In this document: positions 1 to 64,000 of the stretch, piece by piece
How the letters are laid out: every line of letters begins with the position of its first letter
Numbering within the stretch: the first letter of the stretch is position 1
Origin: Promethearchaeota archaeon
GTDB taxonomy: Archaea; Asgardarchaeota; Lokiarchaeia; Sigyniarchaeales; SOKP01
NCBI GenBank assembly: GCA_008080765.1
Contig: SHMU01000001.1
Location: forward strand, 1,255 to 65,254
DNA: 64,000 nucleotides
Reading direction: 5' to 3'
Notes under the pieces: model-generated
What the model saw: the letters and a program-made list of their open reading frames with translations, nothing else
Databases searched by the model: none
Told to the model about the DNA's origin: nothing
Made by a program: the position numbers and the translations under genes

Positions 1-65
1 ACATATGTGAAATATTGTAAGTATAATCACAAGCCAACAAAATAATAGGGAATGGGAAAAAAAAT

Positions 66-455
66 ATGTCTTTAGGAAAAACCGATGCTGAGAAAAATTT
101 ATATGAACTTACCAAAACCATGCTTCTTAAAAAACAACTAAAATTAATTGAAAAACCAGATGAGCTGATATTACGGGGAAAATCAGGAAAAAAATGGAAA
201 TTTGATCTCATCGTCCAAAATGACAATTCAGAAAAGTTTGGCATCTTTGTAAAAGATTGGAAACGAGAAATCTCAGTCACACAATTAAGACAACTAAATA
301 AAGCTTGTCGTGATATCGATGAAATTGCGGGAGGTATCTTGGTATGCAATCAAATAACTTCTTTCGCCGAGGATTTTAGTGAGCATTTTGGTGTGCAAAT
401 TTTATCCCGAGGTCGGCTTGTATCAAAACTGAGAAACTATAACTATAATTATTAA
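66..455 (+). CDS. small PD-(D/E)XK (Mrr/restriction-endonuclease-like) protein, 129 aa
   Basis: ORF track. The layout GKSGKKWKFDLIV ... GIFVKDWKREISV ... AGGILVCNQITSFA resembles the D...(D/E)xK core and C-terminal part of Mrr_cat-type nucleases. Recognised by eye only. Confidence 0.4.
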   Translation: MSLGKTDAEKNLYELTKTMLLKKQLKLIEKPDELILRGKSGKKWKFDLIVQNDNSEKFGIFVKDWKREISVTQLRQLNKACRDIDEIAGGILVCNQITSFAEDFSEHFGVQILSRGRLVSKLRNYNYNY

Positions 456-494
456 GCAAAAGATAATTATTAAGCAAAAGATAATTATTAAGCA
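447..494. repeat. 18-bp tandem repeat AATTATTAAGCAAAAGAT, two full copies plus a partial third
   Basis: Copies start at 447, 465 and 483. The first copy overlaps the stop codon of ORF 66..455. Confidence 0.9.
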
Positions 495-659
495 GGATAT
501 CTTACTTGATCTGATCATCAAAAAACTATTTTTCCTCATAATTAATTCTTTCTTTTAAGGTAAGCTAAGCCCAAAAATCTTGTGAATATACGGAAAAAAT
601 AGCAAGAAATGAAAAATTAAAAAAAAAAGTTAAAATACTATCAATATTGCAAATAAAAA

Positions 660-2708
660 TTAGGTAAGGATAAAATCTTCTTCGGGAAGTTCTATCGTAA
701 ACCAAATCTGATATTCACATAAATCAGCGTCCCAAGGCCACCAGCCCCAATAGCCGCCGACGTATGCCGACCAGTCGTCGCACCACCAATTAAAGGGGGT
801 ATACTGATCATCACTCGACCAATCGTCGTCTTCCCACGCTTCACATCGAATTTTTAACGGCGCATCTCTCTTGATATAGCCGTCAAACATCTCGGCGTCC
901 CAATAGACGGTTTCACCATCATCTACGCCCGTCACAGTTCCTAAATCGTCTCGGTCGTAATATTTGGGATGATTCCCATCGCCTGCCCAGGTTTTAATGT
1001 ACATTTCGGCACCGCCCGATTCTGCATTATCATTATACTTTATGTGATCTAAGTTGACCACTATATGGGCCACATTGCTTCTGGAAACGTCGCTTGTAAA
1101 GCCGTTCACTTCGAACCAGATTTTATTGCCATCCGCATCTTCTGCAACAAACTCAAAATCTTCTTGATCGATATCGGAAGATAAGGTGATTCCTTTAACC
1201 TCAAAGGTTGCCCATAAATCATCCGAATTTAAATCGTCATCATCCCACACTTCAATCTTGATATTAATGAAGGGAGTTTCATAATCATCCAGAGAAATCA
1301 TGTCACTTTGACATGTATCGCTTGTTTCTCGGTATGCTTCTCCCGCATCAAGATCACCTATACCAGAGTCTATATTGCCACTTACGGAAATATAATCATT
1401 GGTATAAGCATCACCGTCAGGATCAATCCAGATTTTATAATATGGCTCACCGCCATAATCCGGCCAACCGTCTAAATTTTCTGTGGTTGAGAATCCCATG
1501 ATGTTGACAAAAGCATTTCCCACCAAAGGAATGTTTTCTCCTTCAAAAGTATAACCACTTCCTAATATATCCAAGAAGATGTTTAAAGTTGAAGAGCCAA
1601 CCATGGAGGTTCCATGATTATCTGTACAGATATAAGTGTTAGAACCAATTAACCAAGCACCATCTTGGGGTACCAGAGCATCGAAGCCAGTTAAATCCTG
1701 CGTTAATGCGGGACCTGTAGTACCCGTATTTTGGAAATCTTCGGGTTTATTCATGTCATTTCCCGGAAAATTGGAAAAGAATACATCGGGCCATGGATGT
1801 CCTGCGATGGTCGACCAACTGCTTGGTTGAACGGGGACATCAGATACTTCGTGAATGAAATCATATCCACTTAACCATTCCATAAATTGGGAATCGGTTT
1901 GCATGTCCCATGCTGAAGCACCCCAAGGACCGAAGGTATTGATAATACCTAATTCGATATCTTGGATAATTCCGGGCATGCCAGTGCCCCAATCGGCTAT
2001 AGGAACTCCCCAGTGAGGAGCTTGTAGGTTAATGAGATGATCAAATTTATCACCCGAGATTAATCCTCTCTTTAAGAGGGTACGGCTAATTAAACCACCC
2101 ATACTATGGGTAATTAAGTTTATTTTTGGGGTATGCCATGTTCCATCTCCCGTTTGAGATGGTGATAATACATCTGAACCGGGAGCTGTAAAAGTTACCT
2201 TATCCAAAATATAATCCGTAATCTGTTCAGAAATATCCCAGATTCCGTCACCCTTAATAACCAATTCATTATTGTTATTGGTATCCTTATATTTGTCGCC
2301 AGCTATTTGCGTATATCCTGAAGTTTCGGGTATTCCATCACCGTTTCGATCATTAAAGCTCCATCCATTACTGGTGGGACTGTAGGTGATGGCTTTCGTA
2401 TTTACCGTTTTACATGCACTCGGACTATATGCTCCGTTGAAATCCACCATATTAAAGCCTGCCTCATCTAATACATTCCAGATCTTAATCATCCCTGCGC
2501 CAACGCCGAGCCACCCAGGTAATAAAACCACGGGATACTCGGAGTTTGTAGAGGCTTGAATTTCATTACTTTCCGCAGCTAATAACCCTAAATTTGAAGT
2601 CTGGTCATTTGTAGGAGAGATTGAATTTGCTGATACTGCAAATATTGATGGTATTATTAATATTGCTAACACACTAGCCAATACTGCATAATACCTCGTT
2701 TTTTTCAT
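660..2708 (-). CDS. secreted alpha/beta-hydrolase (lipase/esterase-like) with two C-terminal C2-like repeats, 682 aa
   Basis: N-terminal signal-like segment MKKTRYYAVLASVLAILIIPSIFAVSANS. YPVVLLPGWLG oxyanion-type segment. GxSxG nucleophile elbow LITHSMGGL (about 2079..2113). Later FDALVPQDG and TDNHGTS are candidate Asp/His of the triad. Confidence 0.7.
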   Translation of the reverse strand: MKKTRYYAVLASVLAILIIPSIFAVSANSISPTNDQTSNLGLLAAESNEIQASTNSEYPVVLLPGWLGVGAGMIKIWNVLDEAGFNMVDFNGAYSPSACKTVNTKAITYSPTSNGWSFNDRNGDGIPETSGYTQIAGDKYKDTNNNNELVIKGDGIWDISEQITDYILDKVTFTAPGSDVLSPSQTGDGTWHTPKINLITHSMGGLISRTLLKRGLISGDKFDHLINLQAPHWGVPIADWGTGMPGIIQDIELGIINTFGPWGASAWDMQTDSQFMEWLSGYDFIHEVSDVPVQPSSWSTIAGHPWPDVFFSNFPGNDMNKPEDFQNTGTTGPALTQDLTGFDALVPQDGAWLIGSNTYICTDNHGTSMVGSSTLNIFLDILGSGYTFEGENIPLVGNAFVNIMGFSTTENLDGWPDYGGEPYYKIWIDPDGDAYTNDYISVSGNIDSGIGDLDAGEAYRETSDTCQSDMISLDDYETPFINIKIEVWDDDDLNSDDLWATFEVKGITLSSDIDQEDFEFVAEDADGNKIWFEVNGFTSDVSRSNVAHIVVNLDHIKYNDNAESGGAEMYIKTWAGDGNHPKYYDRDDLGTVTGVDDGETVYWDAEMFDGYIKRDAPLKIRCEAWEDDDWSSDDQYTPFNWWCDDWSAYVGGYWGWWPWDADLCEYQIWFTIELPEEDFILT
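780..1470 (-). other. two tandem C2-like (Ca2+/lipid-binding beta-sandwich-like) repeats in the lipase C-terminus
   Basis: Repeat A: DYGGEPYYKIWIDPDG, then about 60 aa later IKIEVWDDDDLNSDDLWATFEV. Repeat B: ESGGAEMYIKTWAGDG ... LKIRCEAWEDDDWSSDDQYTPF. Compare the synaptotagmin C2 motifs D-x-GG-x-SDPYVKV and VYDFDRFSKHDIIG. Confidence 0.4.
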
Positions 2709-2984
2709 AAAATCAGTTTTTGCTGTTTATTAGACAATTAAGTTGACTAATCCATAATTTAAAGAATTAATCAATAGTAACAATATGGATCAAACCTATA
2801 TTTAAATGTTTTTAATTTTTCACATTTTGTTATCAAAATGATACATTTGAATCAAATTCATGTTGATCATTACAAATCATCAGCTAGCAGATAAAAAGAA
2901 TTGTAAGTTAGCGAGGAAAAAAAGAGTTAATAGAAAAAAAGAATCCTATTTTTGTAATTTTATGTTTGTATTAATTTTTCGTGT

Positions 2985-3528
2985 TTATTTCAGAGTTGAG
3001 CGTTTTGAAGACTTTTTTGGTTGACGCAGTTTAAAAATGAAGTAGCTTAAAAGAAAGGTGAAAAGTACACCAATAATAGCAATAACATTTGTTAAAATTT
3101 CATCCAGTTTAATTCCAAAAAGAATTAATGCTTTAGGTACAACCGAGGCAACACTTCCATAGATGGCAATGGAACGGGCAAGGCGTGGATCTTCCACTTG
3201 AGCTTGTATAGGAAGGTTATGAAGTATAATGCTATCTTTATTCAAAAATTCAATATATCGTTAAATGTTTCCTTTAGAAATTGGAGTTATAAAGAATTTT
3301 AATTTGTCTTTATCTTTTAAAAAATCAGAGCTGAGCGACGGCGGTGTCACAATACATCCCGGCAATATTGGTTGGACCTTTATTTCAGGATGAGAAACTT
3401 TCATATCCATGGTATCTTTTAGTTGTGTTTTTCGCTCTCCTGTTAATTAATACTTCTTTATCAGCAAGCGTTTTATATTCAAAATATGATAAAAGAATAT
3501 TCATCGAATAGTTTTTTTCGGGATTCAT
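2985..3528 (-). pseudogene. decayed membrane-protein gene read as three pieces (one frameshift, one in-frame TAA)
   Basis: Piece 1 is 3528..3385 (MNPEKNYS...). Piece 2 is 3410..3261 (MDMKVSHPEIKVQPILPGC...). It shares a frame with the called ORF 2985..3245, separated only by TAA (3261..3263) and 5 sense codons (RYIEF). The last piece carries the TM helix. Confidence 0.35.
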
Positions 3529-3582
3529 GAGATCATAATATTCCACCGAAATTTGTTTTTTAAATCTTAATTCGGGGAGATA

Positions 3583-4050
3583 TTATTTCTCTTTTTCACT
3601 GGGTATATTAGGAGAGCTATTAAGCTCTATAGATATTCCTCCACTGGGGACTTCATTCGGTTTTGGTGGTTTTTCTTCTTTTTTTATTTCGGAAAGATCA
3701 GATATTTGACCCAATGTTTCTTCCTTCTGCTTTTTAAGATCTCTCTCGTCAGCGAACTCTTCTGTAGTTTCTTCTCTATCCATATCTCTTGTTTCTCCTT
3801 CAATTTTACTTCTTTCAGTCTCTTTTGAGGATGGTCTCTCTTTTTGTGGAGCTGCTCTTATTTTTTTATAAGAAACAATGATAAAGATAAAACCAATTAT
3901 ATCCAGGATGATTCCTGCAACAAGCAATACGATTGAAGTGCCCAAACTGAGTAATGAAACTGAGATAGTCACAATTCCTATAATCTTAAGCGAAATTCCA
4001 ACTAATAATTCTAAAAACGAGAATATTAAGAAATGTTTTGTTTTTACCAT
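3583..4050 (-). CDS. hypothetical membrane protein (2 predicted TM helices, charged/disordered tail), 155 aa
   Basis: ORF track. Hydrophobic N-terminal ~60 aa, then a K/E-rich tail. No recognisable family. Confidence 0.5.
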   Translation of the reverse strand: MVKTKHFLIFSFLELLVGISLKIIGIVTISVSLLSLGTSIVLLVAGIILDIIGFIFIIVSYKKIRAAPQKERPSSKETERSKIEGETRDMDREETTEEFADERDLKKQKEETLGQISDLSEIKKEEKPPKPNEVPSGGISIELNSSPNIPSEKEK

Positions 4051-4183
4051 TTTGAAAAGGAGATTTGAAAACTATTAAATATTAGTATTGGAAGGGGTTT
4101 TGATTCCTTGATTTCTTACAGGGCTGCTTTATTTTGATTTAACAAGAAGGAGTTTTTTAAGTTTCTCATAGCAACTTTACCAT

Positions 4184-5251
4184 CTAATAAATAGGGACCC
4201 CTAATAATATAAGGGACATCAGTAAGATACCCCCACAAATAAGTGGATTCAAATAATTGTCTTGCAGCTGGAGGATTGAGGTTGCCAAATCAATTACCAG
4301 AAAAGTTAAAGCCATAATGAACGCTACAATAAGCGTGATAGGGATTGACCACGTGTTCAAGCCAAAAAACCAGCTAAAGAGAGCAGCAAATACAGTACAA
4401 ATAAAGCTAGCAAGCACTCCTCCTATATATCCTTCAATAGTTTTTTTGGAATTTTTTGGAAAATGATGTTTATTTTTTGTCAACAATCCAAACAGCGAGG
4501 CAAACGCATCTGCGACTGCTGTAATGAGTAGCACTACAATAAAGATTTGGAATTTAAAGATAAGGAAAGGACCAAATCCAAAAACCATAACGGAAGTACT
4601 GGTGAAAGTATCTAATTCATCTCTTGTCATAGCTTGTTTAAACCACTTGGCAACTATTGGTGGCATGTAGCTAAAATCCAAAAGTCGTACCAAATCTCCT
4701 ATTATAAATGTAAAAGCAAAAATTACTCCAACAATTGTTATAATAAAACGCGCATAATCTAACCATCTTTCGCCCAATAATACGGGAGAAAGAAAAAAAC
4801 AAATAATTACGATAGACCCTACAACTCCAAAGGGGATTGTATGGATATATTTCCTGCGGATTTTGTTTTTGTTTCCATAATTTTCAATAAAATCCTTACG
4901 AAATAATCTATAATTGTTTTGAGTGGTTAGTAATTCCGGGTTTCTTATGGTTCTTATTTTTGCTGAGAGTGCCCATAATACCATAAACACGGAGAGCCCC
5001 ACGATCAACAGATTCCCAAAAAAAATGAAATCTTGTCTTGCAGTGGGAAAGACCACACCTTCATAACCATTAGAAAACTCTAAAATGTAAAGAGGATAAT
5101 AGAATCCGAGACCCATTGTGAGTAGAGCGTGGATGATCTCATTTATTTTACACCATTTATCTTTATCTTCTTTATTCCAAGATTTAATGATATAATATCC
5201 CATAAAACACACGATTATAAAATCTAATACAACTACAAATAAATAAAACAT
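4184..5251 (-). CDS. polytopic membrane protein, dolichol/polyprenol kinase-like (CTP-transferase-1 superfamily)
   Basis: C-terminal motif VADAFASLFGLL..K......KKTIEGYIGGVLASF matches the D-x-x-A-x-x-x-G ... K-S/T-x-E-G-S signature of dolichol/phytol kinases. Many TM helices. Ends in TAG. Confidence 0.5.
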   Translation of the reverse strand: MFYLFVVVLDFIIVCFMGYYIIKSWNKEDKDKWCKINEIIHALLTMGLGFYYPLYILEFSNGYEGVVFPTARQDFIFFGNLLIVGLSVFMVLWALSAKIRTIRNPELLTTQNNYRLFRKDFIENYGNKNKIRRKYIHTIPFGVVGSIVIICFFLSPVLLGERWLDYARFIITIVGVIFAFTFIIGDLVRLLDFSYMPPIVAKWFKQAMTRDELDTFTSTSVMVFGFGPFLIFKFQIFIVVLLITAVADAFASLFGLLTKNKHHFPKNSKKTIEGYIGGVLASFICTVFAALFSWFFGLNTWSIPITLIVAFIMALTFLVIDLATSILQLQDNYLNPLICGGILLMSLILLGVPIY

Positions 5252-5406
5252 AGCAAAGCACCTTATTTTTGATATATTTATTATAAGATTATATTATTGT
5301 ATTATATACATAATGAATTGCCATTCTATATTATAATTAATTATTAAAATGATCTTAAGACATAGAAATAAAGATGAAAGAAAAAAAAGGAAATGAGAAA
5401 GACTCT

Positions 5407-5589
5407 TTAAATATCACGAACTTTTACCGTTTTTCGCCCATTTGATGTCGCTCTTTCAATAGCACGATCAAGAATTTCAATAATTCTTTCATTTAATAGA
5501 TCTCCTTCTAATATACTTGAACTAGTGTTGCATCCTTTATCTTTTATATACTCACGCACTTTACTTTTGACATACATAGTTTCAGGCAT
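5407..5589 (-). CDS. DUF1931-type histone-fold-like small protein, 60 aa
   Basis: VREYIKDKGCNTSSSILEGDLLNERIIEILDRAIERATSNGRKTVKVRDI resembles the DUF1931 pattern (...A..ngRkTv...D). Confidence 0.45.
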   Translation of the reverse strand: MPETMYVKSKVREYIKDKGCNTSSSILEGDLLNERIIEILDRAIERATSNGRKTVKVRDI

Positions 5590-5999
5590 TTTTTATTCAT
5601 CCCTTTATAATAATATTTTTCAAGCTTTCATTGGAATCAAGATCAAACTAATGACTTAAATTATACTTTGTTTTTCTCACTTTTAAAATTTTATTGCGGG
5701 TTTTTATTCAAATTAAAAAAATTTAAATGTTCCTAACTCATCCTGTTTTGGTAGCATTTAAATTTTTGAGGTATTACAATCCCTTCTTTTAAATATAAGG
5801 AGTCGCTTAAGTAGAAAGCGAACTTAATTTATTGAAATGTATTAAGTATTTTTCTTGGATTACTCTCATTATTCTAAAATGTAAGTAAAAAGGAGCAATG
5901 AGGAGGTAAAAAAAGAAAATTTAAAAGGTGAAGAGATAAATACCTTTTATACCTTAGGATCGATTAATTCTAGTCTAATGTGTAGCCTTTCCCTTTTAT

Positions 6000-6284
6000 T
6001 TAGTCTTCGGGGGGCGCTAACACGATTTCCATGGAAGAAACGTTGTTTGTTTTGCCGTCATCACCAGTAAGCTCTTCTGTACTTAATCTAATATCTTCGT
6101 ATTCTGTACCCTTCAGAAATCTATTGCGTAAAATTTCGCAGACGTCAACGGCATGTGAAATAGCTCTGCCACGTGCCTTAACAGTGCACTTTTCTCCTTT
6201 ATTTAATATCATCATAGTCGCCATAACGTAATTCATTGTAGGGCGTCTACCAATATAAACCGCGTTTTCATCTTTTTTAGCCAT
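6000..6284 (-). CDS. albA: Alba chromatin/RNA-binding protein
   Basis: AVYIGRRPTMNYVMATMMILNKGEKCTVKARGRAISHAVDVCEILRNRF is a canonical Alba fold sequence. Confidence 0.9.
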   Translation of the reverse strand: MAKKDENAVYIGRRPTMNYVMATMMILNKGEKCTVKARGRAISHAVDVCEILRNRFLKGTEYEDIRLSTEELTGDDGKTNNVSSMEIVLAPPED

Positions 6285-6486
6285 TTTTTTGTAAACCTCT
6301 TAGTATTTTTTTTGTTGTTTATTTAGGTTAGAACTTCCAATGTACAATGTATGGAATGTAACAAATCAATTTTAAAATAATATTACAAATAATTTTGGAT
6401 CCTTCTAAAATTTACCTATTTTTACAAAGAAATGGTATTCTATAAGGAAAATCTATGCCCTCGTGAATTTACCACCTTACTACTTA

Positions 6487-7152
6487 TTATGACTCATTCG
6501 TAGGAAAAAAATTCTCTTCAGGATCTTTTCTTTCAGTAATTGTAGCTTCTTCTTCTTTTTTAATATAGTCATATACCAAACTAATAATTAATACACACAA
6601 AATGATAATGAGAAGCGGATAAATAAAATTTTCGGTTAAGAATAGCTTTATCCAGCCTATATATGGTATATGACCAACCACAGTGCCTATGATATTAGTT
6701 TGAGGGAGCCATCGAGGATCTGTTAAAGGTGTCGCATCTGCCGAAGGTTCATATCCCCACTGATCCGGAAAAAGATTGGCATCTCCCTTTGTTTGAAACC
6801 ACCACAGACCTTTATAAAAGGTTTTATTAATTACGCGGTGAACTACGGGTTCTTGTGGAGGATTCAACCATACCCCTCTAGCATCGAATACAATTACATC
6901 CCCTAATCCTATATCATTTGGATTTTCTCCTGATAAGAATAATAAATCTCCGCGGGAGTAGGTAGGTTCCATAGAACCCGAAATAACAACCACCATCGGA
7001 GAGGAAGTATTGAGAGTGAGTTGAAGCAGATAATAGATTAAAAATGGAGCTATAATAGCTGAGGAGATCAATAAAATAGTAATTACAATCTTTTTAATTT
7101 TGTTCTTTCTCTCAGACCTCTCTGCTTGCGAATTCTGAATATTTCCTTCCAT
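6487..7152 (-). CDS. sec11: signal peptidase I, archaeal/eukaryotic Sec11 type
   Basis: N-terminal TM anchor. Conserved boxes VVISGSMEPTYSRGDLLF, PVVHRV and TKGDAN. C-terminal TM. Confidence 0.85.
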   Translation of the reverse strand: MEGNIQNSQAERSERKNKIKKIVITILLISSAIIAPFLIYYLLQLTLNTSSPMVVVISGSMEPTYSRGDLLFLSGENPNDIGLGDVIVFDARGVWLNPPQEPVVHRVINKTFYKGLWWFQTKGDANLFPDQWGYEPSADATPLTDPRWLPQTNIIGTVVGHIPYIGWIKLFLTENFIYPLLIIILCVLIISLVYDYIKKEEEATITERKDPEENFFPTNES

Positions 7153-7285
7153 CGAAACAAGATCTCCTTTAAAGCTTAATTCTTAGTAATTTTTTTTCCG
7201 AATAATACTGCTAAGTAGTTTTAAAGAAACAATTTAAATAATTAGTTAGTAAGATAAATAGGCATAAATCTCTAAAAAAAATTTG

Positions 7286-7370
7286 GAAAATAAGAAATAA
7301 GAAATAAGAAATAAGAAATAAGAAATAAGAAATAAGAAATAAGAAATAAGAAATAAGAAATAAGAAATAA
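7286..7370. repeat. heptanucleotide microsatellite (GAAATAA)n, 11 perfect units plus one imperfect
   Basis: Perfect units start at 7294 and run every 7 nt to 7364. The repeat lies between the DUF35 gene stop (7391) and the sec11 start (7152), inside the sec11 upstream region. Confidence 0.95.
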
Positions 7371-7390
7371 ATAGGAGAAACTTAAATAAT

Positions 7391-7813
7391 TTAGGCTGGT
7401 TTAAAGCCCAAATCTACCCGAGTATCCCCTTTAATTTCGGTTTCTAAAAAGGTAACTTCCAATGGTGTGCCAATTTCGATTTGTTCTGGCTTAGATTCCT
7501 CCACGCCGACAAGCTGGGCTGAAACCATTGGACCTTCATCTAAGTGTATAACGGAAAAACAATAGGGATTATTTCTATCATATCCTTTTGCTACAAAGAA
7601 GGGGGTACCTACAGTGATACTCGTGAAGGCTGCCAGTTTCCCCTTCCCGGACATGGTAACCCATTCCATATTCACACTATTACATTTTGTACAGATTTTT
7701 CTGACCGGAACGTAGATTTCTCCACAATCCTTACATTTTGAACCCATAAATTTCTTTTCTCGTAGATATTGCAAATAATTCTCAATAGTAAAGTCTTTTT
7801 CTTCTGACATTTT
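7391..7813 (-). CDS. DUF35 OB-fold/zinc-ribbon protein (thiolase partner)
   Basis: Zn-ribbon CKDCGEIYVPVRKICTKCNS followed by an OB-fold region. Start chosen at MSEEKDF (7813), 12 nt after the thiolase stop. The upstream part of the track ORF overlaps the thiolase. Confidence 0.8.
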   Translation of the reverse strand, partial: KMSEEKDFTIENYLQYLREKKFMGSKCKDCGEIYVPVRKICTKCNSVNMEWVTMSGKGKLAAFTSITVGTPFFVAKGYDRNNPYCFSVIHLDEGPMVSAQLVGVEESKPEQIEIGTPLEVTFLETEIKGDTRVDLGFKPA

Positions 7814-7824
7814 GTTTTCCTCCT

Positions 7825-9090
7825 TTAGACCTCCTTTTGATAAATTGTAACGACACAAGTACCTCCTGAGCCGCCCAAATTATGGGTCATTGCGGTATTC
7901 ACATTAAATTTCACTTGTCGATTTCGCTCTGCGATGCCCCGCATTTGTTTAAATATTTCTACTGCTTGAGCTGCTCCTGTAGCACCTACTGGATGCCCTT
8001 TACTTTTTAATCCTCCGCTGGTATTAATAGGAAGACTACCATCTAGAGCTGTTTCTCCATTAGCGATTGCCTCTGCAGCTTTACCAGGTTCATAAAATCC
8101 TAAGTCTTCTAAAGCTACCAATTCAGCAATCGTAAAGCAATCATGAATTTCACAGACTTGAATATCTTGCGGTCCAACGCCTGCCATCTCATATGCTTGT
8201 CGTGAAGCTTCTTTCGTAGCGATGAAAGAAGTTAATGTTTCCCGATCGTGAAGAGAGAGAGCAGCGCTCCCTTGTCCTGTACCAGCAATCCAAATAGGTT
8301 CCTCTGTATAATTCTTTGCTACATCTTCAGCAGCCAAAAATAAACATGCTGCTCCGTCGGTAATCAAACTGCAATCGAATAAGCGTAAAGGATATGCAAT
8401 TATCGGATTTGAGGAACTTTTTAAGAAATCAAATTCATCATGCCATTCAGGAACACCTCTTCCTTGTTTCTCGTATTTTGCCATCTTGCTCTCCATCATA
8501 TGTTTTATGGTTTCTTGCATTTGAGCAAAAGGATTTTCTGCTCCATTATTGTGGTTTTTAATCCCTATTCGCATTAGATCCTCTGGAGTTGTACCATATT
8601 TCTTAAAATGAGCTGATGCTAATGTGCCATAAAGTCCTGGAAAGGTTGCTCCAGCAGGATATTCAAAAATATTATCTGAAGCTGTTGCTAACGCATCAGT
8701 AACATTCACAGTAGGTTGTTCTGTCATGCATTCACACCCACAAACTGCGATAACATCATGAATTCCCGATGCTATCGCCAAGATGGCTTGCCTAAGGGCG
8801 ATTCCACTGCTTGCGCAAGCTCCTTCAAATCTAGCTGCTGGCTTAGGGGTCAAGCCCACGAGGTTTGCCATTTGAGGTCCCAAATGTCCTTGATGATTAA
8901 ACAAATCAGAACTGAAATTCCCTACATAGCATGCATCAACATCTTTTGGTTCAATTCCTTTATCGGTCTTTTTAACAGCATCAAGCCATGCATCGATCCA
9001 TAAGTCGGGATTTCTTTTCGCCGGAAAGTGACGCCCGAATGTACTCATTCCAGCCCCTACTAAGGCGACTTTTCTTGCTAATTTACCCAT
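7825..9090 (-). CDS. thiolase (acetyl-CoA acetyltransferase / SCP-x-type)
   Basis: VALVGAGMSTFG, EGACASSG (active-site Cys), HDCFT and NTSGGLKSKGHPVGATG motifs. Start chosen at MGKLARK (9090). The N-terminal 44 codons of the track ORF look non-coding. Confidence 0.85.
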   Translation of the reverse strand: MGKLARKVALVGAGMSTFGRHFPAKRNPDLWIDAWLDAVKKTDKGIEPKDVDACYVGNFSSDLFNHQGHLGPQMANLVGLTPKPAARFEGACASSGIALRQAILAIASGIHDVIAVCGCECMTEQPTVNVTDALATASDNIFEYPAGATFPGLYGTLASAHFKKYGTTPEDLMRIGIKNHNNGAENPFAQMQETIKHMMESKMAKYEKQGRGVPEWHDEFDFLKSSSNPIIAYPLRLFDCSLITDGAACLFLAAEDVAKNYTEEPIWIAGTGQGSAALSLHDRETLTSFIATKEASRQAYEMAGVGPQDIQVCEIHDCFTIAELVALEDLGFYEPGKAAEAIANGETALDGSLPINTSGGLKSKGHPVGATGAAQAVEIFKQMRGIAERNRQVKFNVNTAMTHNLGGSGGTCVVTIYQKEV

Positions 9091-9568
9091 TTCTACTATC
9101 ACAAAATTTTGTTTAATTATAATTATATCTTCAAATTTTAGCTTAAAGTATGAAATATTACTAGATTTATTAGCTTGTTGATTTGAATTGATAATTGGAG
9201 GATTGTTTTTTGAATCGCTCATTAAGCTTACAACTTATAGTTCAAACTAAAAACAGAATGAATCTTTATTCAATTAATTAAGAGGAATTAATGATTGTAT
9301 CTGCCAAATTGAAGCATTCTATTCTCAAGGATTTAATAAATAATGAAAATGGTTACTAAATCCAACTTTAAAAAGTATCACTTAGCGATTTTGCTCTAAA
9401 TAGATGTCTAAGGTGATCCTAATTTTTAGAAATCCTTAAATTTTTTCATTTATTTATGATGAGTGATAAGGGTATTAATACAAATGCATTTTTAGTACAA
9501 TTAAAACGCAATTACATATTTTATTAGTGTCACTTATAATTAAGACTAATTAAATGTGAGGTGATTAG

Positions 9569-10360
9569 ATGATATTGCAAGCAAACGATATTCTTTTGTT
9601 ATTCCTTATAATTTTGCTGGGCTTTTTGGGAGCACTCTCCGATAGTGCATTGGGGATGGGGTACGGTTTATTATCTCCAATATTGCTTTCGATAGGATTA
9701 GATCCTTTAATAATAGTTCCGGTGCTTTTAATATCACAGATGACAACAGGCTTTACGGGAACAATTTTTCATTCTTTTTATAAAAACGTTGATCTAAGCT
9801 CGAAGCATACGCAAGATATTAAGGCAAGTGTCCTTTTTGTACTTATGGGATTATCAGGGATGACATTAGCGGTACTATTAACAATTAATTTAAGTAAAGA
9901 ATATGTGATGCTTTATATTGGGATTATGGTCTGCGTGGGGGGTATTTTAATGCTGCCTGAAATTAACTTTCCCTTCTCTTGGACTCGATTATATGTCTTG
10001 AGTATTATTGCCTCTTTTAATAAAGCAATTTCTGGTGGAGGCTATGGTCCCATTATGACAGTCGGGCAAATGACCTCTGGAAGGGAATCAAGAGAATCTG
10101 TAGCAGTCACTGATTTATCTGAGGCCTGTCTTTCAGGATATGGCTTTATCTTATATCTGATTCTCAATACATTTAGTGAAAATTTATTGCTCACCTTTGA
10201 GTTAGCATTAATAATGATCCTTTCTGGTATCGTCGCTACGCCAATTGGAGCATTATTTACCAAGAAATTAAGGAAAAAGGTCACAAAAAAGATAATAGGA
10301 GCCTTATCAATTACAATTGGCATATTCACGATCCTACGGTTTATATATGCCATACTTTAA
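9569..10360 (+). CDS. TauE/SafE (DUF81) family anion exporter-like membrane protein
   Basis: Polytopic. N-terminal LGFLGALSDSALGMGYGLLSPILL is typical of the family. Strong SD (GAGGTGAT) upstream of the ATG. Confidence 0.6.
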   Translation: MILQANDILLLFLIILLGFLGALSDSALGMGYGLLSPILLSIGLDPLIIVPVLLISQMTTGFTGTIFHSFYKNVDLSSKHTQDIKASVLFVLMGLSGMTLAVLLTINLSKEYVMLYIGIMVCVGGILMLPEINFPFSWTRLYVLSIIASFNKAISGGGYGPIMTVGQMTSGRESRESVAVTDLSEACLSGYGFILYLILNTFSENLLLTFELALIMILSGIVATPIGALFTKKLRKKVTKKIIGALSITIGIFTILRFIYAIL

Positions 10361-10485
10361 GATTTTTTAATCTTTTTATATTCAACCAATATTTCATTTT
10401 TTATTTTTTTCTTAGAGAGCTCCTATGTAAATTAATATTGTTTAACATTCTCATAAGCTCCTTTTACAAATGAAAAAAAGTGTTG

Positions 10486-10769
10486 TTAGAAAACTGAGAG
10501 TGGGTAATGATAAAAACCAACCAGAATACCAAGCAATATGAATAAACTTGAAATAAAGGTAGAATTGCCCCGTATGAAATTACGGAGTGCATGGACCCCT
10601 AATAATGGAGAATCATCTTCTAAAATGTTTTCAACCCATGAATTATAAATCAAATGAAATACATTATACTTTGAAAGTTGATTCTTTGTCAAATTTACAA
10701 AAAATAGAATATATAGGTCAGAAATCCGATTAAGAAGGTAACAACTGCAATATCGTCAACAATACTCAT
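10486..10769 (-). pseudogene. short membrane-protein fragment (DUF599-like N-terminus?) broken at an A6/T6 homopolymer
   Basis: ATG at 10769 opens MSIVDDIAVVTFLIGFLTYIFYFL*. Adding one T at the T6 run (plus-strand A6, 10699..10704) would fuse it to the called ORF 10486..10692. The family call is from memory only. Confidence 0.25.
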
Positions 10770-11027
10770 AAATTTCCAACTTTTTACTTTATGTAATTCT
10801 TTACTTATGAAAATAATAAAACATTATTAAAGTTCTTTAAACGCTTCTTATTTGTTAATTTCAATCCTTACTCTAAAGTTTATTGGTGATTTCCAAGAAA
10901 TCGTTTCTGAGGTAATAATTTGTAGAAGGAAAGGTTATATCATCAGAAATTTCATGCCATTGTCATATTATTTTGAAAAATTAGAAATTGTACTCAGTTT
11001 TGGTGTAGGATATTTAATATTTATCGT

Positions 11028-11462
11028 TTATGTTAGATGTGGTTCCAATTCAAAAATTTTTTTTTGTACTGAATCGGGTAAATAGGATTTTTCCTTTTTA
11101 TTATAATCATAAGAAACAATTTTAGCTTCCCCAATTGCTGCTATAGCGTGTTGTGACTTATTAATGATTATATACTTCATTATAAAACCATATTTCTCCA
11201 TTTTATCAATTTTAGCTCCAACTTGAATTGTATTAGAATATTTCAGAGGAGAGATATACTTGCACTTAGTACTTGCTAAAATGGGTCCAATAGCAGTCTT
11301 TTCCATAGTTTCCAAAAACCCAATTTTCTCGAAATATGCAATCCTTGCACTTTCAAAAAAACGAAAGAAAAAGATGTTATTAACATGTTGAAATGAATCC
11401 ATATACCCCCATAGAATGGGTAATTCAATAATAACCGGATACTTTTTTAGTTCCTCGCTCAT
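11028..11462 (-). CDS. acyl-CoA thioesterase, 4HBT/YbgC-like hotdog fold
   Basis: YMDSFQHVNNIFFFRFFESARIAYFEKIGF matches the D..ghVnN..Y..yfe.Ar signature. Confidence 0.75.
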   Translation of the reverse strand: MSEELKKYPVIIELPILWGYMDSFQHVNNIFFFRFFESARIAYFEKIGFLETMEKTAIGPILASTKCKYISPLKYSNTIQVGAKIDKMEKYGFIMKYIIINKSQHAIAAIGEAKIVSYDYNKKEKSYLPDSVQKKIFELEPHLT

Positions 11463-12180
11463 CTGTTAAATTAGTATATTAAAAATCTGTTAGTAATTGA
11501 TTTGAACTTATTAAACATTTTAAATTATCTCATTTTAATCTAAAAATAGTGCATAATTTGTTTAATATTTCCATTATTCACTTTTACAGCAAATTTTGTT
11601 GAGATTTTCGAAGCTTTTGGAAAAAATTCAAGCGTTAATATCCATTATGAATCGCATTTTTTGTATAGAATTTTCTATAGTTTGCTTGCTTGAACAAAAT
11701 GAAAAATATCTCGATTATTAATCTTAAATTTTATTCGATTCTTCGATTGGAAGATTGATAATCTCTTCAATTCGTTCAAAGCAGTCATCTAATTTTTCGA
11801 TTACAGTCTTAATATCCTCTTTAGTGGCAGAAGCTCCTTTAAAAGCACATATAATTAACCCTTTACCCCCTTCCTCTCGAATTAGTTTTGATAATAGTCA
11901 TAAATATTCTTCTTTCTCTATTCTATTCGATTCTGTTCTATTCTATTCTATTTATGTACTTAAATCCTATTAGCATAATATCTGATTAAATTCTTAAATA
12001 TGATCAATCTATTACTTAAACTGAGAGAGATTCATCTTTTCGAAACACTAATTCAATAACTATAAAAAATCAACTCATAATTTCTAATAGAAATCAGTTT
12101 AATGAAAGCTAAAGTTTCTTAAAAATCCAATTAGATTGCAAATCTCAATCTTTATATCCTATCTTATTTAATTTATACTT

Positions 12181-12618
12181 ATGAGTGATCTAGAACCAGT
12201 AAAATTTGATGATTATAAAGTGGGAGATTCTGCCAGTTTTACGAAAACGATTACCGAAGAAGATGTAATGAAATTTGCGGAAATTTCGGGCGATTATAAT
12301 CCAATTCATGTAAATCCTGAATTTGCCAAAACCCAACTCTTCGGCAAGCAAGTAGCTCATGGTGTTATCAGTGTGGGCTTGATATCAGCTGTATTAGGCA
12401 CAAAACTATTTGGCCCCGGTATCCTTTACGGAGAGCAATCAGCAAGATTTATAAAACCGGTATATTTTGGTGATACATTAACTGCAAAAGCGACAGTAAA
12501 AGAAAAGTTCACCAAAAAAGATGGAAAATTAAAATTTATTAGATGCCAAACTGAAGTCTTCAATCAAAATGATGAACTAGTAACAGACGGAGAAGGCGTT
12601 GTATTAGTGTTAAATTAA
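12181..12618 (+). CDS. MaoC-like (R)-specific enoyl-CoA hydratase
   Basis: FAEISGDYNPIHVNPEFAKTQLFGKQVAHGVISVGLIS is the canonical MaoC dehydratase motif. Confidence 0.85.
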   Translation: MSDLEPVKFDDYKVGDSASFTKTITEEDVMKFAEISGDYNPIHVNPEFAKTQLFGKQVAHGVISVGLISAVLGTKLFGPGILYGEQSARFIKPVYFGDTLTAKATVKEKFTKKDGKLKFIRCQTEVFNQNDELVTDGEGVVLVLN

Positions 12619-12766
12619 ACAAAGCTTTGTAAAAATTAAGAAATTACAACTTATATTTAACTGATATATTAAAGAAAAAAGGATGAAAGTGTTTCTGTTT
12701 TTTCTCTTTCTCTTTTTTAATCTCTTTACATTTCCAATAACCACAAATGGTAATTACTCTTTTATT

Positions 12767-13255
12767 TTAGTATTCTATTCCATATCGTGCCGTAATTCCT
12801 TGTGAGGAAAAATAATGTTTTATCATTCTCATTTCAGTAACCAGATCGGCACGTTCCTTTAATTTGGGATGCATATTACGACCACCAGTTAATATTAACT
12901 CCACTCTTTCGGGTTTCTTTTCGATTATATTCATAACATCCTCAATTTTAACTACATGCATCTCAATTGCAACACCGATTTCGTCAAGAATCACAATATC
13001 ATACTCATCGCTACAGATAATTTGTTCAGCAAATTCAATCGCTCGTTTACCCTCTTCCATATCAATATTTCCGGGAATTTCAATTAATTCCGTTGTACCA
13101 AATTGTTTCACATCAAAGTTTTTTGTATTTCTTATAGCCTCAATTTCACCGTATTTAGTATTCCCTTTCATAAATTGTATCATATACACCTTAAATCCAT
13201 GTCCCGTGGCTCTAAATCCTTGACCAAGTGCAGCAGTAGTCTTTCCTTTAGGCAC
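12767..13255 (-). CDS. cobA: cob(I)alamin adenosyltransferase, CobA/CobO/BtuR family; N-terminus frame-disrupted
   Basis: KGKTTAALGQGFRATGHGFKVYMIQFMKG plus ILDEIG and LILTGR boxes. The family N-terminus (MNERKRLKHGLIQVYFGRGK) is encoded from ATG 13335 in a different frame. See findings. Confidence 0.7.
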   Translation of the reverse strand: MPKGKTTAALGQGFRATGHGFKVYMIQFMKGNTKYGEIEAIRNTKNFDVKQFGTTELIEIPGNIDMEEGKRAIEFAEQIICSDEYDIVILDEIGVAIEMHVVKIEDVMNIIEKKPERVELILTGGRNMHPKLKERADLVTEMRMIKHYFSSQGITARYGIEY

Positions 13256-13502
13256 TTTTAGGCACTCCCAAAAGTTTTACCCCTACCAAAATACACTTGA
13301 ATGAGACCATGTTTCAAACGTTTTCTTTCATTCATATTTCAAAACCTTCTAACTCAATAATTTGACTAATTTCTTTATAATAATAATTCTTTTAACTTCC
13401 TTTCAAAGAAATCACTAATAAGTTTAGTAAATTATTAATCAAAAAGAAAATTTCTATCAATAAAGAAAGAGTGTGTAGAATTATTTGCGAACGTCTAAAT
13501 TA

Positions 13503-14345
13503 ATGTCCTTGGATGAAGTCATTTCAACGTATGTTGATGATGGGGATCTCATAGGTCTCGGCGGTCTATCATTTTGGAGAAAACCGTTGAGTGCGTGTCG
13601 AGAAATGATCAACCAAGGCAAGAAGGATCTTACCATCTTCACTTTTGTGGGAGGGATGGATGTAGATATGTTGGTTGCTGCAGGTTCTGCCTCAAGAATA
13701 CGATCTTCCTTTGTTGGAATGGAAGTATTCGGAATGGCACAACATTATAGAGAAGCCGCTGAAAAGGATATGATTGAAATAATAGAAGAGACCGAAGCAT
13801 CTTCAGCCTTAGGGTTGAGAGCATCCTATCTAAAGGTTCCATTCATGCCTTTAAAGGGAATCATTGGTACAGACTTCACGAAAATACGAAAAGACATAAA
13901 ACAATTTAAAGATCCTTTAGGTTCAGGGGCGGAATTGATGGCAGTACCGAGAATTGATTTAGATGTAGCAATTATCCATACGAATTATTCTGATGAATAT
14001 GGTAATGCCAATATACAAGGGGCAGTATGGCTTGATGATGATATTGCAAAAACCGCAAGAAAAACGATTGTAATTACCGAAAAATTAGTTGAAACAGAAG
14101 ACATAGTTCATTTGTCAAGAAATGCGCAAATTCCTGATCAATCCGTTCAGGCTGTTGTTCGAGTACCTTTTGGTGCGCATCCAACCAGCTGTTTTCCCCT
14201 CTATACATTTGATCCCCTCCACATACAACAATACATGAAAATGGACTTTGAGGAGTATAAGAAGCGATTTATTACCAATAAAATAAATGCCCAATACTTA
14301 AATGAAGTAGGAGGGGCACAAGCAATATTACGAATACTATTATAA
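13503..14345 (+). CDS. CoA-transferase subunit A (glutaconate/3-oxoacid CoA-transferase family I)
   Basis: LIGLGGLSFWRKP ... LTIFTFVGGMDVDMLVAAG pattern. ATG at 13503 preferred over the TTG at 13485 used in the track. Confidence 0.75.
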   Translation: MSLDEVISTYVDDGDLIGLGGLSFWRKPLSACREMINQGKKDLTIFTFVGGMDVDMLVAAGSASRIRSSFVGMEVFGMAQHYREAAEKDMIEIIEETEASSALGLRASYLKVPFMPLKGIIGTDFTKIRKDIKQFKDPLGSGAELMAVPRIDLDVAIIHTNYSDEYGNANIQGAVWLDDDIAKTARKTIVITEKLVETEDIVHLSRNAQIPDQSVQAVVRVPFGAHPTSCFPLYTFDPLHIQQYMKMDFEEYKKRFITNKINAQYLNEVGGAQAILRILL

Positions 14346-14360
14346 AAGGAGGATACAAAT

Positions 14361-15245
14361 ATGAGTGAAGAATATACAACTGATGAAATTATGACTGTAT
14401 TAATTGCGCGGGAGGTTAATAATGATGATATCATGATAGTGGGAGTTTCCACGCCAATGGTATGGGCAGCTTTTACTTTGGCAAAGGTGACCCATGCTCC
14501 AGATGCTATTTATCATTATATAATGGGAAATACGTTTGTGTATGAACCCCGAGAAGTCTCATTATTATATTTGGAAATGAATCTGCATAGAGGGTATAAA
14601 TTTCAAACATCTGCCGAATGTACATTAGAATATTTACCCTCTGATACGCTTACAACTATCGAATTTTTCAGACCCGCGCAAATTGATGAGAATGGAAATA
14701 CAAATAATATTTGTATTGGTGATTGGTATAATCCAAAAGTAAGACTTCCGGGTTGTGCAGGCATTGCAGACTTTTCTATGCTCTATTCTCGTGGACAATT
14801 TTTTTATTGCCCCCGACACGATAAAAGAACATTTGTATCCTCAGATAAGATGGATTTCGTGTCAGGTGTAGGTTTTAAATATGGAGAAAAAAGCGATAGC
14901 GGAGGCTCAGGACCTCAGTGCATGATTACTGATCTTGCATATCTTACATTTGATGATAAAACAAAAAGAATGAAAATTGGGTCAATTCATCCCGGAGTAG
15001 ATCTTGATGAGGTTATTGAGAATACGGGATTTGATCTTGTAATTCCCGAAAATCTGGAAACTACAAAACCCCCTACAAAAAGAGAATTGAAATTATTAAG
15101 AGAAAAGGTAGATCCATTAAATATTCGTAAATTAGAAGTTCTTAGAGGGAAAGAAAAAGAAGAGTTGTTAAATTGTATTATTGAAAAAGAATTAGAAAAA
15201 GAAAACAAATTCCCTAAATTATTGACTTCCACTTATATAATGTAA
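14361..15245 (+). CDS. CoA-transferase subunit B
   Basis: Sits 15 nt after subunit A behind a GGAGG SD. TTDEIMTVLIAREV and GCAGIADF patterns are typical of GctB-like subunits. Confidence 0.75.
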   Translation: MSEEYTTDEIMTVLIAREVNNDDIMIVGVSTPMVWAAFTLAKVTHAPDAIYHYIMGNTFVYEPREVSLLYLEMNLHRGYKFQTSAECTLEYLPSDTLTTIEFFRPAQIDENGNTNNICIGDWYNPKVRLPGCAGIADFSMLYSRGQFFYCPRHDKRTFVSSDKMDFVSGVGFKYGEKSDSGGSGPQCMITDLAYLTFDDKTKRMKIGSIHPGVDLDEVIENTGFDLVIPENLETTKPPTKRELKLLREKVDPLNIRKLEVLRGKEKEELLNCIIEKELEKENKFPKLLTSTYIM

Positions 15246-15257
15246 GGATCTCTTCTT

Positions 15258-16235
15258 TTAAGCGTCTTTTTTCAAAGAAAAATGAACTTTATTAAACATT
15301 TCTTCAAGATTTCTATAAATATCAAATTGATTATCAAGAAGATTGGAAGCGAGATCATCTAACTCCTCATTATTAAATAAGTTTTTAAGAAGAATTGATT
15401 CGATTCTATCAATCATACTTGCTTTAATTTTGTAGATATAGCGCTGGGTTTTTCTTGTTTTGATCAATTCCGAGAGTTCAAGATATTCTTTATGATCCCA
15501 GATCTTCTCGAGTAAGATATCGATCCCTTCGCCGCTTGCGGAGTTAGTCATCACTACGGGTGGTCGCCAACCGCTCTGAGAAGATGTAGCATCATCAAGC
15601 ATCATTTCAATTTGCACCACAAGATCTTCACCCCCTAAATCTTTTTTATTGACATCATAGATGTCTGCCGTTTCAATGATGCCCGCTTTCTGCATTTGGA
15701 TGGCATCTCCCATGTTCGGTGCCAGCATTACCACTACAGTATATGCTAAATTATATATGTCAAATTCTGATTGTCCAACGCCTACAGTTTCAATTAGAAT
15801 AACATCCATTCCATATGCTTCATATAATAAGGATATATCAAAAACTGCTCGTGACACCCCTCCTTTATATCCTCGAGAAGCTAAGCTCCGCATGAACACG
15901 TTAGGATGGATTGTAATCTCCTTCATTCTCACGCGATCCCCTAAAAAAGCACCTCCACTAAAGGGGGAGGAGGGATCTATAGAAATTATCCCTACAGATT
16001 TCCCTTCTTCAATAATTTTTTCAGTAAGCTTTCCTGTGAGAGTACTTTTACCTACTCCCGGAGAACCAGTCACACCAATGATATATGATTCATTGGAAGT
16101 ATTATTTAAATGCGTAAATATTTCTTCTGCTGAATTAGGATTATTTTCGACAAGAGTAATCAACCGAGCTAATGCTATTTTATCTTTTTGTTTAAATCTC
16201 TGACATAAATCTTCTATATTATACTCTTTTTTCAC
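15258..16235 (-). CDS. meaB: MeaB/ArgK methylmalonyl-CoA mutase-associated G-protein chaperone
   Basis: P-loop GVTGSPGVGKSTL, GDRVRM, ETVGVGQSE and NKKD boxes. Confidence 0.9.
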   Translation of the reverse strand: MKKEYNIEDLCQRFKQKDKIALARLITLVENNPNSAEEIFTHLNNTSNESYIIGVTGSPGVGKSTLTGKLTEKIIEEGKSVGIISIDPSSPFSGGAFLGDRVRMKEITIHPNVFMRSLASRGYKGGVSRAVFDISLLYEAYGMDVILIETVGVGQSEFDIYNLAYTVVVMLAPNMGDAIQMQKAGIIETADIYDVNKKDLGGEDLVVQIEMMLDDATSSQSGWRPPVVMTNSASGEGIDILLEKIWDHKEYLELSELIKTRKTQRYIYKIKASMIDRIESILLKNLFNNEELDDLASNLLDNQFDIYRNLEEMFNKVHFSLKKDA

Positions 16236-16358
16236 TAAGAATCAACTGATTAAATGTGTTGAAAAATGTTATATTATCTTATCCTAAGGTAATGTACTCT
16301 TTTATTATTATTTTATGGAAAATTTAATAAAAATAAACAAGATTAAAGAAAAAAAGAC

Positions 16359-16532
16359 TTATTTCTCGATATTGTCTTTGATAAAATTCACTATTTGAGA
16401 AGTCATTGAACCGGGTCCGAATACGTTAGCTACTCCCATTTTTTTTAATTCATCAAAGTCTTTTGCTGGAATAACACCCCCCAATAAAACCATGAACTCC
16501 TCTTTCATATTCTTCTCTTCCAATTTAGCCAT
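16359..16532 (-). pseudogene. truncated paralog of the methylmalonyl-CoA mutase B12-binding small subunit (C-terminal 57 codons only)
   Basis: Hand translation: MAKLEEKNMKEEFMVLLGGVIPAKDFDELKKMGVANVFGPGSMTSQIVNFIKDNIEK*. It aligns without gaps to the C-terminus of ORF 49649..50050 (41/57 aa and about 121/174 nt identical by hand count). The upstream in-frame sequence is unrelated and closed by TAA. Confidence 0.75.
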
Positions 16533-16824
16533 AAATTCCGTATACCCAAATGATAGAAATTATAAAAAAAAGTCTTCACGCTAAAGACCATACTTCAGAA
16601 GTGAATGGATTCAGCTAGGGCCCTATTTTTCGGATATTCCATTCGAGGTCTCAATTGATATATCCCCGCTACGGGACGATAAACTCTTCTTTAAATTCGA
16701 GGTCTTTGATGAGCTGGGCAATTCACGAATATATGATGGTCTGGATCAGTATATAATAAAAGATCTGGATAATCATAACAGTATATATACAATTTCGGGT
16801 ATTTTCGAAAACCAGATCTATGGA

Positions 16825-19800
16825 TTGGATGAAAATAATTATATCGATATAAATCCTCGTATCTTTCCGTTCGATAATGATTTGACGCATATTATCATTA
16901 CCACAGACTATGAGTCCTTCATCTTGGATACCAAATATATCTCCTCTGGAAAAACCTATTTTTCAGATCACGAAAATAATATTAAAATTAATTCCATCTA
17001 TTATGATATTTTCAGCGGCGAATTCACTTCTATCCCTTTAACAGTCTCTCTGTATCAGGGAGATACCTTACTTTCCTCAAATTACTTCACGCTTACCGCT
17101 ACAGGAGTCACTTTCAATGATATTATTATGGTTTCAAACTTGTCCGCAGTTCCCGATACAACTTTCCCAAACAACAATATCTTTATGAGCTTTGACACAG
17201 GTGCTGATTCTTATACGAATGCTCACAATATTCCCTATATAGTAAATTCATTATATCCTACCGTGGAGATAACGAATGAATACGGTGAAGTGATTGATAC
17301 CGTAATTCTCAAACCTAACTCAAACGGTTCACGCATAGAATTGTACTCTTCCATCAATATCGCACATAATTATTTTGAGCTTCCTATGCCTTCCTCTTTA
17401 CTTGCCGGCGAGGAATTATGCGATATTTCTTATATCGAGATTGCCGGTATAGCTTACGATTTTATCTATTATGTCGATGATACTTCTATTATTATAAAGC
17501 TTGCTACGCTTGACGAATTAACGGGTCCTTTCGACGTAAATATTGAATATTCGTATTCAAATAGCTATTTAGACAATAACCAATTTGTTGGATCCTATGA
17601 TTTTCAGAATTTACCGCAGAACTATTACACTTTAACAGGTACTTTTTATGATATTTCGGGGGCAATTTCTGAATTTACAATTCCTACCTTATTATGCGAT
17701 TATCAACCACCTGTTATTTTCCGACAATTCGATGAGTTAATCTCTATTAACCCTAAATATGCCAGTATTTCATTTTATATTCACGATGCCTCTCCAATTG
17801 CGGGTTGGTGGTTTGCTGAACAGGTGGATGGGATATGGACGGAGCAAAATAATACCTACACCTTTACATTTAATGATACCTCCTTTACCGACGGCTTATA
17901 TTCATTTACTTTACGGGCAAATGATACTTTGGGCTATAGTTCTTCTAGCACCTTTTCTGTATATCTGGATTCCGAAACTCCTATTATGACTAATTTCGAA
18001 AACCATTTTGAATACTTTAGCGGGCTGTATCACTGCCAAGTATCCGTAGAGGATGATTCTGCGGTGCGTGTGGTCCTGGATCATGCGATTAATCTGGAAA
18101 CATTAGAACATTATAATATTACCTTTTCTGTTTTTAAACTCGAGGGAGAAAATACATGGGATATCACTTTCGATACGACACAGCTTCCCGATGGTCCCTA
18201 TAATCTTACTCTTGCTATCATTGATGATGCGGGAAATGAGCTGGTTTATGTTATTGCGGATCGTGTCTTTGATAACTCCGCCCCTCAATTACTTGATCTC
18301 TACGATGAGGTATATATCGAGGGAGAGCTCTTATATTCGAGCGATCTTGATGACATCGTATACTTCAATGATCAAAAATACCTCTTCTTAGAGGCGGTCG
18401 ATAACATCTACGGAGAAAATATTACCGTAGAAATGCATTACAGCAGTCCCTTAGAACTCTATAGCATGCAAATCGAGGGTTCATTGGATTATAATATTCT
18501 CTCTTATAAGATCATCGGATACGGTTCTATCTATACCGAAATTTCACAAATTATCGATATCGAACGCTTATATATTGATGGAACGGATGTTGCGTTCACC
18601 ATTGATCGAACGGATGAAGATTTTTATATTGAAATTTCAGAGGATTATCAGTATTTACTTACTTCCGAAAATTCTGAGAGCATAACAGGAGATCTTTATA
18701 TATATCGTGAGAGTATACCCTTGAACTACAACACCTCTAAAGAGCTTTGGGAGCTTACCACCCCTACTCAGAGCTACTTTAACATCTCAGAGCATATGTC
18801 CATTCAATTCGGTGATACTTTCTTATTTTGGTATTCACTCGAGGATGGAGTGGAAAATAGGCTTCTTACCTCACGGTATACGGGTGTCTATGATAATTAT
18901 ATGGGGCTAATAGACCCTGATGCCTCATTTATGCTATTCCCCTTTGCAAATATCGATAATGAGGGAATCCTCATTTTTGGTGCCGATAACGCGCTTTACC
19001 ATACGGTCTTTCTTAATCTCTCGCACATTGTTCCCTCTTCTTCGCAAACACTTGATGTCGCACGTGCCTATCTGTACGGCTCTAATACCGCTGAATTTAG
19101 TACCGTCATGCCTCTAGGACAGGCATATCAATATTATGACGATATTTGGGCGTGCGCTTGGAATATTAATGATTGGGACGAAGGACAGATTCCTTCCGAT
19201 ATCTATTATCTTAAAGTGTTGCTTGTGGACAACGCAGGCAATTATCTATCTCAGATCAATCTTACTCATATATTTAATTACGAGCATATTGAACTCATTT
19301 CGGATGTGGTGTTCGGAGATATTTTCGAGTTCGATGCCAATTCTCCGTTCAATGTATATGAACTTACGGGTGCTATTAATACCGCCAATAACACGGAATT
19401 AATGAGCGTGATCTGCTCCTATTATTCTGCTACTCAAAATCAATGGATCCCCATACAAACTACTTCCTCCGAGCTTACGGTCGCCGGAGAGTATAGCACC
19501 TTTAATATTACATGGGATATGAATTACGATTATTCATTTTTAAACACCTTATACACTCAATCGTATGCTTATCTTCCCATGCGAATTGTGAATCCGTTTG
19601 AGATTGATACGGTATGGGGTTCTTGGGGAGTCTTTACCGATGCTTCATATACCGAATCTCAACCCATCTTATTAATCAATAATTCTGGGGCTCTGGATAT
19701 TCAGATCTTTACCTTTGATCCCGCTTCAGGATGGCTCCTTAATACCACCTTAAGTACGGTCATCGATTCAATTAGCTATTCGGAATCCGACTCGTATAGG

Positions 19801-22800
19801 GTATTTGATATTAATCATGACGGAATTAGCGAAATTATTCGATTAACACCTTCTTCTCTCGATCTAATGTATTATAACCACTCATCGGGATGGACCATTC
19901 AAGAAAATGTCACTAATACCGCTCCTACTGATATCTTACTTACTTATGATCTTTTCTATGATGAGTCGTTGGGAACAACATCTTGTATTGTTGCCTATGA
20001 ACATGACTCTGAATATTATTTAGCACGATATCAGATTAATGCTACCATAGATGAGCAAATAATAATTGATACTACTTATGTGAGTTCTTACGAATGTGAA
20101 AAAATGCCTACTTCAGTGGCTTTTGTAGAGAACTTTAATTATGCCTCGGGAATTGAAATAATTGTTTCCAAATTGGATACGGGCACTTATCATTCAGAGG
20201 TCTTAAAATTTAATTACGATCTTAGTTCTTCTGAACCTTTATATCAAAATATTTTGGGCAGAATTATTCTTATTGAACATCATCTCATCGACGGCTATCA
20301 TACCCTGTTTTTGGGAACGGATCGATATAGAATCGGGAAACGGGATACCGTCTTCGCGCTCAAATATGATTTTGCTATGAATGCATATGTGCGCTATGAG
20401 ATCACCGAGATTGATGCGACGCAATTGGAACTTATCGATATTATGGCTATGAAAACCGAGACGCTTGACAGCCTTATCATGGCGACCGATTCGGGACTCT
20501 TTGAAACCATTATTGACTATACCACCGATACAGACACAATTTATGATCCATGCTCCTTTAATACCGAAATCTTTTCGAAAACTCAATTAAATATAATGGG
20601 ACCTGCATTAAACCCGATCATCGATGTAGAATTTTCACCTATTTCCGATATTATTAGTATATCCTATGACTTGGATAATGGCTACGGCTGGCAACCGCTT
20701 GGTTCAGAATATTATTATTATTCGCCCTATTCCATTAAATTGTTGTTATCGGCATTATGGAATGAATTAGAACGCGTAAAAATAGTTTATAATTATCGTA
20801 CGGGAGTTGCCGAGGAGACTCAAGTCTTTGATCCCTCCTTTACCGTTCATGAGGGTTTCTCGGATAGTACGGACATCTCTGCGTCCAGTGTATTTATTCA
20901 TGATTATCCTTCAGAGTTAGTATGGTTAAATCCGACCACGGGATATTCCGATGAAAACGCGGAATGGATTACCCTTGAAACTGAATGGTACGATAGAGGC
21001 TTAAATTATCGCATGCAACCGGTACGCGGCGAGTTTGAATGGCTGACAGAGTCTCAATATCCCCGGGTACGACCTGAAGTGTATCAGACGGCAACTCTTC
21101 CGTTAGATGCGTCCGATGAGGCTAATATTTCCGAGATTGTTCCTGCCATCGGAGAGATTATCGCCGTCTACGGACTCACTTATTCTGCTGATCAAACTCT
21201 TGAAAGTAATACCCTTCAAAAATATCCTGTATTTCAATGGGATATAATTGAAAGTGGACAGGTCATTTCCTTAGAACGCTGTCCAAAAAAATCCTTATTT
21301 GAAAATATTACCATTAATTATCTTCCATCAGTGAATCTTTATCCTGTGGGTGATGAATACTATTTCGATAATTTTACCCATAATGGAATTGAGTATACCA
21401 ATCCTTATTATATGAGCAATTTACAGGATGATTTGACCGACTATGGAACCTATATTCATCCCGAGCAAGATCTCGCTTATGAATTAGTACGAGATGCGTT
21501 CGGTATTCACGTGAATTTTACCGATGAGGGCGACCCAATCGGAATTCCTTACGGGGCTATGAGTTATGCGACAGTAGACGATACTCCTCAATCCGCAATT
21601 GGTATTACCGATTACTTACTCTATCAATACGAGATAATGGATGAAGCTACCCCCCTACTGGGAGGGACCCTTAATATCTCCATGAATGCCGGATTTAACG
21701 ACATCTATTATGCCGAACTCAGTCAAATGGCTTTAGATTATTACAACATTACCATTACTTTATTTACACTTGATGAAAATGGACAGAGAACCTTCATTCA
21801 TTCAATAGAACAGGAAATTGATCATTCAACACTCGGCTTCTCTTCGAAAGATTTCATCATTCATATTAATGAACATACTTTTACCACTCAACAATTAAGC
21901 TTAATAAAAGAGGCTCTCACCAGAAATAGCGGGAATAACCTCTTAGTAGAGGTGACGACTGAGCTAGATAATGTACGCGTGAATGCGCCTTCCTTTAAAG
22001 GGCATTTTGCCCAAGAAATACTTTCTGCCAGTTTTGAGGCGGAAACATTATCTACCAACATGCAGTATAACGGCTATACCCCGCAAAATACATATCTTGA
22101 AATCCCGCATTCCAATGTTCGACTTACCCGAATCAATACCTCCACCTATGAATTTAGCGATGATGTCTTAAAATACGATTTTAAATTTGTTATTAATCAT
22201 CTGTACGGCTACGATTTAGAAATCTCTCCCGATGATTATATATTCGATGCTAGTACCAATAAAATTACTCTTACACACGAATGGACGGACTTTTACGGGA
22301 TTATTACAGCTAATATCACCTATTTAGCATTCCCGTGGGACTATAATTATATCTCCACCTTAGAACCTATGACCTTTTCGTTTACAGGAGACTTCATTGA
22401 AAACGCCACCCAATTCTTGGAAATTGAAGTGGAGTATGCTCCCGACGGGATTCCCGCCTACCAGTTTCGGGATTTTGACACACAGGGCAGATTAACACTT
22501 TATGATGAAAGCCGTTCTGCAAATATGCTTGAAATATACTTGTATAATTACCGCACGGAAATGTGGGAGAGAAAGGAGTGTGTGGTCTATTCCGATTATA
22601 CAGGCGAGATGGGAAATCGGAAGCCTACTTATTCCTACATTTTCGATAGAAACTTCATTCGATTTGAAGACTACTTCAATGAATATTCTTCACAATATGA
22701 ATTACAAGCTTTATTTATTGTAAATCAGGAAGCGAAATCTTCCTATTATTCAGAATTTTCGATGGATATTGTCAATATTACTCCTCGCCTATATTCTCAT

Positions 22801-25800
22801 GTCCCGCAATCACAATGCGTCCTTTCGCCCGAGCTTGAATTTTCCGTAGATGTGTCCGAATTTTATGACAGGTCTTCGGTCGCTCTCTATTTAGAACAGC
22901 TTTCACTGGATCTTACCTATCTTTCCGAGCTTACCTTCCTTAATAACGAAATTGCCGAACAACACGCGCTTATTCGGGATATAACTCATCTCTATGTAAA
23001 AGATTTAACGGGACAATACCAAGAGCTTAACATGAGTGCGGGAATACACTTCGCTTCGGACGAGTTAGAATCTCTTATTATTCATGATTATGACGCAAAA
23101 ACGTATTATATGCAGTTTAAACTCAGAACACAATATTCCGTATTACTCTATATGAACGTGGGAACCAACCTTCAGATTCAATCCCTACTTCAGTTAGTAT
23201 CCTATGATCTAACCACCAGCAGTAGCAGTTTTACCACAAAACGGATCTCAGCCTCAGAATATAATATTCCATTTGAGCTGAAGGAGATTTCTATGCCGAA
23301 TTATGCAGAAAGCGACTCGGGTTCTGAAATTACTTTACTAGACGCGGATTCGGACGCCGATATAGGTCTTATTAACGGTTTCATGCGAACCGCAGAGACT
23401 AAACAGAGATTAATGCTTAAACACTCACTTCATTATAATTTTACAGAGGCTCAATTTGATATGGATATAGTGTTAGATGATGTATATAGTGATGTGCGAC
23501 TGAATTTACTCAGCCCTATCGGACAATTATTTGAACCTCAGGAAAAATACATCTCTACCGAGGAAACGTTCTCGGTATATACAGACTCAGAAGTGTCATT
23601 GGTTGAATTATATTATATTAACGAGACAGGACATCACATATTAGTTTCCGAAATGGCTTCTTCCGAGGATACTACCTATTATTCATATCTATGGTCTGCT
23701 ATTGATCAGGATACAGAATTGGAGGATGGAAGGGAACTCACGATTAAAATTTATTTAGAGGACCAACTGGGCCATTCTAACGAATATTATTATACCTTTA
23801 TTACCAAATTTGAAGATCCCACGGGAGAGATCTCCGTAGGCGTTGGGTCCGCGGATTATAGTCAGACTCCGGTAAATCCGTTTACATCCTTATCCTTTGA
23901 GAACACCGAGAAACAATTGATCGCCTATTGGCCGTTTGATGAGGATGCGGGCGAGTTAATATATGAGGCATTGAGCGGAGATTCAAGCACTCTTTATAAC
24001 GGGGACGAGTCCGTCTGGGCGGAAGGGTTGAGCGCATCGTGCTTACATCTTGACGGGATAGATGATTATGTCAAAATCAATCATAATCCTCATAGCGAAT
24101 TTGGGTCCGAACCGTTCTCGATTTCTTTCTGGATCAACCCCGATTCTACTGATGAGGGCACCATTTTCGACTCTACAGGGGTTCATATCTTCTTTAATCA
24201 ACCAAATCTTACCGTTCACTTAACTGATATCCACGAGGATCTGGTAGATATTTCCGTTAATCAATTAATAAAAACTAATGTATGGTCCCACGTGATTATT
24301 ACATTTAACGGGTCAGATATTAAAATATACATAGATCGCCATGAAACTGACGCCGAAATCACGGGAAATATAAATGCTCTCGGAATATTGCAGACGGGAA
24401 TTACCGATATTATCGGACGATATTTCAGCGGTTCCATAGACGAGCTGATGCTTTTTGATTTCGCGCTTAATACTGAGGAGATAGATTACCTCTTTTATCA
24501 GAACGAAGAGGGAGGCGTGTTTTCGGAAGCGAATTGGTGGAAATCGACATATGCGTTCGAATCCTGGGAATCCTTACCGCAAGAAGTAAACATTGAGCCC
24601 GATTCGGGCACCCTTACCCAAGAGGGAGACTACTCCACCTTAGGATACCCTTCTATTTTCGATTCTACCTTAATTGAATATACGGGACCTGCCGAGCGAT
24701 GGATTCCTGATCTTTCTACAACTCATGATTATTATTCTTATGTTACTTATCCCGATTATGAGTCAATGACTCCATTATTTGATAGTCTTTCGGGAATTAC
24801 CCTTTATGCACAATTTCCTACTGCAACTATTTCAGAGAGCGATTGGGGTTCTTGGAATGTTGCCTCAAACAGTCAGTTTACAAGTTCGGGATATGATTAC
24901 AATTTTAATTCATTCTTTAATGAGCAAAATTCCTATGACACCATCACTCCTATTGATGGGAGCTCATTAGATCCTTCAAAACTTTTCTCTTTAGATGAAG
25001 AGTTTTCCGGTATTGATTCGCAATCACTTACTCCTCATCTTATTACAATCGATGATATGTTTACGAATTCTGAACTTTATTATCGCCCTGATTACTTTTC
25101 TCATCAGTATTATTTAAATCCCTATGAATTTGATGGTAGTGAATATAATAGATATGATGACAATATAGAAATGGTTAATGCATTCCCGACCTATGATATT
25201 TATGAGCAATTCAACCCTTCAGAATGGATTATCTCCGCTAATAATTCTTATATAACGAACTCTTTGGATCAAGGTGTAGATCATACTAATTTATCTTCTA
25301 TACTTAACAAAATATATCCACAATCTATTGATACAAATAGAGCTGGTTTTCCAGATGACGAGAATAATGATATCAATTTTATTAATTATGATGTAGTGAA
25401 TAGTTTTCTCAGAATTCAGAGAGATGCCTATGAGACTCAGAACAAACCTCATTCTCATGTCTTTTTATATAGTGGATTACATATTCTCAGTGCAATAAAT
25501 CAAATAGTACAATCTTCAGATGGAAATCCGCCATGGAATGTAGATAAAGGAGATGGATATAGAGGTATTAATCAATTAGCAGGGCAAATAGGCGGATCCC
25601 CTATGTCTCAAGATTTTGATTATTACACCATTGATATCGATTCTGCCGATGGTCAATATGGAGAATACGGATATTCGGACTATAGCGTATTAGATCGGTT
25701 ATATATTAGCTCAAGGCATGCAACAGGATGGGTTCATGATATTTTTGCAGGTATAAGATACGGTAAAGATAGTATTGGAACCATTACCATTCAGAAAGAT

Positions 25801-28800
25801 GATCATACTGCTTATACTCATTCTAATTATTTTATCGGGGGAAATACACATCTTAATTATCAAGGGCGTTCAGAATTGATCACTGAGAATCTAGAGGATT
25901 TAGTTAGAGACGACGGGAATGTTTTGATATCTGTTGAAAACTATTTAAATGCAAATTATGAATGGTTTGGTATATATTTGTGGACTGTTGCATGGCTAAT
26001 GCATAAACTTGACCAATTAATAGTAAAGCCGAGATATATAGCAGATGAGGACGTAAATGCCCATTTCACATTTGATCCTGCCATCACACAAGATAAGAAG
26101 TTCATTCTTGCTTTTAATTATGATGCGGGATTACAATATCTTGAATCTTATAATCAAGAGGACTATGATTTAAAAACTAATTCTGCATATTTAATGAACG
26201 GCGACGACATTTTTAAAGAACTCAAATTAGAAGGGGGGTTTGACGGAGAGAATTTTGAAAAGGTTGCTATGCCCATCTATAACCCGAATTTATGGATTGA
26301 TTTTAGAGAGGCTTATACGATTGATAATGTGGATTTAGATTATTTCTTTTTAGTCCGCAATGAAACAACTCCGGACGTAGAGGCTGCTTTCAGCCGTAAT
26401 ATTGGAAATGAGGAAACCGACGGCTTTTTTGACACATTCAATGCCTTGAGTGATACCTACGAGCAAGATTATGAGATCACTCTTGAATTTGAGTATGAAT
26501 ATAAACCAAATCCGGAATTAGATAGAGTTGATAGTGATAATACGTGGGGTTTAAATTCTTACACAAATGTATCCGTAGACGGACAAGAGCCTATTCAATT
26601 ACAGGTAAGTGAAAGTGCCGGTCAAAGCTTTATTTTCAGAAAGACGTTTAATTATACTTGGAATGGAAATGGGATTGATATCGATTTTCTTTTAAGCAAT
26701 ACCCAATTAAAAATTGAGAATCTAAATTATAGTATACAATTTATTGGTAGAAAAAAGGATACGACAGAGGATACCCGAATTTTAGGGCAAGAATTTTTTT
26801 ATGATTGTAATGGTCATGATAATATTACGGATTTAATTTCCGATGAGTTGGATGTTGACTATATCAAAGATAACGGGAGATTTTCTCTACGAATTAATTT
26901 GAGTTTATATGCTGAGTATGTTCCCCTATATGAATATCGACCGACCTTAAATATTTCTTTAGATATTTATGCCGACGGTCAATGGAGAAATAATATCTAT
27001 AATATAACCTACTACAATTATGGGGGTAAGGATTTAGCTAAGTTCAATATCCGTGACTTAATGGACAATAACGGATATACCACATTTGAGGATTATCGCG
27101 TGCATTTCTACACCAGCGGAGACGGAACGTCATTAACTATTCATAATGTTACCCTTATCGACTATGGAGACTTTTTAGAACCTCATACCCCTTATGACGA
27201 TATTTTTTATTCCGAGGATACGCCATTACAATGGAATTTATATTTAGATGATATGCAAGATACTATTATTGAGGAGGACAGATTTCTCTTAGGAGATGCA
27301 TACATCTATAATATGCAACCGATTCAAAATTATGGAACCTCCTCACAAATGCTATTTGGAAAGTATTGGAATGAATATTCAGATTCCACTTATATTGATG
27401 GTTCATATCATAATTATTGGTATAGTGATCCGAATATTGATAATCATGGGAGGGGATATGATACTCTCTTTAATTCCTATTATATGAAGTCGTACTATGA
27501 TAAGGGCGCTTTATTTACTTCTAATGCAGATGTCGCGCATCGTAGAGTGGTAAAGATTAACACTAATATTGAACTTTATGGAGAAGATAATGTTCACAAT
27601 TACCACGTTCCTTTCAGTTGGCGTGTATATAATATAATAGGACAGCTTCCGGATCAATATTCTGCGGATACTGTCAGAATCTATAACGACGAGCAAGAAG
27701 AATACGAAACATTAATCGAAGATAATTATGATTCATCAGCTTTTAGAACCATCAATATTGAGGATGAAGTAGATCATCCGATAACTGAATATATTAATGA
27801 GAAGGGAGAAATGTATATATATATACTACACTGGGGTAGAACAATTCAAACGGCTTGGTATAAACGGGAATGGGAAGGTAGAATTGATATCAGTGACTAT
27901 GATTCCTCTATTACATACGATTACTGGGACAATCCTGAGAATTATTATTCCTACCTACAGATGGATAAGTCTTCGGATTATTTTTCGGATGTTTTTCTGG
28001 ATACTCCTGAATTATATCTCTATTCAAGCAATCCGAATGTAATATACGATTCTCCTACAGAATTTCAGGTATTCTCTACCGATCCATTCTATGAGGATAC
28101 GATTACATGGACTAATAGACCTTCTATGGGAAATCTACTCATGTCCTCATCATATTCATATTCTCCCGAACAAGAATACCTAGTCGAATTGGGAGATTAT
28201 GACGGAGAATATGTTCTTATCAATCATACCGTACCTTCATACTCCCATCAATTGGGAGCCTTCTATACCAGAGAATCAGCAATAAATCAGCCCTATTCGA
28301 GGCAATATATAAGTAAATTTTATCAAAACGAGAAGCATGCCTATCTCCAAACCGATGAGTCGGAGGAATTAAAGATGCGTACAAGTGTATTGGACAGCCC
28401 TCTTACTATAAATCCAGGATCATACTTTATTATTGATTGCCAAGCCCGTACCGATAATATATATTTAGATTTAATTTTTGATGATGGGCAGGGTACTCCT
28501 TCTACACAAGCTACTTTAACCGTCTTAGACCAAAATACCAATTATCAAAATCAATCTATTAAGGTCTTTTATGAAGGAACAGAGGATCTCACCTTTAATG
28601 TTTTCCAGATCCGATCTACTATGGACGATAAAGATTATATCAAAGTATACGCTCTTCGAGTGAGCAATCCGCACGAATTTGAATCGCTTGAGACGGATTA
28701 TACCTCGAAGCTGGATCAATCATTCCGCATCTATTTAAGTGAGATTACCGATAATGATTTTATTGAAACTCTCACTCTTTATTACGCATTCAAATTAGAG

Positions 28801-31800
28801 ATTGATGTGGGAGAAGGTGTGGGCGATGCGGGTTCACACACAATCGAGAATTTTGCTCTTATGATCAAAGACTTTACTACGGACCAATTTATACCATTTA
28901 ATACCACTCCCAATAGAGGGAACTTTTCTCTTAATACGCTAAACATCGAGGATCCGAATTATTCACCGTATCTTTCTAAGGATGAGGAGGGCTATTATTT
29001 AGAATTTAAAGCTCAAGGAGAGTTAAAATACTATTGTAAAGATTTCTCTCTTCTCTTAGATGTCTTTAGAGCTAACTACACTTGGAAACGAATAGACGGT
29101 CCCGATGCCCGGGCAAGTTTCACGAAGGCATTTGATATTGACGGATTTTTGAATGCATTTGATAACGAAACATTTGCCGAGTTTTTACGGAAATACGATC
29201 TTCATATAACGTTTGATTATATATATACGATTGCAGATCCCGATTATGAAGGTTTTGCCAATATTTCCCTCAATAAATACGGTGTAAACGCCGAAATAAG
29301 CGATATATCAGGAAGTGGGCATTATGATTATATTACCGAATTCAATTCCGAATTTTATAATAATTTTAGTATTAATTTTACCCTGCAAAACGGCAACCTT
29401 TCCATTTCTAATTTACAAATAATGGCAACTTTTAAGGCTATTGATGGGGCATACGGACTAGATGATCATCGAATTTTAGAACAGAATTTTACCATCGATC
29501 CCGATCTCAGCTTAGATGAAATAGAGCGAACATTGGGCTTGTTATGGATGGATCTCAACTTCAGCCTTCAAGTAGATGAAAATGAGTATTTACAATATCG
29601 CACTCCGCATAATCTTACTCTTCTTCCTAAGGTATGTATTGATGGTATCTGGTATATTATTGGTACATATCACTATGATTCGGATATCGAATCTTTGAGT
29701 GTGCGATTTAATATTTCTGAGTTCATGAAAGATCATAATCTCTTAGATGGCGAAATCGAGGATATAAAAATTGAAATGATCGTTTCTGGTAATTCCACCA
29801 CATGTGTTCTTTCGGAGTTTGTTCTTTATGAACAACTTCCCGTAGAACCGGCAAACCTTAATTTCACTATGATAATACCTTTCAGAAATCATGAGCATTA
29901 TATAAAAGAACTCTGGTATTCTTATAAAGCCGCTTTTGATCAACCCATCAATCTGAGTATTTGGAATTATGATACCCAGCAATGGGAGGTGCTAACTAAA
30001 GAATCATATAAAGAAAATTACACTATTATCACTGAAGCATATTATGGAATAACTAATGAAGTTCGAATTAAAGTCTCGGCAGAAAGTTATCGCCGTTATT
30101 TCATGGATCAACCGTTCACATTAGCAGTTGATTTAATGAAGCTTATTGAGTATGACACACTAGAGATGTCAATACCAGAAATAACAATACCGTATGAAAA
30201 TGATTTTACTTTCTCAGGATGGGTATATCTTAATAATTCAATTTCAGATATGATAAGTACCCTTTATGGGGAATATACCTCTATAGGGTCCATCCATGAT
30301 GTTATTAATTATGTGGGAATTTCTTCAGAAGGCGCCATTGTATTTGATAAATGTAATCTTGCTGATGGCGATAATGTGACCAGTATCTCGGGTGTGATTC
30401 CTATTGGTGAATGGACTCATATTGTGGTTATTCAAAAAGCCAATACCGTGGTCTTTTATGTAAATGATGAATATCTTGGAACAGGGTCCTTCAGCAATGA
30501 GTATAACGGTTTTACACCCGATAAAATGAACATTGGAAGTGCCCTACAAGATAACTCACAAGGGCGATATAGAATAAATGGGTCTGTGAAAGATGTTAGA
30601 CTCTATAATTATACTATTGCCAGAGAAGATATTCGATGGCTCTATAATTTTGGAAAAGGACAAGTCACCACCCTTCAATATCGTCTCCCGCAACCGCGAA
30701 CTTTTGTTCCGAAAGAATATTTGAAAGTTATTGACCTCGTCTCGGGATATACTTCTGCATGGATTGAGTTTCACTCTTCACAAATATCACAATTTACCGA
30801 TCTTTATGCGTTAGGGATTGAAGATCTTCCTAAGCAGTTTCAATTATGTTATAAAGTTGTAGATTATGCGGGAAACACCATCATTAATACGACATATAAT
30901 GGTATGTTTACTGATATTATGTTTGAGAAAAATACTACCTTACAATGGCAAGATGATGATACCCTTATTGATTTAGGTAGTATTAATGAGCAAGAAAGAA
31001 CGCTCAATTTTACTGGAGAATTTGGAGGGGAAGATGTGGATATTACAATTAATGGATTTTCATTCGGAACTGCTCAATTTGATGAACAAACTCAGAGCTA
31101 TTCATTATCGTTCGGTACTGAAAATTCCATCGATACTCTTATTGGGTATTCGGATTCGTTATTAAGTCCAAAAATCTTTTCCAATATCAACCCTTATAAT
31201 TATGAAAATGTAGCTTGGGAGATTCGCGGACAAGATTTCTTCGGTGCCATCAAACACGTGCTAATCGAAGGAGATCTCGAGATCGTCAATCCTCTTACCT
31301 TTAATGATACAAAGGAATTAGAATTACAACATCTTTACGATAGAGGATTTATCCTCAGAAATTTTGTACGAATGCAACAAGTATATTATATTAATATTAC
31401 CACAGCACAGAAGCATATTATTTCTGTTGGAGACTTTTATCCCGATCGAGATGGAACGATTTATTTCCCTGAACATTCACAAATTCACGAATTATACAGC
31501 CATATTGATGAGATAGAAGGTGGTGTAGTATACTTCAATTATCAGAGCTCTCCGTTTGCGGAAAGCTTGCATAAAACGAATGCAGATGGCTTCTATATTC
31601 GTATCGCAATTCCCGATATACCGGAGCTTTATGAAAAACACACCACAGTCCAAAAACTTGCTATTAAATTTAATGATGCAACGGGCGAGTGTTTTGCGAG
31701 AACGTATTATGATTTAGATTTACGTCCCTATTTCTTAGAGGGTGTGAGAGAGCAATATCAGCAAACCATTTTCGGAATGGGACGTATGCTTTCCATCCCC

Positions 31801-34800
31801 TTGTATTTGGATATGAACGAGCTTGCTTTTTCGGCTCCCGATGCCTATTGGGATTTGAGTATATTAGATTCCATCTCTATAACAGTATCCGATCATTATC
31901 AATGGCCAGGATCTTTTATGGAAGTACACGGTGATAGCTCTGTACTTAACTTACCCTACCAGAAGATTGCCATACAAGATATTAAACTCTATAATCTCTT
32001 GGCAGATAATGTAATAGAGGATGAGCAAGGCTATATCACTTCCGAGATTCAAGTTGAAGCGCCCAATTATTACGGATATTATGCTCAAGATACCATCAAG
32101 ATTAAACGAGAAGAGATACAGCTGACAGATCTTACCCTTCTTATTAATAATGAAGAGGTGAGTGATTCTTGGGAAATACAATATAGCGATTATATGGAAT
32201 TGTATTTCACATATAACGGTCAAGACGATCGTATCCCCTTAGAAGAAATTTATCATATTCCGCTTTCTCTTTATGATGCGGATTCCGCACAAAAATACGA
32301 GTATGCTGTGGCAGACCTACATTGGATCAGTAAAATGGATCTTACCAGCCCACAAGGATATCTTACAAATTATTATTATTCTAAATTTAAGGCACCGGAT
32401 GACCTGGGTACCTTTAATCTCAGTTTTAGCAGTATTGGGTTGCCCATTTATAATATTGTTATTCCTAATGCCCCCTCCTATGAGGTAACGGTTATTCCAG
32501 AAGCACTTCATAAAAATACCCCTATTTATTTGGAAAAAGAAAATTTACGTGTGGAGTATGATAATGAACTAATTTTGAAAGGGTGTGTATTATCCGACGA
32601 TGAGATCTATGAAGTAGATCGGGTGTTACAATATAAATACGAAGAAGCACTCGATGGAGAGGCTTCCTATACTCTAGATTTAGAAGTTCCTTATGATTCC
32701 AGTAATTTTATGGATAAACAGCATTTTGCGTTATATTATCTCAATAAAAAGCTCGAAAAAGTTCCCTTATATGTAAATTTAGATGATGTCTATTTTGTTA
32801 ATGCTTCTATATTAAATACGGCATCTATTCCTGAAATTCGATATGTTAATCATCAATATACCTTACTTATTTATTGGAATACCGCATCCAAACACTTTAT
32901 CGATTATGATGCGAAACTTTTATTAACATATAAGCGAAACGGCAATCCCATTATACCCCTCAGTTACTCTTCTTTAGATTCATTAGGAAACGATCTTTTC
33001 AGCAGCTTAATAGAAGTACCCTTTGTACGATATGACTTACTCAATAAACAATGGCTCTCCGAAGATGATTTTGAAGAGAAATACACACTTACAACCAAAC
33101 TAGAACATACTGTTTTATTCCAAGAATCGGGTATAATCGAAGGTATCGCATTTAATATTTCCAACCAACTGATCACCTCAGATATTGTTCGATTCCAACA
33201 TGCTTATGTAAATCATTCCAATGGATTTATCGAGCCTCTGTCGGAAGATAATTATACCGTGTCTATCGATCCCGAAGGAAGGTTGCATTTTACCTATCAT
33301 AATTACTCGGTAGGAGATACTATTACTGTAGGATATCATACCTATATACCCATTCAGTTACAACATTCTCTTACTTCATCGAATTCTTACTTATACTCAA
33401 TGCGGATGTATTCTAATAATATGTCCTATTATATTGAGTTTACTCCCGATGATTATGTTCTTTCCCAAGATGGCTATGTTCTTTATTTTACCAATCTCTC
33501 TAAAATACTTTCAAATGACTCTTTTACTATCTATGACCCGATTTTCATTAACTATCATGCACCTCTCTCTCGAAAAGTTGATCTGGGTAATAATTTATTG
33601 TTAATGACGCAAGATTCTTTAGGACATTATCTTCCTATTGACAATATCCCCTTGGATAGTTTAGGATTCTTTGAATATGTCAATACCTTCTCTATGGAAC
33701 AGCTTTCCTTGCCTATGTTTGGAGAAACCTATGTTAATATGCGTCTTGATTATTTACCCACAACGATTTATAACAAGCTTGCTCAAGATTATGATCCCGT
33801 CAATTATATATTTAAGGGAAGAAAACGCTATGCTCATAAGGAAGGCGAATGGACTAATGATTTCAGAATTATTACTATTCCAAAACAAGTACGACTTACT
33901 CTGGTAGAGGATCCCACACAACCGACCGTAATATTTCAAGACCACACAGAAGATAAACACTACCAATTCAATCGCAATCCTATGGAAACGCTTGAGGAAG
34001 GTGAAGAATATACCGCCTTACAGATGGATTTATCGGCTAAGAAAACCTATATGTTTAAATATCAATTAGTCGATACTTTCGATAAACCTATAATTAATAG
34101 TATTGTATGGCTGCAAATTGGATTCATGCCAAAGAGTGCCACCCAATTCCTCAATCCACGTGCTATCATTGAGGATGGGACTTCTATTTATTATGAAAGC
34201 TTAGGCACGGAATTATATACAAGCAGAGGTCCAGGAGAAGGAGTTCATAAAATGTATGGGGCACCTACACTTTTTGATCTTGCTGAACCACAAGGTGAAT
34301 TCACCCAATACGGACCATATGTATGGACCTATTGCAAAACGAATGCTTTTGGAATCGCCGAATTTGACATCTCATTCGATCAACACTTTGTAGAAGATTT
34401 TAATACAATATTTGGTCAAGAGCATGCTATTGAGAGCGTTGATGATATTGTTCTTTATCATCGTGCCTTCTCTTCTTATTTTAAGTGGGACGAGATGGTA
34501 ATGGATCCCACAACTCTTATATGTTCAGAGTCTACTTCCAATGAAGTTTATAATGGTGAAAACAGACTTGAAAATTACAACTTTACCGACTTAGCAATTC
34601 AAGACAGTACCGCCGCAGAAGGAATCATCAGAATTCGAAAGAGAGATATCGTAGCAGCTCCTGCAAATAGATTAAGCTATAAATTTAATCTAAATCAAAC
34701 CTCCTTCGACCCTCTCTCTTTTACGATCTTTGCGAGTGAGGCAGATTTAATTCCTACTCCTCAAGGCACCACTATTAATTCATTAACCGCATTACATAGT

Positions 34801-35946
34801 GCCAGCGAATTAGAGGCGACGGGGCGCAATATTTTTGATGGCTCTTATCAATATACCGCGGCTGTACAATTTGTAAGCCCCAGCGGTTCTTTGATCGCCA
34901 ATCCTGAAAGTCCCTATGGCTCTTCTATGTTTTATTTTGATATCGAAGAGACTTTGGGAGGAGGAAAGATTACTATTTCCAATATAACCATGCTCTATCT
35001 TATTTCTCAAATTGGAATGGGTATGGCAACGATTAAAGCAGAAATCCTGGGCTCTCCTTATTATAAATCAAGCCCTCTTTTTAACATCCCGCTTGAATTT
35101 GTATTAGATAATAATATTAAGATAGGGGAGAAAAGTCTTGCCGTGGATCTCATTGATCCTTTTATCGCGGCATGGGGATCTGTATTTGATTCTGAGGGAC
35201 AAGAGATGCCCTTTGAATCTAATTATCCTTGGATTAAAGGTTCTGTGTGGATTGAGCCCGATTTCTTAGGAGAAGGAGAGGATTATGAACGAAGCATTCA
35301 GGACTATTTAGAGATTAATTTAGATGCCACCTTATATTATAACGAGACTTCCAATAGTACCTTCCCCTTGAGAAGTGGTATCATGCTCCGTCCCGGAAAT
35401 CGCGATGGCGTCTTTACTTTCGAGGTACCTTTAGGACCGGAAGAGTCATATATGTTTGGCTATAGATGTGATCTGAACCTCAGCTTTAGCATTGACTTTA
35501 GCAAGGATGTGATTTATTATCAAGAACGTGATGTAGAGATGTATCTTCTAGATTTGCGCTTAGAATCTAACCCTAGTTCTGTCAATCCGAAAACGCATTG
35601 GTCATTATATTCTCACGGAATTGAACCAGGAATAATAACCGATCCCTTCCTTAACATGCCTTTTGAGGTGAAAATGAGCGAGGGCTTCTCAAGCGATACA
35701 GGATTTCTTACTTTAGGGGCTGATACGGGTACTTCTGAGGATACCTATGGACAGCAGTTAGATTATCAATATAATGAGGAAAATAGTTGTTATGGAATTC
35801 AGAACATCTCAGAACAATTTGATACCGATCTCTTAGGACTTATCGATATTACACCAATTAAAGTTATCGGTATGAAAGACGGCAGAGAGTATGAATTCAT
35901 ATACGGAAGCGATTGGATTTTATGTAATCCTCCTGAAAGTTCCTAG
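16825..35946 (+). CDS. giant ORF 1 (6373 aa as called): mosaic surface-protein-like ORF; start uncertain
   Basis: Uninterrupted frame in AT-rich DNA. The called start is a TTG with no SD. The frame stays open and protein-like back to the stop at 16582..16584. No signal peptide. Recurrent Ig-like D-x-AGN motifs (18220..18240, 19225..19245, 30859..30879), two LamG domains and many N-x-S/T sequons. Confidence 0.8.
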   Translation: MDENNYIDINPRIFPFDNDLTHIIITTDYESFILDTKYISSGKTYFSDHENNIKINSIYYDIFSGEFTSIPLTVSLYQGDTLLSSNYFTLTATGVTFNDIIMVSNLSAVPDTTFPNNNIFMSFDTGADSYTNAHNIPYIVNSLYPTVEITNEYGEVIDTVILKPNSNGSRIELYSSINIAHNYFELPMPSSLLAGEELCDISYIEIAGIAYDFIYYVDDTSIIIKLATLDELTGPFDVNIEYSYSNSYLDNNQFVGSYDFQNLPQNYYTLTGTFYDISGAISEFTIPTLLCDYQPPVIFRQFDELISINPKYASISFYIHDASPIAGWWFAEQVDGIWTEQNNTYTFTFNDTSFTDGLYSFTLRANDTLGYSSSSTFSVYLDSETPIMTNFENHFEYFSGLYHCQVSVEDDSAVRVVLDHAINLETLEHYNITFSVFKLEGENTWDITFDTTQLPDGPYNLTLAIIDDAGNELVYVIADRVFDNSAPQLLDLYDEVYIEGELLYSSDLDDIVYFNDQKYLFLEAVDNIYGENITVEMHYSSPLELYSMQIEGSLDYNILSYKIIGYGSIYTEISQIIDIERLYIDGTDVAFTIDRTDEDFYIEISEDYQYLLTSENSESITGDLYIYRESIPLNYNTSKELWELTTPTQSYFNISEHMSIQFGDTFLFWYSLEDGVENRLLTSRYTGVYDNYMGLIDPDASFMLFPFANIDNEGILIFGADNALYHTVFLNLSHIVPSSSQTLDVARAYLYGSNTAEFSTVMPLGQAYQYYDDIWACAWNINDWDEGQIPSDIYYLKVLLVDNAGNYLSQINLTHIFNYEHIELISDVVFGDIFEFDANSPFNVYELTGAINTANNTELMSVICSYYSATQNQWIPIQTTSSELTVAGEYSTFNITWDMNYDYSFLNTLYTQSYAYLPMRIVNPFEIDTVWGSWGVFTDASYTESQPILLINNSGALDIQIFTFDPASGWLLNTTLSTVIDSISYSESDSYRVFDINHDGISEIIRLTPSSLDLMYYNHSSGWTIQENVTNTAPTDILLTYDLFYDESLGTTSCIVAYEHDSEYYLARYQINATIDEQIIIDTTYVSSYECEKMPTSVAFVENFNYASGIEIIVSKLDTGTYHSEVLKFNYDLSSSEPLYQNILGRIILIEHHLIDGYHTLFLGTDRYRIGKRDTVFALKYDFAMNAYVRYEITEIDATQLELIDIMAMKTETLDSLIMATDSGLFETIIDYTTDTDTIYDPCSFNTEIFSKTQLNIMGPALNPIIDVEFSPISDIISISYDLDNGYGWQPLGSEYYYYSPYSIKLLLSALWNELERVKIVYNYRTGVAEETQVFDPSFTVHEGFSDSTDISASSVFIHDYPSELVWLNPTTGYSDENAEWITLETEWYDRGLNYRMQPVRGEFEWLTESQYPRVRPEVYQTATLPLDASDEANISEIVPAIGEIIAVYGLTYSADQTLESNTLQKYPVFQWDIIESGQVISLERCPKKSLFENITINYLPSVNLYPVGDEYYFDNFTHNGIEYTNPYYMSNLQDDLTDYGTYIHPEQDLAYELVRDAFGIHVNFTDEGDPIGIPYGAMSYATVDDTPQSAIGITDYLLYQYEIMDEATPLLGGTLNISMNAGFNDIYYAELSQMALDYYNITITLFTLDENGQRTFIHSIEQEIDHSTLGFSSKDFIIHINEHTFTTQQLSLIKEALTRNSGNNLLVEVTTELDNVRVNAPSFKGHFAQEILSASFEAETLSTNMQYNGYTPQNTYLEIPHSNVRLTRINTSTYEFSDDVLKYDFKFVINHLYGYDLEISPDDYIFDASTNKITLTHEWTDFYGIITANITYLAFPWDYNYISTLEPMTFSFTGDFIENATQFLEIEVEYAPDGIPAYQFRDFDTQGRLTLYDESRSANMLEIYLYNYRTEMWERKECVVYSDYTGEMGNRKPTYSYIFDRNFIRFEDYFNEYSSQYELQALFIVNQEAKSSYYSEFSMDIVNITPRLYSHVPQSQCVLSPELEFSVDVSEFYDRSSVALYLEQLSLDLTYLSELTFLNNEIAEQHALIRDITHLYVKDLTGQYQELNMSAGIHFASDELESLIIHDYDAKTYYMQFKLRTQYSVLLYMNVGTNLQIQSLLQLVSYDLTTSSSSFTTKRISASEYNIPFELKEISMPNYAESDSGSEITLLDADSDADIGLINGFMRTAETKQRLMLKHSLHYNFTEAQFDMDIVLDDVYSDVRLNLLSPIGQLFEPQEKYISTEETFSVYTDSEVSLVELYYINETGHHILVSEMASSEDTTYYSYLWSAIDQDTELEDGRELTIKIYLEDQLGHSNEYYYTFITKFEDPTGEISVGVGSADYSQTPVNPFTSLSFENTEKQLIAYWPFDEDAGELIYEALSGDSSTLYNGDESVWAEGLSASCLHLDGIDDYVKINHNPHSEFGSEPFSISFWINPDSTDEGTIFDSTGVHIFFNQPNLTVHLTDIHEDLVDISVNQLIKTNVWSHVIITFNGSDIKIYIDRHETDAEITGNINALGILQTGITDIIGRYFSGSIDELMLFDFALNTEEIDYLFYQNEEGGVFSEANWWKSTYAFESWESLPQEVNIEPDSGTLTQEGDYSTLGYPSIFDSTLIEYTGPAERWIPDLSTTHDYYSYVTYPDYESMTPLFDSLSGITLYAQFPTATISESDWGSWNVASNSQFTSSGYDYNFNSFFNEQNSYDTITPIDGSSLDPSKLFSLDEEFSGIDSQSLTPHLITIDDMFTNSELYYRPDYFSHQYYLNPYEFDGSEYNRYDDNIEMVNAFPTYDIYEQFNPSEWIISANNSYITNSLDQGVDHTNLSSILNKIYPQSIDTNRAGFPDDENNDINFINYDVVNSFLRIQRDAYETQNKPHSHVFLYSGLHILSAINQIVQSSDGNPPWNVDKGDGYRGINQLAGQIGGSPMSQDFDYYTIDIDSADGQYGEYGYSDYSVLDRLYISSRHATGWVHDIFAGIRYGKDSIGTITIQKDDHTAYTHSNYFIGGNTHLNYQGRSELITENLEDLVRDDGNVLISVENYLNANYEWFGIYLWTVAWLMHKLDQLIVKPRYIADEDVNAHFTFDPAITQDKKFILAFNYDAGLQYLESYNQEDYDLKTNSAYLMNGDDIFKELKLEGGFDGENFEKVAMPIYNPNLWIDFREAYTIDNVDLDYFFLVRNETTPDVEAAFSRNIGNEETDGFFDTFNALSDTYEQDYEITLEFEYEYKPNPELDRVDSDNTWGLNSYTNVSVDGQEPIQLQVSESAGQSFIFRKTFNYTWNGNGIDIDFLLSNTQLKIENLNYSIQFIGRKKDTTEDTRILGQEFFYDCNGHDNITDLISDELDVDYIKDNGRFSLRINLSLYAEYVPLYEYRPTLNISLDIYADGQWRNNIYNITYYNYGGKDLAKFNIRDLMDNNGYTTFEDYRVHFYTSGDGTSLTIHNVTLIDYGDFLEPHTPYDDIFYSEDTPLQWNLYLDDMQDTIIEEDRFLLGDAYIYNMQPIQNYGTSSQMLFGKYWNEYSDSTYIDGSYHNYWYSDPNIDNHGRGYDTLFNSYYMKSYYDKGALFTSNADVAHRRVVKINTNIELYGEDNVHNYHVPFSWRVYNIIGQLPDQYSADTVRIYNDEQEEYETLIEDNYDSSAFRTINIEDEVDHPITEYINEKGEMYIYILHWGRTIQTAWYKREWEGRIDISDYDSSITYDYWDNPENYYSYLQMDKSSDYFSDVFLDTPELYLYSSNPNVIYDSPTEFQVFSTDPFYEDTITWTNRPSMGNLLMSSSYSYSPEQEYLVELGDYDGEYVLINHTVPSYSHQLGAFYTRESAINQPYSRQYISKFYQNEKHAYLQTDESEELKMRTSVLDSPLTINPGSYFIIDCQARTDNIYLDLIFDDGQGTPSTQATLTVLDQNTNYQNQSIKVFYEGTEDLTFNVFQIRSTMDDKDYIKVYALRVSNPHEFESLETDYTSKLDQSFRIYLSEITDNDFIETLTLYYAFKLEIDVGEGVGDAGSHTIENFALMIKDFTTDQFIPFNTTPNRGNFSLNTLNIEDPNYSPYLSKDEEGYYLEFKAQGELKYYCKDFSLLLDVFRANYTWKRIDGPDARASFTKAFDIDGFLNAFDNETFAEFLRKYDLHITFDYIYTIADPDYEGFANISLNKYGVNAEISDISGSGHYDYITEFNSEFYNNFSINFTLQNGNLSISNLQIMATFKAIDGAYGLDDHRILEQNFTIDPDLSLDEIERTLGLLWMDLNFSLQVDENEYLQYRTPHNLTLLPKVCIDGIWYIIGTYHYDSDIESLSVRFNISEFMKDHNLLDGEIEDIKIEMIVSGNSTTCVLSEFVLYEQLPVEPANLNFTMIIPFRNHEHYIKELWYSYKAAFDQPINLSIWNYDTQQWEVLTKESYKENYTIITEAYYGITNEVRIKVSAESYRRYFMDQPFTLAVDLMKLIEYDTLEMSIPEITIPYENDFTFSGWVYLNNSISDMISTLYGEYTSIGSIHDVINYVGISSEGAIVFDKCNLADGDNVTSISGVIPIGEWTHIVVIQKANTVVFYVNDEYLGTGSFSNEYNGFTPDKMNIGSALQDNSQGRYRINGSVKDVRLYNYTIAREDIRWLYNFGKGQVTTLQYRLPQPRTFVPKEYLKVIDLVSGYTSAWIEFHSSQISQFTDLYALGIEDLPKQFQLCYKVVDYAGNTIINTTYNGMFTDIMFEKNTTLQWQDDDTLIDLGSINEQERTLNFTGEFGGEDVDITINGFSFGTAQFDEQTQSYSLSFGTENSIDTLIGYSDSLLSPKIFSNINPYNYENVAWEIRGQDFFGAIKHVLIEGDLEIVNPLTFNDTKELELQHLYDRGFILRNFVRMQQVYYINITTAQKHIISVGDFYPDRDGTIYFPEHSQIHELYSHIDEIEGGVVYFNYQSSPFAESLHKTNADGFYIRIAIPDIPELYEKHTTVQKLAIKFNDATGECFARTYYDLDLRPYFLEGVREQYQQTIFGMGRMLSIPLYLDMNELAFSAPDAYWDLSILDSISITVSDHYQWPGSFMEVHGDSSVLNLPYQKIAIQDIKLYNLLADNVIEDEQGYITSEIQVEAPNYYGYYAQDTIKIKREEIQLTDLTLLINNEEVSDSWEIQYSDYMELYFTYNGQDDRIPLEEIYHIPLSLYDADSAQKYEYAVADLHWISKMDLTSPQGYLTNYYYSKFKAPDDLGTFNLSFSSIGLPIYNIVIPNAPSYEVTVIPEALHKNTPIYLEKENLRVEYDNELILKGCVLSDDEIYEVDRVLQYKYEEALDGEASYTLDLEVPYDSSNFMDKQHFALYYLNKKLEKVPLYVNLDDVYFVNASILNTASIPEIRYVNHQYTLLIYWNTASKHFIDYDAKLLLTYKRNGNPIIPLSYSSLDSLGNDLFSSLIEVPFVRYDLLNKQWLSEDDFEEKYTLTTKLEHTVLFQESGIIEGIAFNISNQLITSDIVRFQHAYVNHSNGFIEPLSEDNYTVSIDPEGRLHFTYHNYSVGDTITVGYHTYIPIQLQHSLTSSNSYLYSMRMYSNNMSYYIEFTPDDYVLSQDGYVLYFTNLSKILSNDSFTIYDPIFINYHAPLSRKVDLGNNLLLMTQDSLGHYLPIDNIPLDSLGFFEYVNTFSMEQLSLPMFGETYVNMRLDYLPTTIYNKLAQDYDPVNYIFKGRKRYAHKEGEWTNDFRIITIPKQVRLTLVEDPTQPTVIFQDHTEDKHYQFNRNPMETLEEGEEYTALQMDLSAKKTYMFKYQLVDTFDKPIINSIVWLQIGFMPKSATQFLNPRAIIEDGTSIYYESLGTELYTSRGPGEGVHKMYGAPTLFDLAEPQGEFTQYGPYVWTYCKTNAFGIAEFDISFDQHFVEDFNTIFGQEHAIESVDDIVLYHRAFSSYFKWDEMVMDPTTLICSESTSNEVYNGENRLENYNFTDLAIQDSTAAEGIIRIRKRDIVAAPANRLSYKFNLNQTSFDPLSFTIFASEADLIPTPQGTTINSLTALHSASELEATGRNIFDGSYQYTAAVQFVSPSGSLIANPESPYGSSMFYFDIEETLGGGKITISNITMLYLISQIGMGMATIKAEILGSPYYKSSPLFNIPLEFVLDNNIKIGEKSLAVDLIDPFIAAWGSVFDSEGQEMPFESNYPWIKGSVWIEPDFLGEGEDYERSIQDYLEINLDATLYYNETSNSTFPLRSGIMLRPGNRDGVFTFEVPLGPEESYMFGYRCDLNLSFSIDFSKDVIYYQERDVEMYLLDLRLESNPSSVNPKTHWSLYSHGIEPGIITDPFLNMPFEVKMSEGFSSDTGFLTLGADTGTSEDTYGQQLDYQYNEENSCYGIQNISEQFDTDLLGLIDITPIKVIGMKDGREYEFIYGSDWILCNPPESS
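23917..24498 (+). other. LamG / concanavalin-A-like lectin domain 1
   Basis: LIAYWPFDEDAG ... LHLDGIDDYVKI ... PFSISFWINP ... VWSHVIITFNGSDIKIYIDR ... GRYFSGSIDELMLFDFALNTEEIDYLF. Classic Laminin_G_3 pattern. Confidence 0.7.
26383..27175 (+). repeat. protein-level duplicated module, copy 1 (~260 aa)
   Basis: AAFSRNIGNEETDGFFDTFNALSDTYEQDYEITLEFEYEY ... LTIHNVTLIDY aligns by eye with copy 2 (ASFTKAFDIDGFLNAFDNETFAEFLRKYDLHITFDYIYTI ... CVLSEFVLYE). Confidence 0.6.
27292..28133 (+). other. possible DNRLRE/CBM96-like domain with large insertions
   Basis: Opens with GDAYIYNMQPIQNYGTSSQMLFG and closes with ELYLYSS...QVFSTDPFYEDTITWTNRP. This is the D-x-y-v...NYG...l.v / W.e..iTWnNrP pattern of that family. 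The spacing is much longer than usual. Confidence 0.3.
29113..29845 (+). repeat. protein-level duplicated module, copy 2 (~245 aa)
   Basis: See copy 1. Shared blocks include SNTQLKIENLNYSIQF / QNGNLSISNLQIMATF, RILGQEFFYD / RILEQNFTID and DGQWRNNIYNITYYNY / DGIWYIIGTYHYDSD. Confidence 0.6.
30181..30651 (+). other. LamG / concanavalin-A-like lectin domain 2
   Basis: ITIPYENDFTFSGWVYLNN ... GEWTHIVVIQKANTVVFYVNDEYLG ... INGSVKDVRLYNYTIAREDIRWLYNF. Confidence 0.6.
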
Positions 35947-35997
35947 GAGGAACGCTCTGTAATTCAGTTTACGGAAAATGGCAATAACCCCGATAGC

Positions 35998-38900
35998 ATG
36001 ACGGAATTCACAGTCTATTACCTCCTTGAGTTCGATTTTTCAGGACATCACTACGGTATTGTAGAGTTTGGAAATACATCTATGCTCAATGAGACTTCAA
36101 TTCAATTTGAACTGCCTTTTGGATTCCTTCCTAATATTAGTGACTCCCGAGCGCCCTTGTATACTCAATTTAGCGAACAATTTTCGCCAGATGGAGATAC
36201 GTATCGACTTCATTATGGTCTATACGGAAGTAATGATCCTGATAGTATTATAATCTATAATCTAGACCAGTTAGAAGAACAATTTAAATCAGAAATCGAT
36301 GTTCTCTTCTCGGACGAGACTAATGAAGAGTATTATGAGATTGATGTTGTTTTTACCACTCCTCCAAATGAACCGTTTACCCTCAGCTACGGATTAAAGT
36401 CCGAATATTCCTTAGGTGCGGGCTTTCAAAAGATTGGAGAGCCTTACTCTGAAAGTACTCGGCTTATCTATACTGAAGAAGAGGCAGGACAGTCTAAGAT
36501 TTTTACAGATACCACTAATATTTTATCACCTTATTCCTTCTCTGAATCGGCATTATATATTTCATTAGATAAGCAAGATAATAAAGAGACCACTCTAACA
36601 ATTTTTGATGTGCCTTTGCTTTATTCTCCCTCTATTAATTTAACCTTTATTATAGATGAGTTAGGCAAGACAATGATCGACCAATATACCTCATTAGAGA
36701 ACATATTGACTATTGATTTTACATATATGGATTCCAATGAATTATACGAGTTTTCCTCACCCTCATTAGAATTGCAGTTAACACCTTCTCAGCTCAGCTC
36801 ATACGAACAAGGGAATTCTTATATTATCACATATGAACAAGACCTTCAAGCGCTTTATGAAATCTTGGGGATGGACAATATTGATATCTCAATTACAATC
36901 TCACAAGAAGGCGATGTAAATAATTTACCTTATCTCCTTATGACACAATACGGCTATCTAACCGATGAGTATATTATTGAGACTCATGATAGTATGCCTC
37001 TTGATGAGAATGGAGAGCCTGATTATGCGGCAATTACTACCACTCCACACTTTTATCAGATTACCTCTCAAGACCTTACAGAAGCACCATTCAATCTACT
37101 TAGCGACTCGCAGATCACTGTAGCACTTACCAATCTTTCTGAGACGGAATTAGTATCATTGAACAGCGATAACGGAAAAATTGATTTTATCTCACATGGA
37201 ACTAAGAAAACGTTTACCCTTTCCGAACAACAAGGGAATGCCGTACCGAATTTAGCATTATTTATCAACTGTTATGATATAGATATGCCGCAATATCAGG
37301 ACGGTTATTTAGATTTATATTATGGAAGTGGTACGGAAGTTGAAGGTGAAAAGCGCTCTACAAGCACCATAAGCATGACCGCAATTGGTACATGGCTTAA
37401 CTATCGTGCCAAGGTAGAGGATAATGTTATTTTGGGCTGGGACTCAACCTATGATTTTACGGACAAATTTTTAACAACGGATCGGATTACCGTATCGGGT
37501 AAAGTCTTTTATCACGCATTAGCAAATCTTTCTGAGAGCTCCGACGAATATCTTAATAAAATTCAAATGAAAGAGATTTTTGATAGTTATACCCGTGAAA
37601 TAGAATTCGGAATTCCCCTCCCCGAGCAATATGATATTGCAGATATTAGGGCAGTTGGACATCCGTATGAATATCATCTTAGCATCCAAGGATTTCCCGT
37701 AGAGTCTACGGATGAATATATGCAATATCTTGAAGCAGATGATCATGACAATTTCCCTGAGGATGAGTTTAACCAACCTACAAATCGTCTGCCTGACATC
37801 GATTTAGAGACGGGCAAGCTAAATTATGAGGTAGCAATTGACGAGAATGATTCTGCCTATCTTCTATTCTTTGTTCCGCTTACTACTATCTATGATTTAG
37901 GACTTTTAGATGGAAACGGTGATATCATGATCGATTTTCACGCTCATCAGACCTTTAGAGACGGGCAAGATTATTATATAAAAGAAAATTACGAAATTGA
38001 TGGTAATAATTATATCGAATGGGATTATACCTTAGTTTCAGGACATCCTTTTAAATTTCATCCTGATTTCAATGAAAATCATTACTTTACTGTAGAATAT
38101 TCAGCGTTAGAATGGAGTATTATGAAACAAATGTATATACACTATAAAACCGATTCATTCGTTTATCAACCCGAGACATTCCAAAATGTATCACTCTTTT
38201 ATCCGGGTGATGCCTCCATCGAAACTTTTGGGGTACGTAATACTATTCCCGAAGATCAACTTTTAGACGGTCATATCTTATTCCCAAGCGTTTATGTACT
38301 CACAGAGACTGATGAAAATAGTGATGAATATGAAGTACGACAGCTAAAAAATACTGCTATAGACTCAAAGCTTGTATATAAAACGCCCGATCCTTCCGAG
38401 CCGTGGAATTATACAATTGATTTTGAACAGATTGCTATCGCTTTAGCAGCGCAATATCCTGGAGAGCATTTGGTCAATCCCAGCTTTTTATCTGTGGAAG
38501 CGCATTATTATTCCGATCAATGGAGATATGAGCTTTCCAGCACACCGTTCAATTACGAATATCTTGAAAAAGATAGTAATTATCATCTAAAGCTTACTAT
38601 TAAAAATCCGGACGGTATTATTATCGATGAGAGATATTCCAATGAGACTGAAGAAATAGGACTAAATTATCATACTCAGGGGTTTGATACCTATGTGCAA
38701 GCTATTAGCAGTAATTATATTTACTTTAAAGAGGGTGTAATTGATAAAAACTCTACCATCGAGATTTCCTATCATTATAAGCTGCAACCCGGCTTACAAG
38801 AAAGAAAGCATTTTCTTATCTCAACGACTCCTTATACACAAGCTTTCAATACGGAATACTTACCAGGAGCTTCTAATAGTTCCAGTGCTATTTATAGAGA

Positions 38901-41900
38901 ACGCTACCGCAAACTAAGCGGAGGGTCGATAATAGCACCCTTCGATTATATGCTTTCCATCAATGAAACCTATAGTCTTTATCTTTCCTATCGTCTTAAT
39001 CAGCGAGACTATTTCCAGCATGAATATACAACCTCAGAAGGCGATTTAACGGGACTTGAGGGGTATCGTAAATTTGGGCTTCTCGATAGAAATCTACGGG
39101 ATACAGGTTTAGTGCGATTTGCGAAGGGGGCGGAAAAAGAATGTGTGAAAGTATATTTCTATAATTATCGTACTGATTTAGATTCGACATTCACCTCTAA
39201 AAAATATCCCTATATCGGGCTTTCTGAAGAGCAACAGATGCAACCGGTATACGGTACCACTCCTAAAATAGCTTTCTTAGATCCTTCTTTATATGAAGTA
39301 GATTCTCAGATGGTAGCAGTAAGTATTAAACAAGAAGCATTAGAATTAATCGAGCGAATGAATCCAAAAGACGATAAATTCTATATATCCTTTGTGCCTC
39401 AACCGCTTGATCTTGAATTATTAGCTTACAAGTTTCAATATCTCACTTCAGGAGATATTTTAGACTCATTAGACGTTCTTCATTGGGATGTACCAGAAAA
39501 GGACGATTTGGATGTATATCCCAATTTAGATGCTTATTATTATAAAGATAAAGAACTTTCCTCGATCGAACGAGTGGTATGTCATGCTTCTGAGCTTTCC
39601 ATATATCTGGAAGACGGACACTCTTTAGAGTTTGATGTAGAAGCCGAATTGCAAGCATACGATCCTGAGTTATTGAGTAAAATCCACGAAGGAAAATATG
39701 CTTCGATATTTATAAAAACTAATATTGAGAATTTAGAGAGCTTGGAGTCTTTACAAATACAACTTATTGATAAAGACGGGAATATATTAAACGATTATAC
39801 TCAGATAATATCTACGGAAGAGATTGATCTTAATGATTTTGAGTTACATATTAACTTACCTTCCTACGCAGATAACAAGTTAAAAATTATTAAATTCATT
39901 CCTATATTCCGCACTGACGATATTTATTCGTTAGAAAATAAAGTAGGTATATCTCAGTACGATCTAATTAAATGGGATGAAGAAGATGTGATAACTAATG
40001 AAACTTATCCATTCATGTTCTTTACATTAGAGACCAATCTTCAAATTAATGCTTCTCACGCGGGACGTGAATTTGCATATCTATTTAACAACAGATTAGA
40101 ACGTATTTATTTCCCAGAAGGAGTCTCCATCGAGTATACTAAAATATTCGATGATGATGGTAATCTTCTTCAATATGCATTAAAAATTCCGAAGGAGCAT
40201 ATTGATCCTCTAACAGGAGAAAATGCAACCTTCAGCAATGAAGATCTGCTTTTCTTGAAATATTATTCACCGGTGGAGCGTGCTATATCCTTAGGTATTG
40301 GGAAAATATATTTTGAACGAGCATTTGAAAATAATGAAAAATCGGAGTTCATGATGGTAAACGCCGAAAATCAGAATTACTTCTCTCAATTCGCCGAAAA
40401 TAACTTTGGCAGTGAAAATTACTGGTACGAGCAAGAGCTTCAAATCACTCCGTTCGATACGGAGCATACAGGAACCTTTAAGACCGCAAAATTGGATATT
40501 AATCTAAGTGCCTTAGAGGATGATGCCATTGACGGAAAAGTGCCCTTTAGCCATATTCTATTCACGGTGCCTCATCCATTATATGAACTGACTATTAACG
40601 AGATTCTCATCTTAAATCCCTCTCAAACTCACACTACCGAACACGGATCTACTTCGAGTAGATTATGGCAATATTCTGAAATTCAAGCATTTGCCGCAGG
40701 TAGTGACCCCGCTTACGATGAATATAAATTTAATTTTACTCAATCAGTTCCATTATTCTATAATGAATCGGATCCCGCCCAAGAATGGCTCAATTACATT
40801 AGAATTTTTGATGAGGATCAGAATTATTACTCGGTAGGGTTATTTGGTGATCAATATCAACTTCATTACGACCAAGAAAATAAATCGTTCTCGTGGAACC
40901 CCACTTTCAATCAATATCCTGTCTATTATGGCATGCAATTTGAAGAAGAATTGATGATCGATCCCAATCATACCCTTTATATCGAATATTGCTCCAATGA
41001 GTCGTGGAAAGAACCAATAGTTATTGAGGATGAAAATGTGGATCTTACTTCCATCTGGACCATCTACGATTTTATCCATACCTTACGCCCGCAATATTAC
41101 AATTGGTTTATTGACGAGCTCGGCTATGAAGATAATGAGTATTCATTAATGGATGATATTGATTATAATGTCACGCAATACCTCACCGAACAATTTACGG
41201 TGTATGATAACATTACAGAATATACTCATCAGTTCGATATAGGCAATTATTCCTTTACGGAAGATTATTTGAACTTAAGCCTCTCCCATGTAGTAGCGAT
41301 TACACCCGATTTTGAACAGATTCTTTTAAGCGATAATGAGAATTATACGATTACCTTTAATGCGGAAGGGAAGAATATCACCATCGAATCACTTCATCCT
41401 TATTCATATTTGAACGAATTTGATACAATTTCCGTGGTTCTTAACTTTAGCAGAGGTCCTATTAATTCGTTTACAGAACTGTACTTGACGGAAGACTTCT
41501 TTACGTCTCAACTCAACTATAGTGATGATCTCACTTCTACCTTTTATGACACCATCAATATCTATTATGAGACATTCTCTCAAGGATTTGACGGGGAAAT
41601 ATTATTCATGGAGAGCTCCTCTATTATCACCAGCGAGGATACTCTCTTTACTCCCATTAGCTACAGCTCGTTTAATGCTATTACTGATCAGCGATGGGTG
41701 TTAATGAATTATTATTCAGGAAATTTTGATAATTTCAAACTTTATTATGATGATTCTTCCATTTTCTATCAAGCGGATATCGATCAAGACGGTAAAATTG
41801 ACTTTAAGCATACACTCGATATTGATCGGGACGGAAAAATGGATATCATTCGCTATGGAGAAGAATCAAATAATGGGGAAATTATCTGGTATACGATTAT

Positions 41901-44900
41901 CCAAGCCTATGAAAGAATAGACTCAGAAGAGACTCATGAAATGGAGGACAAAAAGGAGACCAAATGGTTCGATATCAATGACAAAAATTTTGCCAATTAT
42001 GAATTTAATATTGCTGAATTATTCGGTGTGTGTCTTACAGGAGGCTTATTATTACCATATACGCTTGCTTCGATGATGATGCCTATAATGGATTATTATG
42101 CCATGAAAACTCTTCAAGAAGAGGTAATTAGGGACGAAACTATAGAATCTACCTATTATAGCATTAAAACCGATTATGATCGCGACGGATTACCAGATTA
42201 TCAAATGGATTATGAATCATATAAGAACGTGGTACAATATGAAGTCACGGAACATCATAAGACTCTCATTGCCGCCAAATATCAAGATGTTTTTATGTTC
42301 CTAACAGTATGGGTCGCAAAAAATATCGCTTCATTGGCTAATGAGCCCGTATATGATTTTGTGTTTAACGATTTTCTTACCGAATATCATCTTGACCATT
42401 GGGACTTTCGAGGGCTTCCACCCACAACACTTGCTCAACTTCCATTTATTTTATCTACCTATCGTAAGTATTATTGGGATATGACCAGCGAATATACCGA
42501 TAGTTTTACTTACGAACAGATAAAGATTATCGAATATGATGATCAAGGAGAGATTTCAGAATCAAGAATTTATAAAGATGATTTTAGAAACGATGAGATT
42601 GGGAATGTAGCTCAATTCTTATCCAATTTAATCGAGGAACACCGTGTCACGAATGTAGAGACCGGTGAACAACTTAGCATATCCTTTAATCCTAATCTTC
42701 CTTTCTCACGACCTGAAGATATTGATTGGGAATGCGAAGTATGGGGAGTCGATGGAGTTCCCATTAAATTTGACTCTCTTACCGTATTAGGCGGTGATGG
42801 ATTAGAGGTTATCGATGAGACTAATGTATATCAACAGGAAATTATCATTAGAATTCCTAATCGCTATTCTCTGTATAACGATTTTAGAAAGACAGCAATC
42901 TGGCAGGTCGCGAACATGGGATTTGCCGATTTTAAAGTGGAAGGAATTTTAGTCACTCCGCAAGACGGGAAGGTCTATATTACCAGCGATATGATCTGTC
43001 TTGCATGGGGAGTCGGGAAAGTGCCCGGCAAATATTTCTATGTAGACTCTACAGGAAATGGTTTTTATGATACTGTCTATATTGTAGCTGCTACACCTAC
43101 AGACACTTCAGGAACTCCCACGTATAAGGTCTTAGCCATCGGCTATAATTATGACGGAATCCACGATTTCAAGCCCTACGAGAAGATTTATCCGAAATCC
43201 CGCATTGAGTCCAATTTCTGGATGATGGCAATTCAGACCAATCGATTTGATGTCCATTGGACTTATCAATACGGCAACCTTATCCGAGAACCATTGTTAT
43301 GGCCCACCTTAGAAAGCCTCATTTGGAATTATTTCAAACCCGCCGATCACATTTTTGAGATTTGGAAGTCTACCGCCTTAGATTGGAACGGCAAATCTCT
43401 TCTTTATCATTACATAGAGACCACGAAATATTATGAAGCATGGTTCCAATATGGTACGCAATATTATGAAGACTTCTTTGAACAGACTTTTATGGGTACG
43501 GTGTCTTCGGCGCTAAGTGTCTTCACACAAATATCTGTCCAAATATCTTTTGGAATACTTAATGTTTTCGGCGCTGCAGCAATCGAGCGTATTGCCAACG
43601 CCGCCGGATCTGCAATATTTATTCTTACTTATACCTTAATGACCAAATTTTTCATGGATATAGACCGTCATGAAGTAATGTCAAAACAGAGAGCCTATAC
43701 CTATTATCCGTCAAAATATATCTTCAAGTTCGATCCTCAAAGTATGAACGAAAAATGCCTATATGATAAGCTGCTTGGAGATAGTATGGCGACTGCTCTG
43801 CTTGGGCATTACGGCGCATATTACACCACCGCAGTGGGCGAGTCAGAAGGATTTCAAGTAACCGCTGAGGTGATGGTTACTCCTCCTAATTATGCCAGAA
43901 TGATGACCGGCTGGCAAGGATTCTTCGAATTTTTAGGAATGAATTTAATCGCACCCGGTTCCCATCCCGCAATATATTACGGTTTAACGTTTGATCAGAT
44001 GAATTTAGATTGGTATGCTCTTACCAGCGAATTGCCTTTATATACGAGCCCCTTCCTTCTTTTCTTAAACAGTATGCTTTTCGGACCATATTATATGTAT
44101 CGTCAAAATACTCTGGGCGCGGTAGAGACTATTACCATGCTAAGAACCTTAAATCACCTAAACACGATTCAAGCCACCTCCATCGGCGGCGATCCCCGTT
44201 ATAGATTAGTAAATAGATATGAAGCACCTTACAATAGAATTTTACCTGAAAAAGGGTTATACTCTCCCGTAGTATTAAGTCCCGAATGGAATCAATATGC
44301 AGGCAATATAAAGGGAATGATGTATATTTGGGCTTTATGTCATGATTTCCCCTCAACAGTTGGATTAGGCTCCGAAAACACACTCACCGAGGTGGAAAAA
44401 CTCAAATATAAAGCGAAATTCATTATTAATCCTAATGGGTTCGAATATCCAATAGAATCCATTCAGATCAGTCTCATGCAACAAAATAAGAGAGGAGGTA
44501 TTTTTGCCAGCTCTGAGAATCTTATTAGCAATATTCAAGTACAAGAAGAAGATTTTGAAGTGATTGACGGTACCATCTATTTCACTAAGACATTAGATGA
44601 AATTGTCGCCGAACAATATAAAGGATACGAAGAATTACTTGCAGGAATCGATCCCGAGCAATATTTACTACATTATGGTATTAATATTATCTTTTCATTG
44701 ACTATTCCAGATACCAATAACGAGACCCATAAACTAGCACTTGCGCAAGCAACTCAGTTTGCGGTAATGGATTATTTCAATCAATACGTGCAAGCTCAGA
44801 CAATTGCTCAAATAAAATCCGAGATTGCCTATACGGAAACCTTAACATTCTGGTCTACTATCATGACCACCGCTCTTAGTTATTTCGGAGGCTGGGGTGC

Positions 44901-47900
44901 CACAGGAACCGGAAGCGCTATTGCAGAAGTAGGGGCCGAGGTAGGAAAGGAAGGCGTAAAGATCATTGCCAAGGAAGTCTTGAAACAAGTTCTTAAGGTT
45001 GTCTTAAAGACTATCTATGAAGCAATGAAGGAGGTACTTCAAGAAGTTATTCTTGATGCTTTCATAGAAGCATTAGCTGAAGGCTATTTCGTGGAGATCT
45101 TAGGCATGAGCGAGGATGCGGGCTTCTGGATCTCTTCGCTTGCAACATCCCTTCGAGAAGCGGGCTTAGGACCGTTCAAACTAATGCGTAAAGGACTTAC
45201 TTCGGTAATGTCATCTATCAGCACTAATTTAGATCTGCATTTAAATCTAGACAGTATTTTCTTTAAGAACTCTAAAAATCATATTAAGGACTTACAGAAT
45301 AGCCTTAAGAATGCAGTGGAAGCAGATAACTTCATTGACCAAGCTAAGCTTAAGGAAGAGATTCGACAAGCTGAGACGGAGCTCGCCCTTAAGCAGAATA
45401 AACTGAATTTGATTAAGAATATATTCAAAGGAATTATCATGCTCTCCTTAAGTTTCAAATTCTTCGGATTTGGATTTATAGGAGCTAAAAGTCTATTAGA
45501 TATTGGGACTTCAATCTCCTCTTATTACGATAATAAGGCTGAAATTAATACGATTTCTCATGTTATGAGGTCTGAAAACCTCCAGTTTGCCTATGAAAGC
45601 TCCATAACTAATTTAAAAAGAGGGTTGTCTCAAGACATCTATGATCAATATGCGAATACGAAACCTCATGATCTCAGGCAACTTGAAAACAAGATAGAAC
45701 TCTCATATGCACAACAACAAAGCAACGATTTCAAGACTATTGACAGCTGTTTTGACCCAAACCGCGTTGAGAAAATAAGTCCACCTAAAACTCCGGACAA
45801 TATTGATCTCCGAACCGCGAAAGAAGCGAACGCGATGACCCCCATAGAAAAATACGTCGATAGTTTCTTTTTTAAGGACCTTCTCAACACATTCCCCGAA
45901 TTAGAAGCATTACGCCCACGTTTTGAATCTATCGTAGAATGGGTTTCAAAGATTTATAACTTAGACTTTTTAGAGAAAGCAAGACAGAATCAAGAAGCTT
46001 CAGAGAAAAAACAAGCAACCGAAAGTAATGAAAATACAATAATCGTAGCCAATTTCATCTCTAAGGAAACAACGCCTTCAGAATATAGATCGGCTGCTTA
46101 TACTTTCAGGTTATCTGGCGCCCCTCATGATTTAGCAATAAGAGAGATTCAGTTAGATCCCACTCTTACCATTGAGGAAATTAAGACAAAAGTGAGAGAA
46201 GAATACAATCTTGAGTTTACAGAAATTCACCTTCTTTTTAATGGCAAATACTTACCAAATCATCTTAGATTTTCCGAACTTGGAATTAATCCTCAAATGG
46301 ATGTAATCACGGTAATGGCCACGCAAGAAGCAGCTGGAAGAAATGTTGCGGCGAAAATATTTGCAAATAAAATAAAAGATTTGATTTCTAATAATGAAAT
46401 CAATAAAGAGGTTGCAAATAGATTAGTAGCAATATTAAATAACGATAAAAACAATTGGAATTTTGAAAAAGAAACTCTTGATAAATTCCCCAAGCTAAAA
46501 GATTTAGCAGAGGAGATAGCTCGAAAAGTAGCGGATGGAGAAAGCCCACAATTTAGTCCAGAACCAATATGTATAGGGCCACTTCTCAGCGTTGACGAAT
46601 CAACATATCGTCGTTGGCTAGATTCTAGTACGTTTTTGTCTTTACAAACATTTGAAACCATAGAATATATTATTGACACCTTTTATAGTGGCACTACATT
46701 CGGGAATCAAATGAATGAACTATTACAAGATTATGAAATGAGGAATTTGTTAATGCATGGTTCACGCCTTTTTGCCTCTAGTTCTAGTATTTCCAGCATT
46801 TTAATTATGGAGTTGGAACGACTTATCACTTATAAAAACGAGAAAACGGGTACCGATTATGAAATGATTATTATTTCTCATTTAAAAAGCGCCTCAGAAC
46901 ATAAAGAATTTTTAAGCGAATATGTTATTGAAAACTTATATGGAATAGAACAATTTAAAAGAAGTAATGATGGTCGTCTACAGCGATATGTTATGGCGTA
47001 TCTTTTGGGTGTCTCTCAAGCGTCTATAACTAGATGGATGTACGGGGAATTTGATATTTCTCAAAGTTCTTTTATAACTTTTGATAATAGAATTCAAGAG
47101 TTATTTGGAAACTTAATCGAGAACGAAGGCTCGTTATATAATTTTTATTTAGAATTTAAAAATCTTATCGGTAATACACCTCAAGATCGATGTTCAAAAA
47201 CCGTTCGTGATCAACTATTACATTATTTAAAAGAGGGTGAGAAAAAGTACGGACCTTTTAGTAATTTTAGGGCTGATAAAGCGACTAGAGCCGAGATTTC
47301 AGAGAAAAATATAGAACTTTTCGGATATGCAAAGTTATTTAGTGTTGATGCCCTCATAAATAGTGCTTTAAAAGATTTATTGCAGAATAAAGACTTTTTA
47401 GACAATGAAGTCTCTGATGCTTTGGAAAAAGGGTTTCCAGGAGAGGGCAGAAAACAATTGGAGGGCTTAAAATGTTTTATAGAAGAAGATATTGAGAGAG
47501 CGGTAAAGACATTCAGATATTTATTATTCGGTCTTGCAGATACTTCTCTACAAAAGATTATGACTGGGGCAGAAAAATGCCACCTTAAAGTTCATTGTAC
47601 CTTAGAAAAGTTTCTTAGAATGGTTTATGAGAGCATGCAATACTCTAGTGATTTTCAAGTTATTGATAGTGGTCCATCTATGATACTTATGCCTACTACA
47701 TGTATCCAAACAAGATTAGATAAAGACGGAAATGTAATATTGGATAAAAATGGAGTTCCCATGATATGCGGTGAGAAAGGTTTTTATTTAGCTAAAGATC
47801 TTATAAGTGGAAGAGCTGTTTGCTATAAGCATATTATGCGCTGGAACGAGCAAATAACTGCTGCCTTTTTCACTTATTATACTGGAATAGAGTTAAGTAA

Positions 47901-48612
47901 ACCTCAAATAGAAGTATACGCATCTACTTTAAATTTTGGCGAAATATTCGCCCATATTTCAAATTGTAGATATGACATACTAGTAAGCAAAGAGACGGGT
48001 ATAAAATTAACTGCGGGTGATATTGCCAAGGGGTTATCAAGATTGGGTATTATTAATAATGAACCTCAATGGTTAATAAATATATATGAGAATGAAATTG
48101 GTATTAATATTGAAACGGATGGTGAACAACATGATAATTTTTGGGTATGGTTAAGACTTCAACGATTAGAGGGTGCTGACTTAGCTGATCAAATTGACGT
48201 GATATTGGAGACTCTCGACCCGATGGGTATTAAAATCGGAGATAAGCTTCAAGAATTAACACTCTCTCAAATACAGTCCTACATCAATATGGTTCAAGAA
48301 GATGCAAAACGATTTTTACTGGAGGAATATCGTAGGTGGGAACACTATCGTGATAATGATCAAGATAAACAAAATGCAATTGAAGAAAAGGCTCATTGGT
48401 ATCAAATGAGGATCCCAATATACGGTTGGTTTGAAAATGTCGACAATCGATTTTTCTTATTCTCTATGCAATTTTTAGAAATTCTTGCTAAGGAAGCCGG
48501 AAAAATCGAGGAAGGAGGAAGTCTTAACACTGAATTATTGGAGGAATTAGGATTTAATTGGGATCATTCGGCACATTTTGGACGATATAAAGAGTTTTTC
48601 CTTGATTTATAA
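35998..48612 (+). CDS. giant ORF 2 (4204 aa as called); same frame as ORF 1, probably its continuation
   Basis: Positions 35998 and 16825 are both 1 mod 3. Only TAG (35944..35946) plus 17 sense codons separate the two ORFs. No SD upstream of the ATG. Contains DxDxDG motifs, a TM cluster and a tail with Ubl, HTH and nuclease-like motifs. Confidence 0.8.
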   Translation: MTEFTVYYLLEFDFSGHHYGIVEFGNTSMLNETSIQFELPFGFLPNISDSRAPLYTQFSEQFSPDGDTYRLHYGLYGSNDPDSIIIYNLDQLEEQFKSEIDVLFSDETNEEYYEIDVVFTTPPNEPFTLSYGLKSEYSLGAGFQKIGEPYSESTRLIYTEEEAGQSKIFTDTTNILSPYSFSESALYISLDKQDNKETTLTIFDVPLLYSPSINLTFIIDELGKTMIDQYTSLENILTIDFTYMDSNELYEFSSPSLELQLTPSQLSSYEQGNSYIITYEQDLQALYEILGMDNIDISITISQEGDVNNLPYLLMTQYGYLTDEYIIETHDSMPLDENGEPDYAAITTTPHFYQITSQDLTEAPFNLLSDSQITVALTNLSETELVSLNSDNGKIDFISHGTKKTFTLSEQQGNAVPNLALFINCYDIDMPQYQDGYLDLYYGSGTEVEGEKRSTSTISMTAIGTWLNYRAKVEDNVILGWDSTYDFTDKFLTTDRITVSGKVFYHALANLSESSDEYLNKIQMKEIFDSYTREIEFGIPLPEQYDIADIRAVGHPYEYHLSIQGFPVESTDEYMQYLEADDHDNFPEDEFNQPTNRLPDIDLETGKLNYEVAIDENDSAYLLFFVPLTTIYDLGLLDGNGDIMIDFHAHQTFRDGQDYYIKENYEIDGNNYIEWDYTLVSGHPFKFHPDFNENHYFTVEYSALEWSIMKQMYIHYKTDSFVYQPETFQNVSLFYPGDASIETFGVRNTIPEDQLLDGHILFPSVYVLTETDENSDEYEVRQLKNTAIDSKLVYKTPDPSEPWNYTIDFEQIAIALAAQYPGEHLVNPSFLSVEAHYYSDQWRYELSSTPFNYEYLEKDSNYHLKLTIKNPDGIIIDERYSNETEEIGLNYHTQGFDTYVQAISSNYIYFKEGVIDKNSTIEISYHYKLQPGLQERKHFLISTTPYTQAFNTEYLPGASNSSSAIYRERYRKLSGGSIIAPFDYMLSINETYSLYLSYRLNQRDYFQHEYTTSEGDLTGLEGYRKFGLLDRNLRDTGLVRFAKGAEKECVKVYFYNYRTDLDSTFTSKKYPYIGLSEEQQMQPVYGTTPKIAFLDPSLYEVDSQMVAVSIKQEALELIERMNPKDDKFYISFVPQPLDLELLAYKFQYLTSGDILDSLDVLHWDVPEKDDLDVYPNLDAYYYKDKELSSIERVVCHASELSIYLEDGHSLEFDVEAELQAYDPELLSKIHEGKYASIFIKTNIENLESLESLQIQLIDKDGNILNDYTQIISTEEIDLNDFELHINLPSYADNKLKIIKFIPIFRTDDIYSLENKVGISQYDLIKWDEEDVITNETYPFMFFTLETNLQINASHAGREFAYLFNNRLERIYFPEGVSIEYTKIFDDDGNLLQYALKIPKEHIDPLTGENATFSNEDLLFLKYYSPVERAISLGIGKIYFERAFENNEKSEFMMVNAENQNYFSQFAENNFGSENYWYEQELQITPFDTEHTGTFKTAKLDINLSALEDDAIDGKVPFSHILFTVPHPLYELTINEILILNPSQTHTTEHGSTSSRLWQYSEIQAFAAGSDPAYDEYKFNFTQSVPLFYNESDPAQEWLNYIRIFDEDQNYYSVGLFGDQYQLHYDQENKSFSWNPTFNQYPVYYGMQFEEELMIDPNHTLYIEYCSNESWKEPIVIEDENVDLTSIWTIYDFIHTLRPQYYNWFIDELGYEDNEYSLMDDIDYNVTQYLTEQFTVYDNITEYTHQFDIGNYSFTEDYLNLSLSHVVAITPDFEQILLSDNENYTITFNAEGKNITIESLHPYSYLNEFDTISVVLNFSRGPINSFTELYLTEDFFTSQLNYSDDLTSTFYDTINIYYETFSQGFDGEILFMESSSIITSEDTLFTPISYSSFNAITDQRWVLMNYYSGNFDNFKLYYDDSSIFYQADIDQDGKIDFKHTLDIDRDGKMDIIRYGEESNNGEIIWYTIIQAYERIDSEETHEMEDKKETKWFDINDKNFANYEFNIAELFGVCLTGGLLLPYTLASMMMPIMDYYAMKTLQEEVIRDETIESTYYSIKTDYDRDGLPDYQMDYESYKNVVQYEVTEHHKTLIAAKYQDVFMFLTVWVAKNIASLANEPVYDFVFNDFLTEYHLDHWDFRGLPPTTLAQLPFILSTYRKYYWDMTSEYTDSFTYEQIKIIEYDDQGEISESRIYKDDFRNDEIGNVAQFLSNLIEEHRVTNVETGEQLSISFNPNLPFSRPEDIDWECEVWGVDGVPIKFDSLTVLGGDGLEVIDETNVYQQEIIIRIPNRYSLYNDFRKTAIWQVANMGFADFKVEGILVTPQDGKVYITSDMICLAWGVGKVPGKYFYVDSTGNGFYDTVYIVAATPTDTSGTPTYKVLAIGYNYDGIHDFKPYEKIYPKSRIESNFWMMAIQTNRFDVHWTYQYGNLIREPLLWPTLESLIWNYFKPADHIFEIWKSTALDWNGKSLLYHYIETTKYYEAWFQYGTQYYEDFFEQTFMGTVSSALSVFTQISVQISFGILNVFGAAAIERIANAAGSAIFILTYTLMTKFFMDIDRHEVMSKQRAYTYYPSKYIFKFDPQSMNEKCLYDKLLGDSMATALLGHYGAYYTTAVGESEGFQVTAEVMVTPPNYARMMTGWQGFFEFLGMNLIAPGSHPAIYYGLTFDQMNLDWYALTSELPLYTSPFLLFLNSMLFGPYYMYRQNTLGAVETITMLRTLNHLNTIQATSIGGDPRYRLVNRYEAPYNRILPEKGLYSPVVLSPEWNQYAGNIKGMMYIWALCHDFPSTVGLGSENTLTEVEKLKYKAKFIINPNGFEYPIESIQISLMQQNKRGGIFASSENLISNIQVQEEDFEVIDGTIYFTKTLDEIVAEQYKGYEELLAGIDPEQYLLHYGINIIFSLTIPDTNNETHKLALAQATQFAVMDYFNQYVQAQTIAQIKSEIAYTETLTFWSTIMTTALSYFGGWGATGTGSAIAEVGAEVGKEGVKIIAKEVLKQVLKVVLKTIYEAMKEVLQEVILDAFIEALAEGYFVEILGMSEDAGFWISSLATSLREAGLGPFKLMRKGLTSVMSSISTNLDLHLNLDSIFFKNSKNHIKDLQNSLKNAVEADNFIDQAKLKEEIRQAETELALKQNKLNLIKNIFKGIIMLSLSFKFFGFGFIGAKSLLDIGTSISSYYDNKAEINTISHVMRSENLQFAYESSITNLKRGLSQDIYDQYANTKPHDLRQLENKIELSYAQQQSNDFKTIDSCFDPNRVEKISPPKTPDNIDLRTAKEANAMTPIEKYVDSFFFKDLLNTFPELEALRPRFESIVEWVSKIYNLDFLEKARQNQEASEKKQATESNENTIIVANFISKETTPSEYRSAAYTFRLSGAPHDLAIREIQLDPTLTIEEIKTKVREEYNLEFTEIHLLFNGKYLPNHLRFSELGINPQMDVITVMATQEAAGRNVAAKIFANKIKDLISNNEINKEVANRLVAILNNDKNNWNFEKETLDKFPKLKDLAEEIARKVADGESPQFSPEPICIGPLLSVDESTYRRWLDSSTFLSLQTFETIEYIIDTFYSGTTFGNQMNELLQDYEMRNLLMHGSRLFASSSSISSILIMELERLITYKNEKTGTDYEMIIISHLKSASEHKEFLSEYVIENLYGIEQFKRSNDGRLQRYVMAYLLGVSQASITRWMYGEFDISQSSFITFDNRIQELFGNLIENEGSLYNFYLEFKNLIGNTPQDRCSKTVRDQLLHYLKEGEKKYGPFSNFRADKATRAEISEKNIELFGYAKLFSVDALINSALKDLLQNKDFLDNEVSDALEKGFPGEGRKQLEGLKCFIEEDIERAVKTFRYLLFGLADTSLQKIMTGAEKCHLKVHCTLEKFLRMVYESMQYSSDFQVIDSGPSMILMPTTCIQTRLDKDGNVILDKNGVPMICGEKGFYLAKDLISGRAVCYKHIMRWNEQITAAFFTYYTGIELSKPQIEVYASTLNFGEIFAHISNCRYDILVSKETGIKLTAGDIAKGLSRLGIINNEPQWLINIYENEIGINIETDGEQHDNFWVWLRLQRLEGADLADQIDVILETLDPMGIKIGDKLQELTLSQIQSYINMVQEDAKRFLLEEYRRWEHYRDNDQDKQNAIEEKAHWYQMRIPIYGWFENVDNRFFLFSMQFLEILAKEAGKIEEGGSLNTELLEELGFNWDHSAHFGRYKEFFLDL
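41773..41860 (+). other. paired DxDxDG calcium-binding-type motifs (FG-GAP/EF-hand-like)
   Basis: ADIDQDGKIDFKHTLDIDRDGKMDIIRYG. Related single motifs: DYDRDGLPDY (42172..42201), YVDSTGNGFYDTVY (43039..43080), and in ORF 1 VFDINHDGISEIIRL (19801..19845). Confidence 0.5.
42004..45500 (+). other. membrane-spanning region of the giant protein (about 5-6 hydrophobic helices separated by large loops)
   Basis: Hydrophobic stretches at 42004..42090 (FNIAELFGVCLTGGLLLPYTLASMMMPIM), 43489..43656 (two helices), 44842..44910 and 45430..45500. A weaker one lies near 42289..42340. An amphipathic/coiled-coil segment spans 44920..45425. Confidence 0.55.
46099..46320 (+). other. ubiquitin-like (beta-grasp) domain embedded in the tail
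   Basis: LDPTLTIEEIKTKVREEYNLEFTEIHLLFNGKYLPNHLRFSELGINPQMDVITVM aligns without gaps to ubiquitin [55 protein letters not shown]. About 15 of 55 positions are identical by eye. No C-terminal GG. Confidence 0.55.
46981..47070 (+). other. XRE/Cro-type helix-turn-helix-like motif
   Basis: QRYVMAYLLGVSQASITRWMYGEFDIS matches the l-gvSq-sIsrwe-G pattern. A weaker similar segment (SVDESTYRRWLDSS) lies at about 46590..46630. Confidence 0.45.
47960..48430 (+). other. PD-(D/E)XK (Vsr/DUF559-like) nuclease-like motifs at the C-terminal end
   Basis: CRYDILVSKETG ... IGINIETDGEQHDNF ... HYRDNDQDKQNAIEEKAHWYQMRIPIYGW resembles the y-fDf-v ... iaiEyDGeqH ... rD--K ------ gi-lirIpy layout, with long insertions. 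Confidence 0.35.
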
Positions 48613-48640
48613 CGGATATAATATCTAATTAATTAATTGG

Positions 48641-48647
48641 TTTTTTT
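48641..48647 (+). terminator. oligo-T tract (T7) 29 nt after the giant ORF stop
   Basis: GGTTTTTTTAATTTT. Archaeal RNA polymerase terminates at oligo-T tracts. Confidence 0.3.
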
Positions 48648-48722
48648 AATTTTATTATATCTATTTCCATTAAAGATAATTATATATATTCAGATTTCTT
48701 TTTTTTATATTAGGACAAGGAA

Positions 48723-49247
48723 ATGTATAAAAAATATTTGTATTGTTTTTTTAACAACATTTTAGAGTTTGATAAGGCTCTCTCGGCTGTGACTAGTTAT
48801 CGCTTCCTAATATTCCAAAGTTATTTCCTCTTATTAAAGTCGATTCAATGCAATGATACAACCATAACCGCCACGCCAGAGCAGCCTCTATTTGGATTCT
48901 GCGTCTCCATCAGTAAATCCTTTCCCGAAAAACGCTCCCCAGAGGAGGTGGACAAGGATGTTGAAAAGGTTTGCAATTGGGAGTTTTTTACCGACAAATC
49001 GAGAGGGAATTTCATCTGCACAATGGAAGCGATAGAGAATTATTTCGCTTCTAAATACCCATATCCCAGCCCTTTAAAACAAGATTTTGCAAATTATTTT
49101 GATACCGCCAGCAAAGTAATAAAATACGCCTATGAAAAGGGCATTTTTACTATGGACTCTATTCCCGACGACTTTAAATCTGCTATTAAGGCTGCCATTA
49201 AACTGGGTTCTTTTCCTGTTATTGATATGGACAAGCTTGCTACATAA
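48723..49247 (+). CDS. hypothetical protein, 174 aa (orphan directly downstream of the giant ORF)
   Basis: ORF track only; no recognisable motif. The true start may be internal. Last gene of the inserted block. Confidence 0.4.
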   Translation: MYKKYLYCFFNNILEFDKALSAVTSYRFLIFQSYFLLLKSIQCNDTTITATPEQPLFGFCVSISKSFPEKRSPEEVDKDVEKVCNWEFFTDKSRGNFICTMEAIENYFASKYPYPSPLKQDFANYFDTASKVIKYAYEKGIFTMDSIPDDFKSAIKAAIKLGSFPVIDMDKLAT

Positions 49248-49648
49248 GATTATTTTTTATTGGTCATTTTTTCTCAAATTAAATATACTAATTTAAATGC
49301 ATTAGTGTCGGGAGAGTTAAGATTTTTTATGACACCATATTATTCCAATCATCTCAATTTTTATTTAGTTTTCATTCATCAATAAATAATTTATGCAAAT
49401 TTAAGAACAGATCTTAACCATACATAGATATAATTAGATAATACCTTTATTTTGTTCTTTTACTATACAGCAGTATTTCAATAATTCTACAATTTATCTT
49501 CATTTAAATTCTCTCAACGCATATCTATCATAACCTTAAGAAAGAATAAGAGATCCAAATAATAAAAAGGTTTTAGATTATATGCAATAAAAATTAGAAA
49601 AAATAAAAAAAATACAATCAAGACCTAAAGTCGTTCTTTCTAAGAGAA

Positions 49649-50050
49649 TTACTTTTTTAGATTATTTTGTATAAAGTCAATGATTTGGGAAGTCATAGTG
49701 CCGGGACCGTAGACGTTTGCCACACCCATAGCCTTTAGTTCTTTAAAATCCTGGGCTGGAATGACTCCTCCTATCAATACCATAAACTCATCTTTTACCC
49801 CCTTTTCCTCTAATTTATCCATGAGCTTTTTAACCCAATTTTTATGCGCGCCCGAATGTATACTAAGTCCTATAATATCCACATCTTCATGAATAGCAGT
49901 TTCCACTATTTGGTCAATATTTTGAAATCCACCAAAAATTAATTCCATACCAGCATCACGTAATGCTCTTGAGACCACTATACCTCCTCGCCAATGACCA
50001 TCTATACCGGGTTTTGACATCAATACCCTAATTTTCTTTTCTTGTTGCAT
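49649..50050 (-). CDS. methylmalonyl-CoA mutase small subunit (B12-binding domain)
   Basis: KIRVLMSKPGIDGHWRGG (DxHxxG B12-binding motif), IIGLSIHSGAH and VLIGGVIP. Start taken at MQQEKK (50050), 17 nt after the large-subunit stop. Confidence 0.9.
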   Translation of the reverse strand: MQQEKKIRVLMSKPGIDGHWRGGIVVSRALRDAGMELIFGGFQNIDQIVETAIHEDVDIIGLSIHSGAHKNWVKKLMDKLEEKGVKDEFMVLIGGVIPAQDFKELKAMGVANVYGPGTMTSQIIDFIQNNLKK

Positions 50051-50067
50051 ATCTCTCACCTGAAATC

Positions 50068-51729
50068 TTAAATTGCTAAAGGTGGCTCCCAAATTCCATA
50101 AATTTCTCTATAAATATCGCATATCTCTCCGACTGTTGCACCTTCTTTGGTAGCCTCCATCATTACAGGCATAACATTCTCCTCTTTTTCAAGGACTTTT
50201 CGGAGTTTATCAAAGATCGACTCTAATTTGGCATTATCACGTTTTTTCTTCAGCGTTTTGATTCGCTCCACTTCAATCTTCATCGCTTCCTCATTTGTGC
50301 GAAATACATCAGTCACATCATCGTATGGAACAGGATATTTATTAACCCCAATACTTATCTCCTCTCCTTTTTCCATTCGTCTCTGGCGTTTATGAAAAGC
50401 ATCTCGCATTTCTTTATATAACCACCCAGTTGAAAGTGCTTTGTCTATCGAACCAGTTCTTTCGATTTCCTCAATATAATCCCATACACGCTCTTCGATC
50501 TCATCAGTAAGCCATTCTACATAATAGGAACCTGCTAAGGGATCTACAGTGTTTACTATACGCGTCTCATCAGAGATCACTTGCTGTGTGCGAAGGGCAA
50601 TTAAAGCAGCCTCCTTTGAGGGAAGACATATTGCTTCATCATAGGAATTTGTATGTAAAGATTGACATCCTCCTAATGTGGCTTCTAATGCTTGGATCGT
50701 AGTCCTGATAATATTTATTTTGGGTAATTGTGCAGTTAAAGAACTTCCGGCGGTTTGTACATGAAATCTAAATTGCATGGAGCGGGGATCTTGAGCATCG
50801 TAGCGATCTTTCATTAATTTCGCCCATATCCTTCTTGCCGCTCTATATTTTGCGATCTCTTCAAAAAAATCCTTATGTGCAGATAAATGAAAAGCTAGTC
50901 GATTTACAAAATCATCTACCGTCCAGCCCCTGGCGATTATATTCTCAATATGAGAACAAGCACTTGCAAAGACAAAACCTAATTCTTGAACGGCATCTAT
51001 TCCTCCTTCCCGATAATTATATCCAGTAAAATTTATAGGATGCCATTTAGGAACATTACCCATAGGTACTGTCCATTCAATAAAATCGCATGCCAATCGA
51101 AGCAAATGATTTGGAGGTACATTTTTATAGGGAATATATCCCACCGTCATGGTCAAAATATCATTTTGAGTGGTTCCCATTAAATTTCGAATGTCATAGC
51201 CTTTCATTTTTGCCATATTGAAATACATCGAGCATACGGGAGCTGAAGTAAAGGGTTCTACAACGAGCGCAACACTGATTTTGTCAATAGGGATATCTTT
51301 GGTAAGCGCAAACATGCTATCTATACAGTATAAGGGCACTCCAGATGTCCCAACTTCTGCTGCACCATCCTCATTTGTAGGGTCAATTCCATTAAAGGTT
51401 AGTGCATCAACCGCTGCGCTAAAACCTGTCTCTCCATGTTTATATAAAAACTTCCATCGCTCATTCGTTTCTTCGGGAGTACCATGTCCCGAAAATAAAC
51501 GCATCGTCCATACACGCCCTCTATACATGTTGGGATAAGGTCCTCGAGTATATGGAGGCTGTCCTGGAAATCCTACCTTTTCTGTATATTCTCCCTTCAC
51601 ATCTAAAGGGGTATATAAACGTTTCACGGGGATTCCAGAATCGGTTTTAAACTCAATATCTCGCTCGCGAGCCTTTTCAAATTTCTTTTCCCAATTTTCT
51701 CGTTCTCTCTTAATTTTCTCAACGTCCAT
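50068..51729 (-). CDS. methylmalonyl-CoA mutase large (catalytic) subunit
   Basis: FPGQPPYTRGPYPNMYRGRVWTMRLFSGHG, FSAAVDALT, HVQTAGSSLTAQ and NIIRTTIQALEATLGG are canonical MCM blocks. Start at MDVEKIK (51729). Confidence 0.9.
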   Translation of the reverse strand: MDVEKIKRERENWEKKFEKARERDIEFKTDSGIPVKRLYTPLDVKGEYTEKVGFPGQPPYTRGPYPNMYRGRVWTMRLFSGHGTPEETNERWKFLYKHGETGFSAAVDALTFNGIDPTNEDGAAEVGTSGVPLYCIDSMFALTKDIPIDKISVALVVEPFTSAPVCSMYFNMAKMKGYDIRNLMGTTQNDILTMTVGYIPYKNVPPNHLLRLACDFIEWTVPMGNVPKWHPINFTGYNYREGGIDAVQELGFVFASACSHIENIIARGWTVDDFVNRLAFHLSAHKDFFEEIAKYRAARRIWAKLMKDRYDAQDPRSMQFRFHVQTAGSSLTAQLPKINIIRTTIQALEATLGGCQSLHTNSYDEAICLPSKEAALIALRTQQVISDETRIVNTVDPLAGSYYVEWLTDEIEERVWDYIEEIERTGSIDKALSTGWLYKEMRDAFHKRQRRMEKGEEISIGVNKYPVPYDDVTDVFRTNEEAMKIEVERIKTLKKKRDNAKLESIFDKLRKVLEKEENVMPVMMEATKEGATVGEICDIYREIYGIWEPPLAI

Positions 51730-52558
51730 TTTTAACACGATTTCTAGAAATAAAATCTTTATTTCCAATTATAATTAAAACATATAATACTTTATGATTG
51801 TAAAAAGGTATAATTGCTTTTCTATTTTTATATAATAATAAGTGATAGATGCACCTCAATTTATATAGTAGATAATCATTAGAGCAATTCATAGATATAA
51901 ATATTCGAAAAAACAAAATCATTTCGAGTGTGTTTTTAAAATATTATCTCTATTAATGTGATTAATCATTATTTGAAACATATACAAAATCAATGAAATT
52001 GATTTTACAAGGAGTAATCTCTGCTGATATTAATGCTATTCAAAAGGGTATTGAAAATGTTCTATTTTCTTCAAAATTGAATAGAATAAACTGGTAAAAT
52101 CATTTAGCGGAACCAGAAATTATTATAAAATTAAAGGAAATACATAATGATTCTATAGATTGTATGTTGTTCTATCTTTCAATAATTTATTGCGATATTT
52201 TTGCTACTTTCGATTCGACATTTATAAATGAAATTAAGGGAAATAGTGAAATCTTAGCATGGATTAAATATGTAAACCCAAACTTACGTCTATGGATGAA
52301 TGATCTAAAAGATAAGAAAATTGTAAGTGTGGAATAAAAATTAGAGATCTCATATCATTTTCCCATCTCTAAAGAGATTATAGAGAATAATATTGATTAA
52401 AACAATTATAGAAAACGGGAATAATGAGGCAGAGAAATTAAAACTTATATTTTTTATTCATTTATGCATTTTAAAATCAGATATTTATATTATTGAGAAT
52501 TATCTGTATAAGAAAGAATTAAGTAATTTTATAATAATTATAACAAAAGGATTTTCAT

Positions 52559-53707
52559 ATGGATTTTCAATTATCAGATATGCATAAAATGGTCAGAAGA
52601 ACCACCAGAGAATTCGCTGAAGAGTACATTGCTCCCGTTGCAGCAGAAAGCGATCAGAAATCTCGCTTAGATCCTGAAGTGATGGAAGAGATGAAACGCA
52701 TGAAATTTTTCGGGGCAAGCATCCCCCAAGAATACGGTGGAGCAGGATTGGATACGCTTGGATTTGTCATTGCGACAGAAGAGATCGGCAGAATTGATGC
52801 TTCGTGGTCGATAACATTTGCAGTTCCCGCTTCTGTGTGTTCCTATCCCATTTATTTATTTGGAACAGAAGAACAAAAACGAAAATTCCTTCCTGCTTTG
52901 TCTTCGGGTGAAAAATTAGGGGCATTTGTGTTAACCGAAGCGAATGCTGGCTCTGATGCTCAAAGTGTACAACTCAGCGCAACAAAAGACGGAGATGAAT
53001 ACATCTTAAACGGCAGTAAAATCTTTGCTACTAATGGAGGCATTGCAAAAACGTTATTAGCAGTGACAACCACGGGAACAGTAGGAAGAAGAAAAGAGCT
53101 TACGATGTTTATCGTTGACACGGATACTCCGGGATATTCTGTAGGCGTAAGAGAGAAGAAGCTAGGTGTGAGAGCTTCCAATACATCTGAATTAGTATTT
53201 CAAGATGTCCGAGTTCCTGAGGAAAACATTTTGGGAAAACGAGGGGATGGATTCAAATTAACATTAGCCATCTTAGATTATGGAAGAATCTTGATGGCAG
53301 CTCAAATAGTAGGGTTAGGACAAGCGTGCTTAGAGAAATCGGTAAAATATGCCAATGAACGTGTTCAATTCGGCAGACCAATCGGAAGCTTCCAAGGAAT
53401 ACAATATAAAATTGCAGATATGGCAACTGAAATTGAAGCCTCTCGATTATTAACCTATAAAGCTGCCCATCTATGTGATATTGGACAAGATTATGGATTA
53501 ATAGGCTCAATGGCCAAGTTATATGCGTCCGAGGCCACTATGAGAGCAGCTCACCAAGCCGTGCAAATCCATGGCGCATATGGGCTTACCAAGTCATATG
53601 ACGTTGAAAGATACTTTCGAGACGCAAAAATGGCAGAAATATATGAGGGAACCTCGGAGATTCAGCGAATGGTCATCGGGAGTAGCATGCTTCGAAAATA
53701 TCAGTGA
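52559..53707 (+). CDS. acyl-CoA dehydrogenase (short/medium-chain type)
   Basis: GAFVLTEANAGSDA, FATNGG, QFGRPIGSFQGIQYKIADMAT and YEGTSEIQRMVI motifs. Confidence 0.9.
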   Translation: MDFQLSDMHKMVRRTTREFAEEYIAPVAAESDQKSRLDPEVMEEMKRMKFFGASIPQEYGGAGLDTLGFVIATEEIGRIDASWSITFAVPASVCSYPIYLFGTEEQKRKFLPALSSGEKLGAFVLTEANAGSDAQSVQLSATKDGDEYILNGSKIFATNGGIAKTLLAVTTTGTVGRRKELTMFIVDTDTPGYSVGVREKKLGVRASNTSELVFQDVRVPEENILGKRGDGFKLTLAILDYGRILMAAQIVGLGQACLEKSVKYANERVQFGRPIGSFQGIQYKIADMATEIEASRLLTYKAAHLCDIGQDYGLIGSMAKLYASEATMRAAHQAVQIHGAYGLTKSYDVERYFRDAKMAEIYEGTSEIQRMVIGSSMLRKYQ

Positions 53708-53804
53708 TTATATCACTCTCATTTTTCAAAAATTTTAATATAGAGTAATGAATTTTACATCATAATTAGATAATTTGTATTCTTATTGATAAAGTCTCTT
53801 GAAA

Positions 53805-54608
53805 ATGAAAATATTTGTATGTGTGAAACAAGTTCCTGCCGTGGAAAAAATTAAAATCGATCCCAAAACCAATTGCCTCATTAGAAAAGGGATTCCCTCG
53901 ATGATAAATCCCATGGATAAAAATGCAATTGAATTAGCAGTTCAATTAAAGGAAACCCATAACGCAGAGACTATTGGACTCACGATGGGACCGCCACAAG
54001 CTGAAGAGGTATTGCGACAAGCATTAGCGATGGGCATTGACGAGGCTTATTTATTAACCGATAGCAAATTCGCTGGGGCGGATACACTTGCGACTTCCTA
54101 TACCTTATCCTTGGCAATTAAAAAAATCTTGAAGCAAAAGAAAGTTGAGGAGGATTATTTAATTATTTGCGGCAATCAAGCCATTGATGGTGAAACAGGG
54201 CAGACAGGACCAGAATTAGCCGAAGAATTAGGAATCCCCCAAATTACCTATGTGGAAAATTTTCAGTTGCAGGGAAAAAAAGCCATAATTGAACGCTCCT
54301 TTATCTCAGAAGAAGTAGTAGTGATAGAAACAAAACTACCTTTACTCCTATCGGTAGTACGCGATTTAAATGACCCGAAATATCCTACGATGGCTGGAAT
54401 TGTTAATGCATATCATAAAGAGATTACCCATTGGAATGCTACCGATCTTTCTGCGGATAAAAAGAAAATAGGATTACCCGGGTCTAGAATAATTGTATGG
54501 AATCTATTTAGCCCCGAAAGAAAGGGAGAACTCACTTTGTTAGAAGGGACTCCGGAAAAAATATCTAAAGAACTCTGTGATTATCTACAAAAAGATAAGG
54601 TCTTATAG
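53805..54608 (+). CDS. etfB: electron transfer flavoprotein beta subunit
   Basis: MKIFVCVKQVPA ... NPMDKNAIELAV ... AGADTLATSY ... LIICGNQAIDGETGQTGP. Ends in TAG. Confidence 0.9.
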   Translation: MKIFVCVKQVPAVEKIKIDPKTNCLIRKGIPSMINPMDKNAIELAVQLKETHNAETIGLTMGPPQAEEVLRQALAMGIDEAYLLTDSKFAGADTLATSYTLSLAIKKILKQKKVEEDYLIICGNQAIDGETGQTGPELAEELGIPQITYVENFQLQGKKAIIERSFISEEVVVIETKLPLLLSVVRDLNDPKYPTMAGIVNAYHKEITHWNATDLSADKKKIGLPGSRIIVWNLFSPERKGELTLLEGTPEKISKELCDYLQKDKVL

Positions 54609-54857
54609 GACTATATATTGATGAAACAAAGTATTCGAGAAATACTTACTTTTTCTCTTTCATTAAATATATAATTCTATATAATTTGAGCAAAATCTGG
54701 CTTTTATAATTTAATATCTTATAATGTTTAAGATATTTGTAATTTTGATTCAAACTTATGTATTCAAGATGGAGAAAGTTGAACCTAATTCTTTTTATAT
54801 GATGATCATCATAATTTTAGTAATAATTTCATAAAAAACTATTGTGGTAAAACACAA

Positions 54858-54869
54858 TTCAAACGTGAA
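54858..54869 (+). promoter_or_regulatory. inverted-repeat motif TTCA-N4-TGAA (TTCAAACGTGAA) upstream of paralog A
   Basis: The same motif with one central change (TTCAATCGTGAA) occurs at 56970..56981 upstream of paralog B. Confidence 0.25.
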
Positions 54870-54874
54870 AAGAA

Positions 54875-56644
54875 ATGAAAATCACAAAAAAAACTGCATT
54901 CGCTTTAATGACTTCATTGATACTAGTATCTTTGTTCGCCACTTTTCCCGCTTCTTCGGGTGCACAAATTCCTTATCCACTTGCCGCTTCATCTATCCAA
55001 TCTTCACAAGAGTCTTTAAGCATTAAAGAAGAGTTCACAACTCGATTTGGGCATTATGTTGACGAGCCGTATTGGTCAATTATTTTTGATTTTGCAGGAG
55101 AAAAATTAGTCGAAGATTTCAACCCCGGTCCTTATAGTGGGGATGTTATTGGAGGTGAAGGAGAGACTGATAATGATACTCAAACAGATGCGAATTTCTA
55201 TATGGGATGGAATAATTTACAAAATGTTCATACCTATTATTTTGCTCTACAAAACTATACGTGGAATAGTACAGATCCAATAGCCTATGGTTGTGCTCCA
55301 TATCAATATTTCTTTCAACATTTTAATATTCCAACAACTAAGACTCATGTATTTACTTTAAATAAGTTTTTAGGTTTATTAGCATACCAAGATAACTTCA
55401 CTGCGGGGAATCAAACAATACCAGACGAAACAGACGAATTATATATAGGATGGACTCAATTTGGAGAATTCCATAAATTTATTATTAATTATATATTTAA
55501 TGTGTCTACTACTCCTGTTGATCCCTGGTTTCTTATTGACGAATCTAAGCAAGCTACAGCCACACCAATTGCAATGAATGAAACCTCTCCCGGAATATAC
55601 GAATTTGGAATTTCATACCAAAATATTTTTGTTCTCTGGCAAAAGCTAGAAGTCGAACAAGGATTAGGGTATGATAGTGTAGAATTGAGCCAAATTGTAA
55701 ACAATTGTAGCGCATTTGGTATGTTCTCAAGTATTAATTTTACTTTCCAAATTTCAAGCAGAAATGTAGGAGGATATCTTGAAGTAAATACCACTACTGA
55801 ATATGATATTGGAGAATTAGATGCATTATGGATTATGAATGAAAATGGTACTGATGTAAGTCCATTTGGAGGAGATAATTTTACTGTATCAATCCCCGGA
55901 GAAGGAAGTGTAGATATTGGATACTACAATACAAGCAGTTCTATCGCAAGTAGATTGGATGGAAATGAAAGTTTATCAGTTCCTGGGTTTGGACTTGCTG
56001 TTATCAATTCAGCAAACATCGCTGTAGTGAAAATGAAAAGCTTTACGCTATTTGGAATTGAATGGTTCCAATATCCGGATACTGAAGCATCTGGACTTGA
56101 AAACTTTACCGATCAAGCGGGAAATCCATTAGGAGAAGTCACAACAAATATAACTGAGGCGGGATATAACCAGTCTGGTATCAGAGTGTTTACTATAGAT
56201 TTTGCTTCAAAACCTAATTATACTCTGAATGGAACGGAAGAATTAGAAGCTCCCTCATTAGTATTGGCAAATGATCAAGTACTTACAGAGAATATTACTG
56301 GAATTTTTGATGAAGCTGCATTGCTCTCTACACTCTATTTTATTATAGCAGCAGCGGGTAATCCCATAACTGGTGTTTTTACTGGTATTGAAGTTATCAG
56401 ACAATTTATGGAAAATAGGTTCTACTATTTGACATGCTTTCCAAAATGGAGCGGGGCAACCATCAATCAAGATCCTACGTTCTCTGTGTTTGTACCTCCC
56501 AGCACTCCTGATTTTCCTTTGGAACTTCTTGGCGGAGACGGAGGTGGAGGCTTTCCTGTATGGATACTCCCAATTGTCTTTGGTGTCGGTATTGTGAGTG
56601 CTGCGGTAATTGGTATCATAATTTGGAGAAAGAAACGCAAATAA
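54875..56644 (+). CDS. surface glycoprotein-like protein, paralog A (589 aa): signal peptide, sequon-rich ectodomain, C-terminal TM plus basic tail
   Basis: MKITKKTAFALMTSLILVSLFATFPASSGA. 19 N-x-S/T sequons by hand count. C-terminus GGGGFPVWILPIVFGVGIVSAAVIGIIIWRKKRK. About half the residues are identical to paralog B in alignable blocks. Confidence 0.75.
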   Translation: MKITKKTAFALMTSLILVSLFATFPASSGAQIPYPLAASSIQSSQESLSIKEEFTTRFGHYVDEPYWSIIFDFAGEKLVEDFNPGPYSGDVIGGEGETDNDTQTDANFYMGWNNLQNVHTYYFALQNYTWNSTDPIAYGCAPYQYFFQHFNIPTTKTHVFTLNKFLGLLAYQDNFTAGNQTIPDETDELYIGWTQFGEFHKFIINYIFNVSTTPVDPWFLIDESKQATATPIAMNETSPGIYEFGISYQNIFVLWQKLEVEQGLGYDSVELSQIVNNCSAFGMFSSINFTFQISSRNVGGYLEVNTTTEYDIGELDALWIMNENGTDVSPFGGDNFTVSIPGEGSVDIGYYNTSSSIASRLDGNESLSVPGFGLAVINSANIAVVKMKSFTLFGIEWFQYPDTEASGLENFTDQAGNPLGEVTTNITEAGYNQSGIRVFTIDFASKPNYTLNGTEELEAPSLVLANDQVLTENITGIFDEAALLSTLYFIIAAAGNPITGVFTGIEVIRQFMENRFYYLTCFPKWSGATINQDPTFSVFVPPSTPDFPLELLGGDGGGGFPVWILPIVFGVGIVSAAVIGIIIWRKKRK

Positions 56645-56664
56645 TTTAAAAACTAATCTTCTTA

Positions 56665-56672
56665 TTTTTTTT
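56665..56672 (+). terminator. oligo-T tract (T8) after paralog A
   Basis: CTTATTTTTTTTATTT, 21 nt after the stop. Confidence 0.3.
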
Positions 56673-56969
56673 ATTTAGATTTTATATCAATTTTTTACTT
56701 CATTTTATTATTAGAGATCTTTTTTTGTAATTCATATTATTTCACATTCTTATAATATCTTCTTAGAAATGAGAAAAGTGTTAAGGGAAAACTGAGAGTT
56801 TTCTTAGAGTAGGTTTTTTAATTTTTTGTATTTTATTAATCTCTTGATTAGAGTTCCTTTTAATTGAGTTAATTCAATTCCAAAACTAATCTTATAAATT
56901 TTATCCCCATTCTTTTTATAAAGAGCTTTATTATAAGGTCTCAAGAAGTCTATTTAATTGAAAATAGAT

Positions 56970-56981
56970 TTCAATCGTGAA
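56970..56981 (+). promoter_or_regulatory. inverted-repeat motif TTCAATCGTGAA upstream of paralog B
   Basis: Counterpart of 54858..54869. Ends 28 nt before the ATG at 57010. Confidence 0.25.
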
Positions 56982-57009
56982 ATCAAATAAAAAATAAAAA
57001 GGAAAGATA

Positions 57010-58737
57010 ATGAAATATTATAAAAAGACAGCATTTGCACTTATAGCGACGGTAATTTTAGTTTCATTTGTATCTACTTTTCCAGCTTCATCAGGTGTCT
57101 ACATACCATCTCCTATTGCCCCCTCATCCATTAAAAGCTCACAGAATCCAATCGCCGATGCGTTTAAATCTCATTTTGGACATGATCTTACCGAGGAATA
57201 TTGGTCAATATTGTATGATTTAACGGGGAACCATACCGAAGTCGATTACAATCCGGGCCCCTATAATGGGAGTCGGAGTGAAGGAAATACAGATGATATA
57301 CCCGAAGTTGATACCAAATTCTTTATTGGATGGAACAATCTTGGAAATATTCAGAGTCTTTATTGTGCAATGGATAATTTTTCGTGGAATGTAAATGACA
57401 ACAATAATACGCTCTATGGTTGTGCTCCGTATCAATTTTTTCTACAGCACTTCACTTCACCTTTTGCACCCAATAATCATATATTTGTATTAAATAAATT
57501 TCTAGGATTACTGGCATATAGAGATAATCTTACCGATGGAATTGAGGATCTTCCAGATGAAAACGACACACTTTACATAGGATGGCCGCAATATTCGGAA
57601 TATCATAAATTTTTGATTAATGAGCTTCTTAATGCAACAGGAGTTGCTCCATGGTATCTCGTGAATGAATCAAAAGTCGGTGATGCCGTACCTATTCCGA
57701 TGACTAAAATTTCTCCTGGAGTCTATGAATTTGGAATGTCATATCAAAATATTTTTATCTTGTGGCAAAGTATTTCAGTAGACGAGGGTCTAAATAATGA
57801 AACGACTAATATTGATATTTTAAGCAATTGTTCAGCGTTTTCACTCTTATCATACATTAATTTTACATTTAGAATTTCAATTACTAATACATTACTCGGC
57901 ACCCAAGTAGTTACTACCACAGAATATGATATAGGAACCCTCGATTCTCTTTATGTAATTGGAGATAATGGGACTATTGCGAACAATTTTGAGGGAACCA
58001 GCTTTAATATTACTATTCCACTTGCACTTGATGTAGATATTGGTCATTATAACACGACTTCTGCTATTGGAAAGAGATTGGATGGAAATAAAACATTAAA
58101 TGTACCTGGCTTTGGATTATCGGTTATTAATTCAGCTCACGTAGCAGTCATAAGGCTAATTGAGATCGGCAACTTTCAAATACCATCCATAGTTGATCTG
58201 ACTAATTTTACAGATGAGATCGGTAACAAACTGGGCAATGCTACGCAAAATATCTCCCGAGCGGGGATTAGTCATGGAAGTGGATCATATACCATTGATT
58301 TTGCCTCTAAACCCACATATACATGGGATAATGGCACTCATAGTGCAACGTATGATGCTCCAACAAGAGTATTAAGAAATACCTTATTTGAGCTCAATAC
58401 CACTACATTTTTAGACTTAGCAGCAATCAATGTAATTGCTATGTTGATATTGAGGGCGCAAGGAACCGGCTGGCAAGGCTGGCTGGCAGCATTAACAATA
58501 ATTGGACAATTATACAGCAATCAATTTCTATACATTACCAGCTTTCCAAAATGGTCTGGAGCGCAAATTACTCAAGATCCGACATTCTCGGTATTTGTTC
58601 CCAATATAATCCCCCCCTTACCTTCGCAAGAAGAAGGTGGACTGCCATGGGGAATCATTCTACCGGTGATTTTTATTATAGGAATATGTAGTGCGGTAGC
58701 CATAGGTGCCATCATTTGGAAAAGGAAACGCAAATAA
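57010..58737 (+). CDS. surface glycoprotein-like protein, paralog B (575 aa)
   Basis: MKYYKKTAFALIATVILVSFVSTFPASSGV. 20 sequons by hand count. Blocks shared with paralog A: YGCAPYQ, LNKFLGLLAY, YEFGxSYQNIF, TTTEYDIG, VPGFGL, IDFASKP and FPKWSGAxIxQDPTFSVFVP. C-terminus LPWGIILPVIFIIGICSAVAIGAIIWKRKRK. Confidence 0.75.
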   Translation: MKYYKKTAFALIATVILVSFVSTFPASSGVYIPSPIAPSSIKSSQNPIADAFKSHFGHDLTEEYWSILYDLTGNHTEVDYNPGPYNGSRSEGNTDDIPEVDTKFFIGWNNLGNIQSLYCAMDNFSWNVNDNNNTLYGCAPYQFFLQHFTSPFAPNNHIFVLNKFLGLLAYRDNLTDGIEDLPDENDTLYIGWPQYSEYHKFLINELLNATGVAPWYLVNESKVGDAVPIPMTKISPGVYEFGMSYQNIFILWQSISVDEGLNNETTNIDILSNCSAFSLLSYINFTFRISITNTLLGTQVVTTTEYDIGTLDSLYVIGDNGTIANNFEGTSFNITIPLALDVDIGHYNTTSAIGKRLDGNKTLNVPGFGLSVINSAHVAVIRLIEIGNFQIPSIVDLTNFTDEIGNKLGNATQNISRAGISHGSGSYTIDFASKPTYTWDNGTHSATYDAPTRVLRNTLFELNTTTFLDLAAINVIAMLILRAQGTGWQGWLAALTIIGQLYSNQFLYITSFPKWSGAQITQDPTFSVFVPNIIPPLPSQEEGGLPWGIILPVIFIIGICSAVAIGAIIWKRKRK

Positions 58738-58754
58738 ATTTTAACTATTTATTA

Positions 58755-58761
58755 TTTTTTT
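58755..58761 (+). terminator. oligo-T tract (T7) after paralog B
   Basis: ATTATTTTTTTCTAAC, 18 nt after the stop. Confidence 0.3.
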
Positions 58762-59256
58762 CTAACATATTTTATCCTTGTTCTATCATTTCTTATCTTT
58801 TTTCTATCATTTTTCTATTTGTTTATATGTAAAGATCTTTTTTTATTCTTAATCTCTCTTTCATATTCCATTTAAATATTGATATAAAGAAATTTTTAGC
58901 AAGAATATAGTTCGCTAATCCTTGACCTTATTATGTGTAATTATGCAATTCAGATTTATAAGAGAACAAAAGGTAATTTTTATTTTTTCTCTCACTTTAC
59001 ATAACTTAACATAATTTTTATCTGATTCATCATTTAGGAAAAATTAAGTGTTTTTAAAAACAATTTAAAAAATACAATTAACATACCTTTAGTTTAATAG
59101 AATTGTAAGGAGAGTTATGAGAAGTATTCGTATTTAAAAGAATCGTTTATGTTTTACACCTCAAATTCTCAAATAAAATTGTAAAGATAAAAAATTTTGC
59201 ATCAAGAATAACAATACTATGATAATTTAATGTAAAATGAAAGGTGAGAAATAGTC

Positions 59257-60252
59257 ATGAGTCAAAATCAAGGAGTTATGGTTGTAGGAGAGCATTTTAA
59301 AAACGAAATTCAAGATGTGGTCTATGAATTATTAGGAAAGGGTAGAAAATTGGCGGACACCTTAAATGTGAACTTATCGATAGTATTCCTCGGTTCCGAT
59401 TTAGATAAAAAATTGGAAGATTTGGGAAGCTATGGTGTTGATGAAGTGATTTATGTAAAATCTCCTGTATTCAGAGATTATTATTCGGATTTGTATGTGG
59501 ATACGCTAATAGATACCATTCAAGAAAGAAAACCAGAAATTTTATTAATTGCTGCGACCCCCACGGGGCGGGATTTTGCTCCTCGCATCTCAAAACGATT
59601 AAATGTTGGGCTCACCGCTGATTGTACGCAATTGGAAATAGAAGAGGGTAGCAGGACGTTATTGCAAACATGTCCCACATACGGGGGCAATCTTATGGCA
59701 ACCATGAAAGCAATCGATAGCTATCCTCAAATGAGTACTGTGGCATGTGGTATTTTTGAGCCCGTAAGAATCCCAAATAAGAAAGCAGAGATTATCATCA
59801 TAAAAAAAGATATTAAAAAAGAAGATTCAGTATCCAAAATTTTAAAATCAATTGAAAAGGAAAAACAGACCGTCAATTTATCTGAGGCCGAAGTTGTCGT
59901 AGCGGGAGGAAGAGGGCTTGGCAGTAAAGAAAACTTTAAGATGATTGAGGAGCTTGCTGAAGTACTTAATGGCGAAATTGCGGGCTCCAGAGTTCCAGTA
60001 GAATTAGGATGGATGGAAAAAGAGCGTCAAATAGGACAAACTGGTGCTATTGTCTCACCAAAATTATACATTGCATGCGGTATTTCTGGAGCTATTCAAC
60101 ATTTAGTCGGAATGGAAAACTCAGATGTTATTGTTGCCATCAACAAGGACCCAAACGCATCAATATTTGAGGTCGCTCATTATGGGATCGTGGGAGATGT
60201 AAATAAAATTATTCCCGAGTTAATTAAAGAACTTAAAAAACGAAATGAATAA
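59257..60252 (+). CDS. etfA: electron transfer flavoprotein alpha subunit
   Basis: AATPTGRDFAPRISKRL, VVAGGRGLG, GSRVPVELGW, QIGQTGAIVSPKLYIACGISGAIQH and VAINKDPNASIF. GGTGA SD upstream. Confidence 0.9.
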   Translation: MSQNQGVMVVGEHFKNEIQDVVYELLGKGRKLADTLNVNLSIVFLGSDLDKKLEDLGSYGVDEVIYVKSPVFRDYYSDLYVDTLIDTIQERKPEILLIAATPTGRDFAPRISKRLNVGLTADCTQLEIEEGSRTLLQTCPTYGGNLMATMKAIDSYPQMSTVACGIFEPVRIPNKKAEIIIIKKDIKKEDSVSKILKSIEKEKQTVNLSEAEVVVAGGRGLGSKENFKMIEELAEVLNGEIAGSRVPVELGWMEKERQIGQTGAIVSPKLYIACGISGAIQHLVGMENSDVIVAINKDPNASIFEVAHYGIVGDVNKIIPELIKELKKRNE

Positions 60253-60365
60253 AAAGCTATTATTGAATGTCTATTTTACTTATTACTATTAATTTTATTC
60301 TCCTAATGTTGAATATATAAAATATAATCTCGGATTTCTTTAATTGATATGAAAAATATATTTGA

Positions 60366-60623
60366 AGGAAATATAAGAAAAAATATAGGAATGTAACTGA
60401 AATAATTGATACTAATCCTTATAGTTGTTTTGGAAAACCACATATTAAAGCTACGAGGATAACTGTAAGTTTCATTTTAGAATTAGTTTCATCTGGGTAG
60501 ATTATAGATGAAATATTAGAAAGAAATTATCATCTTTCTCGGGGATAAATCATAGTGTCCTTAATTTATGCAAAAAAGTTGTTGATATTCATAAAGAGAA
60601 AATTGAAGCTTCCGATGATCTAA
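60366..60623 (+). pseudogene. DUF433-type (antitoxin-like) gene remnant with two in-frame stops and no start
   Basis: DTNPYSCFGKPHIKATRITVSFILELVSSG*IIDEILERNYHLSRG*IIVSLIYA aligns without gaps to the DUF433 consensus (GkP-i-GtRi-v--il-ll--G-s-eeIl--YP-Lt-edi-aal-yA). TAG at 60498..60500 and TAA at 60546..60548 sit at sense positions. Confidence 0.55.
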
Positions 60624-60970
60624 AAATTCTTTTGTAACGAAAGTGTCACCAGAAAATTAGAAAATACCATAAAAAGATATAATTATTACATCAACTCGAT
60701 TAGAAATCAAAAACCTTTTGGAATAAAAAATGGCGCTCCTATTGAATACATAAATTTATAAGACTTTACGCTAATGATCATTGATAAATATTTCCTTGAA
60801 AAGTAATTCTCTTTGAAAAGAGGGATAAGAATTACGCATGTGCATCCAAATCGTGAAGAGATTTTAATCCCTACATTGGAATACTTTCTTGAACTTCTAA
60901 AAGAAGAGAAAATAAAGATTGTTTATGAAAAGATTTTATTGAATAATGCCCTTATCAACAAGTTCAATTA
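60624..60970 (+). pseudogene. DUF5615/Mut7-C-like (toxin-like) gene remnant with in-frame stops
   Basis: KFFCNESVTRKLENTIK ... IIDKYFLEK* ... RGIRITHVHPNREEILIPTLEYFLELL follows the kfl-DEnv ... iT-DkdF ... GvI-l pattern. TAA at 60759..60761 and 60804..60806. Confidence 0.3.
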
Positions 60971-61067
60971 AACTGAAAAAAATAGAGAAAAGATTTTTAT
61001 AAATTAATAGAATAAGGGAAAAAAATAATTATAGTATTTTTTAGCAGATTTTAGATGCATTCCCACG

Positions 61068-61859
61068 CTATACTTTATCTAATCTTCCGCCATTTATTCC
61101 GATGATTTCGCCGTTCATGAACCATGAATCAGTAGAGCAGAGGAAAAGGATTACTTGAGATACATACTTTGGTTCTCCAATTCCCAAGGGAATTCTTCCC
61201 GAATAATATTTTCGCCATTTTCCATCATCTTTTGAGAGAAGTTCTCCCAAAATTGGGGTTTCAATTAATGTAGGCATAATTGCGTGTGTTTTAATATTAT
61301 ATCGAATTAATTCTAAGCCCGCTGTTTTGACCATTCCCAACATACCGGACTTAGCTGCAGAATAATTCAATTGTCCAATATTTCCTTCTGCTGCTTGACT
61401 GGAAATGGTAATTACCCGTCTATCTGGATACTCAGCAATTTCATCTTTGGGATTTTCTTTACAGATATCAATCCATCTTTGTACGCATGCCTGTAATACA
61501 AAGAAAAAACCTCTCAAGTGCGTATTGATTACATCATTCCATCGTTCTTCAGATAATTTATGAATCATTCCGTCTTTCAAGATCCCTGCCGAATGAATCA
61601 GATAATCAACGGGACCATAAGTATCAAACGCCTTTTGTACACCATTTTGTACCGACTCATTTTCTCTTACATCACCTTCAATAAATAAGACCTCTCCTTG
61701 GGCGTCTTTAATTTCTTGTTCTACCCTTTTTCCATTTTCAGCGTCAAAATCAAAAAGCACTACCTTAGCTCCTTCCGCCGCGAAATCTTTTGCAGTCTTT
61801 TCGCCCAATCCGGAGGCACCTCCAGTAATAAAAGCCACTTTGTCAGTAAATCGTTCCAT
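61068..61859 (-). CDS. short-chain dehydrogenase/reductase (3-hydroxyacyl-CoA / 3-oxoacyl reductase type)
   Basis: VAFITGGASGLGEKTA (TGxxxGxG), NSAG-like HSAGI and YSAAKSG (YxxxK). Ends in TAG. Confidence 0.85.
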   Translation of the reverse strand: MERFTDKVAFITGGASGLGEKTAKDFAAEGAKVVLFDFDAENGKRVEQEIKDAQGEVLFIEGDVRENESVQNGVQKAFDTYGPVDYLIHSAGILKDGMIHKLSEERWNDVINTHLRGFFFVLQACVQRWIDICKENPKDEIAEYPDRRVITISSQAAEGNIGQLNYSAAKSGMLGMVKTAGLELIRYNIKTHAIMPTLIETPILGELLSKDDGKWRKYYSGRIPLGIGEPKYVSQVILFLCSTDSWFMNGEIIGINGGRLDKV

Positions 61860-62585
61860 TTTTATCCACCTTAAATTGATTATTATACAATTTTATAAAT
61901 CTTAGAAGTTTAATTAATTTTAATTATCTTGTAAAAGGACTGATTGCGTATTTAATCTCACTTAGAGAGGGATTATTTGCAATTTGGGGTTTAGAGTTAG
62001 AGGGCTTATTGCAGCAAAAATTGAGCTGAAATAGTGGAAAAAAAAAGGAGTAAAACAAAAAAGGTAAAAAAAGTAAAGGAATGTTTGGAAATGAATAATT
62101 GAAAGCTCATAATAAATATAGTGGAGGAATAAATATAATGGCTTAATAATTTTTCCAATCCATTCCGATACTGGTAAAAAAAATTTTTTTACTCTATAAT
62201 ATAATATGACTTTACTCAAATTTAAATGTTTCTATGAATTTCAGAAGCGCTTGATTTGGTTTTTTCTTGAATAGTATTGCTATGATATAGTAATGTAAGA
62301 AATATTATTAGATTTCTAAATTACTTCCTACACATAAAGATATGTATTAAATGAGTCCATAATTTTAGTAAAAAATTACAAACTATCTTCAATGTCTGTG
62401 GAAAAAAATGAATTTTTTTAGAGAGCGACGATAGAAAAAATAATTTGGTAAAAATTTATTAAGAGATAGATAAGAGAAAAAATAGTTATGATAAAAATTC
62501 CTTATGAAAAAAGTTAGTGATAAAAAAGAACTAAGAAGCTTTTTGTCGCCATGTGATACAGATGATACAAAATATTAAATAGAAG

Positions 62586-63719
62586 TCAAAAATGTTGTTC
62601 TAAGTATGATGAGATAACTTGATAGAGACTTTCAATTGTTATCTTCCCTCTATTTGTATTGGCTTCCTTAAAATTGAAAATGCAAAAGGGGCAAAGCGTA
62701 AATAAAGTCTTTGTACCCATTAATTCAGCTTCTTTTATTCTTTTCTCACCTATTTTTCGCGCCAGCTCGGGATTAATAATCCTCATACCTCCATCAGCAC
62801 CGCAGCATAATCCTTTTTCTTTAAAATAAGTAAATTCTTTTAATGTATACCCAAGAATGTCTAAGATTTTTCTAGGCGGCTTTATTATACCAAAAGGTCT
62901 TGTTAAATGACATGAATCATGAAATGCTATGATATTCTCTGAACTATTATGCTTTTTTTCTTGTAATTTTCCATTAGTTTGAAATGCTTCTAATTTTTTG
63001 GCTATGATTTCAATGATATGATAAAACTTTTGGGAGTCGGGATAGTGCTTTTTAAAGAATATATAACATCCAGCGCATGCGCAAATTATTTTATCAAATT
63101 TCTCAAATTCTGCCAGATTTTTATCAATTACTTCTTGAGCAGAATCATGATCTCCCGTGTTATAGATGAAATATCCGCAGCAATATTCATTAGGAAGAAG
63201 GCAATAATCTATTTCTAATTTCTTCATGATATTAAGAATTTCATTGCGCATTGAATGTAAGCGATAGCCCAACATGCAGCCTAAATGAAGTAAAGTTTTA
63301 GAATCGTCAGAAGAATTGAAAATCTTTCCCTTTATTGACTTATTTGGTATTTTGTTGAGGCGGGAATCTGAATTATTAAATGGATTACCCATCGTTAAAA
63401 TATTAGTAATGAGCTGAGATTGTTTTTGATTGCGAGCACCATAAATGGAAAATATTTGGTTGCGTGCCCAATCAAATAAGTCAATTAATGGTAAATTTTG
63501 AGGGCAGTGTTCTTGACATGCCTCACATTTTGTACAATAAAAGACGGTATTAATATGCTCTTGACTGAGTTTCTGATCATTTATGAGCAATTTTATAGCT
63601 TCAAGTTTTTCTAAAGCACTATAATTTTTAAAATATAAGTGAATTGAACAAAAAGAGGTGCATTCTTTACATGCTATACATTGTTCCAAAGTAAGAAGAA
63701 TTTGTTCCTTTTTCATCAT
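62586..63719 (-). CDS. Fe-S oxidoreductase with two 4Fe-4S ferredoxin motifs and two CCG domains (HdrD/GlcF-like)
   Basis: CIACKECTSFC and CTKCEACQEHCP cluster motifs. CCG-type motifs CCGYF and CCGADGG. No TM helix seen. Confidence 0.8.
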   Translation of the reverse strand: MMKKEQILLTLEQCIACKECTSFCSIHLYFKNYSALEKLEAIKLLINDQKLSQEHINTVFYCTKCEACQEHCPQNLPLIDLFDWARNQIFSIYGARNQKQSQLITNILTMGNPFNNSDSRLNKIPNKSIKGKIFNSSDDSKTLLHLGCMLGYRLHSMRNEILNIMKKLEIDYCLLPNEYCCGYFIYNTGDHDSAQEVIDKNLAEFEKFDKIICACAGCYIFFKKHYPDSQKFYHIIEIIAKKLEAFQTNGKLQEKKHNSSENIIAFHDSCHLTRPFGIIKPPRKILDILGYTLKEFTYFKEKGLCCGADGGMRIINPELARKIGEKRIKEAELMGTKTLFTLCPFCIFNFKEANTNRGKITIESLYQVISSYLEQHF

Positions 63720-63859
63720 ATAATCAGATGATCTATTAAAAAAAATATTTGTGATGGGTTTTAATAATCATTATCCTCATAGATACATTAGTATATTCTT
63801 GAGAAAATACGTAAAAAAAGTAATAAAAAATGTTAAATGTAAGAGAGCTAATTTGGAGT

Positions 63860-64000
63860 TTATTGCTCTTCTTTATTCATGATTTTTTCTCGGAATTTAC
63901 TCCATGATTTATTTATCGCAGCATCGAGAGCTTTCTTTGCAAGTTTGCGAGTCAATTTATTATTCGGAAGCATTGGTTTCAGTTCTTGCCAAGCTTCCTT
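63860..64000 (-). CDS. partial CDS (C-terminal 46 codons; continues beyond the window end), unknown product
   Basis: Hand translation of the minus strand: ...KEAWQELKPMLPNNKLTRKLAKKALDAAINKSWSKFREKIMNKEEQ*, with TAA at 63860..63862. Confidence 0.3.
   Translation of the reverse strand, partial: KEAWQELKPMLPNNKLTRKLAKKALDAAINKSWSKFREKIMNKEEQ

Follow-up and report, generated by a model that had tools for sequence, protein, structure and literature searches.

Proteins that end in a PGF-CTERM signal, such as the S-layer glycoprotein of Haloferax volcanii, are reportedly substrates of archaeosortase A, as Haft et al. in 2012 and Abdul Halim et al. in 2013 are said to have described. In haloarchaea this signal is cleaved and a lipid anchor takes its place. 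Loki-CTERM and Heimdall-CTERM proteins, likewise exported, carry at their very end a three-part signal composed of a short motif and a hydrophobic helix together with a basic cluster; the corresponding NCBIfam models (NF033507 and NF045529, respectively) cover only the last ~27 residues and not the ectodomain. No mention of Loki-CTERM was found in the literature that was searched.

Within cultured Promethearchaeota the sequon N-x-S/T is an N-glycosylation site (PMC11284389; 10.1101/2025.02.26.640444), and a solute-binding protein was the only heavily glycosylated protein found in P. syntrophicum (PMC11284389). For the Hodarchaeales strains HC1 and SC1, S-layer proteins that are N-glycosylated and form homotetramers have been reported (10.1101/2025.02.26.640444), namely KTGHC1_P6247 and KTGSC1_P0196; Nerearchaeum has a 'badge' protein, LOKIASV2_13140 (10.1101/2025.07.22.663070). 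Cultured Lokiarchaeia have an amorphous coat instead of an ordered S-layer (PMC9834061), the context of which comes from cryo-electron tomography (PMC9834061; 10.1101/2025.07.22.663070; 10.1101/2025.11.06.686947).

Here we examine two genes, termed P1 and P2, within a 64,000-nucleotide stretch (the window) of a metagenome-assembled genome of a Lokiarchaeial member of the Promethearchaeota. A cluster on the forward strand opens with an acyl-CoA dehydrogenase gene (52559..53707; Pfam Acyl-CoA_dh_N, _M and _1), the product of which is 90-91% identical to its orthologs in two related lineages (L001 and L002), and continues with etfB (53799..54608), which encodes the 269-residue ETF beta, or small, subunit (Pfam ETF, 1.1e-37; matches to NCBIfam EtfB-type models all fall below their cutoffs). 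The gene for the 331-residue ETF alpha, or large, subunit, etfA (59257..60252; Pfam ETF and ETF_alpha), follows on the same strand. The open reading frame coordinates place the end of etfB at 54608 and the start of etfA at 59257, and the intervening 4.6 kb hold, in the same orientation, P1 (54875..56644; 589 residues) and its paralog P2 (57010..58737; 575 residues), which has the same architecture; both were characterized from their reading frames, a paralog alignment, and hydrophobic-segment and sequon analyses. These coordinates, lengths and orientations are exactly those given by the initial annotation. The best reading of the locus, which we consider reasonably probable, is that independent surface-coat glycoprotein genes were inserted at the etfB-etfA junction and have no functional tie to ETF.

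Predicted exported paralogs with a degenerate sorting signal

P1 and P2 align from end to end (BLASTP; 50% identity, E = 0) and are long-diverged paralogs. Both begin with a hydrophobic stretch (about residues 6-28) followed by PASSG. P1 consists of a signal-like segment (residues 1-~29), an ectodomain (~45-545), a Gly-rich linker (546-562), a transmembrane helix (~563-586) and the tail RKKRK; P2 likewise ends with a transmembrane helix (about residues 549-572) and the tail KRKRK. Sequons (N-x-S/T, where x is not P) number 20 in P1, where amino-acid composition predicts 5.9 (z = 6.6), and 20 in P2, where it predicts 7.4 (z = 5.4); the resulting densities of 3.4 and 3.5 per 100 residues compare with 1.4 and 0.74 in the window's giant open reading frames and with 0.2-0.9 in the flanking enzymes. 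Thus every hallmark that had been noted at the outset--a signal-like segment, a C-terminal transmembrane helix, a basic tail and a high sequon density--is present in both proteins, and the hand count of 20 sequons for P2 was right, whereas that of 19 for P1 was off by one. From these features we infer that P1 and P2 are exported, membrane-anchored surface proteins that are predicted to be heavily N-glycosylated, each with a single pass, a C-terminal anchor and a putative β-rich ectodomain of ~500 residues. The database copy of P1 is named 'exported protein of unknown function'.

In the AF2 model of P1 (pLDDT 84.4, pTM 0.81) the ectodomain is β-rich, with very long strands, and a hydrophobic helical hairpin (residues 477-513) packs on a large β-sheet. 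A Foldseek search with this confident model gave no match; neither did searches of P1 and P2 against Pfam, NCBIfam (above cutoff) and the PDB, and there was no match among viral predicted structures. The initial annotation had recognized no known family: profile and structure searches bear this out for the ectodomain, which has no characterized match, and not for the C-terminus, which approaches Loki-CTERM.

With the Loki-CTERM model the scores are 13.2 bits for P1 and 15.9 bits for P2 (cutoff 19.9), and the PGF-like motif is degenerate (GGGFP and GGLPW in P1 and P2). Many relatives have a clear I-P-G-[FY]-[ED] motif followed by a hydrophobic stretch and a basic tail; of 74 tails in the family, 23 score at or near the threshold of the Heimdall-CTERM or Loki-CTERM model, and NCBI names one distant relative a Loki-CTERM protein. 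Judged by these profile scores, the C-terminus of P1 and P2 is a sub-threshold, degenerate Loki-CTERM sorting domain: the parts are those of Loki- and Heimdall-CTERM proteins, whereas the score lies below the cutoff and the I-P-G-F/Y-E/D motif is degraded. The anchor would then be the C-terminal helix itself, as a degenerate descendant of a PGF-like Loki-CTERM signal. With PGF-CTERM substrates, P1 and P2 share a Sec signal peptide, an N-glycosylated ectodomain (predicted in P1 and P2), and a PGF-like motif, helix and basic tail; they differ from them in that their ectodomain has no sequence or fold similarity and the PGF motif is degenerate, and from the Haloferax S-layer in that Lokiarchaeia have no ordered S-layer lattice (PMC9834061).

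Taken further, the sorting signal could mean that P1 and P2 are true S-layer subunits that undergo archaeosortase-like processing and acquire a lipid anchor, and that they possibly belong with the HC1/SC1 S-layer proteins or the badge protein. The relatives whose I-P-G-[FY]-[ED] signal matches the Loki- and Heimdall-CTERM models speak for this, as does the occurrence of the family in several Asgard classes, which fits the phrase 'conserved across many Promethearchaeota lineages' (10.1101/2025.02.26.640444); moreover, the badge protein is described as having 'very large β-sheet domains' (10.1101/2025.07.22.663070), which the very long model strands recall. Compared by description only, KTGHC1_P6247, KTGSC1_P0196 and LOKIASV2_13140 resemble P1 and P2, as predicted here, in being Asgard-wide, surface-exposed, N-glycosylated or β-sheet-rich, and of unrecognized fold; the published descriptions, however, give them as tetramers that have a pore, or call them 'very large' (in the case of the badge protein), whereas members of the P1/P2 family span about 450-600 residues. 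Because P1 and P2 score under the cutoff with a degenerate motif, because in sister paralogs the same helix precedes a large cytoplasmic domain and so must be a permanent anchor there, and because cultured Lokiarchaeia lack an ordered S-layer (PMC9834061; 10.64898/2026.02.13.705702), we regard S-layer subunits as quite improbable. The original designation of P1 and P2 as S-layer or sheath candidates went beyond the evidence, given the amorphous Lokiarchaeial coat (PMC9834061) and the paralogs with winged helix-turn-helix (wHTH) domains described below. Under the favored reading of independent glycoprotein genes, the two proteins would most likely form part of an amorphous glycoprotein coat over the single Lokiarchaeial membrane.

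The wider family and its wHTH-fused members

All named sources among 40 close homologs of P1 and P2 are Promethearchaeota or Lokiarchaeota. A profile search of 1.84 billion representatives gave 212 matches, and among the sampled ones every named source is Heimdall-, Njord- or Asgardarchaeia; hence, wherever a source is named, the family is so far confined to Asgard-labeled sequences. The order of signal peptide, ectodomain, C-terminal transmembrane helix and basic tail is nearly universal in the family. Its sequon density is very high and changes rapidly, and four sequons are near-universal (present in 35/36, 33/36, 32/36 and 29/36 members). The family moves and duplicates within genomes.

Four homologs of 730-741 residues (P0004, P0005, P0008 and P0012) depart from this plan: after the family ectodomain and transmembrane helix come ~165 cytoplasmic residues with two wHTH domains above Pfam cutoffs, HTH_HVO_0163_N (4.7e-20) and HTH_24/MarR. 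Such close paralogs show the ectodomain to be capable of serving as a receptor module. Like the membrane-tethered one-component transcription regulators of the ToxR/CadC type, each of these proteins is one chain that combines an extracellular domain with one transmembrane helix and a DNA-binding domain; here, however, the order is reversed, with the extracellular domain N-terminal and the DNA-binding domain C-terminal. P1 and P2 differ from ToxR/CadC in having no DNA-binding domain at all. They might nevertheless belong to a ToxR-/CadC-like signaling family, the full-length members of which would relay signals through the membrane to a tethered DNA-binding domain; the ectodomain would then bind a ligand, as a sensor or receptor module, and P1 and P2 would serve as tail-less receptor, co-receptor or decoy. 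Three of the four wHTH-fused forms are sister to the P1-type clade (86% bootstrap), such forms occur in tandem in lineage L011, and another member, P0025, has a Q/P-rich tail with a zinc ribbon at its end; the wHTH domains on the closest paralogs suggest signaling rather than a purely structural role. Against this, only three residues follow the predicted transmembrane segment in P1 and P2, so that neither could signal by itself; in most of the family (~100 members) the chain ends simply in a short basic tail or in a sorting signal of the CTERM kind; no ligand-binding fold was recognized; and a very high, fast-changing sequon density would rather be expected of proteins that shield or coat the cell. 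A receptor role for P1 and P2 is thus possible, though unlikely.

Candidate promoters and terminators

Conserved non-coding blocks precede each gene of the interval. About 200 nt upstream of P1 on the forward strand lies an A/T block (54666..54690; ATATATA.CTATATAATTG), a candidate promoter or regulatory element. Its 9-mers recur in L002 and L010, ahead of the family gene and about as far from it as in the window, and the block can also be made out in a sequence alignment. A second, promoter-like block (54773..54801; GAGAAAGTTGAACCTAATTCTTTTTATAT, with the TATA-like TTTTTATA inside) stands 76 nt before the P1 ATG on the same strand; L001, L002 and L010 have this block ahead of their family gene as well. 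A copy of it (56894..56922, forward strand; ..ATCCCCATTCTTTTTATAA) stands 90 nt before the P2 ATG; as repeat D10, 54775-54799 and 56896-56920 are 80% identical. The 12-mer ATTCTTTTTAWA occurs three times in the window (0.28 expected), two of these copies being the ones ahead of P1 and P2.

In archaea, oligo-T tracts serve as transcription terminators. As read from the sequence, P1 is followed on the forward strand, 21 nt past its stop, by a T8 run (56665..56672), and P2, 18 nt past its stop, by a T7 run (58755..58761), both of which are candidate terminators. The A/T-rich upstream regions and post-stop oligo-T tracts to which the initial annotation had pointed are therefore present, and together they point to separate transcription units: P1 and P2 each probably form one of their own, with a TATA-like block at the start and an oligo-T tract at the end.

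Upstream of etfA, also on the forward strand, is a conserved block of ~35-40 nt (58975..59015; TTTTTATTT..CTC.C.TTTAC/AATAA.TTAA.A), a candidate etfA promoter, which has no match in Rfam. Many of its columns are invariant in five split lineages (the window, L001, L002, L006 and L010), whichever paralog type lies upstream, and the spacers around it are otherwise unalignable. It is probably from this element that etfA is now transcribed.

History of the split

Apart from the window, five lineages hold one family gene or remnant between etfB and etfA (three P1-type, one P2-type and one truncated). L001, L002 and L006 have a P1-type gene there; L010 has a P2-type gene, P0006, alone; and L012 has a P2-type remnant that is deleted at its 5' end and has no signal peptide, the visible parts of its etfB and etfA being intact. 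Every split lineage examined retains at least a gene remnant at the site. In L007 and L008, the closest relatives with an unsplit pair, etfA begins 14 nt after etfB, which confirms that the pair is interrupted in the window, and acyl-CoA dehydrogenase, EtfB and EtfA identities separate the split from the unsplit group. Gene order thus indicates that the split is inherited across at least six lineages and, contrary to the initial annotation, is not peculiar to the window genome; the relatives share the arrangement, and the genes in between still lack a known function.

A recent tandem duplication can be dismissed as well. P1 resembles an ortholog of the one family gene that L001 and L002 have at the etf locus (91% bootstrap), and P2 groups with P0006 (100%); since P2 thus joins the sole L010 gene and three lineages have only the P1 type, the pair is old and differentially lost. 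On this history, the ancestor of one Lokiarchaeial subclade would have acquired a family member between etfB and a ferredoxin-domain etfA, the inserted gene would then have duplicated in place, and descendants would have kept one copy, the other, both (as in the window) or a remnant.

Insertion between etfB and etfA is borne out by this comparison, but does not describe the whole event, inasmuch as EtfA also lacks a ferredoxin domain that the unsplit relatives have. EtfA of L007 and L008 (399 and 398 residues) has two N-terminal CxxCxxCxxxCP motifs, that is, a 2x[4Fe-4S] ferredoxin domain; EtfA of the window and of every split lineage is without it, and the window EtfA start Met aligns with an internal linker Met of L007 EtfA. 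Parsimony and a weak similarity, in frame, of the sequence ahead of the start codon suggest loss rather than gain, in a comparison that had no proper outgroup. With the domain placed immediately after etfB, the unsplit arrangement presumably corresponds to the CarE/LctC-type EtfAB of Acetobacterium woodii; the window differs from that type in that EtfA lacks the domain, the subunit genes are 4.6 kb apart and their promoters are probably separate.

It is extremely unlikely that a mobile element or virus recently brought in the 4.6-kb insert as cargo. An imperfect 29-nt direct repeat flanks the insert (54641-54669 and 58975-59003, 76% identical), and the family moves and duplicates within genomes; the repeat, however, is A/T-rich and may be a chance match, the interval contains no integrase, transposase or tRNA gene, its GC content equals that of neighboring genes, viral predicted structures give no match, and the arrangement is common to lineages between which EtfA identity is only about 75%.

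The position might instead be selected because the surface proteins are coupled to the acyl-CoA dehydrogenase and ETF, for example in the capture or sensing of a hydrophobic substrate that the acyl-CoA pathway would use. It has been kept in six diverged lineages, none of which has lost the insert completely, and the hydrophobic hairpin of the P1 model would suit such a role; retention is trivially explained, however, should the 3' flank of the insert now contain the etfA promoter. Moreover, P1 and P2 have only 3-4 Cys each and no cofactor motifs, each has its own upstream block and oligo-T tract, more distant family members adjoin unrelated genes, and L012 retains a remnant without signal peptide beside etf genes that are intact in their visible parts. 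Such coupling is accordingly very improbable. Independence from ETF, as the favored reading has it, is apparently supported by these unrelated neighborhoods, by the decay in L012, by the separate blocks and by the matching GC content; some local dependency at the etf site may exist, given the remnant in every split lineage.

The window contains, as the initial annotation also observed, a second interrupted metabolic operon, in which open reading frames of 6373, 4204 and 174 residues separate MeaB from the B12-binding mutase subunit; these two genes are adjacent in L001, L002 and L007.

Organization and proposed transcription of the etf locus

The genes for the two subunits of an electron transfer flavoprotein (ETF) are separated in the window by two co-oriented paralogous ORFs, termed here P1 and P2. 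The cluster lies on the + strand and comprises an acyl-CoA dehydrogenase (ACAD) gene (52559-53707, assigned by Pfam), etfB (53799-54608; Pfam ETF, 1.1e-37), P1 (54875-56644; 589 aa) and P2 (57010-58737; 575 aa), to neither of which Pfam assigns a domain, and etfA (59257-60252; Pfam ETF, 1.5e-37, plus ETF_alpha, 6.8e-37), a layout that the initial annotation had proposed and that the ORFs and Pfam matches confirm. According to Pfam, both ETF subunits are intact, with ETF and ETF_alpha (FAD-binding) domains. Adjacency or co-transcription of etfB and etfA is typical, rather than defining, of EtfAB; the window departs from this arrangement, with 4648 nt from etfB to etfA and with oligo-T tracts and promoter-like blocks in the gap. 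No credible small ORFs were found in the spacers of the locus.

The A/T-rich regions upstream of P1 and P2 and the oligo-T runs after their stop codons, both of which had been noticed earlier, are present in the sequence, and comparison with other loci adds two conserved blocks. The first spans about 29 nt (…ACCTAATTCTTTTTAWA, with a TATA-like TTTTTATA) and is located 65-110 nt ahead of P1, of P2 and of the corresponding genes at three other loci (L001, L002 and L010) within spacers that are otherwise divergent; for its 12-nt core, the window has 3 occurrences where 0.28 would be expected. The second spans about 35 nt and is found 100-280 nt before etfA in all of the five split lineages that could be examined, whichever type of paralogue precedes etfA. 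An Rfam scan over 54400-59400 found no match, either to these blocks or in the rest of that interval; scans for sigma-70 promoters and intrinsic terminators stayed at background level and use models inapplicable to archaea. Together, the conserved blocks and the oligo-T runs suggest three separate transcription units after etfB, and the ETF subunits are, judging from these signals, probably no longer co-transcribed.

Downstream of the cluster, on the - strand, lies a gene (62586-63719) whose HdrD/GlcF-like product combines a 4Fe-4S dicluster domain with two CCG domains. The gene is also found downstream in L001 but is not at that position in L002; its product could plausibly accept electrons from the ETF.

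Inheritance and history of the split

The separation of etfB from etfA is not peculiar to this genome but is inherited. The initial annotation had called for the synteny of etfBA to be checked in relatives, and there both arrangements occur: a family gene or its remnant lies between the two genes in L001, L002, L006, L010 and L012, and nothing lies between them in L007 and L008, where etfB and etfA are adjacent (14 nt apart). P1 and P2 occur together between the ETF genes in the window; L001, L002 and L006 have one P1-type gene at this position, and their EtfA proteins are 75-78% identical to that of the window. These three loci share a gene set consisting of two CoA-transferases, MeaB, a B12-binding subunit, a mutase, ACAD, EtfB, the single family gene, EtfA and an SDR. 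L010 has one P2-type gene (66% identical to P2) and L012, which comes from the same sample and is the sole locus that a metagenome scan with etfA added, has a 161-aa P2-type remnant without a signal peptide. About 1.1 kb of the L012 gene (its first ~363 codons) is gone, and the intergenic DNA and promoter block are retained. This remnant (L012 913-1551) is 64% identical to P2, yet its C-terminal tail (GFPVWILPIVFGVGI..GVIIW) is P1-like, which suggests either that the paralogue types exchanged sequence by gene conversion or that an ancestral tail was retained.

In a neighbor-joining tree, P1 groups with the L001 and L002 genes (91% bootstrap), this group joins three of the four family members that are fused to cytoplasmic wHTH domains (86%), and P2 groups with the L010 gene (100% bootstrap). 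These groupings imply that the P1/P2 duplication is older than the divergence of the lineages and that the copies were then differentially lost, both having been kept in the window. P1 and P2 are 50% identical along their full length. A recent tandem duplication was rejected on the tree and on the P2-type gene that is the only one at L010; a recent horizontal transfer was likewise rejected on GC content and on the age of the arrangement.

The identities of ACAD, EtfB and EtfA each divide the loci into a split and an unsplit group, a pattern consistent with a single event. The two groups differ also in EtfA itself. The proteins of L007 (7803-9002; 399 aa) and L008 (2215-3411; 398 aa) begin with a 2x[4Fe-4S] ferredoxin domain of about 65 aa with two CxxCxxCxxxCP motifs; the EtfA proteins of the window and of all the split lineages have no such domain, their first residue corresponding to an internal linker Met of the L007 protein. 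Both the gene insertion and the absence of the domain map to the one etfB|etfA junction. A tblastn search of the spacers found no relic of the ferredoxin domain, and an in-frame resemblance immediately before the start of etfA (ER*EIV versus ERPEID) is too short to carry weight. On the reading adopted here, a family gene would have been inserted at the etfB|etfA junction, with accompanying loss of the EtfA ferredoxin domain, and would then have been duplicated in place, differential loss following. The opposite polarity, that is, gain of the domain in the unsplit branch instead of its loss in the split branch, is formally still conceivable.

Insertion with domain loss may also have left its mark on the ETF itself: within the split group (the window, L001 and L002, a small sample) the divergence of EtfA and EtfB is roughly threefold that of ACAD (about 25% versus 9%), and the same ratio is about 1.1-1.5 for the unsplit pair L007/L008. 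This extra divergence may reflect relaxed or altered constraint after the split and the domain loss. The locus offers a clean, datable case of an archaeal operon that was split and yet persists, and one in which the consequence for ETF is measurable. An imperfect 29-nt direct repeat (76% identical; window 54641-54669 and 58975-59003) flanks the inserted segment, its right-hand copy falling on the conserved block that precedes etfA; the repeat may be an insertion footprint or a chance match in A/T-rich DNA.

Architecture and kinship of the P1/P2 family

P1 and P2 begin with a basic and hydrophobic segment with PASSG at its end; at the C-terminus a hydrophobic helix runs into a final RKKRK or KRKRK. 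Sequons (N-x-S/T) number 20 in each protein, although composition alone would give 5.9 in P1 and 7.4 in P2 (z = 6.6 and 5.4), so that the earlier hand count was right for P2 and one short (19) for P1. This density is 2.5 to 5 times that of two giant ORFs elsewhere in the window and far exceeds that of the neighboring enzymes; an excess of sequons on a domain predicted to be exported is what the sequence of an N-glycoprotein should look like. N-glycosylation in cultured Promethearchaeota takes place at N-x-S/T sequons (PMC11284389; 10.1101/2025.02.26.640444).

Two database entries from a Promethearchaeota MAG, each called 'exported protein of unknown function', match P1 and P2 exactly, and P1 and P2 align end to end with 34 homologues as full-length members of one family. 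The 40 close homologues, wherever named, come from Promethearchaeota or Lokiarchaeota, among them the cultured Ca. Lokiarchaeum ossiferum (orthologue NEF87_001491, of which no mention was found in the published datasets or literature searched). A profile search of 1.84 billion cluster representatives returned 212 relatives at E ≤ 1e-3, 41 of them at E ≤ 1e-30, and those named among the ones sampled are from Heimdallarchaeota, Njordarchaeota and Asgardarchaeia. Judged by the sources of these homologues and profile matches, the family is small and is Asgard wherever its source is named. Its architecture is nearly universal: a signal peptide, an ectodomain of 400-550 aa, a single C-terminal helix and a short basic tail. 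Sequons are most enriched (z = 4 to 7) in the clade to which P1 and P2 belong; four sites (N127, N288, N352 and N425 in P1) are kept in 29-35 of 36 family members, the remaining sites varying between lineages. The orthologue from Ca. L. ossiferum B-35 bears the UniRef name 'DUF2330 domain-containing protein', a label that looks like an annotation artefact because scanning with the current Pfam, even with E allowed up to 10, does not reproduce it.

In its membrane-proximal part the family shares the motif F-P-x-W-x-G-x-x-I-x-x-D-P-x-F, in which F522, P523, W525, G527, I530, D533, P534 and F536 are invariant. This part of the profile (positions about 370-546, motif included) also occurs in distant relatives (P0140, P0147 and P0157/P0199) behind other N-terminal regions, such as a CBM96 domain in P0140 and that of the 1242-aa protein P0147, which suggests that it can be separated as a stalk or anchor module.

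For P1, 36 sequences gave a confident AlphaFold2 model (pLDDT 84.4, pTM 0.81). Its ectodomain is rich in β-structure, several strands being 16-21 residues long; the model further includes a hydrophobic hairpin of helices (aa 477-513), a Gly-rich linker of low confidence and the TM helix. Neither Pfam nor NCBIfam matched P1 or P2; permissive Pfam searches added nothing in 36 family members beyond the wHTH domains of the four fused forms, and Pfam found nothing in 10 distant representatives beyond the one extra CBM96 domain of P0140. A sequence-profile search of the PDB gave noise only (E about 0.9). With Foldseek, the full-length P1 model reached at best E = 4e-3 against the PDB, with query-normalised TM-scores ≤ 0.20, its non-significant matches being copper amine oxidases, AlgE and leukocidins; the top match on the target side, the glycosylated lysosomal membrane protein GLMP (TM 0.34, probability 0.33), was treated as noise. 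The membrane-proximal module modelled alone gave a best E of 2.2, and viral predicted structures yielded nothing significant. A class II fusogen/fusexin-like fold was dropped as a candidate, no such match having appeared in the PDB or among the viral predicted structures. The P1/P2 ectodomain is undescribed.

The earlier remark that no known family was recognised holds for this ectodomain; it fails for the C-terminus, which ties P1 and P2 to a recognised class of Asgard sorting signals. P1 ends …FPVWILPIVFGVGIVSAAVIGIIIWRKKRK and P2 …LPWGIILPVIFIIGICSAVAIGAIIWKRKRK, that is, with the hydrophobic helix and basic cluster at the extreme C-terminus that characterize Loki-CTERM (NF033507, 27 positions), a type of signal on which nothing was found in the literature searched. 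By score, the tails of P1 (13.2 bits, E = 0.085) and P2 (15.9 bits, E = 0.012) fall below the curated cutoff of 19.9 bits, the positive control P0157 reaching 25.4 bits; a distant relative with that score is named 'Loki-CTERM sorting domain-containing protein' by NCBI. Among 74 tails scanned, Heimdall-CTERM matched 15 and Loki-CTERM 8, at about threshold level. Many family tails carry, directly N-terminal to the helix, a clear I-P-G-[FY]-[ED] motif that resembles the PGF-CTERM signal recognised by archaeosortases. This motif is degenerate in P1 (GGGGFP), in P2 (EEGGLPWG) and in the orthologues at etf loci, and the sister-group members P0009 and P0011 retain GIPGF. No archaeosortase- or exosortase-like gene was seen among the ORFs of 150 aa or more within the 64-kb window. 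P1 and P2 are classed here as predicted surface glycoproteins of the Asgard CTERM type, divergent archaeal proteins anchored by their C-terminus.

Four paralogues within the P1/P2 clade extend about 165 cytoplasmic residues past the helix and contain there two wHTH domains that score above Pfam cutoffs; another member has a Q/P-rich tail ending in a zinc ribbon. In this clade the sorting signal would have degenerated into a permanent membrane anchor, to which cytoplasmic domains could then be added. The wHTH-fused paralogues (ectodomain, TM helix and two cytoplasmic wHTH domains; L003 8001-10226, and a tandem pair at L011 6873-9065 and 10024-12216) lie in a conserved neighborhood with FlpD, Fer4, molybdopterin oxidoreductase and MFS genes, and upstream of each copy is an uncharacterised gene of about 190-227 aa without a Pfam match.

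Possible roles at the cell surface

No functional coupling of P1 and P2 to ETF is seen, since the more distant family members sit in unrelated neighborhoods, the family gene of L012 is decaying as its flanks persist, and the P1 and P2 sequences have no sign of redox chemistry. The understanding of ETF biochemistry is unchanged; the operon split is a curiosity and the family a useful lead on the Lokiarchaeial cell surface. The most likely reading of P1 and P2, predicted from their sequences, is that they are cell-surface glycoproteins, because they combine a predicted export signal, an anchor, an excess of sequons and kinship to CTERM-sorted surface proteins; the envelope glycoproteins proposed initially were a reasonable idea.

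A role in the syntrophic contacts between cells that bear on eukaryogenesis is widely proposed for the surface coat. In cryo-ET, cultured Asgard archaea lack an ordered S-layer, and cultured Lokiarchaeia show no ordered lattice (PMC9834061): Ca. L. ossiferum is bounded by a single membrane that bears 'small unordered surface densities' (PMC9834061; 10.64898/2026.02.13.705702), in Nerearchaeum, for which a β-sheet-rich 'badge' surface protein is also reported, globular densities stand about 12 nm off the membrane (10.1101/2025.07.22.663070), and Ca. Y. umbracryptum has an amorphous layer (10.1101/2025.11.06.686947). The P1/P2 family is a reasonable candidate component of the Lokiarchaeial coat, and it provides concrete, testable candidates for these densities, with an orthologue in the cultured Ca. 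Lokiarchaeum ossiferum.

The main rival to a structural coat protein is that the ectodomain may be a sensor, P1 and P2 being tail-less versions of it; the existence of the wHTH-fused paralogues speaks for this, and these paralogues suggest a new type of archaeal transmembrane regulator. A more ambitious proposal, which is improbable, would make the ectodomain a new Asgard-specific fold that serves both as the main building block of the amorphous Lokiarchaeial glycoprotein coat replacing the S-layer and as the sensor of a new class of membrane-tethered wHTH regulators; if true, one protein family would tie the surface coat directly to gene regulation.

The window holds, apart from P1 and P2, two giant ORFs of 6373 aa and 4204 aa together with a 174-aa ORF (16825-49247), flanked by genes for MeaB (15258-16235, - strand) and a B12-binding mutase subunit (49649-50092, - strand) that are adjacent in L001, L002 and L007. 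ORF1 has Laminin_G_3 (ConA-like lectin) domains and weak Ig-like and CBM96 matches, and neither giant ORF has a TM helix and basic tail at its C-terminus. The only Pfam match of the 4204-aa ORF (35998-48612) is to the ubiquitin family (PF00240; 29.9 bits versus a gathering cutoff of 25.4 bits) at aa 3384-3443, or about 46147-46326 in the window; a putative ubiquitin-like fold within so large an Asgard protein may merit separate study.
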